A stretch of DNA of 64,000 nt from Piedraia hortae CBS 480.64. Lineage: Eukaryota. Made by a program: the position numbers and the translations under genes. The stretch lies in contig MU005998.1 of NCBI GenBank assembly GCA_010093745.1, forward strand, positions 1-64,000, written 5' to 3'. Below are positions 1 to 64,000 of this stretch, one piece after another (the stretch's first letter is position 1; each line of letters starts with the position of its first letter). A model generated the notes under the pieces. That model did not search any database and was not told the DNA's origin. It saw only the letters and a program-made list of their open reading frames with translations.

Positions 1-81
1 CGCTCGGCTCTCGACTTCACGCGTCAACTAGTTTTCCGTAGAGATTTGTATGCAGGTACACATCTGCTCACAATTATAATA
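1..81 (+). repeat. Partial copia LTR (truncated by window start)
   Basis: 81/81 identical to 2439-2519, the 3' part of the 5' LTR of the downstream copia element. No PBS follows it, so it is a solo LTR or the 3' LTR of an upstream copy. Confidence 0.95.
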
Positions 82-229
82 CTCCTCGCTGCGCGACCGC
101 AGAAGATAGAGATACCTTAGACAATACCTCAGTTGCACACCGCACTTTCGTCGATTCACTGTAGAACGTCGGAAGGTCGTGATAGAGATAGTCTAACACT
201 GTTGTGCGTGAATTTATTTCGAGAAGCCA

Positions 230-556
230 CATGGCGACGGCTTCTCAGTTCAAACCGAGATCTTCTATTTGGGTAATCTGCTGTACACGATCGCAGTATG
301 GCAGAAGTTCGAATTCAGTCTTGATGTATTTGATGGCCCTCCCGAAATCCCTGAGCGTCATGTCCAACCAGATCTTGATGGCGTTTGTGGCAGCTACTTT
401 ATCGACAAATGTTGGACTGCCCAATACGAAAGCATGGACGACTTGGTAAAGGACTTGACCAATGTCAAAGAAAATCCGTTGTTGGCCAACTGGGAGTTGG
501 TCACAACAGATCCGTTCAGGTTGATTAAACGCAAACCACACGATCTACCAATTTAG
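230..556 (+). pseudogene. C-terminal fragment of a protein-kinase-like gene
   Basis: The frame reads DGFSVQTEIFYLGNLLYTIAVW...PDLDGVCGSYFIDKCWTAQYESMDDLVKDL, resembling kinase subdomains IX-XI of fungal kinases. No N-lobe or HRD/DFG motif is in frame. Confidence 0.45.
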
Positions 557-789
557 AAACATCGATATGTACTACACATGATGCATAACGCAGCAAATGC
601 CTTGTTAGCTTTGTCTGGATTGCTACGTATCGTAATCCTAGACCCGTCTTGATCAACTTGCATGTATAATCTCAGAACAAATGAGGCACAAGAGGCACAA
701 GTGGTGGGTACGCAAGATGAGTACTATTAATAATTTACTATCAAAAATGACATTCCTGTTTTCGTGCGGCCTTCGATGTTAATCACTAA

Positions 790-1026
790 TTACAATCTTT
801 GGGGACCACGACGGCATCGTGCACACACAGCCGGGACCATGATGCCTTCTGGGCCCTTCATCATCCTTTTGGTGGTCGTAACGTAGTGGACAGGCTCTGC
901 AGAGCCACACAAATGACCACGTGCCCTGGCGGCAACGCATTGAACTGGCGTTAGATATGGGGGCCCCATAACGGTATGCCCGCAGTGCGGGTAACGAACG
1001 CGGCTGGGCATGTCTACGCGGCACAT
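790..1026 (-). CDS. Small Cys/His-rich hypothetical protein (78 aa), possible zinc binder
   Basis: ATG in good context (CCAAAAATGTGC). The MC-x-CGH-x-C-x-C-x-CxxC spacing resembles small ascomycete orphan proteins. Confidence 0.45.
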   Translation of the reverse strand: MCRVDMPSRVRYPHCGHTVMGPPYLTPVQCVAARARGHLCGSAEPVHYVTTTKRMMKGPEGIMVPAVCARCRRGPQRL

Positions 1027-2395
1027 TTTTGGCTGAGTGACATTTTAAGCGTGTGGGTTTTAGAAGAATACAAGAAGTCATACCAAAAGTGTTAGTGTCT
1101 TGCCGTGGGGCTAGTGGTGGAGCTTAAGGTGGAGCTGATGGGAGATCTGGCCGGTTAAGTAGGAAAATCGAGCCAGGCTGCAACTCCACTCGGGATCCCT
1201 TTGGCCATGGGATACCATCATGCGTATGAAAGTGTCATAATAGCTCGCAGGGGCGTTTGGAAGAGTCATCGGTTGAGCTCCCTGCCCCCTCTCAGATCTA
1301 GCATCTTTCAGGCACAGCCTTCTTTGGTTGCAGTTGCTAGTAACGCCGTCCTGTTATCGTAATATATTGTCACGGGGAATAATGAGTCGAGGAGACGTGC
1401 TCAACAAGTGGGCTGGACATTTGTTCAGGCTGTAAAGCATGCAACGCCGGGAATTCGTTCGTGACATCTTCCAGGTAAAAACGGGGCAACCCCCTAGGAA
1501 CGCTCCGAGCTGGGAAACTTCTAAGCAATTGATATGATAACCATCAGAGAAGGTTCATGCATGCTGTCGTGATGTTTCGATCAACAATCCCACAGCAGCA
1601 GACTAAACCTCTTTGTTCGCCACTGAACAAACCCCTAAGCATGAGACTCTGGGGTATGCTCATCAGGTGAGTCGGCCACCTATCCAGGCTGTGAAGTATA
1701 CAACGACTGGGTCTCGCTCGTGGCGTCTATTGGGTGCAAATGGCGTAATGGCATTTACAACGCTCCACACTGGGGTTGCCGTACGACACAATACGGTAAC
1801 GACAGGCTCCAGCAAGATCTCAGCGAACTAAAAGCCCTCGTGAGAGTTCATGCATGTCCCAGATCTTGGTCAGGTATCGGTATGTCCTGATTAGACAGTC
1901 TGTGTATGCAAAAATATAGCAGCAGGCTAAATGCCTTCTCGCTACCATACTCCCTGAGCAACACAGCCGCTTGATGACGTACCGCGAAGTTGGACCACGT
2001 GAAAATCGGTGGTGCCAATCAACTCAGCACATCCTGGGTGTCAAATCCCGTTACAGCTTGGGCTGGGTCCACGGTGGTATCCATATGTACTAGCCTGTAT
2101 AATTTAAGACGTGAAGTCTGGGTCAAATGGTGTGTGTAACTGTGTAAGTCCCTACGTGCTATGAGGCAAAAAACCCTGCGAGCCTGGGGCGTTCTAACTT
2201 CACCGATCTAACTCATCTGTCACAGGGCTCACCGTGCTATTTCCACATTGTCAGAAGCTTACCCGTCCTAGATGTAAACTACCCGAAGCAAGATGGTGGC
2301 AGGCTCTAACTTGGATGGTCGATTTCATCATGAAGGGCGCTTAGAACGGCGTCGGGCTGTTTGAGTACCGTACCTTGTGATTTTCGCCCGTCTGG

Positions 2396-2519
2396 TGATG
2401 TGAATATGCGGTATATTACGCGCATTATTAGTAACCGGCGCTCGGCTCTCGACTTCACGCGTCAACTAGTTTTCCGTAGAGATTTGTATGCAGGTACACA
2501 TCTGCTCACAATTATAATA
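2396..2519 (+). repeat. 5' LTR (124 bp, TGATG...ATAATA)
   Basis: Direct repeat of 7384-7511; immediately followed by the PBS. Confidence 0.93.
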
Positions 2520-2531
2520 GGTTATGAGCCC
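2520..2531 (+). promoter_or_regulatory. Primer binding site GGTTATGAGCCC
   Basis: Copia-type PBS motif directly after the 5' LTR. Confidence 0.85.
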
Positions 2532-2597
2532 GGGCTCTACCGCTAACAAGCGCTATTCAAATTGAGTCTCGAAGCGAAAGCGGAGCTTCCAGAGACC

Positions 2598-5500
2598 ATG
2601 AGCTACGAAAGAAAAAGAGCTGTCATTCTCAAGGCTGGAACGCCATTCGAGGCATGGAACGCTGACTTGCAGGGCGCTCTGAGCCTGGCAACAGACAAGA
2701 CCTTGGTCGGACATGTCTTTCACGACATCCCAGCGGTTCGGGCTCGCCCTCAGCCACAGAAAAGAGCCGAAGAAGACCAGGAAAAATATCTTGATAGGTT
2801 AGAAGAATGGAAAATCAGTGACATGGCAGCTGTCAGCGTTATCATAAATAGGCTTGATGAGTCCATTCGTCCAACCATGGACAAGAGCATCCCGGCTCGT
2901 GAAGTTCATCAACAGATATCCGAGACTCATAAGCCGTCGAATTCAACACCTGCTATAGAGGCACTGGCAAACTTGACCAGCACTCGCTTCACTACAACCG
3001 CCGAAGGATATTGCACTACATTTGCCAGAAACCTAAAACCTACCGCAGCGCTCGTCCAAAAGCTACATTATGGCGAATAGCACCACGGGAAGAGTGAGAC
3101 AAACCCATACTATATGACGGACGAGCTTGCCTCGTGGTTTTTTTTTTTTTTTTTCCTTTACCTCGGGACTGTATACACCAAACGTGGCGAGCGACCGGAG
3201 TGATGGCAGACAATTGGCGGCTTGATAATCTCGAACACGTGATGTCCACATTGCGGACAGCTGCGGGAACCAGGGCGCTGACCATGCCGTCACAGCAGCC
3301 ATCGATGCACATGCCGCAGGTCGTCGCAGCAGCCGCAACAGGCACTCCAGATCCCGAATATAGGTGCATAAAGTGCTGGCATAAAAACAAAAACAGGGAG
3401 TGTTCAAGCAACGCCCCGAGCTGGCGCCAACCAATTTCAAGAGCGGAAAAGGCAAAGCAGTTAAGAAGATCCAACCAATGCGTGGTAATGCTGCCCTGGC
3501 AATACAGAGCGATTCCTCGAGCGATGAGGATGTTCACCAGGTAAACATCTCCCCGTCCATTGGCATAAAAACACTTCAGGTGTCTGCTCACGCCTCCAAC
3601 AGCATTAACGTCGAAGCGTTCCTTCTCGACATCCGATCGAGCTACCATTTTATCAAGCATAAAACACCGTTCACATCATTGGAGAGGGTTAACCCTCTTG
3701 TTCGGTTTAGTCAGGCGGTTACCAAAAGTAAAGCCGGAGAAATCGGCAAAGCAACAGTGGGAATAGGAAATACTACATTCCATGTTCCAAAAGCTGCGTA
3801 CTCACCCAACTCGCCGTGTAACATCTTGTCAGCCGAAAGGCTTTGGAGGAAGAATAAAGTGTGGGCCCATAGACTTCTCTGACTCTCATGAAAGAATACA
3901 AGAAAGGATCACAGCCCATCGCAAGGCTGAAAGCAATTAACGACGTGTTGATGATCGTGCCCCTCTCACTGTCTAGTACACAATCGCCAACTGCCTTCAA
4001 AGATATCACCACGGCTCCAGCCGTCTGAAAACGCCTGTCAACCGCCGAACTCTGGCATCAGAGACTTGGACATGTTGGGACAACGATTCTGTCGAGAACG
4101 AAACAGGTAGCCATCGGGCTCGAGGGATCAGATGTCAGAGCTTGCACAATGTGAACCATGCCATCTCGGCAAGGTCCATAGGGTTGCTCTCGGAAACCAC
4201 GACCAATACCTAAGGACCCCATCGACAAGATTCACGTCGATACCGTGGGTCCAGCGGAGCACGATATGTTACAACATCATCGCTGGATATTCATCTCCAC
4301 AGACGCGAACAGCAGGTTTCGATGGGCAATCACAGGTACCATCAAAGAAAAAGCGGCAACGAGCCTGAGGGGCTTTATAATCCAAACGCAGCATCAGTAC
4401 AGCAAAACTGTGAAACTCATATCTTCCCACGGAGGAACCGAATTAAAAAAAAAAAAGAAAGTTCATGACATTGCTCGAGTAAACGGCATGAGATAGATGT
4501 ATCGGCACCTTATGCACCTGAACAGAATGAGACTGCTGAATAATCCAACAAGGTGATTATTCGACGAGCTCGAAGGGTACTTATAGACACCAAGACGCCG
4601 CCAGAGTTGTGGCCATTAGCTGTGCATTATTCATACTACGTAATCAATCACATCAAAACATCAAAACAGAAGCCATACCAGCACAAACGTTCGTGAAAGG
4701 CTTGGGCCAACCCACTGACGACCAATTAAATTTGAGCCACCTGAAAAGGTTTGGTTACAAAGCCTATCCATTGATCCAACCGAATGCCCAATCTATCTAA
4801 ATGGGTTCCACGAGCAGATGTTGGCTGGTTTGTAGGGTTTCAACCGAATACGATGACAAACTACAAAATTCTTGTTTGGAGATGGAATAACAGACTCAAC
4901 CCCTATCGACCCGTCATCATCATTACGCCTCATGTCTCGTTCGATGAGCAATCTGTCTATGGCGATTTGCTTACACTTACACAGCAGCAGCAGCAGACTG
5001 ACTCCGGTTGGGCTAGCTCACCGGTTGATTCTCTCCACTGGGGCCATTCGACGACATATCAGCCCACGGGAAGCCCAGAGCACGTCGAAATTTTCCAAAC
5101 AGTAGTCAATGAACTCTCAAATTCGGCTGCCACATCATCAAATGTTTACCCTACACCTTCGCAAGACGTTGTAATGGAAGACGAGGGCTTCCCGCCCGTG
5201 CCCAGCACAATCCAAGCCCAGTCATCACCGACACAGGATGTCTTTATGACAGATTTCCCGTCTCCGCAGCTCGAGGGGGAGAATGAAACCACCGAAGGAG
5301 TGACAAGCGTGCGAAGCGATCAGGAAGACCCGGGTAATTTTGGAATTGGAAAGCGTGGACCTGCGAACGAAGATGAAGAGGAAGTCGTGGAACAGGGGGA
5401 GCAACATCAAGAACTAGTCGAATATCATTACTTGGTCACCTCACAGCCAGGAGCGGAAATCAACATGTCAGACTGTGAGACGACCACTGACGAAGTACAA

Positions 5501-7363
5501 TCTCAAGCTGAAAGCGAAGATAGCAATGCCCAAAACGCGCTCGTTGTGAGGAAACCAATGGAGAATGAAGTCCAAACTGCACAGGACTATCAAATGGATG
5601 AGTTTGCAGATGAGTCCAAAGAAATCATCGACACGCCAATGTTGCCATTTGAACCACCTAGATATGCGGGCAAGAAACGGCTACACTATCCTTCTCCGCC
5701 GCCAGCACCAGAAGAACGTGTCTGGACAAGACGTGGAAGATCAGTGGTCAAGCATGATTACAAGCGGTTGAATACCGGCGAGGACATATTCCCAGGAAAT
5801 ATTCCAACCATGACAGCAGCAGCGCAAGGAATTCCAAGAACACTCAAAGAAGCAGTCAAAAGCCCTGATGCGACCAAGTGGAGAGCAGCGGTACAGGCCG
5901 AAATCGAACGCCTGCAAGAATCCGGAACCATTGAAGTGATTGGCAGAACAGAGTTGCTAAAGCACCAAAAGGTGATGACAGGGAAGTGGGTCCTTGCGAA
6001 GAAGCATAATCCCGACGGATCTGTTGAGAAATAAAGAGCACAGTGGAACGCCCGCGGCTGTATCCAAGTGGCCGGTGCGGATTACACTGAAACTTTTGCG
6101 CCAGCTCCCTGGGCAGCAACTGGAAGAGTCCTTCTCGGACTGGCAATGCAGCATAGTTGGCATAGGATTCGGATGGATGCAGCCGCTGCATTCCTCAATC
6201 CAGACTTAGGCGTCGAACCCTACATTGAAATGTCAGAGAGATTCAAGCAGCCAGGGAGAATTATTCGCTTGTACAAAGCACTTTACGGCCTTAAACAATC
6301 GGTCGCGTTTTGGTACGATCATGCAAGAGTAAAATTACGACGCCTGGGATTCCGCAAAACAGATTCGGATGCCTGCTTGTGCGTCAATATGTCCAAAACA
6401 GCCTACATCATCATGAACGTTGATGACTTGCAGATCATCAGTAAATACAAGGAGGAGCTGGACAGAGTGGTCGCCGAACTTCACCAAGCATATCTGATGA
6501 AAGTCGTCACCAACAACCTCTACCTGGGCATAGAACTTCAAGAAAGTGATACTGAAATCAAGCTTAGTCAAACACACTATGCTTTGAAGCTGTTAAAGCG
6601 AAACGGCCTAGAAGAATGTAACCCAGCCCAGATGCCATTAGAAAGAATGTGTGAGCCCAATCCAGAGAAAGAGGCACCGTCAGCGAGACTCAAGGAATAC
6701 GATCAGCTGATTGGAGGCTTGCAGTACCTGTCGAACCACACCAGGCTTGATATTGCCCATGCTACTAATCACTTGGCTCGATTCTTGGCTAATCCATTCT
6801 CGGACCATGTGGTAGCAGCTCGCCGAATTCTACGATATGTAAAGGGGACGATTGACAGAGGCATATTTTGTCGAAAGCAACAAGACGGTACGAACGTCGT
6901 TGCGTATTCCGATGCAGACTTTGCTGGTAACCCATCCACGTCAAGATCAACAGCCGGGTCTCTCATAATGCTAAACGGAGCGCCCGTTGTCTGGAGGTCA
7001 AAACTGCACTGGGACGTGGTACTCTCTTCGACAGAAGTTGAAAATTTGGCTCTAACTGAAACCTATCGCGAGCATTTGTGGGTGAGGAATCCCTTCGAGG
7101 AATTGAATGTCAACATCAATCAATCATCGAATGGCATCTCGATTTTCATTGACAATCAGTCAGCCATCGCGCTGACCAAAAACCATGATAATCATCGGTC
7201 GAAGCACGTCGATCTGCGAAACCACTTTTGTCGCAGGCAGTATGAGAGGAAGAATGTGGATGTCAAGTGCATTCCAACGAAAGAACAGAAAGCAGACTCC
7301 CTGACTAAAGCGCGGTCATCTATCCCTATCTTTTGGTCGAAACCGCGCACCGTGGAGTACTGA
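2598..7363 (+). pseudogene. Copia gag-pol polyprotein broken by frameshifts and stops
   Basis: Gag (2598-3080), zinc knuckle CIKC..(~3365), protease FLLDIRSSYHF (~3620), GAG-pre-integrase LWHQRLGH (~4050), integrase core (~4200-4700), RT (LYKALYGLKQS, NVDD in place of YVDD), RNase H (YSDADFAG, DNQSAI, KHVDLR, ADSLTK). Confidence 0.93.
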
Positions 7364-7374
7364 ACTGAATTAGC

Positions 7375-7383
7375 AAGGGGGAG
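7375..7383 (+). promoter_or_regulatory. Polypurine tract
   Basis: AAGGGGGAG immediately before the TG of the 3' LTR. Confidence 0.85.
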
Positions 7384-7511
7384 TGTTGTGAATATGCGGT
7401 ATATTACGCGCATTATTAGTAATCGGTGTTCGTCTCTCGACTTGACGCGTCAACTAGTTTTCTGTAGTGAGTTGTATGCATACTGATAGACATCTACTCA
7501 CAAATATAACA
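7384..7511 (+). repeat. 3' LTR (128 bp, TGTTG...ATAACA)
   Basis: Canonical TG...CA ends; homologous to 2396-2519 with about a dozen substitutions and a short indel. Confidence 0.93.
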
Positions 7512-8464
7512 CTATTCAACATCATAAACCATCCCGTTTGAAACATCTTCACTTGTAGCTGCTCAATACTACATGGTCCGAGATGCGTAAAGCTGAATCA
7601 AAAGTACTCCCTGGACAAGTGTTCCACGCGCTGCACCTGCACTAGCACCCATGCAGCCTTTCGCAGACAGCACTATCTCCGAATCTTTCTCCAATCTCCC
7701 CACCTGCGAAACAATTTTCCACCGGCTCGCAAGTATATGACATCCTCTCACCGCCCAGAGGAAGATGGCAATGGCCAGCGGAGGGTTGACCGAAAGATGT
7801 GTATACAAGAGGGGAATATGATACGCGCCCACGCAAGAGGTGGAATCGAACGCGTTCATCGCAAGGCACCACTTATCCCAATCCACAGAATACCACAAAC
7901 CCGCGAAGCATCTGCAATCGATTGTTCTAGATCAAGCATAACATCCTTCTATGCAGCTATGGAATAGATCCCCCGCCATTCATTTCCTTGTGCATGCATA
8001 TACATTTGCAACCGCGCCCCATCCTTTGGAGAAGGAAGCAGCGCCGTCGACATGCGTTAGGATCAGCATCAGCATCAGCATCGGCAGGGCAGGGCAGGGC
8101 AGAACACCGATGAAGCACCGGCAGGAAAGTTGGAAGATGATACGGATAGTAGACCATCCTAGTTCATAGAATTGAGTTGAGTATCATGACTTGGGTCCAC
8201 CTCCCGTAGAAGCTCTATTTCGTCAGTTAGCTCCAGTCACTCTCTTTCGAGAATCCACACCGTGTGTTTAAAACCCAACAAGTCCCCAAAAGCAAAGCGA
8301 GAAATAGCGGTGTACAAAAAAAAGAACCCGTTCTCCACATGGTTTCTTTTTCCTAACGGTCAGCCATCGGCTCTGCTCGGCATTTGGATTTTTAGCAAAT
8401 TGCGCCATGATCAACTTCCTTAGGGCTGAGATGTTGCTTTTCTTTTGATTTAGATTACTTCTGG

Positions 8465-9240
8465 GTTGTTACGGCTGATTTGGTCACTGCTTTATTGTGG
8501 CTACCGCGTGCAAGATGGGTGTGGAGTTGGGTGGCTTGTGGAAGCCGGGAAATGTGTGGCTGCATTTGACAAGCTGTTGTGGTGTAACACGATAGGGCTA
8601 TTTCGTAGTCATAGATCTTGATGGGAATTTGTCTTAGGGGGTGGGGATAACTAGGTGGGCAATGGCCAGGGTGTGCGGTTGATTAGATAAGCGGTCTTGA
8701 CTTAACTTAATGAGGCTATAGCGTAGCAGGTGTTGGTTGTGTTTCTTTTGGGGTATTCACAAGGCTCAAAGCTTCTAAGGAGGGGTTAGCATGTGGCTGA
8801 TTTGACAAGCAGTTGTAGTGTAACTAGATAAGGCCATTGCGTACCGACGTTTTTCTTACATTTGGTTAAGTGGTTGTGGGTTCGGAGAAAGCTGAAAGCT
8901 TCCACGGTGGGGTTCAAGCGTCTGGACAGGTGGGCGGTTACGATGTAACTCAAATGGGTACTTTGGCTTGAAAGATAGGGGGATTTTTGGAGAGATCGTG
9001 GTGCTGGCTAGGAGCCTGAGTGGGTTGTGGCTGTGCTGACAAGATAAGACAGTTATGGTTTAACTCAATATGCCGATTGCTTACCTCCATCTAGGCTTGC
9101 GCTTCCCTTGAAGGGTTAGGGCCGAGTGTGGGATGGATTCTGGTGATTTGGAAGGATGAAGACTTTTATGATACGGCGAGGTCAAATCAAGTGGCTGAAC
9201 TAAGAGATGATCATGGTGTGACTCGGGTAAACTATGCCAT
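8465..9240 (-). repeat. Degenerate tandem array, ~119-bp period, with an intron-like conserved core
   Basis: A core like GTGGCTG(C)ATTTGACAAGCwGTTGTrGTGTAAC...GGCyATTkCGTA recurs at ~8555, 8673, 8792, ~8910 and 9026 (weaker at 8471 and 9190) with variable spacers. Confidence 0.7.
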
Positions 9241-9601
9241 TAAACAACTCAGGGTTGAGGGACATTGCTTTTGTGTGATGGGGATTACGGAGTGAGATGT
9301 GATTGCGCTTGAAGGCCTCAGCCTCTTCCATGGTGGGTCAGAAAGAGGCTTCACCGGCAAGTTGATTATGGGCCCAGCAAGTATCCTAATGAATTCAGTA
9401 AGATCAAAGGACACGGTTATTTCATTCGCTACGGAAAATAAGGATGATTCGTAGCTACTGAAAACACACTTGCTTCGTGTGATTCTCCACAGGTGAATGC
9501 TTAATAAAATGACGACATACCCCAGCCCGACCGCTGCATTACTTCCCTCTTAATGTTCATGCTCGGTATAGAGATGTCTACCTGGGTATTCGTAAAGGTG
9601 A

Positions 9602-11142
9602 TTATCGAAGCGTTGCGACAATGTTCATGTTGGATTGAATGTGTACGTTATGGGCGTGCGAGTTGATTCCTTTCAGCGGGTCGACGATTGCCCATTCGAA
9701 GTTTCGCATCAACTATTATAGATTCTTCGTTAGTGATTTGGTTTCTTTGTGGTGGGAAAATTGGTGGTTACCTCGTAGAGAGCTTTGTGTAACTCCATCA
9801 TCGCAATGTGTCTGCCGAGGCAGAGGAAGCGCCCGCTGCCGAAGACGGTGTCAACGGTTCTCTTGTATCTTATTCTCGTCTCTGGGCTTGTGTTGATCCA
9901 TCGCTCAGGGCGGAACAAATGCGCATCTTCGCCAAAGATTTCGGGATTGCGGCAGAGGGCGCTGTCGCAGGTGGCTACCTCAGTCCCTGCGGGAAAGTAG
10001 TAGCCCTTGATGGTGTCACCACCGGGTGGTGCTACCTTGGACTTGAGCCCAAACAACGGCGGGTACATGCGGAGACCTTCCCATAGACATGCACTGAGGA
10101 ATGGAAGTCGCTGCGCTTCATTATAGGAGATGACCGGATACGATACGTCTGCAGCGGCAGCATCGACTTCAGCGCGCAGAATATTGTAGGCCACCGGTGT
10201 GCCGATGAGCAAAAAGAGAGTTATGCGCAAGACGGTAGAAGTTGAGTCAGAGCCGGCAATGATCTGCAAGAAAGCTTCAGCTTCACTCTGAAGTTGCGTT
10301 AAGCCGTGGCTGACAAAATGACCGAGCATATCATTCTTAACCACTTTGGGCTGTTTCTGCCCAGCTTGTACATAACGCTCTGCGACAGAACCGCGCGCAA
10401 TGGCCAGCAAAGGACCCATGCCCACCCGATCCGTTTCTTTGGGTGCCGTCAAATGCTGCATCAACGATGACTGCAAGATTGCACGGAAAAACCGATGATT
10501 GACTGCCCACTCCAGTACAAGAGTGAACTGTGAAGTTTTCTCGTCATACTTCCACAAGTCCTTGTTCGCAGCCATGAAACCAAACGGACGGCCAAAAGCA
10601 ACACTGCTGAGGACATCCAGGGTGAAGAACCTGACAACTGCCGCAAGATCCATGTCCCTACCACGGTATTCCCGGCGTATCAGTTCAATCAACTCCACCA
10701 CCCGCTCATCGATGGTCGGCTCCAGAGTGTCAATGTCTCGACCGTTGTAAGCCCCGGATTCCTTGGACCGCAGCGTTGCGTGAACATGCTCATCTCTGGT
10801 CGAGAAAACAGTATCCTGGCGAGGGTCCAGCTTGACACCATTGTACCATTCAGACCGTCGCCATCGCGAGCCCGGAGCATTGAGATGCCGAACTATATCA
10901 GCGTCGTTTGTCACCAAGAGATTAGGTCCGATGCGTGCAACTGAGCCGTTCTCCTTAATGGCATCAAACTGAGCTTCGTGGACACGGGCTCGGCACGACT
11001 GCCAGAACAACCACGCGCGGCTGCAACCGGCCAAAAAGGGACCACCAAATTGGCGGAGACGACGGTAGTTCACGCAAGCGCCAACTATGGCATAGACCAA
11101 GAAGGCAGCGGCCACGAGCACCAGGGCACTGGCAAGTGCCAT
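9602..11142 (-). CDS. Cytochrome P450 monooxygenase (pisatin-demethylase-like group)
   Basis: N-terminal TM anchor, AGSDST I-helix, EGLR, PERW, heme motif FGSGRFLCLG. Intron 9713-9771 (GTAACC...CTAAC...TAG) gives the C-terminus LMRNFEWAIVDP...ATLR*. Confidence 0.95.
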
Positions 11143-12443
11143 GTCTCGGACGAAATTTGCGCAAAGTCAATCAGAAACGGTGTGCAGCGCAATGCGCAAG
11201 TGTTCCAGTTTATTGGGAACGGGTGGGACAAAATTTCATGCTGGCACGGCGGGGGAGACTTGAGGCAGTTAGGGCAACTGAGAAGGGGCGTGAATGATAA
11301 CAATCTGCAGTGGATGTGACGCGTTCAGTCTCAACGCTAAAGGCTTGAGAGGCAACGACGCTATGCTACGCCCCAACGGCAGTGCCGCAGACCGCTATTG
11401 CATTATGACCGGAGGTCCGCGCTGCCGCCTTCCGTGCTCGACGTTTGCGCGCACGTGGTTTGTGATGCAATCTAACGACGCGAAGAAAATACGCTTTCGC
11501 CGTGAGCTTCGGAGCTGCAGCAAACTTGCAGCTCATCGGTCTGATCCAGGCCGCAGCTTCAATCTATCATGATCCGAGCGGAATGAGCGGAACGAGCCCT
11601 CTCGCCAATCCCCGCGCATGCACGCGCTAAGGCACGCCCGCGCGAGATCTCGGGCGTACGCTCGTCATATAGATGGGGCCCCAATGGCTGTTGTCGCTTC
11701 CGAGATTACTGAAAGTAGCTACCATCAATAATGTCGGGCCGACGTTATTGACGGAAGCTAGTTTGAGGGATTGCGGTTCGCGGATACGCGCCGTTATGCT
11801 TGTCACTAGCCCCGAGCTTGATTTATTGAGCTTGTAGTACAAACGTTGTTGCTCCCGTTCAGGGCCCCGTCTCGGGTGGCGGGTTTACTGCAGGGTCTGC
11901 AGCTGGGATTTCCAAAGACCTTCTAGTTTGCAAACAGCCCCTCCGTCTCCAATGGCGTCGCGCAGTGTGCAGCCCCCAATTTCGAGATGACTGGTTACGC
12001 GAACCTCCTGGTCTGGGAGGTCGCTGGCCGGGCACCCTGGTCGGAGAAAAAGCCCGTGTGGCGTTTTCGACAGCCAACCGCGCACACAGGCGTGGCTGCC
12101 AAGCTCGGGCGGCTGCGCAAACAGCCGTCAAATAAGAGAGCCGTCTCAACCGTTACAATAGAAAAAGTCTGTTATCGGGACGGAACTCTGACTCTTTTAA
12201 CATTTGGGGCCTCTTGCCTCAACTAGCTGGTCGTCCACGACTCGTTTGTCTTGTTGCCTCAGGCATCCTTCCCACCCAGTGACCACCCTCCTACCGACGC
12301 AGCGGTATCGTAGCCATCCTGAAATGACTTTTGCACACCCGCTCGTTGTCCCGCCCCGCCCGTGCTCCGCTGTAAAAGTCTGCTCTGTAGCCGCCGTTCA
12401 TGCCTGCAGCTGTTCCACTGTCCTTGAATCGTAGACTGCCAAA

Positions 12444-13582
12444 ATGAACTCTGACAGTAATCCCCACAATCTCGCGGGTCGTGTGCTGTTCGAGGACAAC
12501 GTGAATAGCGAACACGACGGCCATGTCTTCGTCAATGACCATAGTGGACATCACGGTGCAGGCGAGGCGCTAGAAGCCATTAGTGACGAGTCTGCCAGTG
12601 AGTACGCTGATTCTGGATTTGGCGATGGCACTTCGGCTACCGACTCGTTACGCTCGAGTATATTCGACTACGAGGTCGAACATGGCCGCAGCTACCACGC
12701 CTTTCGCAGAGGAAAATACGTAATGCCCAACGATGAGCGCGAGCAGGAACGCATGGACATTCATTATCATACACTCAGATTCGTCTTCCAAAACCGCCAT
12801 TTTGTCGCACCTATTGAACAGCTTACGTCGGTCTTGGATGTAGGAACGGGAACTGGCATTTGGGCAATGGACGTGGCCGATGACTATCCTGACGCCCATG
12901 TTATCGGCATTGACCTCAGTCCCATCCAACCCACTGCAGTGCCACCGAACCTCGAGTTCCTAGTGATGGACGCAGATGAGCCGTGGGACTACCACAGTCG
13001 CTTCAATTACGTGCACACTCGGCTTATGAACGGCTTCTCCATTCGAAGCTGGCCCTTTTTCTACGAACAAGCCTTTGAGGCTCTTCAGCCAGGTGGATGG
13101 GTAGAGAACCAGGAATTCGACGTGAAATTCGGCTGTGACGACAACACACTACCGCTGAACAGCGCGTGTGAGCAATGGGCAACGTTGTGGAACGAGGGCA
13201 TCCAACGCTTTGGCCTCACCGGTCGTTGCTATCCTCAAGTCATGAAGGAACAAATGGAGGCCGCTGGTTTTATCAATGTTACTTGCAGATTCTTCCGCAT
13301 GCCCATAGGCCCGTGGCCCAAGGATAAGGCTTTGCGCCAAGCAGGTCTGTTCAACATTGTCGGTTTCCTTGACGGCGTCAGCGGTCTGAGCCAACGTGTC
13401 TTTACCAAGGGTCTCGGTTGGACCGTAGACGAAATGGAACTCTTGCTCATGCAAGTCCGAGAGGAGCTAAAAAACAAACGAATCCATACATATTTTCCCA
13501 TGTCTGTTGACTTCCTCGAAGGATGTGTTGGATGCTAACGGTCTGCAGATATGTTGTTTACGGCCAGAAGCCGTATGCTTGA
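12444..13582 (+). CDS. SAM-dependent methyltransferase, LaeA-like/TAM family
   Basis: HGRSYHAF..G.Y.MPNDE.EQERMD, VLDVGTGTGIWA, GIDLSPIQP, PIGPWPKD. Intron 13502-13548 gives the typical end YVVYGQKP. Confidence 0.95.
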
Positions 13583-14685
13583 TATTACCTTCGGCGTTGC
13601 GGTCTCCGCGGATGACGGATTGACTGAATGATATTTGCTTGGCATTTCAACTGTTCATGAGGAAACGTTTCAATATTTCAGAGAGCGTGCCGTATCATCC
13701 ATATACTGCTCCATACTTGGCCGTCTCTCAACCTGCCAACATTATAGGCTTCCAGAGAAGAGGTTGATTGTTCATGTCAGCAGAGATGACTCATTGGATA
13801 CTTTGCCAGTAGCAGAACATGCATGCCTCTACACACCCTTATCTTTTCAACCAGGATTCGAGCCCATTCGCCATTAATGTAGCCTTCGACTCACTTTTAC
13901 CCACTTCATTCATAGTCGCCTATTTCAACGCAGCAGCAGCAGCAGCAGCAGGCCTAGTCTGTTCCTCCTTGATCTTCTTACATTCTGCTGGTGCCCTTGC
14001 CAGTCTTGCTGAGATGATATCCATGTGAATCTCTTGTCCAAACATTTCCAGAAGGTACACTGTCTTAATAGTCAGCTTTGCCTTGAGTCGAGGAGGTGCA
14101 CACTTCATCAGGTGTCCAGCGAGAGTACTGTCTACTGAACCGTATATCAAGTTCGGGTGGATTGATGGGGATCCAGCCTTGGACTGTGTTCGCTAGGATT
14201 CTGTTGGGGTATGGGATCTGGTTCCGTATCCAGTCGGGGGAGATGGTATGAGCTTTGTTCTTCTGCGAAGTGCTTTTGGTGGCATCTTTGGTGCTGTCTT
14301 TAGTGACAGCTTTGGGTGATGTCTGTATATCATTTCTTGAATTGATGCGTGAGGTCGATCGAGTATTGCATGTCATATCTGTTAGAGTACTGGGGGTGGG
14401 AAGTGTGAAAGCTGTTTTGAAGGATGGAAGTGGCCATGGTTTGGAGGCAGCGTTGGGAAGGAGCTGCGGTGATTGTCCCTATAGCTCACGCCTGGAGATC
14501 TTTGCCAGAGTGCAGTACAGCTGTTCAGTCACGCGAATGCTGGGAGGCTGCCATATTCAAAACCATGTGAAAGTTTGCAGTGGGTGGTTTGGTGCAGTCT
14601 TGGCGCAGGTGTCCAACGCCGATCATTTCCAATCTCAGCCTAGCCCAAGTCGTCCGCAACGCCAACGTTGAGCGCGCCGCGACCA

Positions 14686-15843
14686 ATGTTCGACACCCTC
14701 TGCAACTTTCCGCTGAGAGCCGATCTGTTTGCGCAAGATGTTCACCCTACAGCGCCGCTCGTCGCTGTCGGCCTCAGCACCGGCCATGTGGAGACGCTGA
14801 AGCTGCCACCCGCCGAGGCGCGCCAGGGCGTTGTCGACACGCAATGGCAGACGCGACGCCACAAGGGCAGCTGCCGCGCTCTGTCGTATTCTGTCGACGG
14901 CAACCAGCTGTATTCGGCCGGCACCGACGGTATCGTCAAGGCGGCGGACAGCGAGAGCGGACAGGTGGTGGGAAAGGTGGCCGTGCCGCGCCGCCACGCC
15001 AACGTCGATCCTCCGGCCCTCGTTCATGTGCTGAGCTCCCAAACCCTGCTCCTTGGAACTGACTCAGGAGCTCTTCATATCTTCGACCTCCGCGATCCAG
15101 CCCCGCATGTCCCTGCGAGCGAAAACAAGGCGGCCTTTACCACTCCGCGCCCGGCCCAAACGCACTACCCACACATCGACTACATTACCTCCCTTACGCC
15201 TCTCCCTCCTTCTGCTACCAGCACAAGCGGATATAGCAAGCAATGGTTGTCAACAGGCGGCACGACCCTCGCCATAATCGACCTGCGAAGCGGCGTGCTC
15301 GTCAAAAGCGAGGACCAAGAACAGCTTTTACTAAGCTCTGTTTATATCACAGGTCTGCGCGCAAACAAGAGCAAGGGAACGATAGGCGAAAGGGCGTTGG
15401 TGGGCGGCGGTGACGGGGTTATCACTTTGTGGGAGAAGGGCCATTGGGACGACCAGGTAGAGCGGATCGTTGTCAGCCAGGAACAAGAAACCCTGGACTG
15501 CCTCGCGCGTGTTCCAGAAACTATCGCTGGCCGAAATAAAACGGTTGTCGTCGGTCTTGGTGATGGCTCGATTCGCTTCGTCAGCCTCGGCCTGAATAAA
15601 GTCGTTGGTATAGAGAAGCATGATGAAATTGACGGTGTTACGCAAATAGGATTTGATTTCGGTGGGAGGATGATCAGCGGCGGAGGCCACTCGGTCAAGG
15701 TCTGGCAGGATCAGAATGACGCAATTGATGGGGCTAGCGCCAGTGGGGAAGAGTTGGACAGCGGGGACAGCAGGGGAAAGCGAAAGGCGCACGGCGATGG
15801 CTCAATGAAGAGCAACGGCGTACGTTTTGTCGGCTTGGACTGA
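14686..15843 (+). CDS. JIP5: WD40-repeat protein JIP5 (ribosome biogenesis)
   Basis: [48 protein letters not shown] and the C-terminal F.GLD are characteristic of fungal Jip5. Confidence 0.88.
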
Positions 15844-16669
15844 TGACTCTACTCATCTCGCGTCGGCTGCCGGCAATTTAGCCGTCCAGACTGATCTGCG
15901 CTTGGGAAGTGCGTGAGCATAAAAGGGCTTAAAACGACTGCTGTTAGACCTCTTAATCCAAGGCAAATACCGGAATTCAGGAGATCTTTCCGCATAAAGG
16001 CACAACTTCGGTTTAGTTACTTTTGAGCTAGCGAATCCCACATCCCTTGCCTGACACTTGAAGCGTACATTGGAAATTCAAACCGTTGGATGAGGAACGT
16101 CTCCTTTACCGCTCCATTTGAAACAGCATCTCGTACACATGTGTGGACTGTACACTACTATTGACAATCGATCATTCCATGCCACTGTGCGGAGTGCCAG
16201 TGTATAGACATATAAGAGCTTCACGAGAGTTAGCCCAAACATATCAAGTTGAACGGAGTTGACGAATGAATGAGAAAGCTTTACAGAAAGGGTTAAGTAA
16301 TCAACCTTCCAAAACGGTCGTCATTTCAGAGTAGAGTAGAAGGCCTTAAACTAAATCCTGTCCGGGGGAGCCACGATGACTTAGCCAGCATCGACAGGCC
16401 TTTCTCAAAGCACAACGTTCGAAAAGGCGGTCAATTATCCATCGCAGGTAAGTCTGATGCAGGTATTCCGGCGGCAAGGGAAAACTCAGCAGAATGACAT
16501 GCAGCAAACTGTAGAGGATTTCCATCTCCATAAGCTACCCCGAAATAAGGTTTGGCCTGGATTGTATTGGGAACCCGTGCCGTGGTCAACAGCTGAAATT
16601 TCAGCGTGATGGATGAAAAAGTTACTAAGAGATACAAGGCTACAGTTCCCACGATTGCTCTTCAACCTG

Positions 16670-16705
16670 GTTGTTCAGCTACGTCATGTAACGTAGCTGA
16701 ACAAC
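16670..16705. repeat. Perfect 15-bp inverted repeat (hairpin)
   Basis: GTTGTTCAGCTACGT-catgta-ACGTAGCTGAACAAC, with outer TTCAACC (16661-16667) / GGTTGAA (16719-16725) arms. Confidence 0.85.
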
Positions 16706-17819
16706 TGATGAAACTTTCGGTTGAAAGTCCTTAGGGGCTGCAATAAATAGCCCTACTACTCCATCATCTCCCGTCATAGTCCTCTTTATCAGATCAATCT
16801 TCCAAAGACCCAGTTGAAAGGCCCTTAAAACGCAATTTAAGCCCAAAACCCGATCAAACCTCCAAACATATGGAAGACTAGAGGTAATGGCAGACCCACA
16901 ATGACCTTACCAAGTCACTAGAACGGGTATATACGCAATACCTACGTTGAAATCGACAAAATCCGCAATACTCTCTTTACACCAGCGGAGCTTCACTCCC
17001 AGGACAGCAAACACCTTTCCTAACCTTGATGAAGAATGGCCAGCATGACTATCCCAAAGAAGCTACAGAACATCCTATGAAGAACGCCTAGAGAAACAGT
17101 TCTAGCCTACTCCAAATTCAAGGGATCAGCTTGTCTACGCATTTGAGCAACCCGCTGCTTTACGCCTCTTTTTCAGCGGCAGTGGAGTGATTGTCCAGAT
17201 ACCTCGAGCACATTACAGCCTAGTCGTGCGTAATGACTTGTTCGGCAAAGATGGGGTCTGTATAAAGACTATGATATAAACCTCCTTGGGCGGGGTTTGA
17301 TTTGATGGCAGTGGAATATTTGCGAGTGTTGGGCTTCTCTAATCTTGGATCGATGTTGGAGGGAAAGCCATTAGGGAAAGCAAGCGATGTATGCCATTTT
17401 CGATACTAAATATTAAGAAAAACATTGACATTAATGGTGGGAAGGGGTGATGTTCGATTGTTGGATGATGTGTTGACCTTTGATCCGTTTTCATTGCTGG
17501 AGTTCGCAGAATGTATATGATAGAATTACGACGGAGACGGTATAGATTGAACCAAGATAGAGCATTGAAGACGATAAACCTTGATAGTGCACTTTTACAA
17601 AGCTTCTCGTCGGAGACACAGGCCAGTCGTTTGGTGAGATGCGCAAATGCAAAGTTGTGAACTTTCAACCTGATTACGGTAAATGCCTATTATAGGTAGT
17701 ATCTTGTCATTTCTGCTCTCCCCCAATCATTTCAAAAAGCTGATCAATTGATAGCCAAAGAGTGCGTTCCGCTGCCAACTCCTCATCGTAGCGATCTACT
17801 CTTCCAGCGAGCAGATAAC

Positions 17820-18520
17820 GAAACCCTGGGCAATAAACAAAGTTCTAAAATGAATTTATGTACTCCCAGTACTCGGGGTACCAAGCGGCACATTCCCTGT
17901 CAATAATGGCGGCGAGTTTGTGCGTGTCTTTTCGGACCAAGATGTTTCCGGCATGAAGGTCCGCATGAGAAAAGCGAATTCTGTATTCGCGCTCATGAAC
18001 CTTTTTAACGTAATCACCAAGATAACTGGGATCGACACCCCCACGTAGCTGGTAGTGAAAGTCCGCGCAAATCTTGTGAGGGCCCGCTAGCATTACTGTA
18101 CTCAGACGGACTTCACGAAAAGGGCCACCCTCGGTGATACTATTTTCTCATCAAGTGGTTCCAATTGACGCAGCTGGACGACGCAGGAAGCCACATCATC
18201 TGCAAGTGATGTTCTTTCTGAAACTGACATTCTGTTTCAGAGGTCTGGAGTTAGTTCATCGCAATCTGGCACGTATTCAATCTCAAAACCAGGACGACCG
18301 CGCAGGTGAAATCCTCAGTAAAGCCTAGGCACAGCAATAGTTGTGTGCTTCAAGACATAACGCAGCGCTCCAATCTCGGTCTTTTGGCATGGCAATTTAA
18401 ACATGCGCCGAGAGCCGGCCCGTCTTGGATAACTTCCATAGAGCTGTTTTCCCAAACCAAAGGCGGCACAACAGAACTGTTTCCTTCCATGTGAGCTCTG
18501 AAGGCAAGACAACGTTATCA
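17820..18520 (-). pseudogene. Aminoglycoside-phosphotransferase-like (APH/choline kinase fold) pseudogene
   Basis: Pieces in different frames: EIGALRYVLKHTTIAVPRLY*, IEYVPD, FSHADLHAGNILV...AAIIDRECAAWYPEYWEY. Several stops and frameshifts. Confidence 0.8.
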
Positions 18521-19586
18521 ATGCGCGGCTTTTGCAAAGCGAGCTTGAGGCATTTCCCTGCAGGGCTAAAGCCAGGTGAAGTCAATTTTTGCTCGTTTTG
18601 CGTATAACGTTGCACATCGAGGGAGCTATCATCACAGTGATTTCACCACGGTGCTTTGGTGCAAAGGGAAAATCAAAGACTTGTGGGTTACGAAAGCTAG
18701 GACTATATTAGTAGCGAACGCATTTACGTGTGGAATGGTCCCACTAAAGCTCATGTTTAAGTTTGACACACTGTTGCGTCTAAATCTTAAACAGATAAGA
18801 GGCTATCTGTGACGGCAGGTGAGCTGCTACATGTGTCCGATAGAAATGATCCCATCGTAAAGTCCCTCACATGTTCGCAGCTTCAAGCGAACATTATTGT
18901 CTTGGAGTTTGTAGAGCAAAGGGAAGAATGCTGCCATGGTTCGGATGACACCTACGTGGCCATATGGAAATTACCTGAGTCCATATTTGAAGGCTTGCGC
19001 AGTTCTCACGCTTTTTGATACAACGTGATTTGTTCTAGTGCACCATACCCTCGTCTGAGTTGGTCTGCTTGTGGGTCATTCATCGCTACGAGCTTTCACT
19101 TATCGTCTGCATCAAGCAACTTTCTAGTAGTAATCTTGATTGGCAAGCTGATGGCCGACGTTACACTTGATTAGGTGGCACATGAACTGCAACATCTGAT
19201 GGTCCGATCAAACTTGTAAGACTTGGGCTCGACAGGCCATTGTGAAACAGGGAGGCGGCCTTCCAATTGGAAAGAGTCGTTTTAAAGAATCAGGAGGGAC
19301 TGAGGCCAGTATCTGGTTCAAAACTGTGTTGGGCATTTGAGACTCTTGCATAGCGTCGGTTTTGGGCTGCCGCAGTTGAATCCTTGCAACCCTAGCAGTC
19401 CTAACCCTGGCGGGGCAAAGTTGGTGGGGGGAGGGAAATTTGGGTGACAGCGAAAGTCACATTCACATAGAACATCTTGCGCCTTGCGCTTCCATAGCTC
19501 GCATCTGACCGCACGCGCTGTCTTGCATCCGCTTCCTCACTGACTATAGACTTCATGAGCATCTGATACAGACTGTAGCAACGCCG

Positions 19587-22500
19587 ATGGACTCCCAAGT
19601 GGAACAGGCCATTGAGATCTCCTTCGACCCCCGATCTAACCAACAGATCAAGGCCCAAGCCTACGACTTTCTCACGCGTCTCCGTGAAGATGCCAGCGCA
19701 TCACAGCTATGCCTGGAGCTGTTCACCCGGACCCCGCCGCCATCGGAAGTGGTGCGGCTGGTGAGCATGGAGATGGTAAACAATGCCGTGCAGACACAAC
19801 ATCTTGACCTGCAGAGCCTGCTGTATGTAAAGGAGAATTTGATGCGCTACGTGCGGCAACAGTACACACCTGGCGCCACAAACTTTGATTCGGCCCCGAT
19901 CCAAAACAAGCTCACGCAGACGCTGACTTACCTCTTCACTTTCTTATACCCTTCGGAATGGAGCTCTTTCTTTGATGATTTTCGCAGTATAGCAGCAGGA
20001 TCCGGAGAAATGGGCACCGAAAATCCCGCAGCTACCGTACTCTTTTTACGCATTCTCAGCTCAATTCACGATGAAATTGCTGATGTCATGATCTCAAGAA
20101 CGCCAGACGAGCAGAAGAGGAGCACAGCATTAAAAGATGAAATTAGAGCGAGGGATGTGACCAAGGTGCGCGTGTCGTGGCAAGAAATCCTGTCTAGATG
20201 GCGCCAGATGGACCTGAGCATCACTGAGCTGTGTCTCCGGACACTGGCGAAATGGGTTGACTGGGTGGACGTGAACGTGGTGCTCAATGATCGCGTACAG
20301 ATGGCATTACTTGAGCTGGCCGGCCAGCAGGGCAATTTCTCCAGTGACAGCAACGAGGCACGGATCCGAGATGCTGCCATTGACACTTTCACCGAGACGG
20401 TGGGCAAGAAAATGCCTCCTGGCGACAAGCTGGAACTCATCCGCTTCTTGAATCTCCGCCATATCGTCACTCAGCTCGTCGCTAGCCCGGCTTTGGCAGC
20501 TGGTGATACACCCGACTACGACACTGACCTGGCAGAAACAGTGGCAAAGCTAGTCAATACCGTCGTTTTTGTCCTAGTCAAGATTATCGAAGGCTCCAAC
20601 GGGGCGACGAAGGCGCAGGCTGAGCAACTGCTGCAGGAATTTCTGCCACATCTCCTGCGTTTCTTTTCTGACGAGTTTGATGAGGTCTGCTCTACCGTCA
20701 TACCATCCACAACCGATCTCCTGACAATGCTTCGCCGCAATGTTTCTGGCAAGCATGCTTCTTCCTCGCAGTATACGCCAATGCTACAGCCCATCTTGAA
20801 TGCAATCATTGCAAAGATGAAATACGACGAGAGCGTTTCTTGGGGAGAAGAAGACAGTACTGACGAAGCCGATTTTCAAGAACTACGCAAAAGACTATAT
20901 GTGCTTCAGCAAACCGTTGCCGCGGTGGACGAGCAGCTGTACATTGATACGGTGACGCGAACTGTTATGTCCACTCTGTCACGGCTAAGTACGGTAAGGA
21001 TCAGTTGGCACGATATCGACTTGGCACTGTACGAAATGTACCTCTTTGGAGAGCTGGCGGTGAAGTCTGGAGGCTTGTACAACAAGAATGTACCGTCAAC
21101 TCCCCCTGTTGATCGCTTGATCGAAATGATGCGCCTCATGGTTGATGGAGACTTGGTGCAGTACCCACATCCTGCTGTGCAGTTGCAGTACATGGAAATA
21201 TGCGTGCGCTATGTTCAATTCTTTGAGCACAATACTGCAAGTATTCCCAAGGTTCTAGAGAGCTTTGTCAATTTTGCCCATAGTGACAATACGCGAGTGA
21301 GGCTTCGCGCCTGGTATCTCTTCCAGCGTTTCGTTCGGCACCTAAGGGCACAGCTTGGCAATGTTGCACAAATGGTGGTAGGCGCAGTTGCCGACTTGCT
21401 GGTCATCAAGGCCGAGGCACCTGACACTTCAGACGACGATTTGGTGTCCAGCGAAGAAAATGTGCAGTCTGTGGATGCCACCCTGAACAGCCAGCTTTCG
21501 CTCTTTGAAGCTGTTGGTCTTGTGGCCTCAACGCAATCAGTGCCGGACGAGACCCAGGTGACGATTGCCAACTCGGTAATCGAGCCTCTGAAAGAGGATA
21601 TGCATAAGCATCTGCCAGCTGCCACTAGAAATGACCCTAGCGCAGTTTTGCAGGTGCACCACATCATAATGGCGTTTGGCAGCTTGGCCAATGGGTCTTC
21701 GGTTTGGGCACCAGGCGCCAAATCAGGTCGCCCACCTCCCACTGCCGTTTCTGAAGCATTTCTTGGAGCCAGCGAGGCCACTCTCTATGCCCTCGAGGCA
21801 CTACAGACCTCCTCAGACATCCGCCAAGCTGCGCGCCATGCGTTTTCGCGTTTTCTGGGCGTGCTTGGAAGCCAAGTCCTACCGCAGCTACCTCGTTGGA
21901 TCGAGGGCCTCCTATCATCAGCCTCGTCCAATGATGAGATGGCCATGTTCCTGCGCACGCTTGGGCAAGTGGTGCATGGCTTCAAAATGGACATCGCCGG
22001 CATCATGGGCCAGATGCTTCCACACCTTCTCAGTCGCGTCTTCAGCGGCATGGCGCACCCAGCAACTGGCACCGATGACGAGATTCAGCTGAAGGAGTTG
22101 AGGCAGCAGTACGTTAATTTTATCCTCCTGCTGCTCAACAATGACCTCCAGGCGGTCCTTTTCAGTCCAAGCAATGGACCTCTCTTGCAGGGCATCGTCG
22201 ATTCCCTCAAGTGCTTCGCCTGTGATACCTCAGATCCCCAGTCCGCACGCCTCAGCTTCTCAGCCCTTATCAGAATGGTCAAAGTCTGGGGTGGTGATGA
22301 TATCGACCTACATGCCATGCCCACATCGACCAACGATGGGTTTGATCAGTTCGTCGTCAGCCAAGTAGCGTCTCTTCCATGGGCCTTAATCAACGGATCG
22401 GGCTTCAACCCCAATGATGCGCAGATGAGGAGTGTCCTGCAAGAAGCAGCCAACCTCCAATGGACTATCCTCCGCAAGATGGGGGCGTTATACGGCGAGC

Positions 22501-22631
22501 AGCTCCAGCGAGAACTGCGCAGCCTCGGGGCAGATGATGCCTCTGTGCAGAGGTATCTCACTGAGATATCTGCAGCTGCGCCGGCTTTTCGCAAGTTTTT
22601 CGTCACTTTCATACAAAGTGCCAAGAGATAG
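19587..22631 (+). CDS. LOS1: Exportin-T (tRNA exportin)
   Basis: 1014-aa intronless HEAT-like ORF with IQNKLTQ, LRIL..IHDEIAD, LKD.IR.RD, DLALYEMYLFGE, QLQYMEICVRY..FF, GTDDEIQL.ELR motifs. Confidence 0.93.
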   Translation: MDSQVEQAIEISFDPRSNQQIKAQAYDFLTRLREDASASQLCLELFTRTPPPSEVVRLVSMEMVNNAVQTQHLDLQSLLYVKENLMRYVRQQYTPGATNFDSAPIQNKLTQTLTYLFTFLYPSEWSSFFDDFRSIAAGSGEMGTENPAATVLFLRILSSIHDEIADVMISRTPDEQKRSTALKDEIRARDVTKVRVSWQEILSRWRQMDLSITELCLRTLAKWVDWVDVNVVLNDRVQMALLELAGQQGNFSSDSNEARIRDAAIDTFTETVGKKMPPGDKLELIRFLNLRHIVTQLVASPALAAGDTPDYDTDLAETVAKLVNTVVFVLVKIIEGSNGATKAQAEQLLQEFLPHLLRFFSDEFDEVCSTVIPSTTDLLTMLRRNVSGKHASSSQYTPMLQPILNAIIAKMKYDESVSWGEEDSTDEADFQELRKRLYVLQQTVAAVDEQLYIDTVTRTVMSTLSRLSTVRISWHDIDLALYEMYLFGELAVKSGGLYNKNVPSTPPVDRLIEMMRLMVDGDLVQYPHPAVQLQYMEICVRYVQFFEHNTASIPKVLESFVNFAHSDNTRVRLRAWYLFQRFVRHLRAQLGNVAQMVVGAVADLLVIKAEAPDTSDDDLVSSEENVQSVDATLNSQLSLFEAVGLVASTQSVPDETQVTIANSVIEPLKEDMHKHLPAATRNDPSAVLQVHHIIMAFGSLANGSSVWAPGAKSGRPPPTAVSEAFLGASEATLYALEALQTSSDIRQAARHAFSRFLGVLGSQVLPQLPRWIEGLLSSASSNDEMAMFLRTLGQVVHGFKMDIAGIMGQMLPHLLSRVFSGMAHPATGTDDEIQLKELRQQYVNFILLLLNNDLQAVLFSPSNGPLLQGIVDSLKCFACDTSDPQSARLSFSALIRMVKVWGGDDIDLHAMPTSTNDGFDQFVVSQVASLPWALINGSGFNPNDAQMRSVLQEAANLQWTILRKMGALYGEQLQRELRSLGADDASVQRYLTEISAAAPAFRKFFVTFIQSAKR

Positions 22632-23934
22632 CGTCTAACTAATGGTACTTCACATCAATCCACTGTGCCTCTTCCATTGCGGAACCGAGTTTGTATCTTC
22701 TTCCAGATGCCTGTACCACCATGTAGTTCAGGTGAGGTTGGCAGCGTTGAATATCAATCGAGAGCAGATATAATCGTTATGCAGTAGACCACTCTGATGC
22801 CCATGACTACTTGTATTTCCATTCCCAGCAGACCACTTCGACTGTCCTAGATATCCTCCAGAAGGGATTTGCGCGGGACATTGAGGCCCCCTACAACTAA
22901 ACCCCTCGATAGCGATCAGTTACTAGACTGGCAATTTTCACGTCCTGCATTTGTCCTTGAGCTTAGAATCCTCGAAAAGATTGCTTGCATAGCTTTGAAT
23001 TCAGAGATCATGTCAAAAGATGGCACATACAAGCGGTCAGCCTCGTAAAACAGAAAATCATCAATGAAGCTGTTTTGTCAAGGGTTCAATTTGTGCATCA
23101 TCAAAAATACGTATAAATTCTGCAGATGTTATGAACTTTCGAGGTCTTCTGTCGTGTCTTGTCACGTTTATCTTTGATCTGTCGGCGGTCTGACAGCAAA
23201 ACTTGCAAAATATGTATTCCCGACGTTATTGAAAGGATGATTCATCCATTTCAGTATTGGATAGTATGGAGGGTCTCTGTGGGCAGCTTCCTAAAAGTAA
23301 GTGTTGCATAAGCGTTCCACGGGTAAATTATGTATACTCTAGCTCCTAAGCATACCAGCCTCTCTCTCTCTCTTTTTCTCCGAGTTTATTCTTAAAGCCC
23401 CCGTAAATTATCGATTCCCAACCCAGCTATCGAGTTCAATGTCCTCCTCTGACTCCTCTGCATCCCTTCTTCGCCCACGAGACTAAACTGCTGAGCGGGT
23501 CACACCCCCTCCTCCACCTCTTCATCTTCCGTCTCACCCGTAGAATTCCTATTCACATTATCCTCCTCCTTCTCAGTAACATTCTTCACATCCTCCGCCC
23601 TTCAGCGCCGCTCGCAAAAGAAAACCTCCACCACTCATTCCTTTCCGTCCCCAAACCGCCGGATCCGGCTTGAGCATCGACCCTCGTTCACGCAAAAGCG
23701 TCTTAGACGAATAATTGGAATAAAGTGGCCCCACCAATTCGCCTCAAGAAACCCGATCATCCTGTGGAAGTAGGTGTGCATATGCGCCCCACGAAGTCTC
23801 TACATTGGGAAATGAGGCAGGATCGAAGGTGGGAGCTCGAGGATCTGCTGAAGAAGTTGTGGGAGTGGTGGGATATTCGTGGTGATACCTTCCGGGGAGC
23901 CTGGGAATGCGGTGGGGGCACCTGTAGCGATAGT

Positions 23935-24480
23935 GCTCTCGTGGATGGGAGTGCGAAGCGGCCCGAACAAGGAGGACGTAGCGATAGACGGAGATTATCG
24001 ACAGAGATAGGAACGATGCAGGTGGATAGGAGTCAATACCAGTGTCGATATGACACTGTGAATGACAATATATGTGTCTGTATCTCTATGAGGAGACGTC
24101 GGAATATTCTGTACCGGTAGGCTGGTGACGCCACGTCGCGATATGAGTCATCTATGACTCACCAGCCTACAGTAGTGGGGCGCATTCGCCATATCACATC
24201 TGATATGTCCCTGAAGGAAAACGAGTATGAAGGAAACTTTTAAATCAACCCGGCGGAAACGAGACTGAGATATCTACCTATATTCATCTCTGACTCCAAT
24301 GACTATTTTCTGCCAACGTGATTCATCAGTGGCATGGGCCGTTCCGCCTGCCGACTCCAATCCTATAACAAAAACCTCTGTGAGGAATAACCTAGGGTGC
24401 AGCCGTTAGTGTAGGTGGTATCGCTGAGTTGCTAAGCAAGTGCCCCGCATATGCGCTAGCGGTGATGCTTGGCACTAACA
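23935..24480 (+). repeat. Dispersed repeat family A, copy 1 (interrupted by a 148-bp insertion)
   Basis: Aligns by eye with 43580-43925 (e.g. GAGTCAATACCAGTGTCGATATGACA, AACCTAGGGTGCAGC, GCAAGTGCCCCGCAT) and with 50884-51005. Confidence 0.9.
24223..24370. mobile_element. 148-bp insertion with 5-bp target-site duplication (solo-LTR-like)
   Basis: Flanked by AAAAC at 24218-24222 and 24371-24375; ends ...TATAACA; absent from copies 2 and 3 of repeat A. Confidence 0.7.
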
Positions 24481-25199
24481 AGAGGTAGGGAGCGGCTGCT
24501 GCCGCTAGGCCGCAGTATGGCCTGATAGCTTCGTTGGGCTCAACATGCCTCCAGGGCGTAGGAAGGAAGGTAGGATGCACCAGTAACCGAAATTATTCTA
24601 TCTCATCCTCGAACTTTCGTTGGGAACCTGGCGATATTCCCACCCGCTGCGACACAGTATGTTATTCGCTTGCTTAGACCATGCACATGTTTTTGTGATG
24701 ATTGCTGGACCGAAACGCATTTGACAGCAGGCATTGTCCACTGCGGCGCTTTCCGTGGGATATGCGATCAGTGTCTTCACCTTGAGCGTGAGAACGAAGA
24801 TAGGGACCTTGCATGTTTGTAGGACTGCGAGGCTATTGCAGCCGACGATCTAAATCCCATTTCCAACGGGGATAACAGAGTTCTCACCGCGGGTGAAGAT
24901 GCTGTAGTTGACATAAGGAGTGGGAAGCACTTCGTATGCAAAGTGCAAGGCGTTCTGAGGCACTGTAGCAGTTTGATCGCTTCACTGCAATTCATGGTTC
25001 ATGTTGTCCCCTTCAACATAGCGGGTCCAACTTTAGCCGCAAACACTGCGGCGCGTATACTTGCATGATTGGAGGACTGCAAAGCATTTGGTGCTTCTGA
25101 TACTAGATTCATTCTGTTGCAGGTCCAGCAGAGCTCACTGCAGAATGCTATTGTTAATCAAAAAATGCTGTGGTTGACAGAAGGAGAAGAACGCGCCGA

Positions 25200-25560
25200 A
25201 TGGGCGTTCCCGACATGCAGCAGTGCGTGCGCGTTGAAACTCATCGCGGACCGACGCCTAGCTATCCCTGATGGAACTACTCAGGAGCTCCGATCCCTTG
25301 GTGATGATAAGCTCGCTTTGCCCTCTGCGGTGCCGGCCTGCGCGAGAAGGGTTTTACCGCAGCCTGGCAAGCCGCAGAATTACACCGCTGGGAGTTGAGA
25401 TGTCGAGAGTCCGGTACTTCTTGGGCCTTGTGATAGGGTTCACAATTGCCTTTTGCAACGCTCTGCACATGTCAGCCAAGCCCCCAATGTTGAACCAGTA
25501 GATGTCGGGCTTTGGGGTAAAGACCTGCATGGAACGCCGCAATGGATAACAGTGGTACTT
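25200..25560 (-). pseudogene. Fragment of a Rix7/Cdc48-family AAA-ATPase (second AAA module)
   Basis: Frameshifted reading: PDIYWFNIGGLADMCRALQKAIVNPITRPKKYRTLDISTPSGVIL / GLPGCGKTLLAQAGTAEGKA / LIITKGSELLSSSIRDS*ASVRDEFQRAR. Contains a Walker A and the KG(P/S)ELL motif. Confidence 0.8.
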
Positions 25561-26199
25561 CAGGCTTCGGGATGCTGACATCTCTTGAAAGGGCGATAAA
25601 GAGTTTCAATTTCTTGACTTCGCTAATTATATCAACCGAACCGCCGAAGACTTGTTGGCACAGTGCGTCACAGTACCGTCCTCCGAGCCAGGAATTGCTT
25701 TACTCGCGAAATTAGAATGATCGGCACCCAAAAAGCCACCAGTGAGATTTGCGAGTTAGCAGACTTGGTACGGTGCTCAGAGGAAAAGGTTCAATAAGTC
25801 CCAACAACGAGAACAATCCAGACTCCTATCTACTGGGAAGCTATGATGTTATAAACCAATCCAGAAGCGCCGTTCATTCGTGCGTGGTAGCGAGCGTAGC
25901 GATGAATAACTAGCAGGGCGCGTCAGTGTATCAAATTGGGTTTAGACAACCTCTATACTGACTAGAACGTAACAACTTGGAGGTTGTCACGAAATTGGTG
26001 GTAGCTGTAGTGCGTGATGCGGCCCGTACCACGTAGACCCGCCCGCGTCCCGTTCCGTCCGTCCGGGAATCTCCGTAACATTGTCAAATCATCTCTTTCT
26101 CACATTGTACAATCTCCGGTTGACGAACACGATATCAACGCTACCTACTATATCGCATAGACCTCTACCGACTTGCTACTCATGGCTCTTTGGCATTTA

Positions 26200-26515
26200 G
26201 AAGTGAAATCACGCACAACGATGTTTAGACCTCCACTATCACGATCTTCCGACGTTCTACTGGGAATCGACGAGGTGTAGTGTGACCCCTAAGTATTGTA
26301 TGATGTTTTTCTATCTACTGAGGTCGAACAGTAAGGAGCCGCTCTTGAATCTTAGTTCCACAGCCTCTCCAGATCACACAATCTCTTCCAGCATGACCAT
26401 CTTCAGACGAGATCACGGAGGGCCAGGATTTTAGCCTGGCTACTCTGCAAGACATAAGGTCGAGCAGGCGCTTGGAAGTCCGCTGGTTGTCGAGGATGAT
26501 GTGGGTGTTGGTGGG
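26200..26515 (+). pseudogene. Partial copy of orphan family X
   Basis: Nucleotide similarity to 37380-37760 (CTTCCGACGTTCTAC.G.GAATCGACGA, GGAGCCGC.CTTGAA.CTTAGTT, CGAGGATGATGTGG). Confidence 0.7.
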
Positions 26516-26721
26516 CAGCTTCGAACGGTCAAGATTCCATGCGGTGTATGCTGCATATACCCCGCATTCGTTCCATGATGTAATGCATCTACGTATCGTA
26601 AGACTATCGAAGTTTGAGATAGCCGTCGGCTTTCCTTATCAAACCTTCCGTCCCCGCATAACCCCGCTCTTAGATAGTACAAGTAGTAAACGAAACCATT
26701 CTCCATAGACTACATCTAAAA

Positions 26722-28218
26722 ATGAGCCTCACCGTCGACCTCACCGCGCCCAACGGCACGAAATACACCCAGCCAATCGGACTCTTCATAAATAACGAAT
26801 GGGTCCCCTCCAGTAACAACGAAAAACTAACCTCCATCAACCCCACAGACGAATCGGAGATCGTCTCCGTCTACGCCGCGGGCCCCGAAGACGTCGACAA
26901 AGCAGTCGCCGCAGCAAAAGTGGCCTTCAAACCTGGGAGTCCATGGCGCAAAATGGCACCCGAAGAGCGGGGTGCACTCCTCTACAGACTTGGCGATCTC
27001 ATAACCAAAAACCAAGCTCTCCTTGCCACAATCGAAACATGGGATAACGGCAAGCCCTACCGCGCCGCGCATGATGAAGACGTAGCTGAAGTAGCAAAGT
27101 GTATAAAATACTACGCCGGGTGGGCGGATAAAGTCCACGGGCAGGTAATCGACACTGGGCCCGCGAAGCTCGCCTATACGTTACGTGAGCCGATAGGTGT
27201 GTGCGGGCAGATAATCCCATGGAACTACCCGCTTGCGATGGCGGCGTGGAAAATTGGGCCGGCGATTGCGTGTGGGAATGTTGTGATTCTTAAAGCAGCG
27301 GAGCAGACGCCATTGTCAATTCTTGTGCTGGCGAATTTGATCAAAGAGGCGGGGTTCCCGCCGGGGGTGATCAATATCTTGAATGGTTATGGAAAGGTGG
27401 CAGGGAATGCGATTGTGCAGCATCCAGGGATTAATAAGATTGCGTTTACGGGGAGTACGGCTACGGCGAAGGAAATTTTGAAAGGGGCGGCGCCGACGAT
27501 GAAAAGTGTTACGCTGGAGACAGGGGGGAAGAGTCCGCTGATTGTGTTTGATGATTGTGATCTGGATCAGGCGGTTAAGTGGGCCCATATGGGCATCATG
27601 TCCAATGCTGGACAGATTTGTACGGCTACGTCGCGGGTGCTCGTGCAAAAGGGGATTTATGAAAAGTTTGTGGAGGGGTTCAAGGCGACAGTTAAGGAGA
27701 GATCAACTGTTGGGGATCCGTTTGATGAGAAGACGTTTCAGGGTCCGCAAGTCAGTAAGGCGCAGTTTGACCGTGTGTTGTTGTATGCGCGTGCGGGAGA
27801 GGAAGAGGGCGCCACTCTCACAATGGGCGGGCATAATCACTCGGATAAGGGGTTCTTCATCCAGCCGACGATTTTTACTGATGTGAAGCCCACGATGAGG
27901 ATCTTCCAGGAAGAGGTTTTTGGTCCATTCGTTGTGCTCGTGCCGTTTGAAAAGGAGGAAGATGCGATCAACCTCGCCAACGATTCGACATATGGCCTGG
28001 GTTCTGCTATCTTCACTCAGAATCTGACCAAGGCGCATAGAGTTGCCGGGAGGATCGAGTCTGGGACGGTGTGGATCAATTCGTCGCAAGATAGCGATTA
28101 CCACATTCCGTTTGGAGGAGTCAAGTACTCTGGAATCGGTAGGGAGTTGGGTGAGGAGGGTCTGCATGCGTATACGACGGTCAAGTCTGTGCATGTTAAC
28201 ATGGGGACAGAGTTGTAG
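26722..28218 (+). CDS. Aldehyde dehydrogenase (ALDH1/2-like, cytosolic)
   Basis: IIPWNYP, FTGSTAT, LETGGKSP (catalytic Glu), GQICTA (catalytic Cys), EEVFGP, PFGGVKYSGIGRELG. Confidence 0.97.
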   Translation: MSLTVDLTAPNGTKYTQPIGLFINNEWVPSSNNEKLTSINPTDESEIVSVYAAGPEDVDKAVAAAKVAFKPGSPWRKMAPEERGALLYRLGDLITKNQALLATIETWDNGKPYRAAHDEDVAEVAKCIKYYAGWADKVHGQVIDTGPAKLAYTLREPIGVCGQIIPWNYPLAMAAWKIGPAIACGNVVILKAAEQTPLSILVLANLIKEAGFPPGVINILNGYGKVAGNAIVQHPGINKIAFTGSTATAKEILKGAAPTMKSVTLETGGKSPLIVFDDCDLDQAVKWAHMGIMSNAGQICTATSRVLVQKGIYEKFVEGFKATVKERSTVGDPFDEKTFQGPQVSKAQFDRVLLYARAGEEEGATLTMGGHNHSDKGFFIQPTIFTDVKPTMRIFQEEVFGPFVVLVPFEKEEDAINLANDSTYGLGSAIFTQNLTKAHRVAGRIESGTVWINSSQDSDYHIPFGGVKYSGIGRELGEEGLHAYTTVKSVHVNMGTEL

Positions 28219-28247
28219 GTATCTTACGAGATTATGATTAGCTGAAT

Positions 28248-30131
28248 TTACACAGGTTTGAGGTGATATGTCCTCCACTCGTCGGGAGTGACCTGTCCAG
28301 GGCTTCCCACAAGGACATCTTCGCCTCTGTTTCCTTTCGGGAAAGCCATGACATGCTTCACTGACGTTCTGCTTAACATTACCGTTAATAGGCGGTCGAA
28401 TCCCAGCGCGATGCCCGCGTGCGGCGGACATCCACTTCCCAATACCTTGATCAGATGATCAAAATGTGCCCTCGTTTGCTCAGGAAGGCAGAGAACCTCC
28501 TTGAGGATCAACTCCTGCATGGCAGCATTATGTATCCGTTTACTTCCCCCGCCGAGCTCCACACCGTTGACTACAAGATCATAGTGATCCGCAGTAACAG
28601 CCAAGGGGTCTGTAAGCAACCTATCCACATCCTCAGCCGTCTTCGGTGAGGTAAATGGGTGGTGTGTAGAACTCAAACCGCCGTCAGCAGTAGGAGTGAA
28701 GAGCGGAAAGTCCGTGATCCACCTAACGTCAAACCCATTTGGGTTCACCAGGTATTCATTTCTTACCGCGAAGCGGATCATCCCGCTGCGGAGGGAGCCC
28801 AACTGCGTAGTACCACTCCCATCAAACCACCTATCAGGCCTAGCCTGGAGGATCAAAATATCCCCCTCCTCCAGTCCAAAAAACTGCTCAATTGCATCCG
28901 CGGCCTCGAACCCCAACGCCGCAAGACCATTCACAGGCTGGCGAGGTGAAAAGAAAAAAACCCCAGGCTGATCACCTTTGATCTCCGCCTCAGTCTTCAT
29001 GAACCTATCCACAAATTCCTTCGCACGACTTGCGTCCTCCAGCCTCAAACTAAACCCCTCAACCACAGGCTCCGCCAACCGCGACAGCTTCGCCACACAC
29101 TCAGGCGGCAAAAGCTGCCCAACGGGCTTAATCTCAGCCCCAAACCTAACATCAGGTTTATCCGAACCGAACCTTGTCATTGCCTCGTGATAAGTCATCC
29201 GCTCAAACTTTTGCGGAAGCGAGACACCTAATAGCTCCTCCCATAGGGCTCTAACAAGTCCCTCCGTCACAGCCTTGACGTCCTCCGCATCGGCAAACCC
29301 CATCTCAAGATCTACCTGTGTGAACTCAGGCTGACGATCGGCGCGCAGGTCCTCGTCACGGAAACAGCGTGCGATTTGGAAGTAGCGTGACACGCCGCTC
29401 GCCATGAGTATCTGCTTGTACTGCTGCGGGCTCTGGGGTAGGGCGTACGCCTTGTTCTGATTACGTGTAGGGACAAGGAACTCCCGCGCTCCTTCGGGGG
29501 TTGATTTGAAGAGGATTGGGGTCTCATATTCGATGAATGATTGCTTTGTGAGGTGGTTTCTTATGAGTTGGGAGGCTGCACTGCGGAATTTGAGCGCTTC
29601 CCGGAGTTTTGGGGAGGTGCGGATTTGTAAGTGCCTGTCTTCTGGTCCGCAAGGGGGTAGGGGTGCTGGTGCAATGGTGTTGAGTGGGAGAATGGATTCG
29701 AGCTTGACTTCGACGGATGTGATGAGGGATTTGGTGGCTGACCTGGGAGCTTCTCGAGGTTTAAGTGTGCCCGAGATGAGGACTGGTGTGTTCGTGTCTA
29801 GATTGCGGAGTGTTGCATGCGCTGAGTCATTGAGGGTGGTGGGTGAGGAGACGAGTTGGATGATGTGTTCGAGATCCTCATCGTGGAGCTCGGCAAAGAT
29901 GAGGGATTTGTTTGCCACACGCCGCGTTCCGAGATAGCCTTGTAGTTGGATGGAGGTTGAGGTGTCGCGATTAATGTTGGCGAGGTTGGAGAATCGTGTT
30001 GTGGATGGTTGTTGGGTCAACAAGGAAGACTTAAAGTCGGAGAGAATTCTTGCACTACTGCTGCTGGAACTGTAGCGTTTTGATAGAGCAGCGCGGCTGA
30101 AGAGCAATATCCTCCTCGCAGGGAGGAACAT
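28248..30131 (-). CDS. MSD1: Mitochondrial aspartyl-tRNA synthetase
   Basis: Arg/Ser-rich presequence; TPEGAREFLVP, YALPQSPQQYKQILM, CFRDEDLRADRQPEFTQVDLE, HHPFTSP, PPHAGIALGFDR. Confidence 0.96.
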   Translation of the reverse strand: MFLPARRILLFSRAALSKRYSSSSSSARILSDFKSSLLTQQPSTTRFSNLANINRDTSTSIQLQGYLGTRRVANKSLIFAELHDEDLEHIIQLVSSPTTLNDSAHATLRNLDTNTPVLISGTLKPREAPRSATKSLITSVEVKLESILPLNTIAPAPLPPCGPEDRHLQIRTSPKLREALKFRSAASQLIRNHLTKQSFIEYETPILFKSTPEGAREFLVPTRNQNKAYALPQSPQQYKQILMASGVSRYFQIARCFRDEDLRADRQPEFTQVDLEMGFADAEDVKAVTEGLVRALWEELLGVSLPQKFERMTYHEAMTRFGSDKPDVRFGAEIKPVGQLLPPECVAKLSRLAEPVVEGFSLRLEDASRAKEFVDRFMKTEAEIKGDQPGVFFFSPRQPVNGLAALGFEAADAIEQFFGLEEGDILILQARPDRWFDGSGTTQLGSLRSGMIRFAVRNEYLVNPNGFDVRWITDFPLFTPTADGGLSSTHHPFTSPKTAEDVDRLLTDPLAVTADHYDLVVNGVELGGGSKRIHNAAMQELILKEVLCLPEQTRAHFDHLIKVLGSGCPPHAGIALGFDRLLTVMLSRTSVKHVMAFPKGNRGEDVLVGSPGQVTPDEWRTYHLKPV

Positions 30132-30284
30132 TGATGATGGTGAAGTCGCGGACTTCCTGATTGGGTTAGGCAGTCGGTTACCACGCTAGACCCAAAAGGG
30201 ACAAGGCGAACAACTCCACTAACCCGATGTGGAAGCATGTTTACCACTGCCCCACAACCAGCAGTTTGAGAACAAGAAGATGAG

Positions 30285-32156
30285 ATGAACAAGCCGATTT
30301 CAACCCCTTTGATCATCACAACACCAAGCCGTGTCTACACTTGGAACAGTTCCGGCCTTCACGTAACCTTTGTCAGCAGCAAACGCGGCATCGTTACCTC
30401 TCGATCTGCTGGGAACCATATTGCTGTTGCAGGCACACACGTCGTTGTCTTACACCCTATAAACAGTGCAACTGAGAATCAACAACGGTCATGGGGCCTC
30501 GAAGCTGCCGAAGATAATCAAGTTCGGCAGCTGGAATATGCCCCCACTGCAAAACGTCTCTACCTCTCCACCACACTCACTGGTGCCATCCAGGAATACT
30601 CTCTTGAAGATGGCCAAACTCTCACGGCTACAACTCCAGTCCACCCTACCTCACCGGTGGCCCTTGCCGTCTCCCCAGATGGAAAGACCATGATCTCCGC
30701 CTCGGAAAGCCCACCCGTCAGCTACCTCCACGACCTAGAAAATAACATCTCGCGCCAAATAAAGCCGCAAGCATCAACCACAGCCGTTTGTGTCGCGGCA
30801 TTCCATCCGCGTAGGGCTCATTCCTTCCTCTTGGGGTTCAAAGATGGCACCCTGGCGGGGTATAACGCTCGGAAGGTGAAGGGGGAAAGGGGTGATGGAG
30901 AGGTTTCCCATCTCAAGCGTCTTCATCAAAGCACGGCAGCGGGCGGAGGCACCGTTGCGGGAGCGGTATTTCTCGAGGGCCACAAGTCACGGGCGGTCAG
31001 TATTAGCGCTGATGGTCGCTGCAGATTGGTGGATTTTGCTGATGGGGGCGTTGTGCTCCGCTCTTGGCATGCGCAGGGCGAGTTGACTTGTGTTGCTGTC
31101 TTTGATGGGCTGATTGCTGTAGGCAGGAGGGATGGGCAGGTGCAAGTTTATGATGAGGTTGGAATTCTTAAAGCTACGCGGAGTGTGGCGGAGGAAAAGA
31201 TCATCGGTGTTGAATGGGTGAGTGGTGAGGAATATGCTGCGGAAATGCAAGAAGAGAGGGGTTTCGTGTCTGCATTGGGCTCGTATCCATCTCTGACTTC
31301 CCCAGAAGACGTGAGGGAAGCGGATCCTCCTCAAGACAAATTTCTCAGTCTGTTCTCTCCACTAAAGGCGGTCGAAGATGAGCCGCCGCCGCCCGTTCCA
31401 TTGAGAATTCGTCCGCTAAGACAGGGAATGAGTACAGAGGCCCAACCGCCGGTGAAGAGGATGGTGGACCCTTCGCCGAGGAAGTTTGCAATGCTTCGAA
31501 CACCAAAAAGGAGTGCCCTTCCTAAGAACAGTTCCAATGCGGAGAGGAACGCAAAGTTACTTGCCGACTTGAGGAGACTGAATCCGAGGGAGAAAAAGGG
31601 TACGTTGGCACTATATAGCTCTGATAGTCAGAGACTCGCACCAGTGACAAAAGAGGATGAGAGTCCGGACAAGGAGGGCCCAATGGATATATGGCTCACT
31701 GAGCCTTCATCAGGCAGTGAAAGCGAGAGGCCGAAGAGGGAGAAGGTGAGGAAGAGTAGATTTGCGGAACGATTCTCTACATTGAACAGTGAGGATCCTA
31801 AGATGTCGTCTCCGGCGAAATCGACACTAAAGGGTGATGAAGAGAGCGATTACAAGACGGCTTCGCCTGGGAAGAGCTTGGTTGGTGAGGAAGCCTCTGG
31901 AGAAAAGGAGTCATCGGAAGAGTCGGGTAAGACCGTTGTCCGGACTCATATTGAGAGCATTGGGACTTGTGTCCGGGCAAAATATGATGGTAATGACAGC
32001 ACTGAAAGTGTTTACCAAAAGGACGGTGAATACAGAGTGCAGTGCGCGGATTGTATAAAGACCAAAGACGAGATTGCAAGGCTCAAGGGAGAGATTATGG
32101 CCCTGAGGGCTGTTATGAGAAGACATGGGATTGTTACATCGGACTACAGGAAATGA
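30285..32156 (+). CDS. WD40-repeat protein with disordered middle and C-terminal CxxC plus coiled coil
   Basis: 623-aa ORF; WD-like repeats (ALAVSPDG, VAAFHP, DGRCRLVDF, DGQVQVYD) in about the first 310 aa; C-terminal CADC...EIARLKGEIMALR. Confidence 0.85.
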   Translation: MNKPISTPLIITTPSRVYTWNSSGLHVTFVSSKRGIVTSRSAGNHIAVAGTHVVVLHPINSATENQQRSWGLEAAEDNQVRQLEYAPTAKRLYLSTTLTGAIQEYSLEDGQTLTATTPVHPTSPVALAVSPDGKTMISASESPPVSYLHDLENNISRQIKPQASTTAVCVAAFHPRRAHSFLLGFKDGTLAGYNARKVKGERGDGEVSHLKRLHQSTAAGGGTVAGAVFLEGHKSRAVSISADGRCRLVDFADGGVVLRSWHAQGELTCVAVFDGLIAVGRRDGQVQVYDEVGILKATRSVAEEKIIGVEWVSGEEYAAEMQEERGFVSALGSYPSLTSPEDVREADPPQDKFLSLFSPLKAVEDEPPPPVPLRIRPLRQGMSTEAQPPVKRMVDPSPRKFAMLRTPKRSALPKNSSNAERNAKLLADLRRLNPREKKGTLALYSSDSQRLAPVTKEDESPDKEGPMDIWLTEPSSGSESERPKREKVRKSRFAERFSTLNSEDPKMSSPAKSTLKGDEESDYKTASPGKSLVGEEASGEKESSEESGKTVVRTHIESIGTCVRAKYDGNDSTESVYQKDGEYRVQCADCIKTKDEIARLKGEIMALRAVMRRHGIVTSDYRK

Positions 32157-32586
32157 TCTGAATAAGCTATGAAAATTATAAATTATGAGTATTAATGTGT
32201 ATTTCAGCGTCCGATATTTCTCAGCCAAGGTTGGAAGGTAGCACATTACCAGCATTAGGTGTGCTATAGGGTGAAGCCTCCTGGTGTTGGTGTTATATCA
32301 TTGACTCTACCCCAGAGGGTCATGTGGCGCTCTTGAAGATGAGTCGGGGACCAACATATTAGCGACGTCTTACGACTCTTCATGATACTGTGCGTTGACC
32401 ATTCGGTGCACTATGTATCCTTTGTTGTTCTCTCTTAATTGGATCCCCTTGAACTCACCTCTTCTCCACCTTGTATACGTCACCTATTTTCCAATCAACA
32501 TCAATAATCTATGACTCAAAGCGCGACGTTCAGCAGAAATCTAAAGGCCCCTCAAAGGCCAACATACTTCTAAGGTGACTTACATA

Positions 32587-33180
32587 TTACATTAAGAACT
32601 TTGGCTTTGGCTGATCATTATCCGGTCTTCCCGGTTCTGACATCTTCTCATTTCTTTTCCTATCCGCCGTCTCGCGCCCCAGCCGCCCCCCATCAGTTCC
32701 TTCCTCTGATGACCTCTTTTCATCTCTTTTCCTATCTGGCATCTTTTCCAGGTCCCGCACGAACTGATCCCATTCTACTTCAGCCGCCGTATCGTCCGTA
32801 CTCAAAAAACCCTTGACATCAACATCTTGACCCGACCTTAATTTCTGAATCACCTCCCGTAACGCCGTAATCTTTGCATCTGTTTTACGGTTGAAGTTGG
32901 CAATGTCATTTCGCAGTCCGATGATTTGAATCGCATTAGAGCCGACCAGCAGGCCCAGGAAAGCAAATGTGCTATATGGCGAGGCCCAGAAACTCGGCCT
33001 TTCTGCTCGAGCTTGTGCTCGCTCGGCCGCTTCTGCCGCGTTTGTTGGTCGACGGAAGGGTTTGGGCGCCAGGGAAGACCAGAAGGTCGTGGATGCTACG
33101 CGAGGGAGTTTAGAATTAGGATTGTGTACATCTTCTAGGCGTCTGGTATGCGTTGCAAACGTTCGCCTGAGGTGCCGCAT
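32587..33180 (-). CDS. Conserved fungal hypothetical protein (DUF5321-like), probably mitochondrial membrane
   Basis: LPRVAS..FW.SL.PKPFR, a single TM segment ending GSNAIQ, R.TDAKI..LREVI.KL..G.DVDV, E.EW motifs. Confidence 0.8.
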   Translation of the reverse strand: MRHLRRTFATHTRRLEDVHNPNSKLPRVASTTFWSSLAPKPFRRPTNAAEAAERAQARAERPSFWASPYSTFAFLGLLVGSNAIQIIGLRNDIANFNRKTDAKITALREVIQKLRSGQDVDVKGFLSTDDTAAEVEWDQFVRDLEKMPDRKRDEKRSSEEGTDGGRLGRETADRKRNEKMSEPGRPDNDQPKPKFLM

Positions 33181-33326
33181 GGTCGCCGATGATGTTGGGC
33201 AAAGAGCGGAACGCTTCCGATGTGACTCCCGTGACTTTTGACCCACCACGACATTTGACGTCATTGACGCGGTTGTGACTGGAACGCGCCCAGCGCGGTT
33301 TGCAATCAATCAACCGCAACATTACC

Positions 33327-34082
33327 ATGACAGATTACGCGAAAAAGAAGAACGACGATCTCATCGCGTTGTGCAAGGCGCGAGGGTTGCCGCACTCGGG
33401 GAAGAAGGCCGACTTTGTCAAACGTCTGGAAGCTTACGACGTTGCGCACGAGGGCGACGCCAACACAGCCGAAGACGAGATTGACTGGGATGAAACGGCC
33501 GAAGCCGCCAATGCTGCATCCACCGAGCCCGCCGCTGAAGCTATCGAGGCCGGCGGCGTTGGCGAAGTCAAGAACCCCGTGCAGGTGCCCAACCAGATTG
33601 TTGCTGAGGATGCGGCCACGACGAATGACCTGATCGTTGCCGCTGCCGGAGACCCGGCGCCCAACGGCGAGGCTAAACCCGCGCAAGAGGAGAAGAAAGA
33701 GGCGGAAGACGAAGATGATAAGGCAAACTACACCCAAGGCATCGCTGAGCGCACGATTGACGAAGAGATTGAGAAGCGCAAGGCCCGCGCCAAGAAGTTC
33801 GGACTCCCTGAAGACTCTGATGAGATCAAAATCCTCGAACGCGCCAAGAAGTTCGGCCTCGTCGAAGGATCCAAGGCTATGGGACTGCTCAACACGAATC
33901 TTTCCGAACGCCGTGATCGCAAGAGAAAGTCAAGCATCGGTGACAATGACAACACCTTCCGCAAGAAGAAAGGAAACCGTCGTGGCGGGGGAGGCGGTGG
34001 GAGCAGACATCGTAGCGGCGCAAACTGGATGTCGGATGCCGATCGTGCGGCGGCGGACAGGAGGAAACAGCGGTTTGGATGA
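33327..34082 (+). CDS. THO1: SAP-domain mRNP protein (Tho1/MOS11/SARNP-like)
   Basis: N-terminal SAP domain (YAKKKNDDLIALCKARGLPHSGKKADFVKRL), repeated KRKARAKKFG/ERAKKFG motifs, C-terminal RKQRFG. Confidence 0.85.
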   Translation: MTDYAKKKNDDLIALCKARGLPHSGKKADFVKRLEAYDVAHEGDANTAEDEIDWDETAEAANAASTEPAAEAIEAGGVGEVKNPVQVPNQIVAEDAATTNDLIVAAAGDPAPNGEAKPAQEEKKEAEDEDDKANYTQGIAERTIDEEIEKRKARAKKFGLPEDSDEIKILERAKKFGLVEGSKAMGLLNTNLSERRDRKRKSSIGDNDNTFRKKKGNRRGGGGGGSRHRSGANWMSDADRAAADRRKQRFG

Positions 34083-34295
34083 GGTCAAAGCTGTTACTAT
34101 ACTTTGTTATACCCGTCAGGACCTGGAGTCCAGGCTTGGCATCGCACAATGATAAATTACTAATTCGGTAGATAATTCGCTGTGGGATCCCAAAATTCTG
34201 TGGGCTTCCAACTGGCGGCCCGGCACCAAGCTTAGCCGAAGATTCCCCGCGCCAACCAACAACAACTGTCTCTTCCACAACATCGTATAGTGTTG

Positions 34296-35739
34296 ATGCC
34301 GCCACGAATCCCCCTTGTTCGCGTAGCCTCTCCGTTTCCATCATGCTGCACTCCCGCGCTTCCATCTCATAGCAACAACATCTATTGTCAACATCATCCC
34401 TTATTCCGCCAACAAAGAAAGACCATCCCCCTTTTCTTCAAACTCTCTACCCGATTCCACACCCTCTCCAAAATGTCCCACTCCCACCATGGACACAGCC
34501 ATGGCCATGGGCATAGCCACAGTCACGATACAAGCTACCTCGTTAGCAAGAACACGTCAGACCCCGGCGTGCGCATCACGCGGATTGGGCTCTACGTCAA
34601 CGTCGGCATGGCCGTCGCAAAAGGCGCAGGAGGTTATGTTTTCAATTCCCAAGCGTAAGTATCAACCCTGCATGTCACCCGTTTCGGATCCAGAGTCCGG
34701 GGGGCTCTGGATAGGATTATGCATACTGTAGATATCTATATGCAACCCCTATGTAGGACCCATCCACCAAGTAATCCCTTAGCAAGAAAAACGCCAACTA
34801 ACCCTTTGACCCCATAGTCTAACAGCCGACGCCCTCCACGCCCTCACCGATCTCGTATCAGACATCACCACCCTCGCAACAATCTCCTATTCCCTCAAGC
34901 GTGCCACCGCCCGCTTTCCCCTCGGCTACGGCAAAGTCGAATCTCTTGGCGGCCTCGCCGTATGCGGTCTCCTCCTCTCTGGAGGCTTCATGATCGGTTT
35001 CCAAGCCCTCGTGGCTCTATCCCAACAATTCCTCCCCGAACTCGGCCATTTCCTCTCCACTCACATCGGTCACGGGCATTCTCATTCCCACACCGATCTA
35101 TCAGGCATCGGCCCAGACCTCAACGCCGCCTGGCTCGCAGCAGGCAGCATCCTAGTGAAAGAATACCTCTACCGCGCGACCATGCGCATCGCCGAATCTC
35201 AACGCTCCACCGTCCTCGCCGGAAACGCATATCACCACCGCGTTGACTGTCTCACCTCCATTGTCGCCCTCATCACCATCCTTGCAAGTAGATTCGCCAC
35301 CCACGCAGAGTGGCTCGACCCCGTAGGTGGCCTCCTCATCTCAGGCATGATCGTTCAAGCCGGATGGGGCGCGACTCGCCAAGCTCTCCTTGAGCTCGCT
35401 GATGTGTCTGTTGATGACCATGTCAAAGACGATGTTGCAGAAAAGGTCCGCAGTGTCCTTGCTGCGGGAGGGGTAGGGTCGCTTCGCGGTGTGCAGGGCG
35501 TTAAGAGTGGGCAGAGCCTCCTCATGGAGGTTGAGATTGGGGTTAGGAGAGATGCTTCGCTTGGGGATTTGGGAGATTTGGAGGGAAAGGTTAGGGAGGA
35601 AGTTGGGACAGTTAGTGGCGTTAAGAGGGTTGTGATCAGGTTTGTGTCGAGTGATGGTGATGAAAAGGAGCCGTTCGAGGATGAGTTTGTGGAGAGTAAT
35701 GGTTTGAGTAACGGGAATGAGCATGGGAAGAAGGAATGA
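34296..35739 (+). CDS. MMT2: Mitochondrial CDF-family metal (iron) transporter
   Basis: His-rich tract, VRITRIGLYVN; intron 34655-34817, then LTADALHALTDLVSD, FPLGYGKVESLG, NAYHHRVD, LDPVGGLLIS. Start codon uncertain. Confidence 0.9.
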
Positions 35740-36019
35740 CGGGTTTATGGTTATGAGTGGTTTTACAAATCTCGGCGGTGTATGATTATTGTGTCGTTGG
35801 TTCAATGGTGTCTGCATGGTTTGGAGGTTTGATGGAGGAGTGGCGGCTGATAGCGAAAGTGTCACAGGAGGCGCAGACAAGAGGTTGATAAGCCTCTACA
35901 TAGCGAAGACGTGAGCTTAGAGCCTATCTCGAGATGGCCCGTGCTGAGGATATACCTTGGCATGCGGCCCTTTCCTAATAAGTTCACGACTGTCTGGGAC
36001 TCTCCGTACCACGCAATTC

Positions 36020-36640
36020 ACCTCGATCCCTGCTACAGTCGGCGCCATTTCCAACAGGGCACCTCAAAGGTCACCAACTTTGAAGCGACACAAGACAGCA
36101 CTGAAACATCGCAGGAACTTATAAACTAGTTCTAGTGATAGCTGCGGCCGTAGGGATTTACTACGTGCTCTTTTTATGTGTTTCTCATCGATTCTGCAAT
36201 GCTGAGTGGCTCTTGAAGATAGCCATCAATAAATCTCGAACTTTGATCCGCGATGGCACGGCAACGCGATAAGATACACGCTTGAAATCACAATACGTAG
36301 TAGCTACGGCCTCAAGAGGTTGTATGAACTTGATTTTGAGTCGTTAATGTCATCGCGCTTGATGCTAATGGCCGTCAAGCTCCTTTCAGCCTCGAGCCAT
36401 GTGACGCCACCAGTAGGCAGCCCAAAGACATGTAAATTGATGAGTAGACCATCTACAACTCTACGCATCAGTCCCACTTTGTTTCGCCACCGATCTGTCG
36501 ATTGTCAGCGACGAGTGGCCTTCGCGGGTTGATTTGGCTGTTTGCGATGATTTGGCTGGGGTTTACAGCCAGCCCCGCACATTAGTGAATAAGCATTTAT
36601 GTAACTTTGAATCACTAGTGAATTAGTTGAAGGATATGTC
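36020..36640 (+). repeat. Left arm of long inverted repeat
   Basis: 36020-36378 matches the reverse complement of 39718-40068 (e.g. CTAGTTCTAGTGATAGC, TAATGTCATCGCGCTTGATG); weaker similarity continues inward. Confidence 0.85.
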
Positions 36641-36777
36641 ACGTGATGACCATGAACAACGTCCCCTCATGTATGCTATTCTAATAAGCAGCGGCACCTC
36701 ACAAGTGAGGTGCGGTTCGAAACCTTCTCCACACTACCTCAGTCTAGCCGCATTCGCCAGGACAACGTCATCGAAAC

Positions 36778-38064
36778 ATGCAAGAACATGAACGAGACGA
36801 TGACCTGTCCCAGGAGAAACTTCCTCCAGAGAGGTTAAAATGCTGAGAAGCCTCGACCTCTATCCATGCTGGCAGAGGCGACCTGGCTGTATACTGCATG
36901 AGAGGGTTTACCGTCTCACACTCACCGCCAGACTTTCGTCCACTCCGAGTTTGTGCCATTGCCGCGTTGATATATGTACAGCAAATAGAGAGTGGATGTT
37001 GGGGAGGGAAACAGCGAGCGCATCTAAGGTGCGCAGTTCATGACGGGAAGACTCCGCATGACGGAACGTTTCCGACGTACAATCAGCTAGTTGAAGAGGT
37101 GGTGTTTGGATACATCGACATACCCCAGGTTTTCGAAGTAGAGTTTCCCACACATATTTTTTCCGGCATATACAATTCTAGTTATTATTTCAAGGTTCAC
37201 CACATAATATACTATGCGTCCGAAAGAATAATCGCGAAAGTGCTTCCTTTGCCATGGTTCCACTGAGGATGGGACTGGTTCTCAAAAGCAAGAAACGTCG
37301 TTGAACACCAAGGCAAAGTTTGGAAAGCATCTTTTCCGCGACAATCATGTAAGAACTGTGGCACAGGTGAAGTTTTTCGAACTGAATTCAGGCACAACAG
37401 TGTTAGACTACCTCTATAACGACCTTCCGACGTTCTACAGAGAATCGACGAAGGTGCAGTGTGAATCAGAGGTATTGTCTAAGGCATCTCTATCTTCTGC
37501 GGTCGAGCGGCGAGGAGCCGCGCTTGAACCTTAGTTATACATCACCTATTCCAAGACACATAGAGGTACGAAAGGAAGACCTCGAACGATACCAAGCATA
37601 CCTGGACTGGGAGCAGAGATACAAAGTAGAAGAAGCCCGGCGTATTTACCTTGATTCGTCCGGGATGCGAGCCCGAGCGTCACCCATGCAAAAAACCAAC
37701 TTGCAGTCGCGAGTCCATCCTATGCAATCAGTCGTACCAATCGCGAGGATGATGTGGCAGAGTTTGATCTGTTTGAAGACACAGACATGCTGGAGGACGA
37801 CAACGAGCAGTGTGCTGTTGTTGAGGGGCAATAGTGCAAGAAGACGAGCATATGGCCAACTCTCTTGAGGTCGGCACATTTTCTGCAAAGGCGAACCGCA
37901 ACAACGATAATGAGGAAGTTGCCTACGATAGCAATGACGACGACCTTGCAGTGGATCCTGTAAATGAAGGACTACTTATCGAGAATGACGCTGCTGAAGT
38001 ATGTTACGGCGAGACTGTGTGTGCGAGGGACGACCCGCGCCGCCTAAGCGCACAGGGAATTTGA
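36778..38064 (+). pseudogene. Orphan family X, copy 1 (frameshifted, acidic C-terminus)
   Basis: Chain of short same-strand ORFs. The 5' part matches the reverse complement of 49580-49800 and an internal part matches 26200-26515. Confidence 0.55.
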
Positions 38065-38789
38065 TACACCGACGCGCCCTGCTAGTTATTCATAGCTACG
38101 CTTGCTACCACGCACGAATTAACGGCGCTTCTGGATTGGTTTATAACATCCTAGCTTCCCAGTAGATAGGAGTCTGGATTGTCCTCGTTGTTGGGACTTG
38201 TTGGACCTTTTCCTCTGAGCACCGTAACAAAGTAAGTGTTCGCGACCGCCGTGGTTTGCCCTGGCGATGAATCCGAGGACAGTGATTCCCCCGAATATGA
38301 AGAATAGAACGATTCTACGGGGAAGACCAACCCAAACCAGCCACATTATGCTATCTCCTCTCGCTTCGCACCGCCCAATCCCCTTCTTGTATCGGGGCCG
38401 AAGCATAACTGGTCCCCATTTGATTCCCAGGTGAGCGCCCTATTGTTTGCCTACTACAGTTCCACAACTGCCTCAGTCAGCGATAAAGGGATGCAATTCA
38501 CACTAGATTTGATCAAGTTAATAATTCTTGATGCAATCAACAACAATGGGACACCTCCTCAACTGCCACTACCCAGCCTAGCAAATTGAAGAGATGTAGA
38601 AGTGTAATCCCAACGCCAGAGGGTTCAGCAACGCGAGACTCCAGCGGGGCTATCATTTTACCAGATAAGTCTTATCGATTCTCTGCGCATGGAGGCCTGT
38701 AGACCTGGAATGGCACTGGTCCAATATCCCGGAGTGACTTCCTCAGAGCCCACTACAGAGGGTGACGAGCAGGAGGCCTGTTCGGAGAT

Positions 38790-39338
38790 GTGGCACGGTT
38801 AAAAGTGGCGATTGGAATGTCAGTTAATCCGACGAATGGACACCTTGAATTTGGCGAAGGGCGCCAGGCTGTCTGGGTGGGGGACATTTTGGAACTGTCT
38901 AACAGCGAACATGCCATCTCCTATGGCTGTGAGGTCCATACCGCAGAGGATAGCTGCGATATGATAATACGTTGCACCAACCTAAGCAGGCAGGAACACA
39001 TGACTTCAACGATCACATTTTCACTGCCGGTGATTCATGCTACCATGCTTCTTATCTATAAAAACGGCATCAGGAAGGCTCGACCTGTCTTTCATTACAA
39101 TTTAATTACCGAAGATGGGAGCCAGGTGTCTAGAGGCCTCCAAGAGTTCTTTGATATCTCCCACCACGCCCGTGATCTGAGTTTGCCTGTTGATCCAGTC
39201 AACATTAGGTTCTTGGCAGGCGGCACAAGCGGCGTGAGGAGCTCTCGGTGGGCGCCTGTGCAGATACTCAAGGCTACCTTGGCCGGGAGGGCGAGCCAAT
39301 TGAGGGATCACTCTAAGGCTCAAGGAAATGGATTTTGA
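38790..39338 (+). pseudogene. Unknown 182-codon open frame, probably a 5'-decayed gene
   Basis: Long open frame with protein-like composition, GTG start, upstream frame interrupted by stops; no family recognised. Confidence 0.3.
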
Positions 39339-39584
39339 ACGGTTATATGTTGAGCATGAGGAATGTGCCGGCTACCCAATAGTCTTGTCTTGCGGTCGGG
39401 AGGCATTGTGAAATTTTTGAGCGAAGCCAATCACGCCTTAGTTTTGTGAAAGTAATGAAGTTCGTTACATCCGTTGACTAGATTGGATGGGGCGGGTGTG
39501 CTTCAGTGAGAAAGCTATATAGGCCAGTAGCGCCTAAATATGGTTGAACCGTATGCAGAGTGTGTAAAGAAAGAATAGTGCACA

Positions 39585-40068
39585 GTAGTGTGGGGAATTT
39601 GGATGAGATGTCACCCCACCTTGTACGCTATCCCCGCAATAGTAAACTAGTGGCGCAATATTGTGCGGGGTTAGCTGTGTTGACTCCGCGACCAAAAAAC
39701 ATGAGCTCAATCGAGGTCGAACGACCATTAACATCAAGCGCGATGACATTAGTGACTCAGATTGCGGTCCATGCAACTTTTTGAGGTTGCCGCTATCACA
39801 TACTGTAGTCACAAATGTATATCAGCTCGCACTGCTGTGTCATTGCGATTCAAAATTCCAGGTTTTGCGAGGTTCGTCTTCAAGAGCCAACTATCGATGC
39901 GTAATTGATTATAAACACAAAAAATAATCATGTAGTAAGTCTCTACGGTCATGGCTATCACTAGAACTAGCTTATAAGCTTATGCGATGCTCCAGTGTTG
40001 TTTTGTGCCGTTTCAGAGTTGGCGACTTTTGAGGTGTCCGTTGAGAAGTTGTACCGACTGTATAGGGT
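39585..40068 (-). repeat. Right arm of long inverted repeat
   Basis: Reverse complement aligns with 36020-36378 and, with gaps, up to the CCACACTAC motif at ~36730. Confidence 0.85.
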
Positions 40069-40257
40069 AGTCAAGGCCAGGACAGGCAACAGAAGAAGAC
40101 AAGAATTATCGCAAAGCCATGACAAAGGATCTGGGCACGCATAAGTGCCAAGCACACATGCATGCAACCCAACCCACTTTAGGCCGGAAGCAGGCAGAAT
40201 GGAGCGTAATTCCCAAAGGAACGGTAGCCATGATACTAGTGAACTTGTGCCAACTAT

Positions 40258-40975
40258 CTAGCTAACATCTTCTAGCATCTGCGCCCCCATATTCATTGCA
40301 ATACAGTCCTTGGGGAACGACTTATAAGGCAGATCGAGGAAGATCTGCCAAACACCTTTTTCCCCGTCACCGGACACGCCTGCCAAGTCTAATTCTCGGG
40401 CCCAAACACTCCACCGTCCTGGTAATCTTGTCCAGTGACATATGGCAAATTTAACAAGACATTATTAGCAGATTTGTAGGTTTCCCGCCGGCCGATGTAT
40501 ACGTCAGTGCGCCGTCCGTCTGCATGTAACTTATGCGGATTTGACTGTTACTGGGTCACATGGCCCAGATTGGTCTGGTAGAATGCGGTCTTGTTATCCA
40601 CACACGTGCAGACTTCATTGGCACAGTTTTTCGACGCATCCAAGCCAATGTAAAAGTGGCCTTCCGACGCTCCGACCAGTTTTGTGTATACGGGCGTTCC
40701 ACGCCGCACGGCGAAAATGTAATGAATATGTAATAGTCGTCTGTCGAGAGCCGGTATAATATTGTCTGAAAATTTACGCAGCTGAGTCCTCGTTAGGTGG
40801 TGGATTTTAGGTTAGAGTAGGTAGTCGGCTGACTAGTGAGAGAGTGGGTTGAGACGGCCGTAGTTGCATGCCTTGCTTTTAGTCCCGATTATGGTGGGAC
40901 ACACCCACGTAGGGCTGTTTGTATTACACGTCCATTTGGTTGGGTCATAAAGATCTCTAGTGGTAATCACCAGCT
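40258..40975 (-). pseudogene. CBM52 + IgE-binding-protein-like secreted gene, copy B (decayed)
   Basis: LYDPTKWTC...VCP...AC, intron GTCAGC...CTAAC...CAG, ASEGHFYIG, YMQTDGALTYT, WQACP, WQIFLDLPYKSFPKDCIA across several frames. Confidence 0.75.
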
Positions 40976-41736
40976 CGAATTTTAGTAAACCTGTCCGGCC
41001 CCAGGTAAATCGCAATACAAATTTTGGGGAACGACTTATACGGCAAATCCAGAAAGATCTGCCTAACAACTTTCTTCCCTTTAACTGGACACGCCTGTCA
41101 AGTTCAATTGTCTGACTAAAACAGCCCACCGCCTTTATATTCCTGGTCCACCACATATGGTGGGGCATCAATGGCATAATAGTCGCCTCCAAAGCCACCT
41201 ATCAACATGTTTGTATAGTTCCCACCGGCCTCCGTGTACACCACTGCGCCGTCGGTCTGCACATATATGAGCTGTGATTGGCTTACGGTGCCCAGGATAC
41301 TCCGGGCATAAATGGTGTTGTTGTTCAGACAATGGCCAGCGGACGCTGGGCAGTAAGTGACCGCTTGAATACCAATATACAAGTGCCCTTGTGATGCTTC
41401 CACTAACCTTCCGTCAATCTGTGTTCCGGGTCGTAAGGCTTTGATCGTCCAGTCCCATGTTGTCATACGTTGCCTGTGCATCGTTGAGGCAGCTAGTGCA
41501 TTGTTAGGTGTAGATATGTTTGGAGGACCGGGAGTGACTGACTAGGTATGCAGCGGATAGATACACTGCTTGCCGCATGGGATATCTTTGATGCTGAGCT
41601 TGATAGGGCAGATTAGCGGGGCGCTGTCTGGCCAACACGCAAAAATGGAAGGGTCATAGTGCAATTCGCCGCACGTACTCAGCATGGCGGCCGCGACGCC
41701 TGTCAGAGTCGTAACAAGGAGGGATATAACGTGCAT
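40976..41736 (-). pseudogene. CBM52 + IgE-binding-protein-like secreted gene, copy A (frameshifted)
   Basis: Signal peptide MHVISLLVTTLTGVAAA, CG..HYDP..FAC...ICP...PCG.QC, intron GTCAGT...CTAAC...TAG, then ASQGHLYIG...YCP...QLIYVQTDGAVVYT...QACP...QIFLDLPYKSFPKICIA. Confidence 0.78.
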
Positions 41737-42149
41737 GACGGATGAGTCTTGAGGGTCACCTTTCCAAGTCTTTAGCTGGGGAAAAGGTGTGCATTAGATT
41801 ACTATATAGCGTGACCAAGTCGTCTTTCAATACAAAGAGCTCGGGAAACGAGGCTCGGCGGGCTTGCCCGCAGAAAGGTGGTTCACCTCGTAAAGAGAAG
41901 GCATTAGTGGCGTTTATATGGTGCTGCTGCCAGAGGTTGGCGACCATGACTGCAGACGCCGCTTGCACCTCATGCATGCTACTTTGAGTATGGCGAACAC
42001 CTTGAGAGCTTCGATCCGTCAGAAGATACAAAGCTATGCGGCCTGTTGCGAATCTGAGTGGGAAGCCTTTTGCCGGAGATAAGCCATCGACAGCCCCGAC
42101 AGAGAAAGAGTTTCTCTTGTTGGATTTTCATTCCAAGATAGCGAAACTG

Positions 42150-42870
42150 ATCTAACCTGATGCTCTCAGCTAGTCTCATTCTAGGGATAGAAAAGGTTCC
42201 TGGCACATGTTATTCTCCACCGAGTTTATTGATGTAATCTGCCTCGGATCCGTAGCGGCTGCCCAACATTGTACCCCTACCCGTCCATCAGCTTCATGGT
42301 ATCGATTTGAGACGGGTCAGGACTTCAGGTTCTGACTGGTTGTAGGCCATACTCAGGTTCATTGCCGCAAATATCAGCGCACTGGCAATCTTATAGTCTT
42401 GTTGTCGCTGAAGAAAGGCATAGCTCTGGGCTGCGGAACGGTGAAGTGCAATCGCCGGCGGGATTACCGATGGAGGTAGTCTCATCTTGTCAGCCCACTG
42501 TATAAGCTCAGTCCCTGCCTCGTTGAATTTGCATTGGTCAATGTTGAGAGAGCCCTTGGCAAAATTGCGGAGAAGGACAATGAGCTTTCCCAGGTCAGAG
42601 CGGTTACATTTCGCGCCTGCATCATATAATCGCGTTAAGGAAATTTTCCTGATAGAAGGCTGCGCAAAATGATATTGGCTACAGCAATGGCCAGCTCTAG
42701 GTTTCCGCTGAAAACGGGGAAGTTGCAGGGCCATGTCAAAAAGCTCTTGGATATCCCAATCTGTGCACCTGCGAGAAACGAATCCACTCGCACACTTTCA
42801 TTTTTTCGTCATCTTTATGTATCATTTTCTGCGGTGCTCCAACTTCTAGATCAAACGTGGTTTAATTAGG
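42150..42870 (-). pseudogene. Pseudogene of the TFIIB-like multi-cyclin-repeat family
   Basis: QELFDMAL and ADKMRLPPSVIPPAIALHRSAAQSYAF...IASALIFAAMNL align with KELFDKAL and AQVMKLSRDVLPLAMDLYSRAAESSAF...TASALILAASNL of 44804-45853. Stops and frameshifts present. Confidence 0.75.
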
Positions 42871-43579
42871 TATAGTGGCGGAACTGCTTGATTTGTCCAT
42901 TGGTGAGATTGTGGTTTAGTCAGTTGTAGATATTTGGTTTGACGGAACCCGTAATATTGCCTTGGTCGACCAGTCCACGCCACGGTAAGACTGGTGGATC
43001 AAAACGATTCACTCATCTAAGTGTGATTCGTTCAGAGATTTTGTCCGCTAGTCTTAGTGAAGCTGTGCTGAGAGGGCTCTGACTGCATTCATTCATTCAT
43101 ACGACGCATCCTATCTGAGGGAGCAGTGGTCACTATCGCGTGCATGGCTGCTGTTTGAGTTGATGGACACTGTCAGGTCAATCTGCTTAGCGCGTTGTCA
43201 TTCCGGGGTGCCCGGAAGCTGGAAGATATATGTATCTGAGGAGGTCATGTATGACATAGCGTCAGGTAAGTTGAGAAAGAGTCTATCCCGTTCGTGATCC
43301 ACAGATCTGGGGCCACCCTCTGTCAACAGGGCACATAATCCATGATTCTCAAGTTTAGACTGCTTGAAAATATAATTGAACAGAGGAAAACGACAGGCTT
43401 CGGGTCCAAATTGGCTCATCAACTGTAAAAGAAATGGATGCGTAAAATCGACGACTTTCTGCCGCCTACAGATGCACATCGGAGAATGTTCCATGGTTAT
43501 ACCACATTTACCTCATCCCACGCGCCATCTGAAGTAGGGTGCCTGCCTGTCGTGGGATGTTTTATCTGTTGCGATTGGG

Positions 43580-43925
43580 CTCGCGTGGGTGAGAGTGCGC
43601 AGCGGCCCGAAGAGGACGAAGCGATAGACGGAAACAGGGGCAGGACAGATAATGATGGATATGAGTCAATACCAGTGTCGATATGACAGTGTGAATGACT
43701 ATCTATCTCTATGAGGGGACGTCAGAGTGAATATTCTGTACCGGTGGGCCGGTGACGTCACGTCGTACACTAGCAGGGCGCATTCACCATGTCACATACG
43801 ACATGACCCTGGGAAAACCTCTGTGAGGGGAAAACCTAGGGTGCAGCTGGTAGTGTAGGTGGTATCGCTGACTTCCTATGCAAGTGCCCCGCATACGCGC
43901 TAGCGGCGATGCTTGAATCCAACAT
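43580..43925 (+). repeat. Dispersed repeat family A, copy 2
   Basis: Homologous to 23935-24480 without the 148-bp insert. Confidence 0.9.
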
Positions 43926-44803
43926 TATCCCGCAATAGGCGGATGCGTCGGCTAATCTCTGGCTGTCCACCCACCTGGGTAGGTGTTCAAAGTAGGTTAG
44001 TAACCTGGTGGGGCAGTGGGCTTTAACCATTGAACTACTGTTCGTGGGTTCGAATGTGATAAGCCAAGACTGCCGTTGCCCAAGTTTCAATGGTCCGGAC
44101 CACCCCTCAGTAGTCGAAACGACTGGTTCTATACACTGAACCGTCACGAAAAGGGATATGGGAAGGAGAGGGCTAACAGATTCCTGGGTGCGCGACATTA
44201 GCGGATCGCACCCGGATTTTTAGGCTAAATAAAAGACAAAGACCTCTACCCCGAATTTTGTCAACTCTGCGCGTTTTTGTTTTTTCCGCCCAACCTCTTG
44301 TAACCTTTGTCAACACAAACAATAACATGCGCTCATATCTCCATATAAAAAGGCGAACGAGCTCTCCAGTCTGATATAGGGACTTTCTCCGCTGAATGTC
44401 TCGTTCTGACTCTGCAAAGGCAATGATAAGGAGATGCCATTGCTTTTGGGTGCAATCTTACAGATTGAGGAGAGAAAAAAACTTCTATAGAACTCAAAAG
44501 CACCGCCATGTATATGTCATTTGCACATGGTACCCTTAGAAATTTCTAATGCAGGCATTGTATGCTTCAGATTCCCACTATATCTACCCTGAAAATCCTT
44601 GACCCCGTCTGGGTGAATGGTTGCCTTAGAGACAGTCTCACAACAGTCCCACGCTCTCGTCAAACACGTTCACACGGTCTAGGTAATGGCAACGACATGC
44701 CGCGTTGTTATGGTGCTATGTCGTTTAATAGCATCAATCCTAATCTCTTCAACACACCCCCCGCCAAGCCACAGAAGATACCTCAGCGTATCTGCAGCTT
44801 AAA

Positions 44804-45853
44804 ATGTCCGAGCAACAGCCTATCTCGATCCTTTCGGAAGACGTCGCAGCTTCTGGTGAGGTAACCAAATCAAGAGTAGCTGAAGTACGCCCAAACACCA
44901 ACAACACGGCGACCCCAGAAGGCGTACCCAATGCCACGCAAGCCGGCTACGCGCAGATCGAACACCTGAAGCGGGTCATGCGCCTGAGCGACCAACGTGT
45001 TGCCAAATCCAAGGAATTGTTTGACAAAGCCCTGAAGACTTTGAAGATCCAGGGGAAGTCCCCGGAGGGTGTTGCAAGCGCCGCCGTGATCTTAACCCTT
45101 CGTCAGACGGGTGATGGCCGTACCCAGCTAAAGCTCGAGAAGCTGGTGACCAATGTAACTCATGTCCACTTGCGTCAGAGCATCATGTTGCTTCGTGACG
45201 TTGCTGTAGAACAGGGCGAGATCGACCCCGAAAAACTCGCCTCCGCTCACGATAAATTGACTCGTCAGGCGCAGGTTATGAAGCTGTCACGCGATGTACT
45301 TCCCCTGGCCATGGACCTCTACAGTCGCGCTGCAGAGAGCAGCGCCTTCAAGAGCAAGAAAACCGAGCTCATCACCGCCAGTGCTCTGATCCTCGCGGCT
45401 TCAAACCTCGAGGCGGGCTTCACCCAGCCTCATTTGGAAAAAGCGTCTGGACTCAAGCCTAAAGCCCTGCGTGCCTGCGTGACAATGCTTGAGGAAGTCA
45501 CCGGTACCAAAAGACAGTCTCGCAATGAGCCATCTCTTTGTCGCCGGTACTGCGAGACGCTTGAACTGAGCCAATTGACGACACAGGTTGCGGTGCACCT
45601 GGCAGAGCGTGTTAAAGAAGTTGACATGGGCGGTCGCCGTCCCAGTGCATGTGCCTTGGCCCTTGTGTACATTGCCTCTTTTTTGATGGATGAGTTGCTC
45701 TCAATCTCGCAGCTGACCGGGCTCGATGGTGCGCCATCTGCGTCAACGATTAAAGATGCTTACAATGCACTACGCCCCGGTCTGGATACATTTATGACAG
45801 ATATTGAGGTGGAGACTGTCAATAATGTACGTGATCTCGCTGACTCCATTTGA
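44804..45853 (+). CDS. Divergent TFIIB-like protein: three cyclin-fold repeats, no zinc ribbon
   Basis: Intact 349-aa ORF with AAAATGT start. Repeats at aa ~46-132, ~146-231 and ~243-324 resemble TFIIB core repeats (GKSPEGVASAAV...RT; LCRRYC..L.L; GRRPSACALALVYIAS; STIKDAY). Confidence 0.8.
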   Translation: MSEQQPISILSEDVAASGEVTKSRVAEVRPNTNNTATPEGVPNATQAGYAQIEHLKRVMRLSDQRVAKSKELFDKALKTLKIQGKSPEGVASAAVILTLRQTGDGRTQLKLEKLVTNVTHVHLRQSIMLLRDVAVEQGEIDPEKLASAHDKLTRQAQVMKLSRDVLPLAMDLYSRAAESSAFKSKKTELITASALILAASNLEAGFTQPHLEKASGLKPKALRACVTMLEEVTGTKRQSRNEPSLCRRYCETLELSQLTTQVAVHLAERVKEVDMGGRRPSACALALVYIASFLMDELLSISQLTGLDGAPSASTIKDAYNALRPGLDTFMTDIEVETVNNVRDLADSI

Positions 45854-46675
45854 GGTAGGCGTAGCTGTATTATCGTAGTCGTATCAATTGTGCCGATTCA
45901 ATCGCGACTGACCGAATACATCCCATTTCTTGATTGCTACTGGACTTCAACAACGACATGAAGCCATCTGGAACTCTAGGTACAGGTTGGGGTTGTAATG
46001 CCATCGTCGTCCAACCTCGAGTGTCTTTGCGCAAACACACTAATGAAGCTAGCACATGGTATAAGTAAAGACGGGCTTGACATTGATGGCTATTGCGTCC
46101 ATCAAACCAGCCTGCAGAGTGGCATGTCGTCCGATCTTGAGGCATTTCACCAAGGGATCAACGGTTTTTGAAACCACCAACGGCGAAAACTGTATATAGA
46201 CGCGATTGCATTTACGTCTCAACGACCTAGTCTCGGTTACGATGCCGAAAATAGAGACAATTCCCTCTTTGGAATACCTCAATACACGCAAACGAGAAAC
46301 TAGGTAGTATCTCGTTGGCCGCAGGGTACCTACCCTGCGGCCGACTTCCCGAAAGTTAAATTTATTGAGCATGCATTTTTCCCGGACTCGTGTTCGCGCA
46401 GTGCTTTCTACCAGGAGACTACGATGTAACATTGATAGCAACGAGCAAATATGGTCTTCGAATCACAATACGCGTCGTTCCAGACTCACTGTGTCATCGC
46501 TCTGGTGTTCAACAACATAACAACGCACACGTGCATGCGCATGCGCATGCGTTTACAAGCGCTACTCGCTGTGCAGAACGCTTCTGGTCATCTTTTCCGA
46601 AGGGGCATCTATTCACCAACACGCAGCGACGCTGCAGATACCATATCCTTTCCTCTGCTCTCATTCAAAATCAAG

Positions 46676-47516
46676 ATGAGCTTCTTTGATCTGCGCGGGT
46701 ATCTAGAGGAGTATATGCTGAGCAATCAGTGCGCTTACGACCTTGTGTCCTTGAGTTTTGCTGACTGATCAGGAATCATCGGACGACGAAGACGTCGGGG
46801 TTTATCTGAACAAGGGCGCTCAAGGATATTAGATTAATGGCGCGGTTGATAGCACTGGCGGCAGCCAGAATACTGTACCAGCCCGAGTCACCGAAGAAGC
46901 CAGCACCACAGGAAGTCAGATCCACGAGACAGTAGGCACTGCAGAAGGTCAGGTCCACAAAGCAGACTTCACTGCAGAAGACCAGTCCACCGCAGTAGGC
47001 CAGAACACCAAGGAATTGATGCCTCCACTCAAGTTTCACTCCGACAACCTGGGCGACCAGTTGCAAGCCCTCGACGAGCTGCTTCCAGCCATGCGTGAGG
47101 GCCGTCCGTTGGCCAAGAGCACCATCCCACGCTTGATTGAGTTCATCAGGTTCCCAAAGAAGACTCTCCAATGCAAGGCGCTTGCCGCCATCGCCCTCAT
47201 GGCGCCTCATGTACAGGGTGATCTGATTGCTGCCGGTGCCGCTTCGGCGCTCAAGAATTCCATTCTTGCCGCGCCTATCCTCAGCTAGCACGCAGCCGAG
47301 ATCCTAGCCATGCTGGCTGGTGGCGGTACAACCTGTCGTCATGCTGTCATAGCGGCCAATGTGCTCAGGCCTATCAACCTCACGGACTTGCTGTTCCTTC
47401 CATCGCTCGAGACACAGCGTGCGGTGGCTCTCCTCTTCCGCAACGTCTGTCACTACGAATACGTTATTATCTTGTGCGTCTATTATTGGGATGTGATGAG
47501 AGATGTATCCCCCTAG
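46676..47516 (+). pseudogene. Divergent importin-alpha (armadillo repeat) fragment
   Basis: FHSDNLGDQLQA...IPRLIEFIRFP..TLQCKALAAIA...AAGA..AL...*HAAEILAMLAGGGTTCRHAVIAANVLRP...QRAVALLFRNVC resembles ARM1-4 of Srp1/Kap60. In-frame TAG at 47286-47288; truncated. Confidence 0.65.
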
Positions 47517-47540
47517 TACATCTGGAAATGTCCAATAAAT

Positions 47541-47940
47541 TCATCTCCGTTGTAACCCTGAGATGTCCAACACGAGTGGCTGAGTACAATAACTCCCTGC
47601 CAGCTGGTCAAGGACGCCATTGTACACCGTGACTGCCACATGGTCTTGGTAGGTGGCAATGTATGTGTCTGCGAGTTGGAAGAGCGTTTCTTTGAGAAAG
47701 CCCTCGGTAGAGCCCGACATGGTTTGCTGTGAAAGAGACTGCTCGAGGTAGGAAACTGCTTCGAACGGGTGGTGGAGGAAGAGGAGTATGAACCCCCACT
47801 GCGAGGTATGAGTCGGCAAAGCCTGGTGGACTGCCTACATGGGGGTTTGTCGAGCGGAGCTTGTTGCATACCTCGATAGAGGTCAAATAGATTCTGATTA
47901 GGGAGCGGAGTTCTGCTTCGGTGGGGAAGGTGTTCGTCAT
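47541..47940 (-). pseudogene. Possible TPR-like gene remnant
   Basis: AVSYLEQSL...TLFQLADTYIATYQDHVAVTVYNGVL has TPR-like helical spacing; frameshifted. Confidence 0.25.
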
Positions 47941-48149
47941 GGTGGCGAGAGGTTGGCGTAAGTTGTCACCGTAGCAGAGGACAACGATGGAAGAGGTCAT
48001 GTAAGCGAGGATATCCTCGCCATTGGTAGTCTGGGTCCTTGAAGACATGGTGGATGGGTTGTGTTGGAACCTTTGAGTGTAGATTGAAGAGAAAACACTG
48101 CGCGCATGGCACGACTATGCGTCAGTAGCATTGGAAGGTGAATTCTCTT

Positions 48150-49800
48150 TCAAGTGGAGCTCAGGTCGAATTGCCGCCACTGGCCTCGTTCTTCTGGATA
48201 CTCTTGCTTCAATTTAGCGGTCGGGCCATGCGTTGTTTGGTTATACCCGTTCCAAGGGCAACGCTCTTTATAGTGTCTGAGAAGCGAAGCTTGGCCATCC
48301 CGGTTATTTAGGCCGTTTTGGCTGTCCACCTTGCAGCTGCTGGCAATCATCATCCAGGGTTTCGAATAGCTCGTCATGTGTACAGTTACGGGACTCGTAT
48401 AGTTCACTCTGGCAAATTGATTCCCGAGGCGGGTGCGGTGGAAATACCAGTCTAATAGTGCCAAAGGGTATCTTGGTGCTTGGACTTGAACGGCGGTCAC
48501 CAGTATATGATTCCGTACGGCCATGAAGAAAGGATGTAATGGGAAGACTTGTATGCCAAGTCTTCCCCAGAGTCCGGCACGACCTGGACTGCATTCGCCG
48601 CAATGACGTCCTGCGAAGTGAATACACCCTAGGGAAAATATCCTTGGTGGGTTAAAGACCATGGAAAGTCCAGCACCCTATCCACCTTACGCAGGCGCAC
48701 GACAGCTTTGCATTTTTTCGATCGCGTTTAATCTTTGAATCTTGATAGCGTGAGCATGATCCGGCAGCAGCCCCTTGGGGGTAAGGGCCGCCATAGCCGT
48801 CCATGGCAGTTTTATAGGCAAATCGGCTGGCTGGGGCCTATGCCGAAATCCGTGGCTCAAACTGGGCTTTGAAGGTATCCAAACCAAGCATGTCAGCGGG
48901 ACACCTGCAAATAAAGCATATTGTCGCAAATACAATCTGATCGACTGCGAATGTGGTGTGCAGAGGGGAGGAAACCTGGAGCGCCCAGCCCCCGATCTAG
49001 ACGTCGAGTCGGTAAACCCGTGCTTCCTTCGACGCTTGTTGTGTGACTGCACGTGTTGTTTTAAACAATGATTCAGTCTTGACTTCCGTGAGATTTGTCG
49101 GAGCATCCTCGGGATCAGAATCTAAGTGTTGTGGGGCTGCCATGTGCATTAACCGCTAAACTTCTTTAAGCTTTAGACCAGGATTCCATGCTAGGTCAGA
49201 AAGCCGACGTACCGAAACACCAAGTGCTTTCCCCCTTAGTTGATGGACGTTTGTTTTCAAACGATAACTCGCGGTGCGCCGTGAAAACGCACTTGACGTA
49301 AGTGAACAGGTGTGGCCGTTCGGGCAAGTCATTGCCTCGTATGGAAGCTGGAGATCGCCAAGGGCCGACTATATGCTTCTGGACTCCTGCACAGGTGTGC
49401 CTGGTCGGTATAGCGCGCGCCTGGAAAACCACATGGATGAAACAGCCATTGGAAGAGAGGGTTGGCCCATAACAGGGACCAATTTTTCGCTACATAGTTT
49501 CTTCCAGATGTGTTGAGACTGGTACGGGCTATTTAGGGATTGCCTATGGCAAGGTATCGTCAGCAAGTGCTTAGAGGCTGTCACGCAGTATATTACCAGG
49601 TGTGAGAAGGATGTGGCACCTACCATGACCAGAACTGTAGGTAGAAGTCGAAACTTCTCAGGGTTTTTACCTCTACAGAGAAAGTTTTCCTTGAGACGGG
49701 CCATTATCTCGTTCATGTTTTAAGGGCATGGTTCTCTGACATTGTCCTGGCGAATGCGGTTAGACTGAGGTAGTGTGGGGGAGGTTTCGAACCTCACCTC
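48150..49800 (-). pseudogene. Orphan family X, copy 2 (decayed)
   Basis: Reverse complement of 49580-49800 matches 36707-36900 (GGTTCGAAACC...CCACACTACCTCAGTCTA.CCGCATTCGCCAGGACAA). Weak peptide echoes further in (VLDFPW/VLPLPW; RES..C.SE). The 3' limit is uncertain. Confidence 0.5.
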
Positions 49801-50883
49801 ATAGAGAGATAGAGATACACATTTCACTTTTTCAGTAAAAGTTGAGTGAGAACTTTTGTACGCTCCACTTTAATCCTCGGAGGTTCACCCCTCCGACGAT
49901 AGGGCTGTAGACATCTACACCCACCTTTTGGCCAGAGTCAAGCACACACACCTGTCATTGGTCCACGTTCCGTCTAACCACACGGAGGTTCGCCATTACG
50001 ACAAATGCGCTAGTGCTACAGTGATTAGAAACACCGCCAGGAGGCGTTGAAAACTTTTATCGCGAGGGAAAAGATGCACCAGACACAAAGGATGAGGGAT
50101 TATACCACCAGCGATCGCGGGGTTTTATTGCGCGGAAAATCTGAGACGTATCATGTTTTTCTTCGGAGATGCAGAGAGTTGAAGAGGCGGGTAGGATTTT
50201 GGGGCAGAGTGTTATCTGGCTGGCGAAATTTCATTCGGCAAAAAATCCGAGACGTCCCTGTGCGTGGGACATTTGATTTCGGCATATGGGGAGGGGCGAA
50301 GACGCGAAGAGGATTTTGGAGCAGGGGGGTGCCGGTGGTGGAGGCTCAGAAGCCTTCTCCGCTGCGTGCATGCTTTTGATCAACACTCAAACGAGAATGG
50401 CACCACATACAACAGACGGATATAGTTAAGGTCGGCCCTCATTTTAAATAGAGTTTTCCGATCAGGAAGGGCATTGTTGAGATCTCATCACCTATGTGTT
50501 CATCTCCTTACCACACTCTCTCTTCATCATCCCTTGAGCTCGTTGTGCAGCCCGATGGTATCGTGTTCCTTTTGGGAATGCATCGAGTGGTCTTGCAAGT
50601 GCGATCGCAAAAAGTCAACGAGATACGATCATATATTTCACGTAAACCAACCAAAAAGGTTGTACAACGTTATATATGAATACAGATGGTATTTGCGAGC
50701 GAAAACGATGGGGAAGAGCAGAGGAGTGTGCACAAGTGAATACAAGTGTACCTACGAGGGGACATCAGAGGATATATTCTGGGTCGGTAGGCCAGTGCGT
50801 AGCCTCGTATGAAGAGTCATCAATTGTATGACCATAAGCAAGTAATTATATATGCGGTAAGACCGTCAGCATGCGGTCTTACT

Positions 50884-51005
50884 CCATGACTCACCTCAAG
50901 CAGTAGAAGGGCGCATTCACCATTTTTCATGCAACATGACCCTGATGGAAACTCCTGTGAGGACAAAACCTAAGGTGCAGCTGCTGGTGTAAGAGGTGTC
51001 GCGCA
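50884..51005 (+). repeat. Dispersed repeat family A, copy 3 (partial)
   Basis: ATGACTCACC...GGGCGCATTCACCAT...ATGACCCTG...CTGTGAGG..AAACCTA.GGTGCAGCTG matches copies 1 and 2. Confidence 0.8.
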
Positions 51006-52175
51006 GTGGCATCGTACACTGATAGCAACGAGACTTCATGCCAACATCAGACACATTGATCTTTTCCATTATGAATGATCGTATTCTAAACTCTCGTATT
51101 CGAGCACTCAGAAAGTTTCTCGACAATTCTCGTATCGATTTTTATAAAACCGCTACCAATTCTTTGACCGAACAGAACACCAGAACTAAACCTCGCAGAT
51201 ATCTCTAACAAAGTGCGATCAAAAGCCCCTTCCATCGAGCATCCAGCTGGTATAAACTCCAAGGTGCTATTGGCAGCATAGGTCTGCGAGAGCGGAATTT
51301 TACTCAAATCGCACCTTACTCACGCTGTGAGTAATCCTGAATAGTCCCTTGTCAATGGTGCTCTCTATAAGATTACTTTTTGATTATATCAGGTGTAGAG
51401 TGGGGTGGTAATTGCGTTTGAGGTGTTGATCAAATGTGTGCACGCAGCGGGAAGGTTTTACATTATATACCTTTCAACTGCTCATGGTTTCTTACATCGT
51501 GCACCAGCACGGAGATCACAGAAGACGAGGTGTGTTCGAAGTTTCACTATGGTCCTATTGGCGATGCAGTACATTTTGTTTCCGGCATGTGGGAGTGTTA
51601 TCCTCGCTTAGAGTTGTATTGTTGCTCTCGCTTTCACTAGGCTTGAGTGTAGCATGGTTGCTGTGAACGTGTCGGGAATTGGGACGCGAGCGGTGGGGAA
51701 ATGAGAGTTCGGTAATACCTACTGTAAACTCGTTTGAGACGTAAGAGGAAATATCCGAACCCGTTTCATGCTCTCGTGGTTCTATCTCCAAGATGGACAG
51801 TGTTCATGTGCATTGAATTTTGCAAAGACGCCAAGTCCGTTCGGGTCGGACCGATTTTTGCGATCGAACGTCAAGTGCTGAATTAGAATGACGTTATCGT
51901 TGCTGGGATCGGCCATTCTATCTCGAGACAGTTCAATGGTCATTGAATATCGAAACGACAACTCGCTCACCAAATGTCTTGATGCTAATCGCAGATAACA
52001 AACCCAAAGCAACAAGTCAACTTGACTTTTGCCGTTACATCGAGTCGTACGTGGCAAGTCTGATATAATCACATATTTATCTTTTAATGCTAGGTTCTGT
52101 CATGTACATGGCCGATAGGTAAGGCAGTTTATGAGGAAATGTCTTTCAGGTGCCCCAAGGATGCAACCTCCCCTT

Positions 52176-52810
52176 TCACTCCTTCACCCATTTCCTCGTC
52201 ACATTCGTCTGTCGACAAGAAGGCTCATCAGGCACTGAATCCGGACTGGTTCCAATCAACCACTGCAGGCCCGTATACCGGTAGTATGATACATTGTCGC
52301 AAATATACCATCTGTAGTATGGATTCCCTTTGGAGTCGGCAATGTACATCTTCTCATCCTTGTCAAAGGCAACCTCGGTGAATTGGTAGCCTGGGGTGAA
52401 TAACGGATCAGCCATGTTGGACAGAGGGCCGATGCCCAGCTGCATAGGCTCCGAGACTGCATCCTGTTAGCTTCGACCCTCAACAAGGACCCGTCAACCT
52501 CACTGTTGAAGTCAGCTCCATGGAGCTCATACGTCAGGATGCCACTAGGGACGGAATAGGAACTGGTGTTGTGCTGGAAGAACTGATAACTTTCGGTTGC
52601 ATTCATCTCGTTCCCAGGGCAAAGGCCTTCAATGGCAGCGCCTTCATGACACCCGCCGAACGTGGTCCCGTCGTACTCCTCGTTCCCGGGGGAGTCGACT
52701 ACGAGGAAGAAATTCGCGGTCTGATTGTCGAACTGAGCTATGACGGTACCGAGAAGCCCGCTCATGGTGATGAGGATGGCGGCGGCGCTCCTAATACTCA
52801 TCGTCTTCAT
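52176..52810 (-). CDS. Conserved fungal small secreted/cell-wall protein
   Basis: Signal peptide, CHEGAAIEGLC motif, intron 52457-52503 (GTGAGG...GCTAAC...CAG), then YRWYIC...Y..LQW...P.C..V.R.WV. Confidence 0.85.
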
Positions 52811-53334
52811 CTTCGGAGTCTGACTTGGGTGGCTTGTCACGGGCTAGATACTGACACGCACTCAGGAGCAAGGGGAGCATCTACCACTTGGATGAACGGC
52901 TCGATGAACGAAGAATGAAGGGTGTCAAGGATGGCTTCGTGAGCGATGGAGGATGGGGGAGACGATGGAGCTTTATGAATAGATCGTATTGATTTACTTC
53001 CCGATTCAGCAGGATCAAGGAGGTTTCATGCACGATACAAGCATGAAGATGCGGGGAATTTCTGCGCCGAGACCCTGACCTGCAGCTTCTGATTTGTCAA
53101 CAAGACTCAGGTCGCTGCAAGCACTTAGTCAAGCGGGGTGAGCTGGTTCACTATACTCGATCCAGAAGGAGGGGCAAAGTCCTGACTTTTGTCACTGCAA
53201 AGATTCACGGGGCATAACGAAGATCACTTGATTGGATGACAGCTATGCCTCAATGGCCACGCTCACAACGCCACAAACATCTGCCCCATTAATGCCCGCC
53301 ACCGTAGCACGGATCTAGGTAATACATCCCCGCG

Positions 53335-56300
53335 CTAAAGCCCTGCAATGGCTTCACGCAGCACTTCAACGCTCCTGCTATTCCACTCGTCTCTCTTGAG
53401 TAACCAGCTGACATCGCTTAGAAAGCCAAGAGGGAGCCAATGGCTTTCCTTGGCCTTTTCTAGTGACTCTTTGATCCGTCCCGTGTGTTCCCAGCTCTGT
53501 GCCGCCTCTTCAGCCCGCGAGATGACTCGGTTGGGTATCCCGCACATGGCAGCGCAGTGCATACCGTAGCTGCCCTCCGCTACGCCAGGTTCAAGCTTAT
53601 AGAGGAAGGTGACTTCACGAGCGTCGGGCTCAACATGGATTGCCATGCGTTTCGCGGTAATTTCCGGATGCCCAGCAAACTCGGTTGCCAAGCTGTGGTA
53701 GTGCGTCGCAAAGTATCCCAGCGCTCCTGTGTGGGTGGCTATGTGATGCAAGACAGCCTGAGCAACAGCCACTCCGTCGTAGCTACTGGTGCCACGCCCA
53801 AGCTCATCCAAGATGACGAGCGAGCGAGGTGTTGCTTCTGAAAGAATCTTCTTCGTCTCCGAAAGCTCAACCATGAACGTACTCTGTCCCGCAAAGATAT
53901 TGTCCTGTGCTCCCAAGCGAGACATGATGCGATCAACGGGCGTCAAACGAGCTGACTTGCACGGTACGTAGCAGCCAATCTGTGCCAGAATCACAGCGAT
54001 ACACGTCATGCGTAGGACGGTGGACTTTCCGGCTGCATTTGCACCAGTCAGGAGAGTAATGCACTCACTCGATCCACCAAGCGTAATGTCATTCGGAATG
54101 AAGTTAATGTTCGTGTTGATGCACGGGTGACGAAGTTCCCGAAACTCCAGCACACTACGGGCATTCTCGTCCTTGATGAATTCCGGTCGGCAAGAAGGTA
54201 TGCCCAAAGCCTCGGAAGCCTTTGCAAGGGAAATGAGGCAGTCTAGTTGAGCAACAATCTTGACGGCAGCAAGCCATGTGGCATATTCTTCGTCGAAGCG
54301 GGCATAGAAGCGACCGGCCATGGCTTTGACCACTTGAGTGTGCATCTCTTGGGCTTCTTTCAGGTTTTGCACCAACTCCTCAAGCTCCGGCGAGTACCAG
54401 CGTTTGCAGGTTTTGGTAGCTGACATTTGCTTCCAAGAGGATGGTATTGACTTGCTCACCTTAGAAGGTACTTCGAGCTGGTATATTTCCTTGCCATTGT
54501 CTGTGAATTTGATGGTATTTGAACCAAGCTCTTTTCTAGTTCGTTCTAGAAGATTTTGAAGCTCCTTTTCCACACTGTTGATGCGCTTTTGGCTTTGGTC
54601 AAATTCTTCTTCCATACCAGGTTCAGGAATCAATAGACCGCTGTCCTTGGCTTGAGATCGATCAAACGCATCCTTCCAGGTTTTTAGTGCCCCGTCTAGG
54701 TCTGGCATGGCGGTGATCAACTGTCCCAGTACTCCCTCGCCACCTCCAAAGGAGCGCAGCATTGACATGGTGTATTCAATTTGTTCAAACCCCTCTAGCA
54801 CCTTGACAAAGTCTTGGGGACGACACCTTCCAGCATGCACCCGGGAGATGAGTCGCTCCAGGTCAGGCAGACGGCTTAGGGACTCAGTAAAACGGTTCAT
54901 GACGGTCCCATCTGCATTGAGGGCGTCCACAGCATCCAGCCGCTGCTCAATCTTCCGAGCATCAGCGAGCGGATGGCACACCCACTGCCTCATCATACGC
55001 TTTCCGAACGGAGTGATGCAGCGGTTGATCATGGAAAAGAGAGTGCCTTCAGTGCTTCCGTCAAAGGTATTGGCAAAGATTTCGAGATTGATGAGACTCT
55101 GACCGTCCAGAACCAAGCTCGTGGCCTTGCGAATAGGGTCGTACCAAGAAAAATTGCCGCAAGTGAGGAGGTCTTTTTCGATCTTGAGCATGCTAAGATA
55201 CCACAGAAGAGCGCCCATTGCAGAGAAGACGCGTTCCTTGTCATGAGACTCGCGCAAAACTGCGGGCCAAGACTCAAAGTAACCTTCGCCGTCGATTTTC
55301 ATGCGGGTGTTTCCAGCACTCAGAAACTCTTTGTCTGGCTTAAGATAGTTCCAGATAGTAGTGGGAGGCGTATTGTTCTTTAGAATACGAAGAGCTTTGG
55401 CGGAAACGTGGCCCTTCTCCAGCAACAGCTCCCCGGGCCGTGTCTGGGCCACGAATGTTTCAAAGCGCGTCATATCCGCATCGTCGACGATGTCCACCAG
55501 GTGAAACTGGGCCGTGGCTGTATCCACAAACGCGATGCCAAAAGCAGGCATTCCGTCCACTTCAGATTCCTTGATTGCAGCGCAGTACGTGGCCATATCG
55601 TCAGTCAGCATACTCCCATCGACTAAGGTACCTGCAGTGAGGACAGAAGACAGCTCTCGTCGGATGACCTTGTCCTCCTTCTTCCCCTTGTCCCGCTCAC
55701 GTAAGTCTTTGCCCAGAGCCGTCTCCATCTGGTCTACTTTGGCAATTTTGAATCCCTTGGCCACAAATTGATTTGCCCAATGATCCAGACTGGCTTCGGG
55801 AACGCCCACCATGCGCATGTTGACGCGATCCGTGAGCTTCAGATCGAAAAGCTGATGACCGATGGTGGCATCGTTCTCGTACAGCTCATAAAATTTGCCC
55901 TTTTTGAAGAACACCACAGTGTCCCAGAAGTTCTTCTTGATTTCCCAATATTGTTTCTCAAATGGCGAGAACTTGGTCCACTGCATGGGAGGAATATACA
56001 GAGTGCGGGGATCATAGTCTGGGTGATCTGGCGGGTTCTTGTCTGCATCCAAAATATGGGCAAGCCATGTATAGCGTTCAGACGGGGCCACTGTGTAAGC
56101 TTTTTCCTTCTTAGGCGGCCCCATCGAGGGCATTTTCTTAGGCGGAGGCCGCCTGGGCTCAGCTCCTGCGGTGGCATGTGGGTCATACGCCCATTTCTGG
56201 GTAGAGCCTGAGACCACAGTATTCGGAATATCTCCTTGTAAACTCGCAAGAGGGGACGACACAGCCGGCAATTCACGCACAGGCGCTGAACGCTTTCTCT

Positions 56301-56796
56301 TGGGCTTTACCGGTTCATCGTCATCGTCTATATCGTCTGGCACAACAAAATCATCTAAATCCTCCGCCTCTAGAGCAGCCTGGGTGGAAGGGTCAAGAGC
56401 GAATTCGTCCTCAGAATCACTTTTTGCAACACGCCTGCGCTTGTTCAAGCGTCTGTTGCCCGATACTGGCCTTAGTGCGTCGTCTTCACTCTCTGACTCT
56501 GCATAGTTGACCGTTTTCTTGGCCTTGCGGGATGGGCTGGAATTGAGATTGTCTCCTGGATTCTTGCCATTCTCCTTATCGACAACCGTTCCTGGAGTTG
56601 TCTGGCTAGATGTGCCGACTGGAACATCACTGATACCCGGGCTCAGTTGGGCGCTGCTGGACGGCACATCCTCCTTGCCATTTGAGCTCCGCTTGGCAGG
56701 TGTGACAGACGAAACTTTCTTCTGGAAGAAACTGGCAATATTCTGTTGCTTGGGGGTCGAAGAGGGCTGGCTGCTGTTGGTCTTCTTGCCCGCCAT
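53335..56796 (-). CDS. MSH6: DNA mismatch repair protein Msh6
   Basis: PIP-box QQNIASFF, YDPRTLYIP, FFKKGKFYELYE, TGANAAGKST, STFMVEL, LDELGRGTS, FATHYH. Confidence 0.98.
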   Translation of the reverse strand: MAGKKTNSSQPSSTPKQQNIASFFQKKVSSVTPAKRSSNGKEDVPSSSAQLSPGISDVPVGTSSQTTPGTVVDKENGKNPGDNLNSSPSRKAKKTVNYAESESEDDALRPVSGNRRLNKRRRVAKSDSEDEFALDPSTQAALEAEDLDDFVVPDDIDDDDEPVKPKRKRSAPVRELPAVSSPLASLQGDIPNTVVSGSTQKWAYDPHATAGAEPRRPPPKKMPSMGPPKKEKAYTVAPSERYTWLAHILDADKNPPDHPDYDPRTLYIPPMQWTKFSPFEKQYWEIKKNFWDTVVFFKKGKFYELYENDATIGHQLFDLKLTDRVNMRMVGVPEASLDHWANQFVAKGFKIAKVDQMETALGKDLRERDKGKKEDKVIRRELSSVLTAGTLVDGSMLTDDMATYCAAIKESEVDGMPAFGIAFVDTATAQFHLVDIVDDADMTRFETFVAQTRPGELLLEKGHVSAKALRILKNNTPPTTIWNYLKPDKEFLSAGNTRMKIDGEGYFESWPAVLRESHDKERVFSAMGALLWYLSMLKIEKDLLTCGNFSWYDPIRKATSLVLDGQSLINLEIFANTFDGSTEGTLFSMINRCITPFGKRMMRQWVCHPLADARKIEQRLDAVDALNADGTVMNRFTESLSRLPDLERLISRVHAGRCRPQDFVKVLEGFEQIEYTMSMLRSFGGGEGVLGQLITAMPDLDGALKTWKDAFDRSQAKDSGLLIPEPGMEEEFDQSQKRINSVEKELQNLLERTRKELGSNTIKFTDNGKEIYQLEVPSKVSKSIPSSWKQMSATKTCKRWYSPELEELVQNLKEAQEMHTQVVKAMAGRFYARFDEEYATWLAAVKIVAQLDCLISLAKASEALGIPSCRPEFIKDENARSVLEFRELRHPCINTNINFIPNDITLGGSSECITLLTGANAAGKSTVLRMTCIAVILAQIGCYVPCKSARLTPVDRIMSRLGAQDNIFAGQSTFMVELSETKKILSEATPRSLVILDELGRGTSSYDGVAVAQAVLHHIATHTGALGYFATHYHSLATEFAGHPEITAKRMAIHVEPDAREVTFLYKLEPGVAEGSYGMHCAAMCGIPNRVISRAEEAAQSWEHTGRIKESLEKAKESHWLPLGFLSDVSWLLKRDEWNSRSVEVLREAIAGL

Positions 56797-56831
56797 CTCG
56801 TCCGTGGTGCGAGAGAAGTGAACAAAGTCTA

Positions 56832-56924
56832 ACGCGTTCAGACGCGCGACGCGACGCGGCGCGACGTATGTTTCGGAACATCCCGCTGTCACTTACACGC
56901 AACGACGTCATGGTTGACGCGAAA
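56832..56924. promoter_or_regulatory. Cluster of MCB-like (ACGCG) cell-cycle boxes in the MSH6/MET7 bidirectional promoter
   Basis: ACGCGT at 56832-56837, repeated ACGCG/CGCG at 56841-56866, ACGCGAAA at 56917-56924. Confidence 0.65.
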
Positions 56925-56946
56925 AGTTCCGAAGTTCTCCGTCGCG

Positions 56947-58537
56947 ATGAACGGCGTGCTGTCGAGAGGAGCGCCTAATGTAAGATACGAGGAAGCTATA
57001 CAAGCACTCAATTCTCTACAAAGTAATTTTGCTCTTGTTGATGCCCTCCGGAAAACCGGAGCAGGGTGCAACAAACAGGCAGTCTCACAAGTACGAGACT
57101 GGGCAAGACAGATAGGATACAAGGTGGGCATCTGGTGCAGGTAGTCAGGTCTAGGGCTAAGCATGTTTCCTCTCTCAGCCTTCCGATTTCAAGCGGTTGA
57201 ACCTAGTCCACATTGCTGGGACCAAGGGAAAAGGCTCAACATCTACTTTCATTTCTTCTATCCTTTCACAGTATTTCAAAGACAGCTCGGGCGTTGGGCT
57301 GTATACGTCTCCTCATCTTCGATCTGTTCGTGAACGCATCAAGATCAACAACATCCCTCTCAGTGAAGATGAGTTTCAAAGACGGTTCTGGGAAGTCTGG
57401 CAGAGATTGGCCCTTGATGCTCCCTCTCGTGAATCTTCAGCTCCTCAATTTGATTCATCAGGAAATCGAATCTTGCAGAAAGCAGGTTACTTTCACTTTC
57501 TCACCCTCATGGCATTCCACACCTTCATGAAAGCAAACCTGGACTCTGCTGTGATCGAATGTGGCATCGGGGGCGAGTACGACTCCACAAACATCATAGA
57601 AGAGCCTCTTACAACAGGTGTGACTAGTCTTGGCATCGACCATGAAGGTCTGCTCGGACGCACAATCGAGGAGATTGCATGGCACAAAGCTGGCATCTTC
57701 AAACGCCGAGTACCTGCATTCACAGTCCCGCAATCGAAGGATGCTGAGGCAGTTCTTTACTCGCGTGCAAAGGAACGCGGCACGGAATTGAACGTGGTAA
57801 CAGAGCACACCGCTCTCAAGGACATCAAACTCGGCATAAAAGGCCCTGTGCAGCGAATCAACGCATCTCTTGCAATAGCCGTGGCAGCATCTCATCTCTC
57901 ACAGATGGGGCATCGCGATGTTCCTGACCCACTCGATAATATTAGCAACTTGCCTCCAAAATTTGTCAAAGGCCTAGAAAAGGCAAGACTAGGAGGCCGT
58001 TGCGACAAGCGAAGCGATGCCAAGGTACCAAACCTAACATGGTTCCTCGATGGCGGCCACACACGCGAGAGCATCGAATTGGCAGGTCGATGGTTCGCAG
58101 CGTCACGTTCTCCCAACGCCTTGCAGGTGCTAATATTCAATCAACAAACCCGAGACGCGCGTGCTCTTGCTCGTCAACTCCGGGACAGTCTTGATAAAGC
58201 AATGGGAAGGGCTCATGTCTTTGATATTGCCATCTTCTGCCCCAATGTTACATATGAGAACGCGGGCTACAAGGCTGACTTGATATCTATAAATGTAAGC
58301 CAAGATGACGTTGACAGCCTTCGTGTGCAGCGAGAGATGGCAGAGGCTTGCAAAGAGATAAACCCGGAGACAAAACCAATTGTTTGTGGGACAATTGAGG
58401 AAGCTGTGGCACGTGTTCGCAAGCTTGCCGGTAGGGATACCAGGGAAGTTGATGTCCTGGTCACAGGCAGCTTGCATTTAGTCGGTGGGTTAATTGAGGT
58501 GGTGGAGGCAGAAGTCGAGAGGGAAGAGATGCTGTAA
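56947..58537 (+). CDS. MET7: Folylpolyglutamate synthase
   Basis: YEEAIQALNSLQSNF; intron 57124-57178; HIAGTKGKGST, GLYTSPHL..VRERI, ECGIGGEYDSTN, IAWHKAGIFK, VTGSLHLVGG. Start codon uncertain. Confidence 0.94.
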
Positions 58538-58590
58538 GGCATTGTGTTTCTCGATCATAATGTGTATGTACGAAGCGGTTTTTTCGCCGC

Positions 58591-60238
58591 TTACTCTCCT
58601 TGCAACGAATGGCCCATCCCACCGAGGGTAACCGTCTTGATGATGGTATACTCCTCGACGCCGTATTTGCTTCCCTCCCTTCCAAAACCAGACCATTTCA
58701 CTCCACCAAACGGAGCAGCAGCATCAGAGATCAGCCCCGTGTTGACTCCTACCATTCCTACCTCCAACGCCTCAGCAACCCTATAGCAACGCTGAATATC
58801 CCGACTAAAAAAGTAACCAGCGAGTCCAACATCTGCTGAGTTCGCCAGTTTCACAACTTCCGCCTCCGTCTTGAACGGGAAAAGTCCCGCCACAGGCCCA
58901 AACGTCTCCTCACAAGACAGCTGCATGGAAGAAGTCATATCCCGCAAAACGGTCGGCTGGAAGAAATTTGGCCCAACATCGGCCATCCTTTGTCCACCTT
59001 GAAGCACCTGTGCACCCTGCTTTACCGCATCTTTGACATGAGCTTCGACTTTGCTAACCGCACGGTCATGGATCAGAGGGCCGTGGGTGACTCCTTTCTC
59101 AAATCCGGGACCGACCTTGAAGTCTCTAACTTTCTCAGCCATGGCCTCAGCAAACTTGTCATAGATATTTTCTTGGACATAGATTCGGTTAGCGCAGACA
59201 CATGTCTGGCCTGAAGAGCGGAATTTGGATGCTACTGCGCCGGCAACGGCGGTCTCTAGATCAGCGTCGTCAAAGACGATGAACGGTGCGTTTCCGCCCA
59301 GCTCAAAAGAGAGCTTTTTGAGGGTTGAAGAGGCTTGTTTCATCAACGTCTTTCCGACTCCGGTGGAGCCTGTGAAAGAAACTTTTTTGACGATGTCAGA
59401 GGTACATAAGTGCTCGCCTACTTCAACTGTGTAGGTGTGGGTGGAAACGACGTTGACAACTCCTGGGGGGATGCCAGCGCGTTTAGACAGCTCCGCTAGG
59501 GCTGCCGGAGTGAAAGGTGTTTCGCTCGGTGATTTGCACACGACGGTGCAGCCTGCAGCCAGCGCGGCGCCGATCTTCCGAGTGATCATTGCTGCTGGAA
59601 AGTTCCATCTTGATAAGCTCTGGTTAGCTAACAAAGCGCTGCATTGGTGGATCAACTTACGGCACAATCAACCCACAAACCCCAACTGGCTGCTTGACGG
59701 TAAACACCCTATTACCCGGCACTGACGATGGAATTGTATCACCATAAACACGTGGTGCTTCCTCTGCAAACCAATCAAAGAAACTCGCAGCATATGTGAC
59801 TTCGCCCTTGGCATCATTGAACGGTTTTCCGTTTTCCCACGTGATCAACTTGGAGAGATCCTCTGAGTTTTCCATCATGAGCTGGTACCATTTGCGCAAC
59901 ATACGGCTCCTTTCTCTTCCCGTTGTCTTTCTCCATGCAGGGAGGGCATCTGCGGCTGCTTGGATTGCCGATTGCGTGTCCTGCTTGTCCATATCTGGCA
60001 TCTTGCCAATGACTGACATGGATGCTGGGTCTGTTACTTCAAACGTCTTGCGCGAGTTGGCATCGATCCATTCTCCGTTGATGTATGATTGTTGCTTGAA
60101 TAGACTGCTGTCCTTGAAGGATGGCGCGGAGTACGAAGACATTTTGGCGTAGCGCAGTCGCGGCAAAAACCTTGATTGGTTTTGTACTCTCACTCGAGCA
60201 GTAGGCTGTCGGAAAAAGGTCGACAGAAGGGACTTCAT
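58591..60238 (-). CDS. UGA2: Succinate-semialdehyde dehydrogenase
   Basis: ENGKP, intron 59609-59660 joining LIVP/WNFPAAMITRK, ELGGNAPFIVF, KFRSSGQTCVCANR, EETFGP. Alternative ATG at 60142. Confidence 0.95.
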
Positions 60239-60705
60239 CTTCTGTAATGCCCCACTGAACTCCAGCAAGTCTTCATGTCGTTCCAATGCATTAGGGTTAG
60301 GTTTCTGTCAGCCGCGCTGAATGGCGAACTCCACATCAGGAGCAAATGTTCGGATGAAAGAGATGCACGAGTGTGGAGATTGGATTTCATGATTGGAGCA
60401 GATGAGTGTATTAAGTCTTGTGTCTGGTACACTGCTGCGATGAGCTGCAGACTTGACTCTAAGCCCCTAGGTGGGGCATGTGTAATATTGACCTGCAACA
60501 CTGTCAACCATGGATACGAGGCCAAGCAGCAACTGCACAGCATGTCCAATGACGAACATCCTAGCGTCGTGGACGATCCAGCAGAAAAGGGTTAGCGCCT
60601 ACATTGCACCAATCACGAGGCTGCAAGGCAACCCCGCTTGCGTCACAAATTTTCCTGCCAGTGGAAGGCTTTCGATATGGCATCGACTTCATACAAACCG
60701 TCAAA

Positions 60706-61869
60706 ATGCGCCTCATCAGGCAAAATATTGAGCGCAAAACCGGCGCCGGCTCAGCCACACTTCTCCCCGAAGAGGCCGAAGACATGTGGCATGCCTACAA
60801 CCTGATCAGGCCCACCGACCTCTTGCGCGCGTCGGCCGTCCGCAAAGTGGTTCAAGAATCTGCATCAGGCAGCCGCTCCAACCAGCGCGTGCACACCAAC
60901 CTCACCATCCAGGTCACATCCCTCGATTTTGACCCCCAAGCCGGTCAACTGCACGTATCAGGGCAAGTGTCTGAACAAAATCCCTATGTCAAACTCGGCA
61001 GCTTCCACGCCCTCGATCTCGAACTCCAACGTAACTTCACCCTTGAAAAAGCCAACGGCTGGGACAGCGTAGCCCTCGACATCCTAAAAGAATCCATAGA
61101 CCAAACCAAACAAGCCCAACTCTGGGCCGTGGTCATGCAAGAAGGCCTTGCCAACATATGTCTCATAACCTCCCACCAGACAATCCTCCGCCAACGCATC
61201 GAAGTCTCCCTTCCCCGCAAACGCCCCGGCTCAAACGACCATGCCAAGTCTCTCCAGAAATTCTACCAAACAACCCTCGACACTCTTCTCAGACAACTCG
61301 ACCTCTCAGACCCAAAAGCCCTCCTCCTCGCAAGTCCAGGATTTACAGCTTCCTCCTTCCACCAATTCATCAAGACCCAAGCCTTCACTGATCGACGACT
61401 AAAAGCTCTCCTCTCCTTAATCGTGGTAACCCATTCCGCTTCAGGACATCTCCACAGCCTTAACGAAGTCCTCACCAGCCCCGCCGTAACGGCACGTATC
61501 AGTGATGCAAACTTTGCGCGTGAAACCCAGCGATTAGACGAGTTCCTCGCACTCATGCGTCGCGATGATGCGAGGGCTTGGTACGGGCCAAGGGAGTGTG
61601 AACGTGCTGCGGAACGCGGGGCGGTGGGCAGGGGGGGTGGGGTTTTGTTAATCAGTAATTCGCTGTTTCGGAGTCAGGAGGTTGAGGTTAGGAAGAGGTG
61701 GGTGAGACTTGTCGATGATGTTAAGGAGCAAGGTGGGGAAGTTAGGATTTACAGTAGTATGCATGAAAGTGGGAAGAGATTGGATGATTTGGGGGGTATC
61801 GCCGTTATTATGACGTTTCCAATTGAGGATCTTGATAGGGATGATGAAGGTGATGAGGGTGGGGAGTGA
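60706..61869 (+). CDS. DOM34: Pelota/Dom34 ribosome-rescue factor
   Basis: PEEAEDMWHAYNLI, AVVMQEGLANIC, LLASPGF, AWYGP, SNSLFRS, SSMHESGKRL..LGGIA. Confidence 0.96.
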   Translation: MRLIRQNIERKTGAGSATLLPEEAEDMWHAYNLIRPTDLLRASAVRKVVQESASGSRSNQRVHTNLTIQVTSLDFDPQAGQLHVSGQVSEQNPYVKLGSFHALDLELQRNFTLEKANGWDSVALDILKESIDQTKQAQLWAVVMQEGLANICLITSHQTILRQRIEVSLPRKRPGSNDHAKSLQKFYQTTLDTLLRQLDLSDPKALLLASPGFTASSFHQFIKTQAFTDRRLKALLSLIVVTHSASGHLHSLNEVLTSPAVTARISDANFARETQRLDEFLALMRRDDARAWYGPRECERAAERGAVGRGGGVLLISNSLFRSQEVEVRKRWVRLVDDVKEQGGEVRIYSSMHESGKRLDDLGGIAVIMTFPIEDLDRDDEGDEGGE

Positions 61870-63499
61870 GGGGTTTGGTGGGGTTTTAGGGCCAGGGAAA
61901 CCCAGAGTCGACACTCTACGATGGAATAGAGATTTTTTGATTTGGGGCTTTGGCTGTCTGAGCTCAATTTATTCGGCGGGAATAGTCGTTGGGTCTGGTC
62001 TTGGCATAAATCTTCCCCATTGACACCACTGTGCATCGCACATAACGCCCAAACATATTTGTAAATTCACTTTTCCAAAATCGCATACTCTGCGATAGTG
62101 ATACACAAATGGAAAGGATACCCTCCGCAGTCTAGGGAATCCTAACATTTGAGTGCCCTCTCTCAAGAAACTGAAGGAGATTCAAAACGCGATTCCAACG
62201 CCGAAAGTACTCCGTTGGGAAACATTAATTCTCAACCCGCTAAAGCACACACTCTCAGAGTCCGAGGATGGCCTCCCCGCTACCAAAAGAAGTAAAGTTG
62301 CCAACATCCTGCTGGCGTCGCGGCCGACTCCCCTGAGCTCCGCCAGGATGGTTCTAGCCATCTCTCTCTCCATTATATTTGACGTCCTCGCAAGAACAAC
62401 TTGCCACCAGAGCCCGCTTGGTTTTACCAGGCCATGCGAACACCGCACACCAACCAATGGTGTGCAGCATGTGAGAAAGAACTTGACAAGCAATTTTACA
62501 CCGGCACAATTGCCCGGCATCACCTTCCCCCTCAAGTGGGTCTTAAATAAAAATTTGACGAGGATGGCCAGAGGCGATCTTTAAGCTTCACGAGTGGCGA
62601 TCTATTCTGCGACACCTGCCGCCCGCACTTTTCACTCCTGGTATGATCCAAATTGGGCGCCGTGAACGCGTGTCTCAATGCCACACAGCCCAGGGAATCG
62701 ATTGTTCTACCAGGTCAACATCACGGTCATCATTCACATGAATGTCAATACTCCTGGCACCGTCATGCAGCACCCAGTGACCACAGCGGAGCCAATTACT
62801 CTCGCAACATCTCCTCATGCTCTAAATCTTGGCACGGAAGTAAATGGCGATTGGAACTCCAGCTGCTACGGCCTGTGGAATAATTCAAGGTTGGGGTAAA
62901 GTTACTGCTGTCTGGCTCGACGACATCTTGGGGTTGGAGTGTGAAGGTGCCCGGGGCTTTGCACTCTTCTATGGGCGCAAGCAGTGCAACGACAATGGAG
63001 TGTAAGGAGTTGATGGTGCGATCCATCGAAGTTGAAATGTTGGGAACACACCTTCAGTGCCCCCACCACTGCAGGCGGCTCTCCAGACCTTGGAGGGCGA
63101 AACGTGGTATTCATTAGACAATACCACATCAGACTGCACGCCTCCAAACTGGAACGTTGACCTGCATCACGGACAAATCGTGCTGAGGTGACGATACTAC
63201 GGGCAGGATGGGGCGGCCGTTTCCACCCAGATTTCGAGAACTTCCTGACAAAAACTCATCCTGCCACCGCGGAACGACTGTCTGTTATGCATGCCAACGT
63301 CGACTTTTGGAACGATGGATCTAGTTTGGTTATAAGTTGTCGATGCAGCCCGGTGGAGCTGTGGGACACAAGCCCTGCCGGTGTTCCACCGATTTTCCTT
63401 TCACATGATTGCCACAGGATACAAGATGAAGGTCGTGGGAATGATCGATGCCTTTAGACGTGGCCTGGCGCGTCTTTTGACGTTCGCAGGCCCACGAGG

Positions 63500-63870
63500 A
63501 GAGGCCAGAATTCTTCGGAACCAGCGACGCAAGCTTTGCTAATGAAGCAACGGAGAAAGAGTATGGAGGTCCTAATCTTTTTGTTCACGTGCGGCCCAGT
63601 AGAGTGGAAGTCCGGCAAGACAGAACATCACTGCTAAATCCTCAGCGGGGAGCGGCCTCCTTGCTCTATCCCACGCCGGGAGTATTTTTCTCTAGTGGAT
63701 ACGTTTCCTCGCCGCGATCAAATTGAAGCTTGACCAAACTCCGTTGCTTTCATGTGACAATATGCAGACCCTCCGACTCATCATACATAACCAACGACTT
63801 TAAGCTCGACGCAAAGCTAAAGCACATTGACGTTCATAATCATGGGCTACGTCAAGAACATCTCCTAGGG
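63500..63870 (+). mobile_element. Remnant RNase H domain of a second, older Ty1/copia family
   Basis: Frameshifted FFGTSDASFAN / RKS...GPVEWKSGK / LLALSHAG / CDNMQTLRLI / KLKHIDVHNHGLRQE; clearly different from the 2396-7511 element. Confidence 0.8.
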
Positions 63871-64000
63871 ATTCGTCCAATGGTCCTAGGATGGCCAGAA
63901 GGTCTCGTGGATGGATGTCACGTTGAATTGATCTCACATGCTCGGCTGCACGAACCGCCGGACAGACTTTTGGGAATGCTGAACTGGGCGAGGCCGAGCA

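Follow-up and report, generated by a model that had tools for sequence, protein, structure and literature searches.

A TFIIB-like open reading frame with three cyclin repeats and no zinc ribbon in a Dothideomycete

Introduction

What can a TFIIB-family protein do at a promoter when a third repeat has joined its core and the head is gone? The hallmark of this family is a ribbon that docks the polymerase, with a two-repeat core behind it that binds TBP and DNA; it is via the zinc ribbon, the B-reader and the B-linker that TFIIB, Brf and Rrn7 engage and activate their polymerases. To our knowledge, fungi have essentially three canonical members of the family. A similar division, with an N-terminal ribbon that docks the polymerase and two cyclin folds that contact TBP and DNA, is given for TFIIB-like factors in a passage of a published account (PMC7865254). 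A 64,000-nt stretch of DNA from a black-yeast-type Dothideomycete, hereafter called the window, carries an open reading frame (ORF) with such an altered layout, which would amount to a natural experiment in which promoter recognition is uncoupled from polymerase recruitment. If its product bound TBP-promoter complexes, it would be an endogenous competitor of TFIIB; if it did not, the TFIIB core fold would have been re-purposed.

Results

As originally predicted, an uninterrupted, intron-free ORF of 349 aa runs from ATG to stop at 44804..45853 on the + strand, and its length is far beyond chance. The stop-to-stop frame around it spans 369 codons, with an in-frame stop 60 nt 5' of the ATG, while the runner-up frames in 35.9-53.3 kb reach just 190-195 aa; open frames of at least 369 codons are expected by chance 2.4e-4 times in 17.3 kb and 9e-4 times across the whole window. 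The codon score of the ORF was 0.232 bits/codon, compared with 0.147-0.247 for nine housekeeping ORFs of the window, and was as good as that of MSH6, exportin-T or ALDH; its two off-frames scored -0.45 and -0.52. The GC3 of the ORF (0.593) was as in host genes, and the gene was present in one copy (one DNA run, at least 80% identity). The ORF and the parts of its product, P0001, are as follows.

44804..45853, + strand: TFIIB-like protein P0001 (ORF of 349 aa plus stop; PF00382 in three stretches)
44804..44935, + strand: N-terminal tail, aa 1-44, with no predicted fold (pLDDT < 50 for aa 1-43) and without zinc ribbon (no PF08271) or B-reader
44936..45211, + strand: repeat 1, aa 45-136, the extra repeat, of the first-repeat type and with a net charge of +7 (PF00382, first-repeat HMM, offset-100 similarity, Atlas model)
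45224..45511, + strand: repeat 2, aa 141-236, the counterpart of the canonical first core repeat of TFIIB (HMMs, structure), with conserved basic residues lost
45512..45808, + strand: repeat 3, aa 237-335, the counterpart of the canonical second core repeat of TFIIB (HMMs, structure), with conserved positions largely kept

The Pfam TFIIB repeat profile (PF00382) matched the whole protein three times (E 9.5e-20, 70.9 bits; cut-off 23.6). When the pieces were searched separately, aa 45-127 gave an E of 1.4e-8 and aa 144-230 an E of 1.6e-5, and aa 247-296 alone gave an E of 1.5e-4 at 22.1 bits, slightly short of the cut-off. To type the repeats, one HMM was made from the first repeats of the canonical hits and another from their second repeats. 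Repeat 1 scored 43.1 bits against the first-repeat HMM and 33.3 against the second, repeat 2 scored 56.4 and 28.5, and repeat 3 scored 16.2 and 62.3. Furthermore, an ungapped alignment of aa 45-129 with aa 145-229 had a BLOSUM62 score of +49 with 19 identities in 85 positions; the next best offset scored -17, and none of 5000 shuffles reached +49. Gapped BLASTP and blastn between the internal repeats found nothing significant. Since the gapped BLASTP comparison was not significant, the internal duplication appears to be old; it is detectable only by ungapped or profile comparison. Among the 71 proteins compared, P0001 alone had the three-repeat layout. The original prediction had placed repeats 1 and 2 exactly 100 aa apart, had called them N-terminal-type and repeat 3 C-terminal-type, and had expected PF00382 to match; each of these points held, with the zinc-ribbon family giving no match, and the motifs it named (M59RLS/M159KLS, L111EK/L211EK, GRRPSACA, VYIAS and STIKDAY) all stand where it had put them in the translation. 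Its central claim, an internal repeat duplication in a TFIIB-family protein, agrees with Pfam, with the repeat HMMs and with the structure models.

For the structure models, alignment A1 took in 63 of the 70 hits (64 rows with the query), and seven long or multi-domain hits were omitted by choice. AF2 with A1 gave a pLDDT > 90 over about aa 141-335, the core, and from the single sequence a pLDDT of only 41. Foldseek placed the core model on 1c9b and 1vol, the human TFIIB core in complex with TBP and DNA, with a target-normalised TM of 0.84 and an rmsd of 2.4-2.5 Å over 196 columns, and a phmmer search of the PDB matched aa 145-338 to the human TFIIB core (E 4e-10). The query-normalised TM was ~0.5 to TFIIB chains and ~0.26 to cyclins T, D3, B1 and C. 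Repeat 1 was not compactly folded in the AF2 model (pLDDT 50-75), because A1 has almost no rows there; in the Atlas model, repeat 1 had a TM of 0.76-0.83 to TFIIB repeats over 96-100 residues. Structure prediction, which had been suggested as a check, thus returned a TFIIB-like core, and a TFIIB-like repeat 1 in the Atlas model but not in the AF2 model.

The TFIIB-like gene sits in a repeat-rich, gene-poor stretch of ~17 kb that is bracketed by inverted repeats of 160 nt (36706-36862 and 49642-49801). Among the 74 other frames of at least 75 aa in 35.9-53.3 kb, four had weak Pfam hits and one reached the cut-off; outside this stretch, the window carries normal intact genes, and the nearest homologue of Jip5 was just 66% identical. 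The neighbours, which had been described as decayed, therefore fit that description roughly within 35.9-53.3 kb but not beyond it. No Rfam match at E <= 0.1 was found in 41-47 kb, and ARAGORN found no tRNA in the window. Two features lie 5' of the ORF.

42294..42797, - strand: truncated second copy, from late repeat 1 to repeat 2 (tblastn E 6e-11, phmmer E 7e-10)
43566..43924, strand not assigned: high-copy dispersed repeat between both copies, ~0.9 kb 5' of the ATG of the ORF (read depth, window copies)

Over the dispersed repeat, the summed contig depth was 1,500-10,700 vs 13 on both sides, and further copies were found at 23922-24471 and 50887-51002. The second copy is a 167-aa stop-to-stop frame, divergently oriented and ~2 kb away, that shares 32% identity with aa 70-218 of P0001. 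It was the only other phmmer hit with E < 1 among 2483 frames of at least 15 aa, and neither its N-terminus nor its repeat 3 was found among these frames. It had no Pfam match and no relatives were found for it; its codon score was 0.025, and it is probably a relic. Because it spans the junction of repeat 1 and repeat 2, the three-repeat layout is older than the gene duplication. RIP was considered as a source of the divergence and rejected, as the indices were not RIP-like for the ORF, the second-copy fragment or the flanks.

A probable relic next door raises the question of whether the ORF is itself non-functional, a lineage-specific duplicate that is dying out, with this as its last open copy, inactive now and still open because selection was lifted only recently. 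This would fit a sister copy 2 kb off that is cut short and no longer shows a coding signal, the surrounding 17 kb nearly without recognisable genes and with many dispersed repeats, relatives found nowhere and the loss of conserved basic residues. However, a 369-codon frame is hardly expected by chance, the codon score falls sharply off-frame, the profile still recognises all three repeats, the core is modelled at a pLDDT > 90, and a long divergence (<= 28% identity to any TF(II)B) has passed without one stop codon gained. We consider a relic unlikely, and the ORF is probably a functional gene with a three-repeat, ribbon-less architecture.

The residues that are conserved among the hits were unevenly kept in the core. 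In the first core repeat, the canonical motif Y..ACR....PRT..EI..KK.I.R reads I..AAS....GFT..HL..PK.L.A in P0001, and the conserved residues (the R of ACR, the R of PRT, the E of EI and the K/R of KK.I.R) are replaced by S, F, H, P and A. The second core repeat keeps R248, C250, L253, G277, P280, A284, A286, Y289, T315, I316 and Y320, and the TI(K/R)..Y helix there is well preserved. In addition, the two-repeat core has a net charge of 0 vs a median of +11, which is among the lowest 8% of 61 hits. The signs on TBP-DNA binding are thus mixed, with the geometry and the second repeat kept but basic residues lost from the first core repeat; judged from the sequence, TBP-DNA binding may be weakened or lost, given the lost basic residues and the neutral core.

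ORC6 and cyclins use the same fold for other partners. P0001 could likewise be a functional scaffold of three cyclin folds that acts off TBP-DNA, with the TFIIB fold re-purposed for another protein or nucleic-acid partner. The loss of conserved first-repeat residues, the neutral core and the extreme divergence from the TF(II)B consensus are in line with this, as are the further Pfam matches to the same stretch (Cyclin_C, 37.8 bits; Cyclin_N, 28.6 bits; and a weak ORC6 match, 15.4 bits, cut-off 22.2). In contrast, TFIIB is by far the top profile at 70.9 bits, the query-normalised Foldseek TM is about twice as high to TFIIB as to cyclins, and little has changed in the second core repeat, TI(K/R)..Y helix included. 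We do not think it likely that the fold has left TBP-DNA.

The nearest relatives of P0001 among 1.84 billion representatives were at most 28% identical, and P0001 itself was the only entry with E < 1e-10. No orthologue was found in 5.8 billion word-indexed clusters or in the exhaustive search of the 1.84 billion representatives, and none of 444 pattern matches in JGI metagenome contigs and none of 263 in viral contigs was confirmed as a relative. As far as these searches indicate, P0001 looks lineage-restricted, in keeping with the original prediction. Against the archaeal TFB model, P0001 scored 69.8 bits vs 164.9 for an ordinary fungal TFIIB. A quick ML tree, which took A1 minus the two of 64 rows having < 150 core residues, joined P0001 to other long branches in no well-supported clade. 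AU tests rejected neither a grouping with fungal TFIIB (p 0.43) nor one with the archaeal clade (p 0.86), and therefore the tree says nothing on origin; the second AU test turned up a better tree than the one from the quick free search, and the ML topology is not for close reading.

A foreign or mobile origin, in which the gene came with a giant virus or as cargo of a large mobile element and not by duplication of the TFIIB gene of the fungus, would be compatible with any function. The top ESM Atlas feature neighbours include Nucleocytoviricota-rich clusters without a listed zinc-ribbon family, but by the Atlas's own warning such rows are no sign of transfer. The Dothideomycete TFIIBs (P0029, E 5.9e-5; P0070, E 9.7e-4) are no closer to P0001 than animal or archaeal ones, and the repeat-rich island has its flanking 160-nt inverted repeats. 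However, codon usage and GC3 are host-like, the 74 neighbouring frames are without a viral or transposase domain, the viral contigs yielded no relative, and the AU tests leave the fungal grouping as well as the archaeal one standing. Such an arrival is, in our estimate, very unlikely.

The polymerase-contacting head was then sought within the protein and upstream of it. The zinc ribbon PF08271 had no match in P0001 at E <= 1, and CxxC is absent from the protein. Upstream, a scan of all + frames over 41500-44900 (~3.3 kb) for CxxC/H...CxxC/H motifs came up empty, and tblastn with four ribbon-bearing TF(II)Bs found nothing significant there, the TFIIB-like ORF itself being the sole find; the best upstream match had an E of 2.4, at 44283-44396, in a stretch riddled with stop codons. 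The absence of a CxxC zinc ribbon, noted originally from the letters for the ORF and the upstream ORF examined, was thus borne out by Pfam, motif scan and tblastn for the ORF and the DNA upstream. The ribbon-Cys and E-W-R-x-F columns of the hits are gaps or unlike residues in P0001, and the E-W-R-x-F columns (68-76% of hits) read N-T-N-x-T in what is a forced alignment of an unstructured head. In the place of the B-reader and B-linker before the core, P0001 has a cyclin repeat. Short 5' introns are frequent in fungal genes, but it is extremely improbable that the gene model is incomplete and that a spliced upstream exon supplies a zinc ribbon and reader, so that the product would be a regular TFIIB-like factor whose linker is unusual, given the motif scan and tblastn results, the high-copy repeat that fills 43566-43924, the in-frame stop before the ATG and the entire extra cyclin repeat at the linker position.

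Discussion

Our tentative reading is that the ORF is a real, lineage-restricted protein-coding gene whose product is a highly diverged TFIIB-family protein that may occupy TBP-promoter complexes without Pol II. The promoter-binding repeats are present and the RNA polymerase-recruiting part is absent, so P0001 may modulate rather than start transcription; the most likely role that we infer is that of a non-recruiting TFIIB-core protein modulating initiation. That P0001 acts specifically as a non-recruiting binder of TBP and promoters is possible, though doubtful. There is a precedent in vitro, where an N-terminally truncated TFIIB core reportedly binds TBP-DNA but cannot recruit Pol II.

P0001 would descend from a TFIIB-type core by duplication of the first repeat and loss of the head that contacts the polymerase, and a later head-to-head gene duplication would have been followed by decay of the sister copy. 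The core appears to retain the TFIIB geometry seen on TBP-DNA; because this geometry is retained, the protein could sit on TBP-promoter complexes, or on a platform related to them, and recruit no Pol II. It would then compete at some promoters, modulating or repressing initiation there, and the basic extra repeat may contribute an additional DNA or protein contact. In its strongest form, which we regard as rather improbable, P0001 would be a natural headless TFIIB: its core would sit on TBP-promoter complexes or a TBP-like platform, the basic extra repeat would clamp DNA, Pol II would not dock, and the protein would be a dominant-negative factor silencing a gene set or repeats. Were this strongest form true, it would be a mode of repression acting at pre-initiation-complex assembly; we found no description in the literature of repression at this step by such a headless TFIIB for fungi. 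The gene, known from a single genome, is at 349 aa and without introns a compact target for expression and binding assays.

P0001 resembles the cores of TFIIB (Sua7) and archaeal TFB (1c9b, 1vol, 1ais, 1d3u) in the order and relative placement of two repeats, in its PF00382 matches and in keeping the hits' conserved second-repeat positions. Unlike these factors, it is without the zinc ribbon, B-reader and B-linker, has an additional first-type repeat in front, is at most 28% identical to them, lacks conserved basic residues in the first core repeat and has a neutral core. Brf1 and Rrn7 combine ribbon and core with an extended C-terminal domain, whereas P0001 is without the ribbon and ends 14 residues past the core; no other Pfam family that could represent such an extension was found in P0001 at E <= 1. 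Like ORC6 and cyclins, P0001 has ribbon-less, tandem cyclin-type folds. However, the ORC6 family PF05460 remains below its cut-off of 22.2 bits for the whole protein (15.4) and for the best piece (17.8), and Cyclin_C and Cyclin_N pass their cut-offs yet overlap the much stronger TFIIB match. A cyclin identity was rejected on the poor fit to the four cyclin folds (TM ~0.26) and the dominance of the TFIIB profile.

Losses and gains of modules occur elsewhere in the family. In passages of the plant account, AtBRF5 consists of a linker and one cyclin fold without a zinc domain, and AtBRP3 of one cyclin fold (PMC7865254). P0001 is similarly a lineage-specific TFIIB-family paralogue minus canonical modules, and the functions of the plant proteins are, in these passages, largely unknown or regulatory. 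In contrast, the plant proteins as described there lose cyclin folds and the fungal P0001 gains one, with no detectable kinship between them. The metagenomic P0052 has a zinc ribbon and four TFIIB repeats, so that its cyclin-repeat core is multiplied as in P0001; the whole two-repeat core is doubled in P0052, whereas only the first repeat is doubled in the fungal nuclear P0001, giving three.

An uninterrupted TFIIB-like ORF with a coding signal

The ORF at 44804..45853 on the plus strand runs open from ATG to stop over 349 codons, as the original prediction had it, and the residue positions of the motifs quoted there agree with its translation. The stop-to-stop frame enclosing it comprises 369 codons. 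Stop triplets occupy 4.1% of positions in the non-genic sequence around it, and frames of that length are expected by chance 2.4e-4 times in the 17.3-kb stretch and 9e-4 times in the whole window; the runner-up frames within 35.9-53.3 kb reach 190-195 aa. For a codon log-likelihood score, nine conserved ORFs of the window served as the training set and nearby non-genic sequence as the background. The ORF obtained 0.232 bits/codon in frame, -0.52 and -0.45 in the other two sense frames and at most 0.01 on the opposite strand; the nine housekeeping ORFs themselves scored 0.147-0.247. Its GC3 was 0.593, versus 0.49-0.66 in the same nine ORFs. No RIP signature was present in the ORF, and in one public DNA run, possibly the source of the DNA, it was single-copy at 80% likeness or above.

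Three repeats in an A'-A-B layout

The predicted 349-aa protein, P0001, matched the TFIIB repeat family PF00382 in Pfam at E 9.5e-20 over three stretches, with overlapping and much weaker matches to the clan relatives Cyclin_C, Cyclin_N and ORC6. P0001 was divided into three pieces, each scanned alone against PF00382, and its repeats were also scored with two HMMs built from the first and second core repeats of canonical hits, the query being excluded.

Repeats of P0001: PF00382 match of each piece alone, then first-repeat and second-repeat HMM scores
Repeat 1: aa 45-127, E 1.4e-8; 43.1 and 33.3 bits
Repeat 2: aa 144-230, E 1.6e-5; 56.4 and 28.5 bits
Repeat 3: aa 247-296, E 1.5e-4 (22.1 bits, slightly below the 23.6 cut-off when alone); 16.2 and 62.3 bits

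The HMM scores therefore give the layout A'-A-B, in the order first proposed, with repeats 1 and 2 of N-terminal type and repeat 3 of C-terminal type. The offset of exactly 100 aa between repeats 1 and 2 was also borne out: aa 45-129 aligned ungapped to aa 145-229 with a score of +49 (19/85 identities), whereas the best other offset scored -17 and none of 5000 shuffles reached +49. Gapped BLASTP and blastn found no significant match of repeat to repeat, so the duplication is ancient.

By phmmer against PDB sequences, the human TFIIB core (5wh1, 1c9b, 1tfb, 1vol) aligned to aa 145-338 at E ~4e-10, and an archaeal TFB repeat aligned separately to aa 60-125 at E 6e-4. An AlphaFold2 model built from A1, a protein alignment of the query with 63 distant hits, had pLDDT above 90 for aa 141-330. 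Foldseek placed this modelled core on 1c9b and 1vol, the human TFIIB core bound to TBP-DNA, with a TM of 0.84 (target-normalised; rmsd 2.4-2.5 A, 196 columns, E ~2e-8); cyclins reached only ~0.26. Pfam and structure thus agree with the TFIIB-like, cyclin-fold identity claimed at the outset. Repeat 1 appeared in the AlphaFold2 model as long helices at pLDDT 50-75, poorly modelled because A1 has almost no rows there. In the ESM Atlas model of the same sequence, aa 40-140 aligned to TFIIB repeats of many clusters with TM 0.76-0.83 (query-part-normalised) over 96-100 residues. Profile evidence and this one predicted model point to a third cyclin fold. Repeat 1 is also the most basic part of P0001 (+7 over 92 residues).

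The polymerase-contacting head is missing

No zinc-ribbon family matched P0001 in Pfam at E<=1, and CxxC is absent from it. Aligned in A1, P0001 has gaps or unlike residues where the hits carry their ribbon cysteines and the reader motif E-W-R-x-F. A spliced upstream exon could in principle supply the ribbon, but no CxxC/H-(8-30)-CxxC/H motif occurred in any plus frame of 41500-44900 or in the minus-strand sequence that precedes the second TFIIB-like copy described below; a tblastn search using one fungal-type, two archaeal-type and one algal TF(II)B, all with a ribbon, found the ORF alone, its top upstream match having E 2.4 in stop-codon-rich sequence at 44283-44396; and a high-copy repeat upstream of the ORF leaves less than 0.9 kb for any such exon, which is therefore very unlikely. 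The ribbon is accordingly missing from the ORF, as anticipated, and from the upstream sequence searched. Because two defining family features, the ribbon and the reader-linker, are absent, we class P0001 as a variant derived from TFIIB and not itself a TFIIB. We consider it probable that the ORF is a functional gene with this three-repeat, ribbon-less architecture.

A diverged second copy

A second TFIIB-like copy lies ~2 kb upstream of the ORF on the opposite strand:
42294..42797 (-): 167-aa frame, 32% identical to aa 70-218 of the ORF product (tblastn E 6e-11)

With phmmer over 2483 frames, it was the sole other match with E below 1 (E 7e-10). The frame runs from late repeat 1 through most of repeat 2, and since it spans both, the three-repeat layout predates the head-to-head gene duplication. 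Its repeat 3 and N-terminus were not detectable among the 2483 frames, it had no Pfam match, its codon score was 0.025 and no relatives of it were found. The second copy is most likely a relic.

No close relatives of P0001 were found

Among 5.8 billion clusters, a word-indexed search recovered nothing besides P0001 itself. Exhaustive phmmer over 1.84 billion representatives gave 71 proteins at E<=1e-3; below 1e-10 there was only the query, and the closest other match had E 6e-8 and 28% identity. Those hits that carried a name were ordinary TF(II)Bs, coming from fungi (Pyricularia, Lasiodiplodia, Zalerion, Coemansia, Lophiotrema), animals, protists and archaea. No relative was detected when JGI metagenome contigs and viral contigs were scanned. 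Repeats were counted by scoring all 71 proteins with the first- and second-repeat HMMs.

Repeat counts among the 71 proteins
One repeat: 2, fragments
Two repeats: 66, with a ribbon-like motif in 41 and none in 25 (some fragments on short contigs)
Three repeats: 1, the query alone
Four repeats: 2, P0052 and a nematode entry (P0011)

P0052 is a metagenomic protein of 477 aa in which a zinc ribbon precedes four PF00382 stretches, that is, a doubled core. Like P0001 it has a multiplied core, but with four repeats and the ribbon retained; multiplied cores of this sort occur in metagenomic or archaeal proteins. The four repeat pieces counted in P0011 are probably a prediction artefact.

The NCBIfam archaeal TFB model gave the query 69.8 bits versus 164.9 for a normal fungal TFIIB; judged from such sequence comparison, the distance of the query from the family consensus far exceeds that between fungi and archaea. 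In a quick ML tree of cores it fell among long branches, outside any well-supported clade. By AU test it could group with Pezizomycotina-type TFIIBs (p 0.43) or with the archaeal clade (p 0.86), neither being rejected; a better tree had escaped the free search. A foreign origin of the gene, a question separate from its function, appears improbable.

A putative promoter-level role

A TFIIB core truncated N-terminally keeps TBP-DNA binding and loses Pol II recruitment. In TFIIB-like factors, the N-terminal ribbon contacts the polymerase dock and the two cyclin folds bind TBP and DNA (PMC7865254). A headless protein with a TFIIB-shaped core could sit on TBP-promoter complexes without recruiting polymerase, and such occupancy would give it a role as competitor or modulator; the basic extra repeat could supply an additional DNA or partner contact. 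We propose only tentatively that P0001 is a non-recruiting TBP/promoter binder. In A1, the Y..ACR....PRT..EI..KK.I.R that the hits conserve in the canonical first core repeat reads I..AAS....GFT..HL..PK.L.A in P0001, and the residues conserved in the second core repeat are well kept. The net charge of its two-repeat core is 0 versus a median of +11, in the lowest 8% of 61 hits. At the level of sequence, the simple decoy reading is weakened by these lost residues and the neutral core. Of the original interpretation, the structural half (three repeats, TFIIB-like core, no ribbon) is thus supported; the functional half is plausible, though the conserved basic residues that P0001 has lost count against it. 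That P0001 is a re-purposed scaffold seems unlikely, and we hold it similarly doubtful that it is a relic.

P0001 is built from, and would work most like, a TFIIB/TFB core, differing from the family in its absent ribbon and reader-linker. Incomplete TFIIB-like proteins have been described from plants, one example being AtBRF5, which lacks a zinc domain and carries a single cyclin fold (PMC7865254). Within the accessible text of the literature, full-text search found no description of a TFIIB-like protein with three repeats and no ribbon, nor of additional TFIIB paralogues in fungi. This unusual architecture lends itself to clean tests, but it has been seen in a single genome, where its neighbourhood is decaying.

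A gene-poor, repeat-rich neighbourhood

The DNA of the window is fungal. For Jip5, the closest homologues, with an identity of only 66%, belong to Teratosphaeriaceae/Mycosphaerellales-type Dothideomycetes (Meristemomyces, Oleoguttula, Zasmidium and others), so the collection searched holds no close sequenced relative of this genome. Outside 36-53 kb lie what we take, from reading their translations, to be normal genes: exportin-T, ALDH, mitochondrial AspRS, MSH6, FPGS and Pelota-like ORFs. Within 35.9-53.3 kb, only 4 of the 74 other frames of at least 75 aa had weak Pfam matches (Carb_bind twice, TPR_12, DUF7907), one of them reaching the cut-off, in keeping with the decayed neighbours initially described.

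Several dispersed and inverted repeats occur in this gene-poor stretch. One dispersed repeat (~43566-43924 / 43504-44004) had a summed contig depth of 1,500-10,700 versus 13 in both flanks in one DNA run, with further copies at 23922-24471 and 50887-51002, many variants and internal deletions. It had no Rfam or tRNA match and looks like a high-copy non-autonomous element. Other features were as follows.

36034-36375 / 39721-40062: inverted-repeat pair, 342 nt, 73%
36706-36862 / 49642-49801: inverted-repeat pair, 160 nt, 81%, enclosing a 13-kb segment with both TFIIB-like copies, in which no transposase-like domain was found
40836-41793 (-): two frames weakly matching fungal Carb_bind PF10645 (E 1.1e-5 and 3.8e-3)
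40282-40445 / 40996-41160: 165-nt direct repeat, 75% identity, near the Carb_bind frames
46833-47285 (+): 151-aa frame with the top coding score of the stretch (0.271 bits/codon)
47289-47513 (+): 75-aa frame following it, ARM/HEAT-like by reading
52179-52843 (-): overlapping frames with weak DUF7907 matches (E 2.7e-3 and 0.023), beside MSH6
4775-7363 (+): two adjoining frames of 419 and 442 aa, copia-type retrotransposon pol-like by reading (integrase/RT/RNase H)
1-83, 2395-2519, 7383-7513: direct repeats around the copia-like frames (81 nt at 100%, 127 nt at 87%)

The Carb_bind frames and their direct repeat look like remnants of a repeated secreted-protein gene. The frames at 46833-47285 and 47289-47513, which had no Pfam match at E<=5, may belong to an unrecognised or decaying gene immediately 3' of the TFIIB-like ORF, and those at 52179-52843 could be either a relic or a small gene with an intron. 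The direct repeats flanking the copia-like frames may be LTR pieces.
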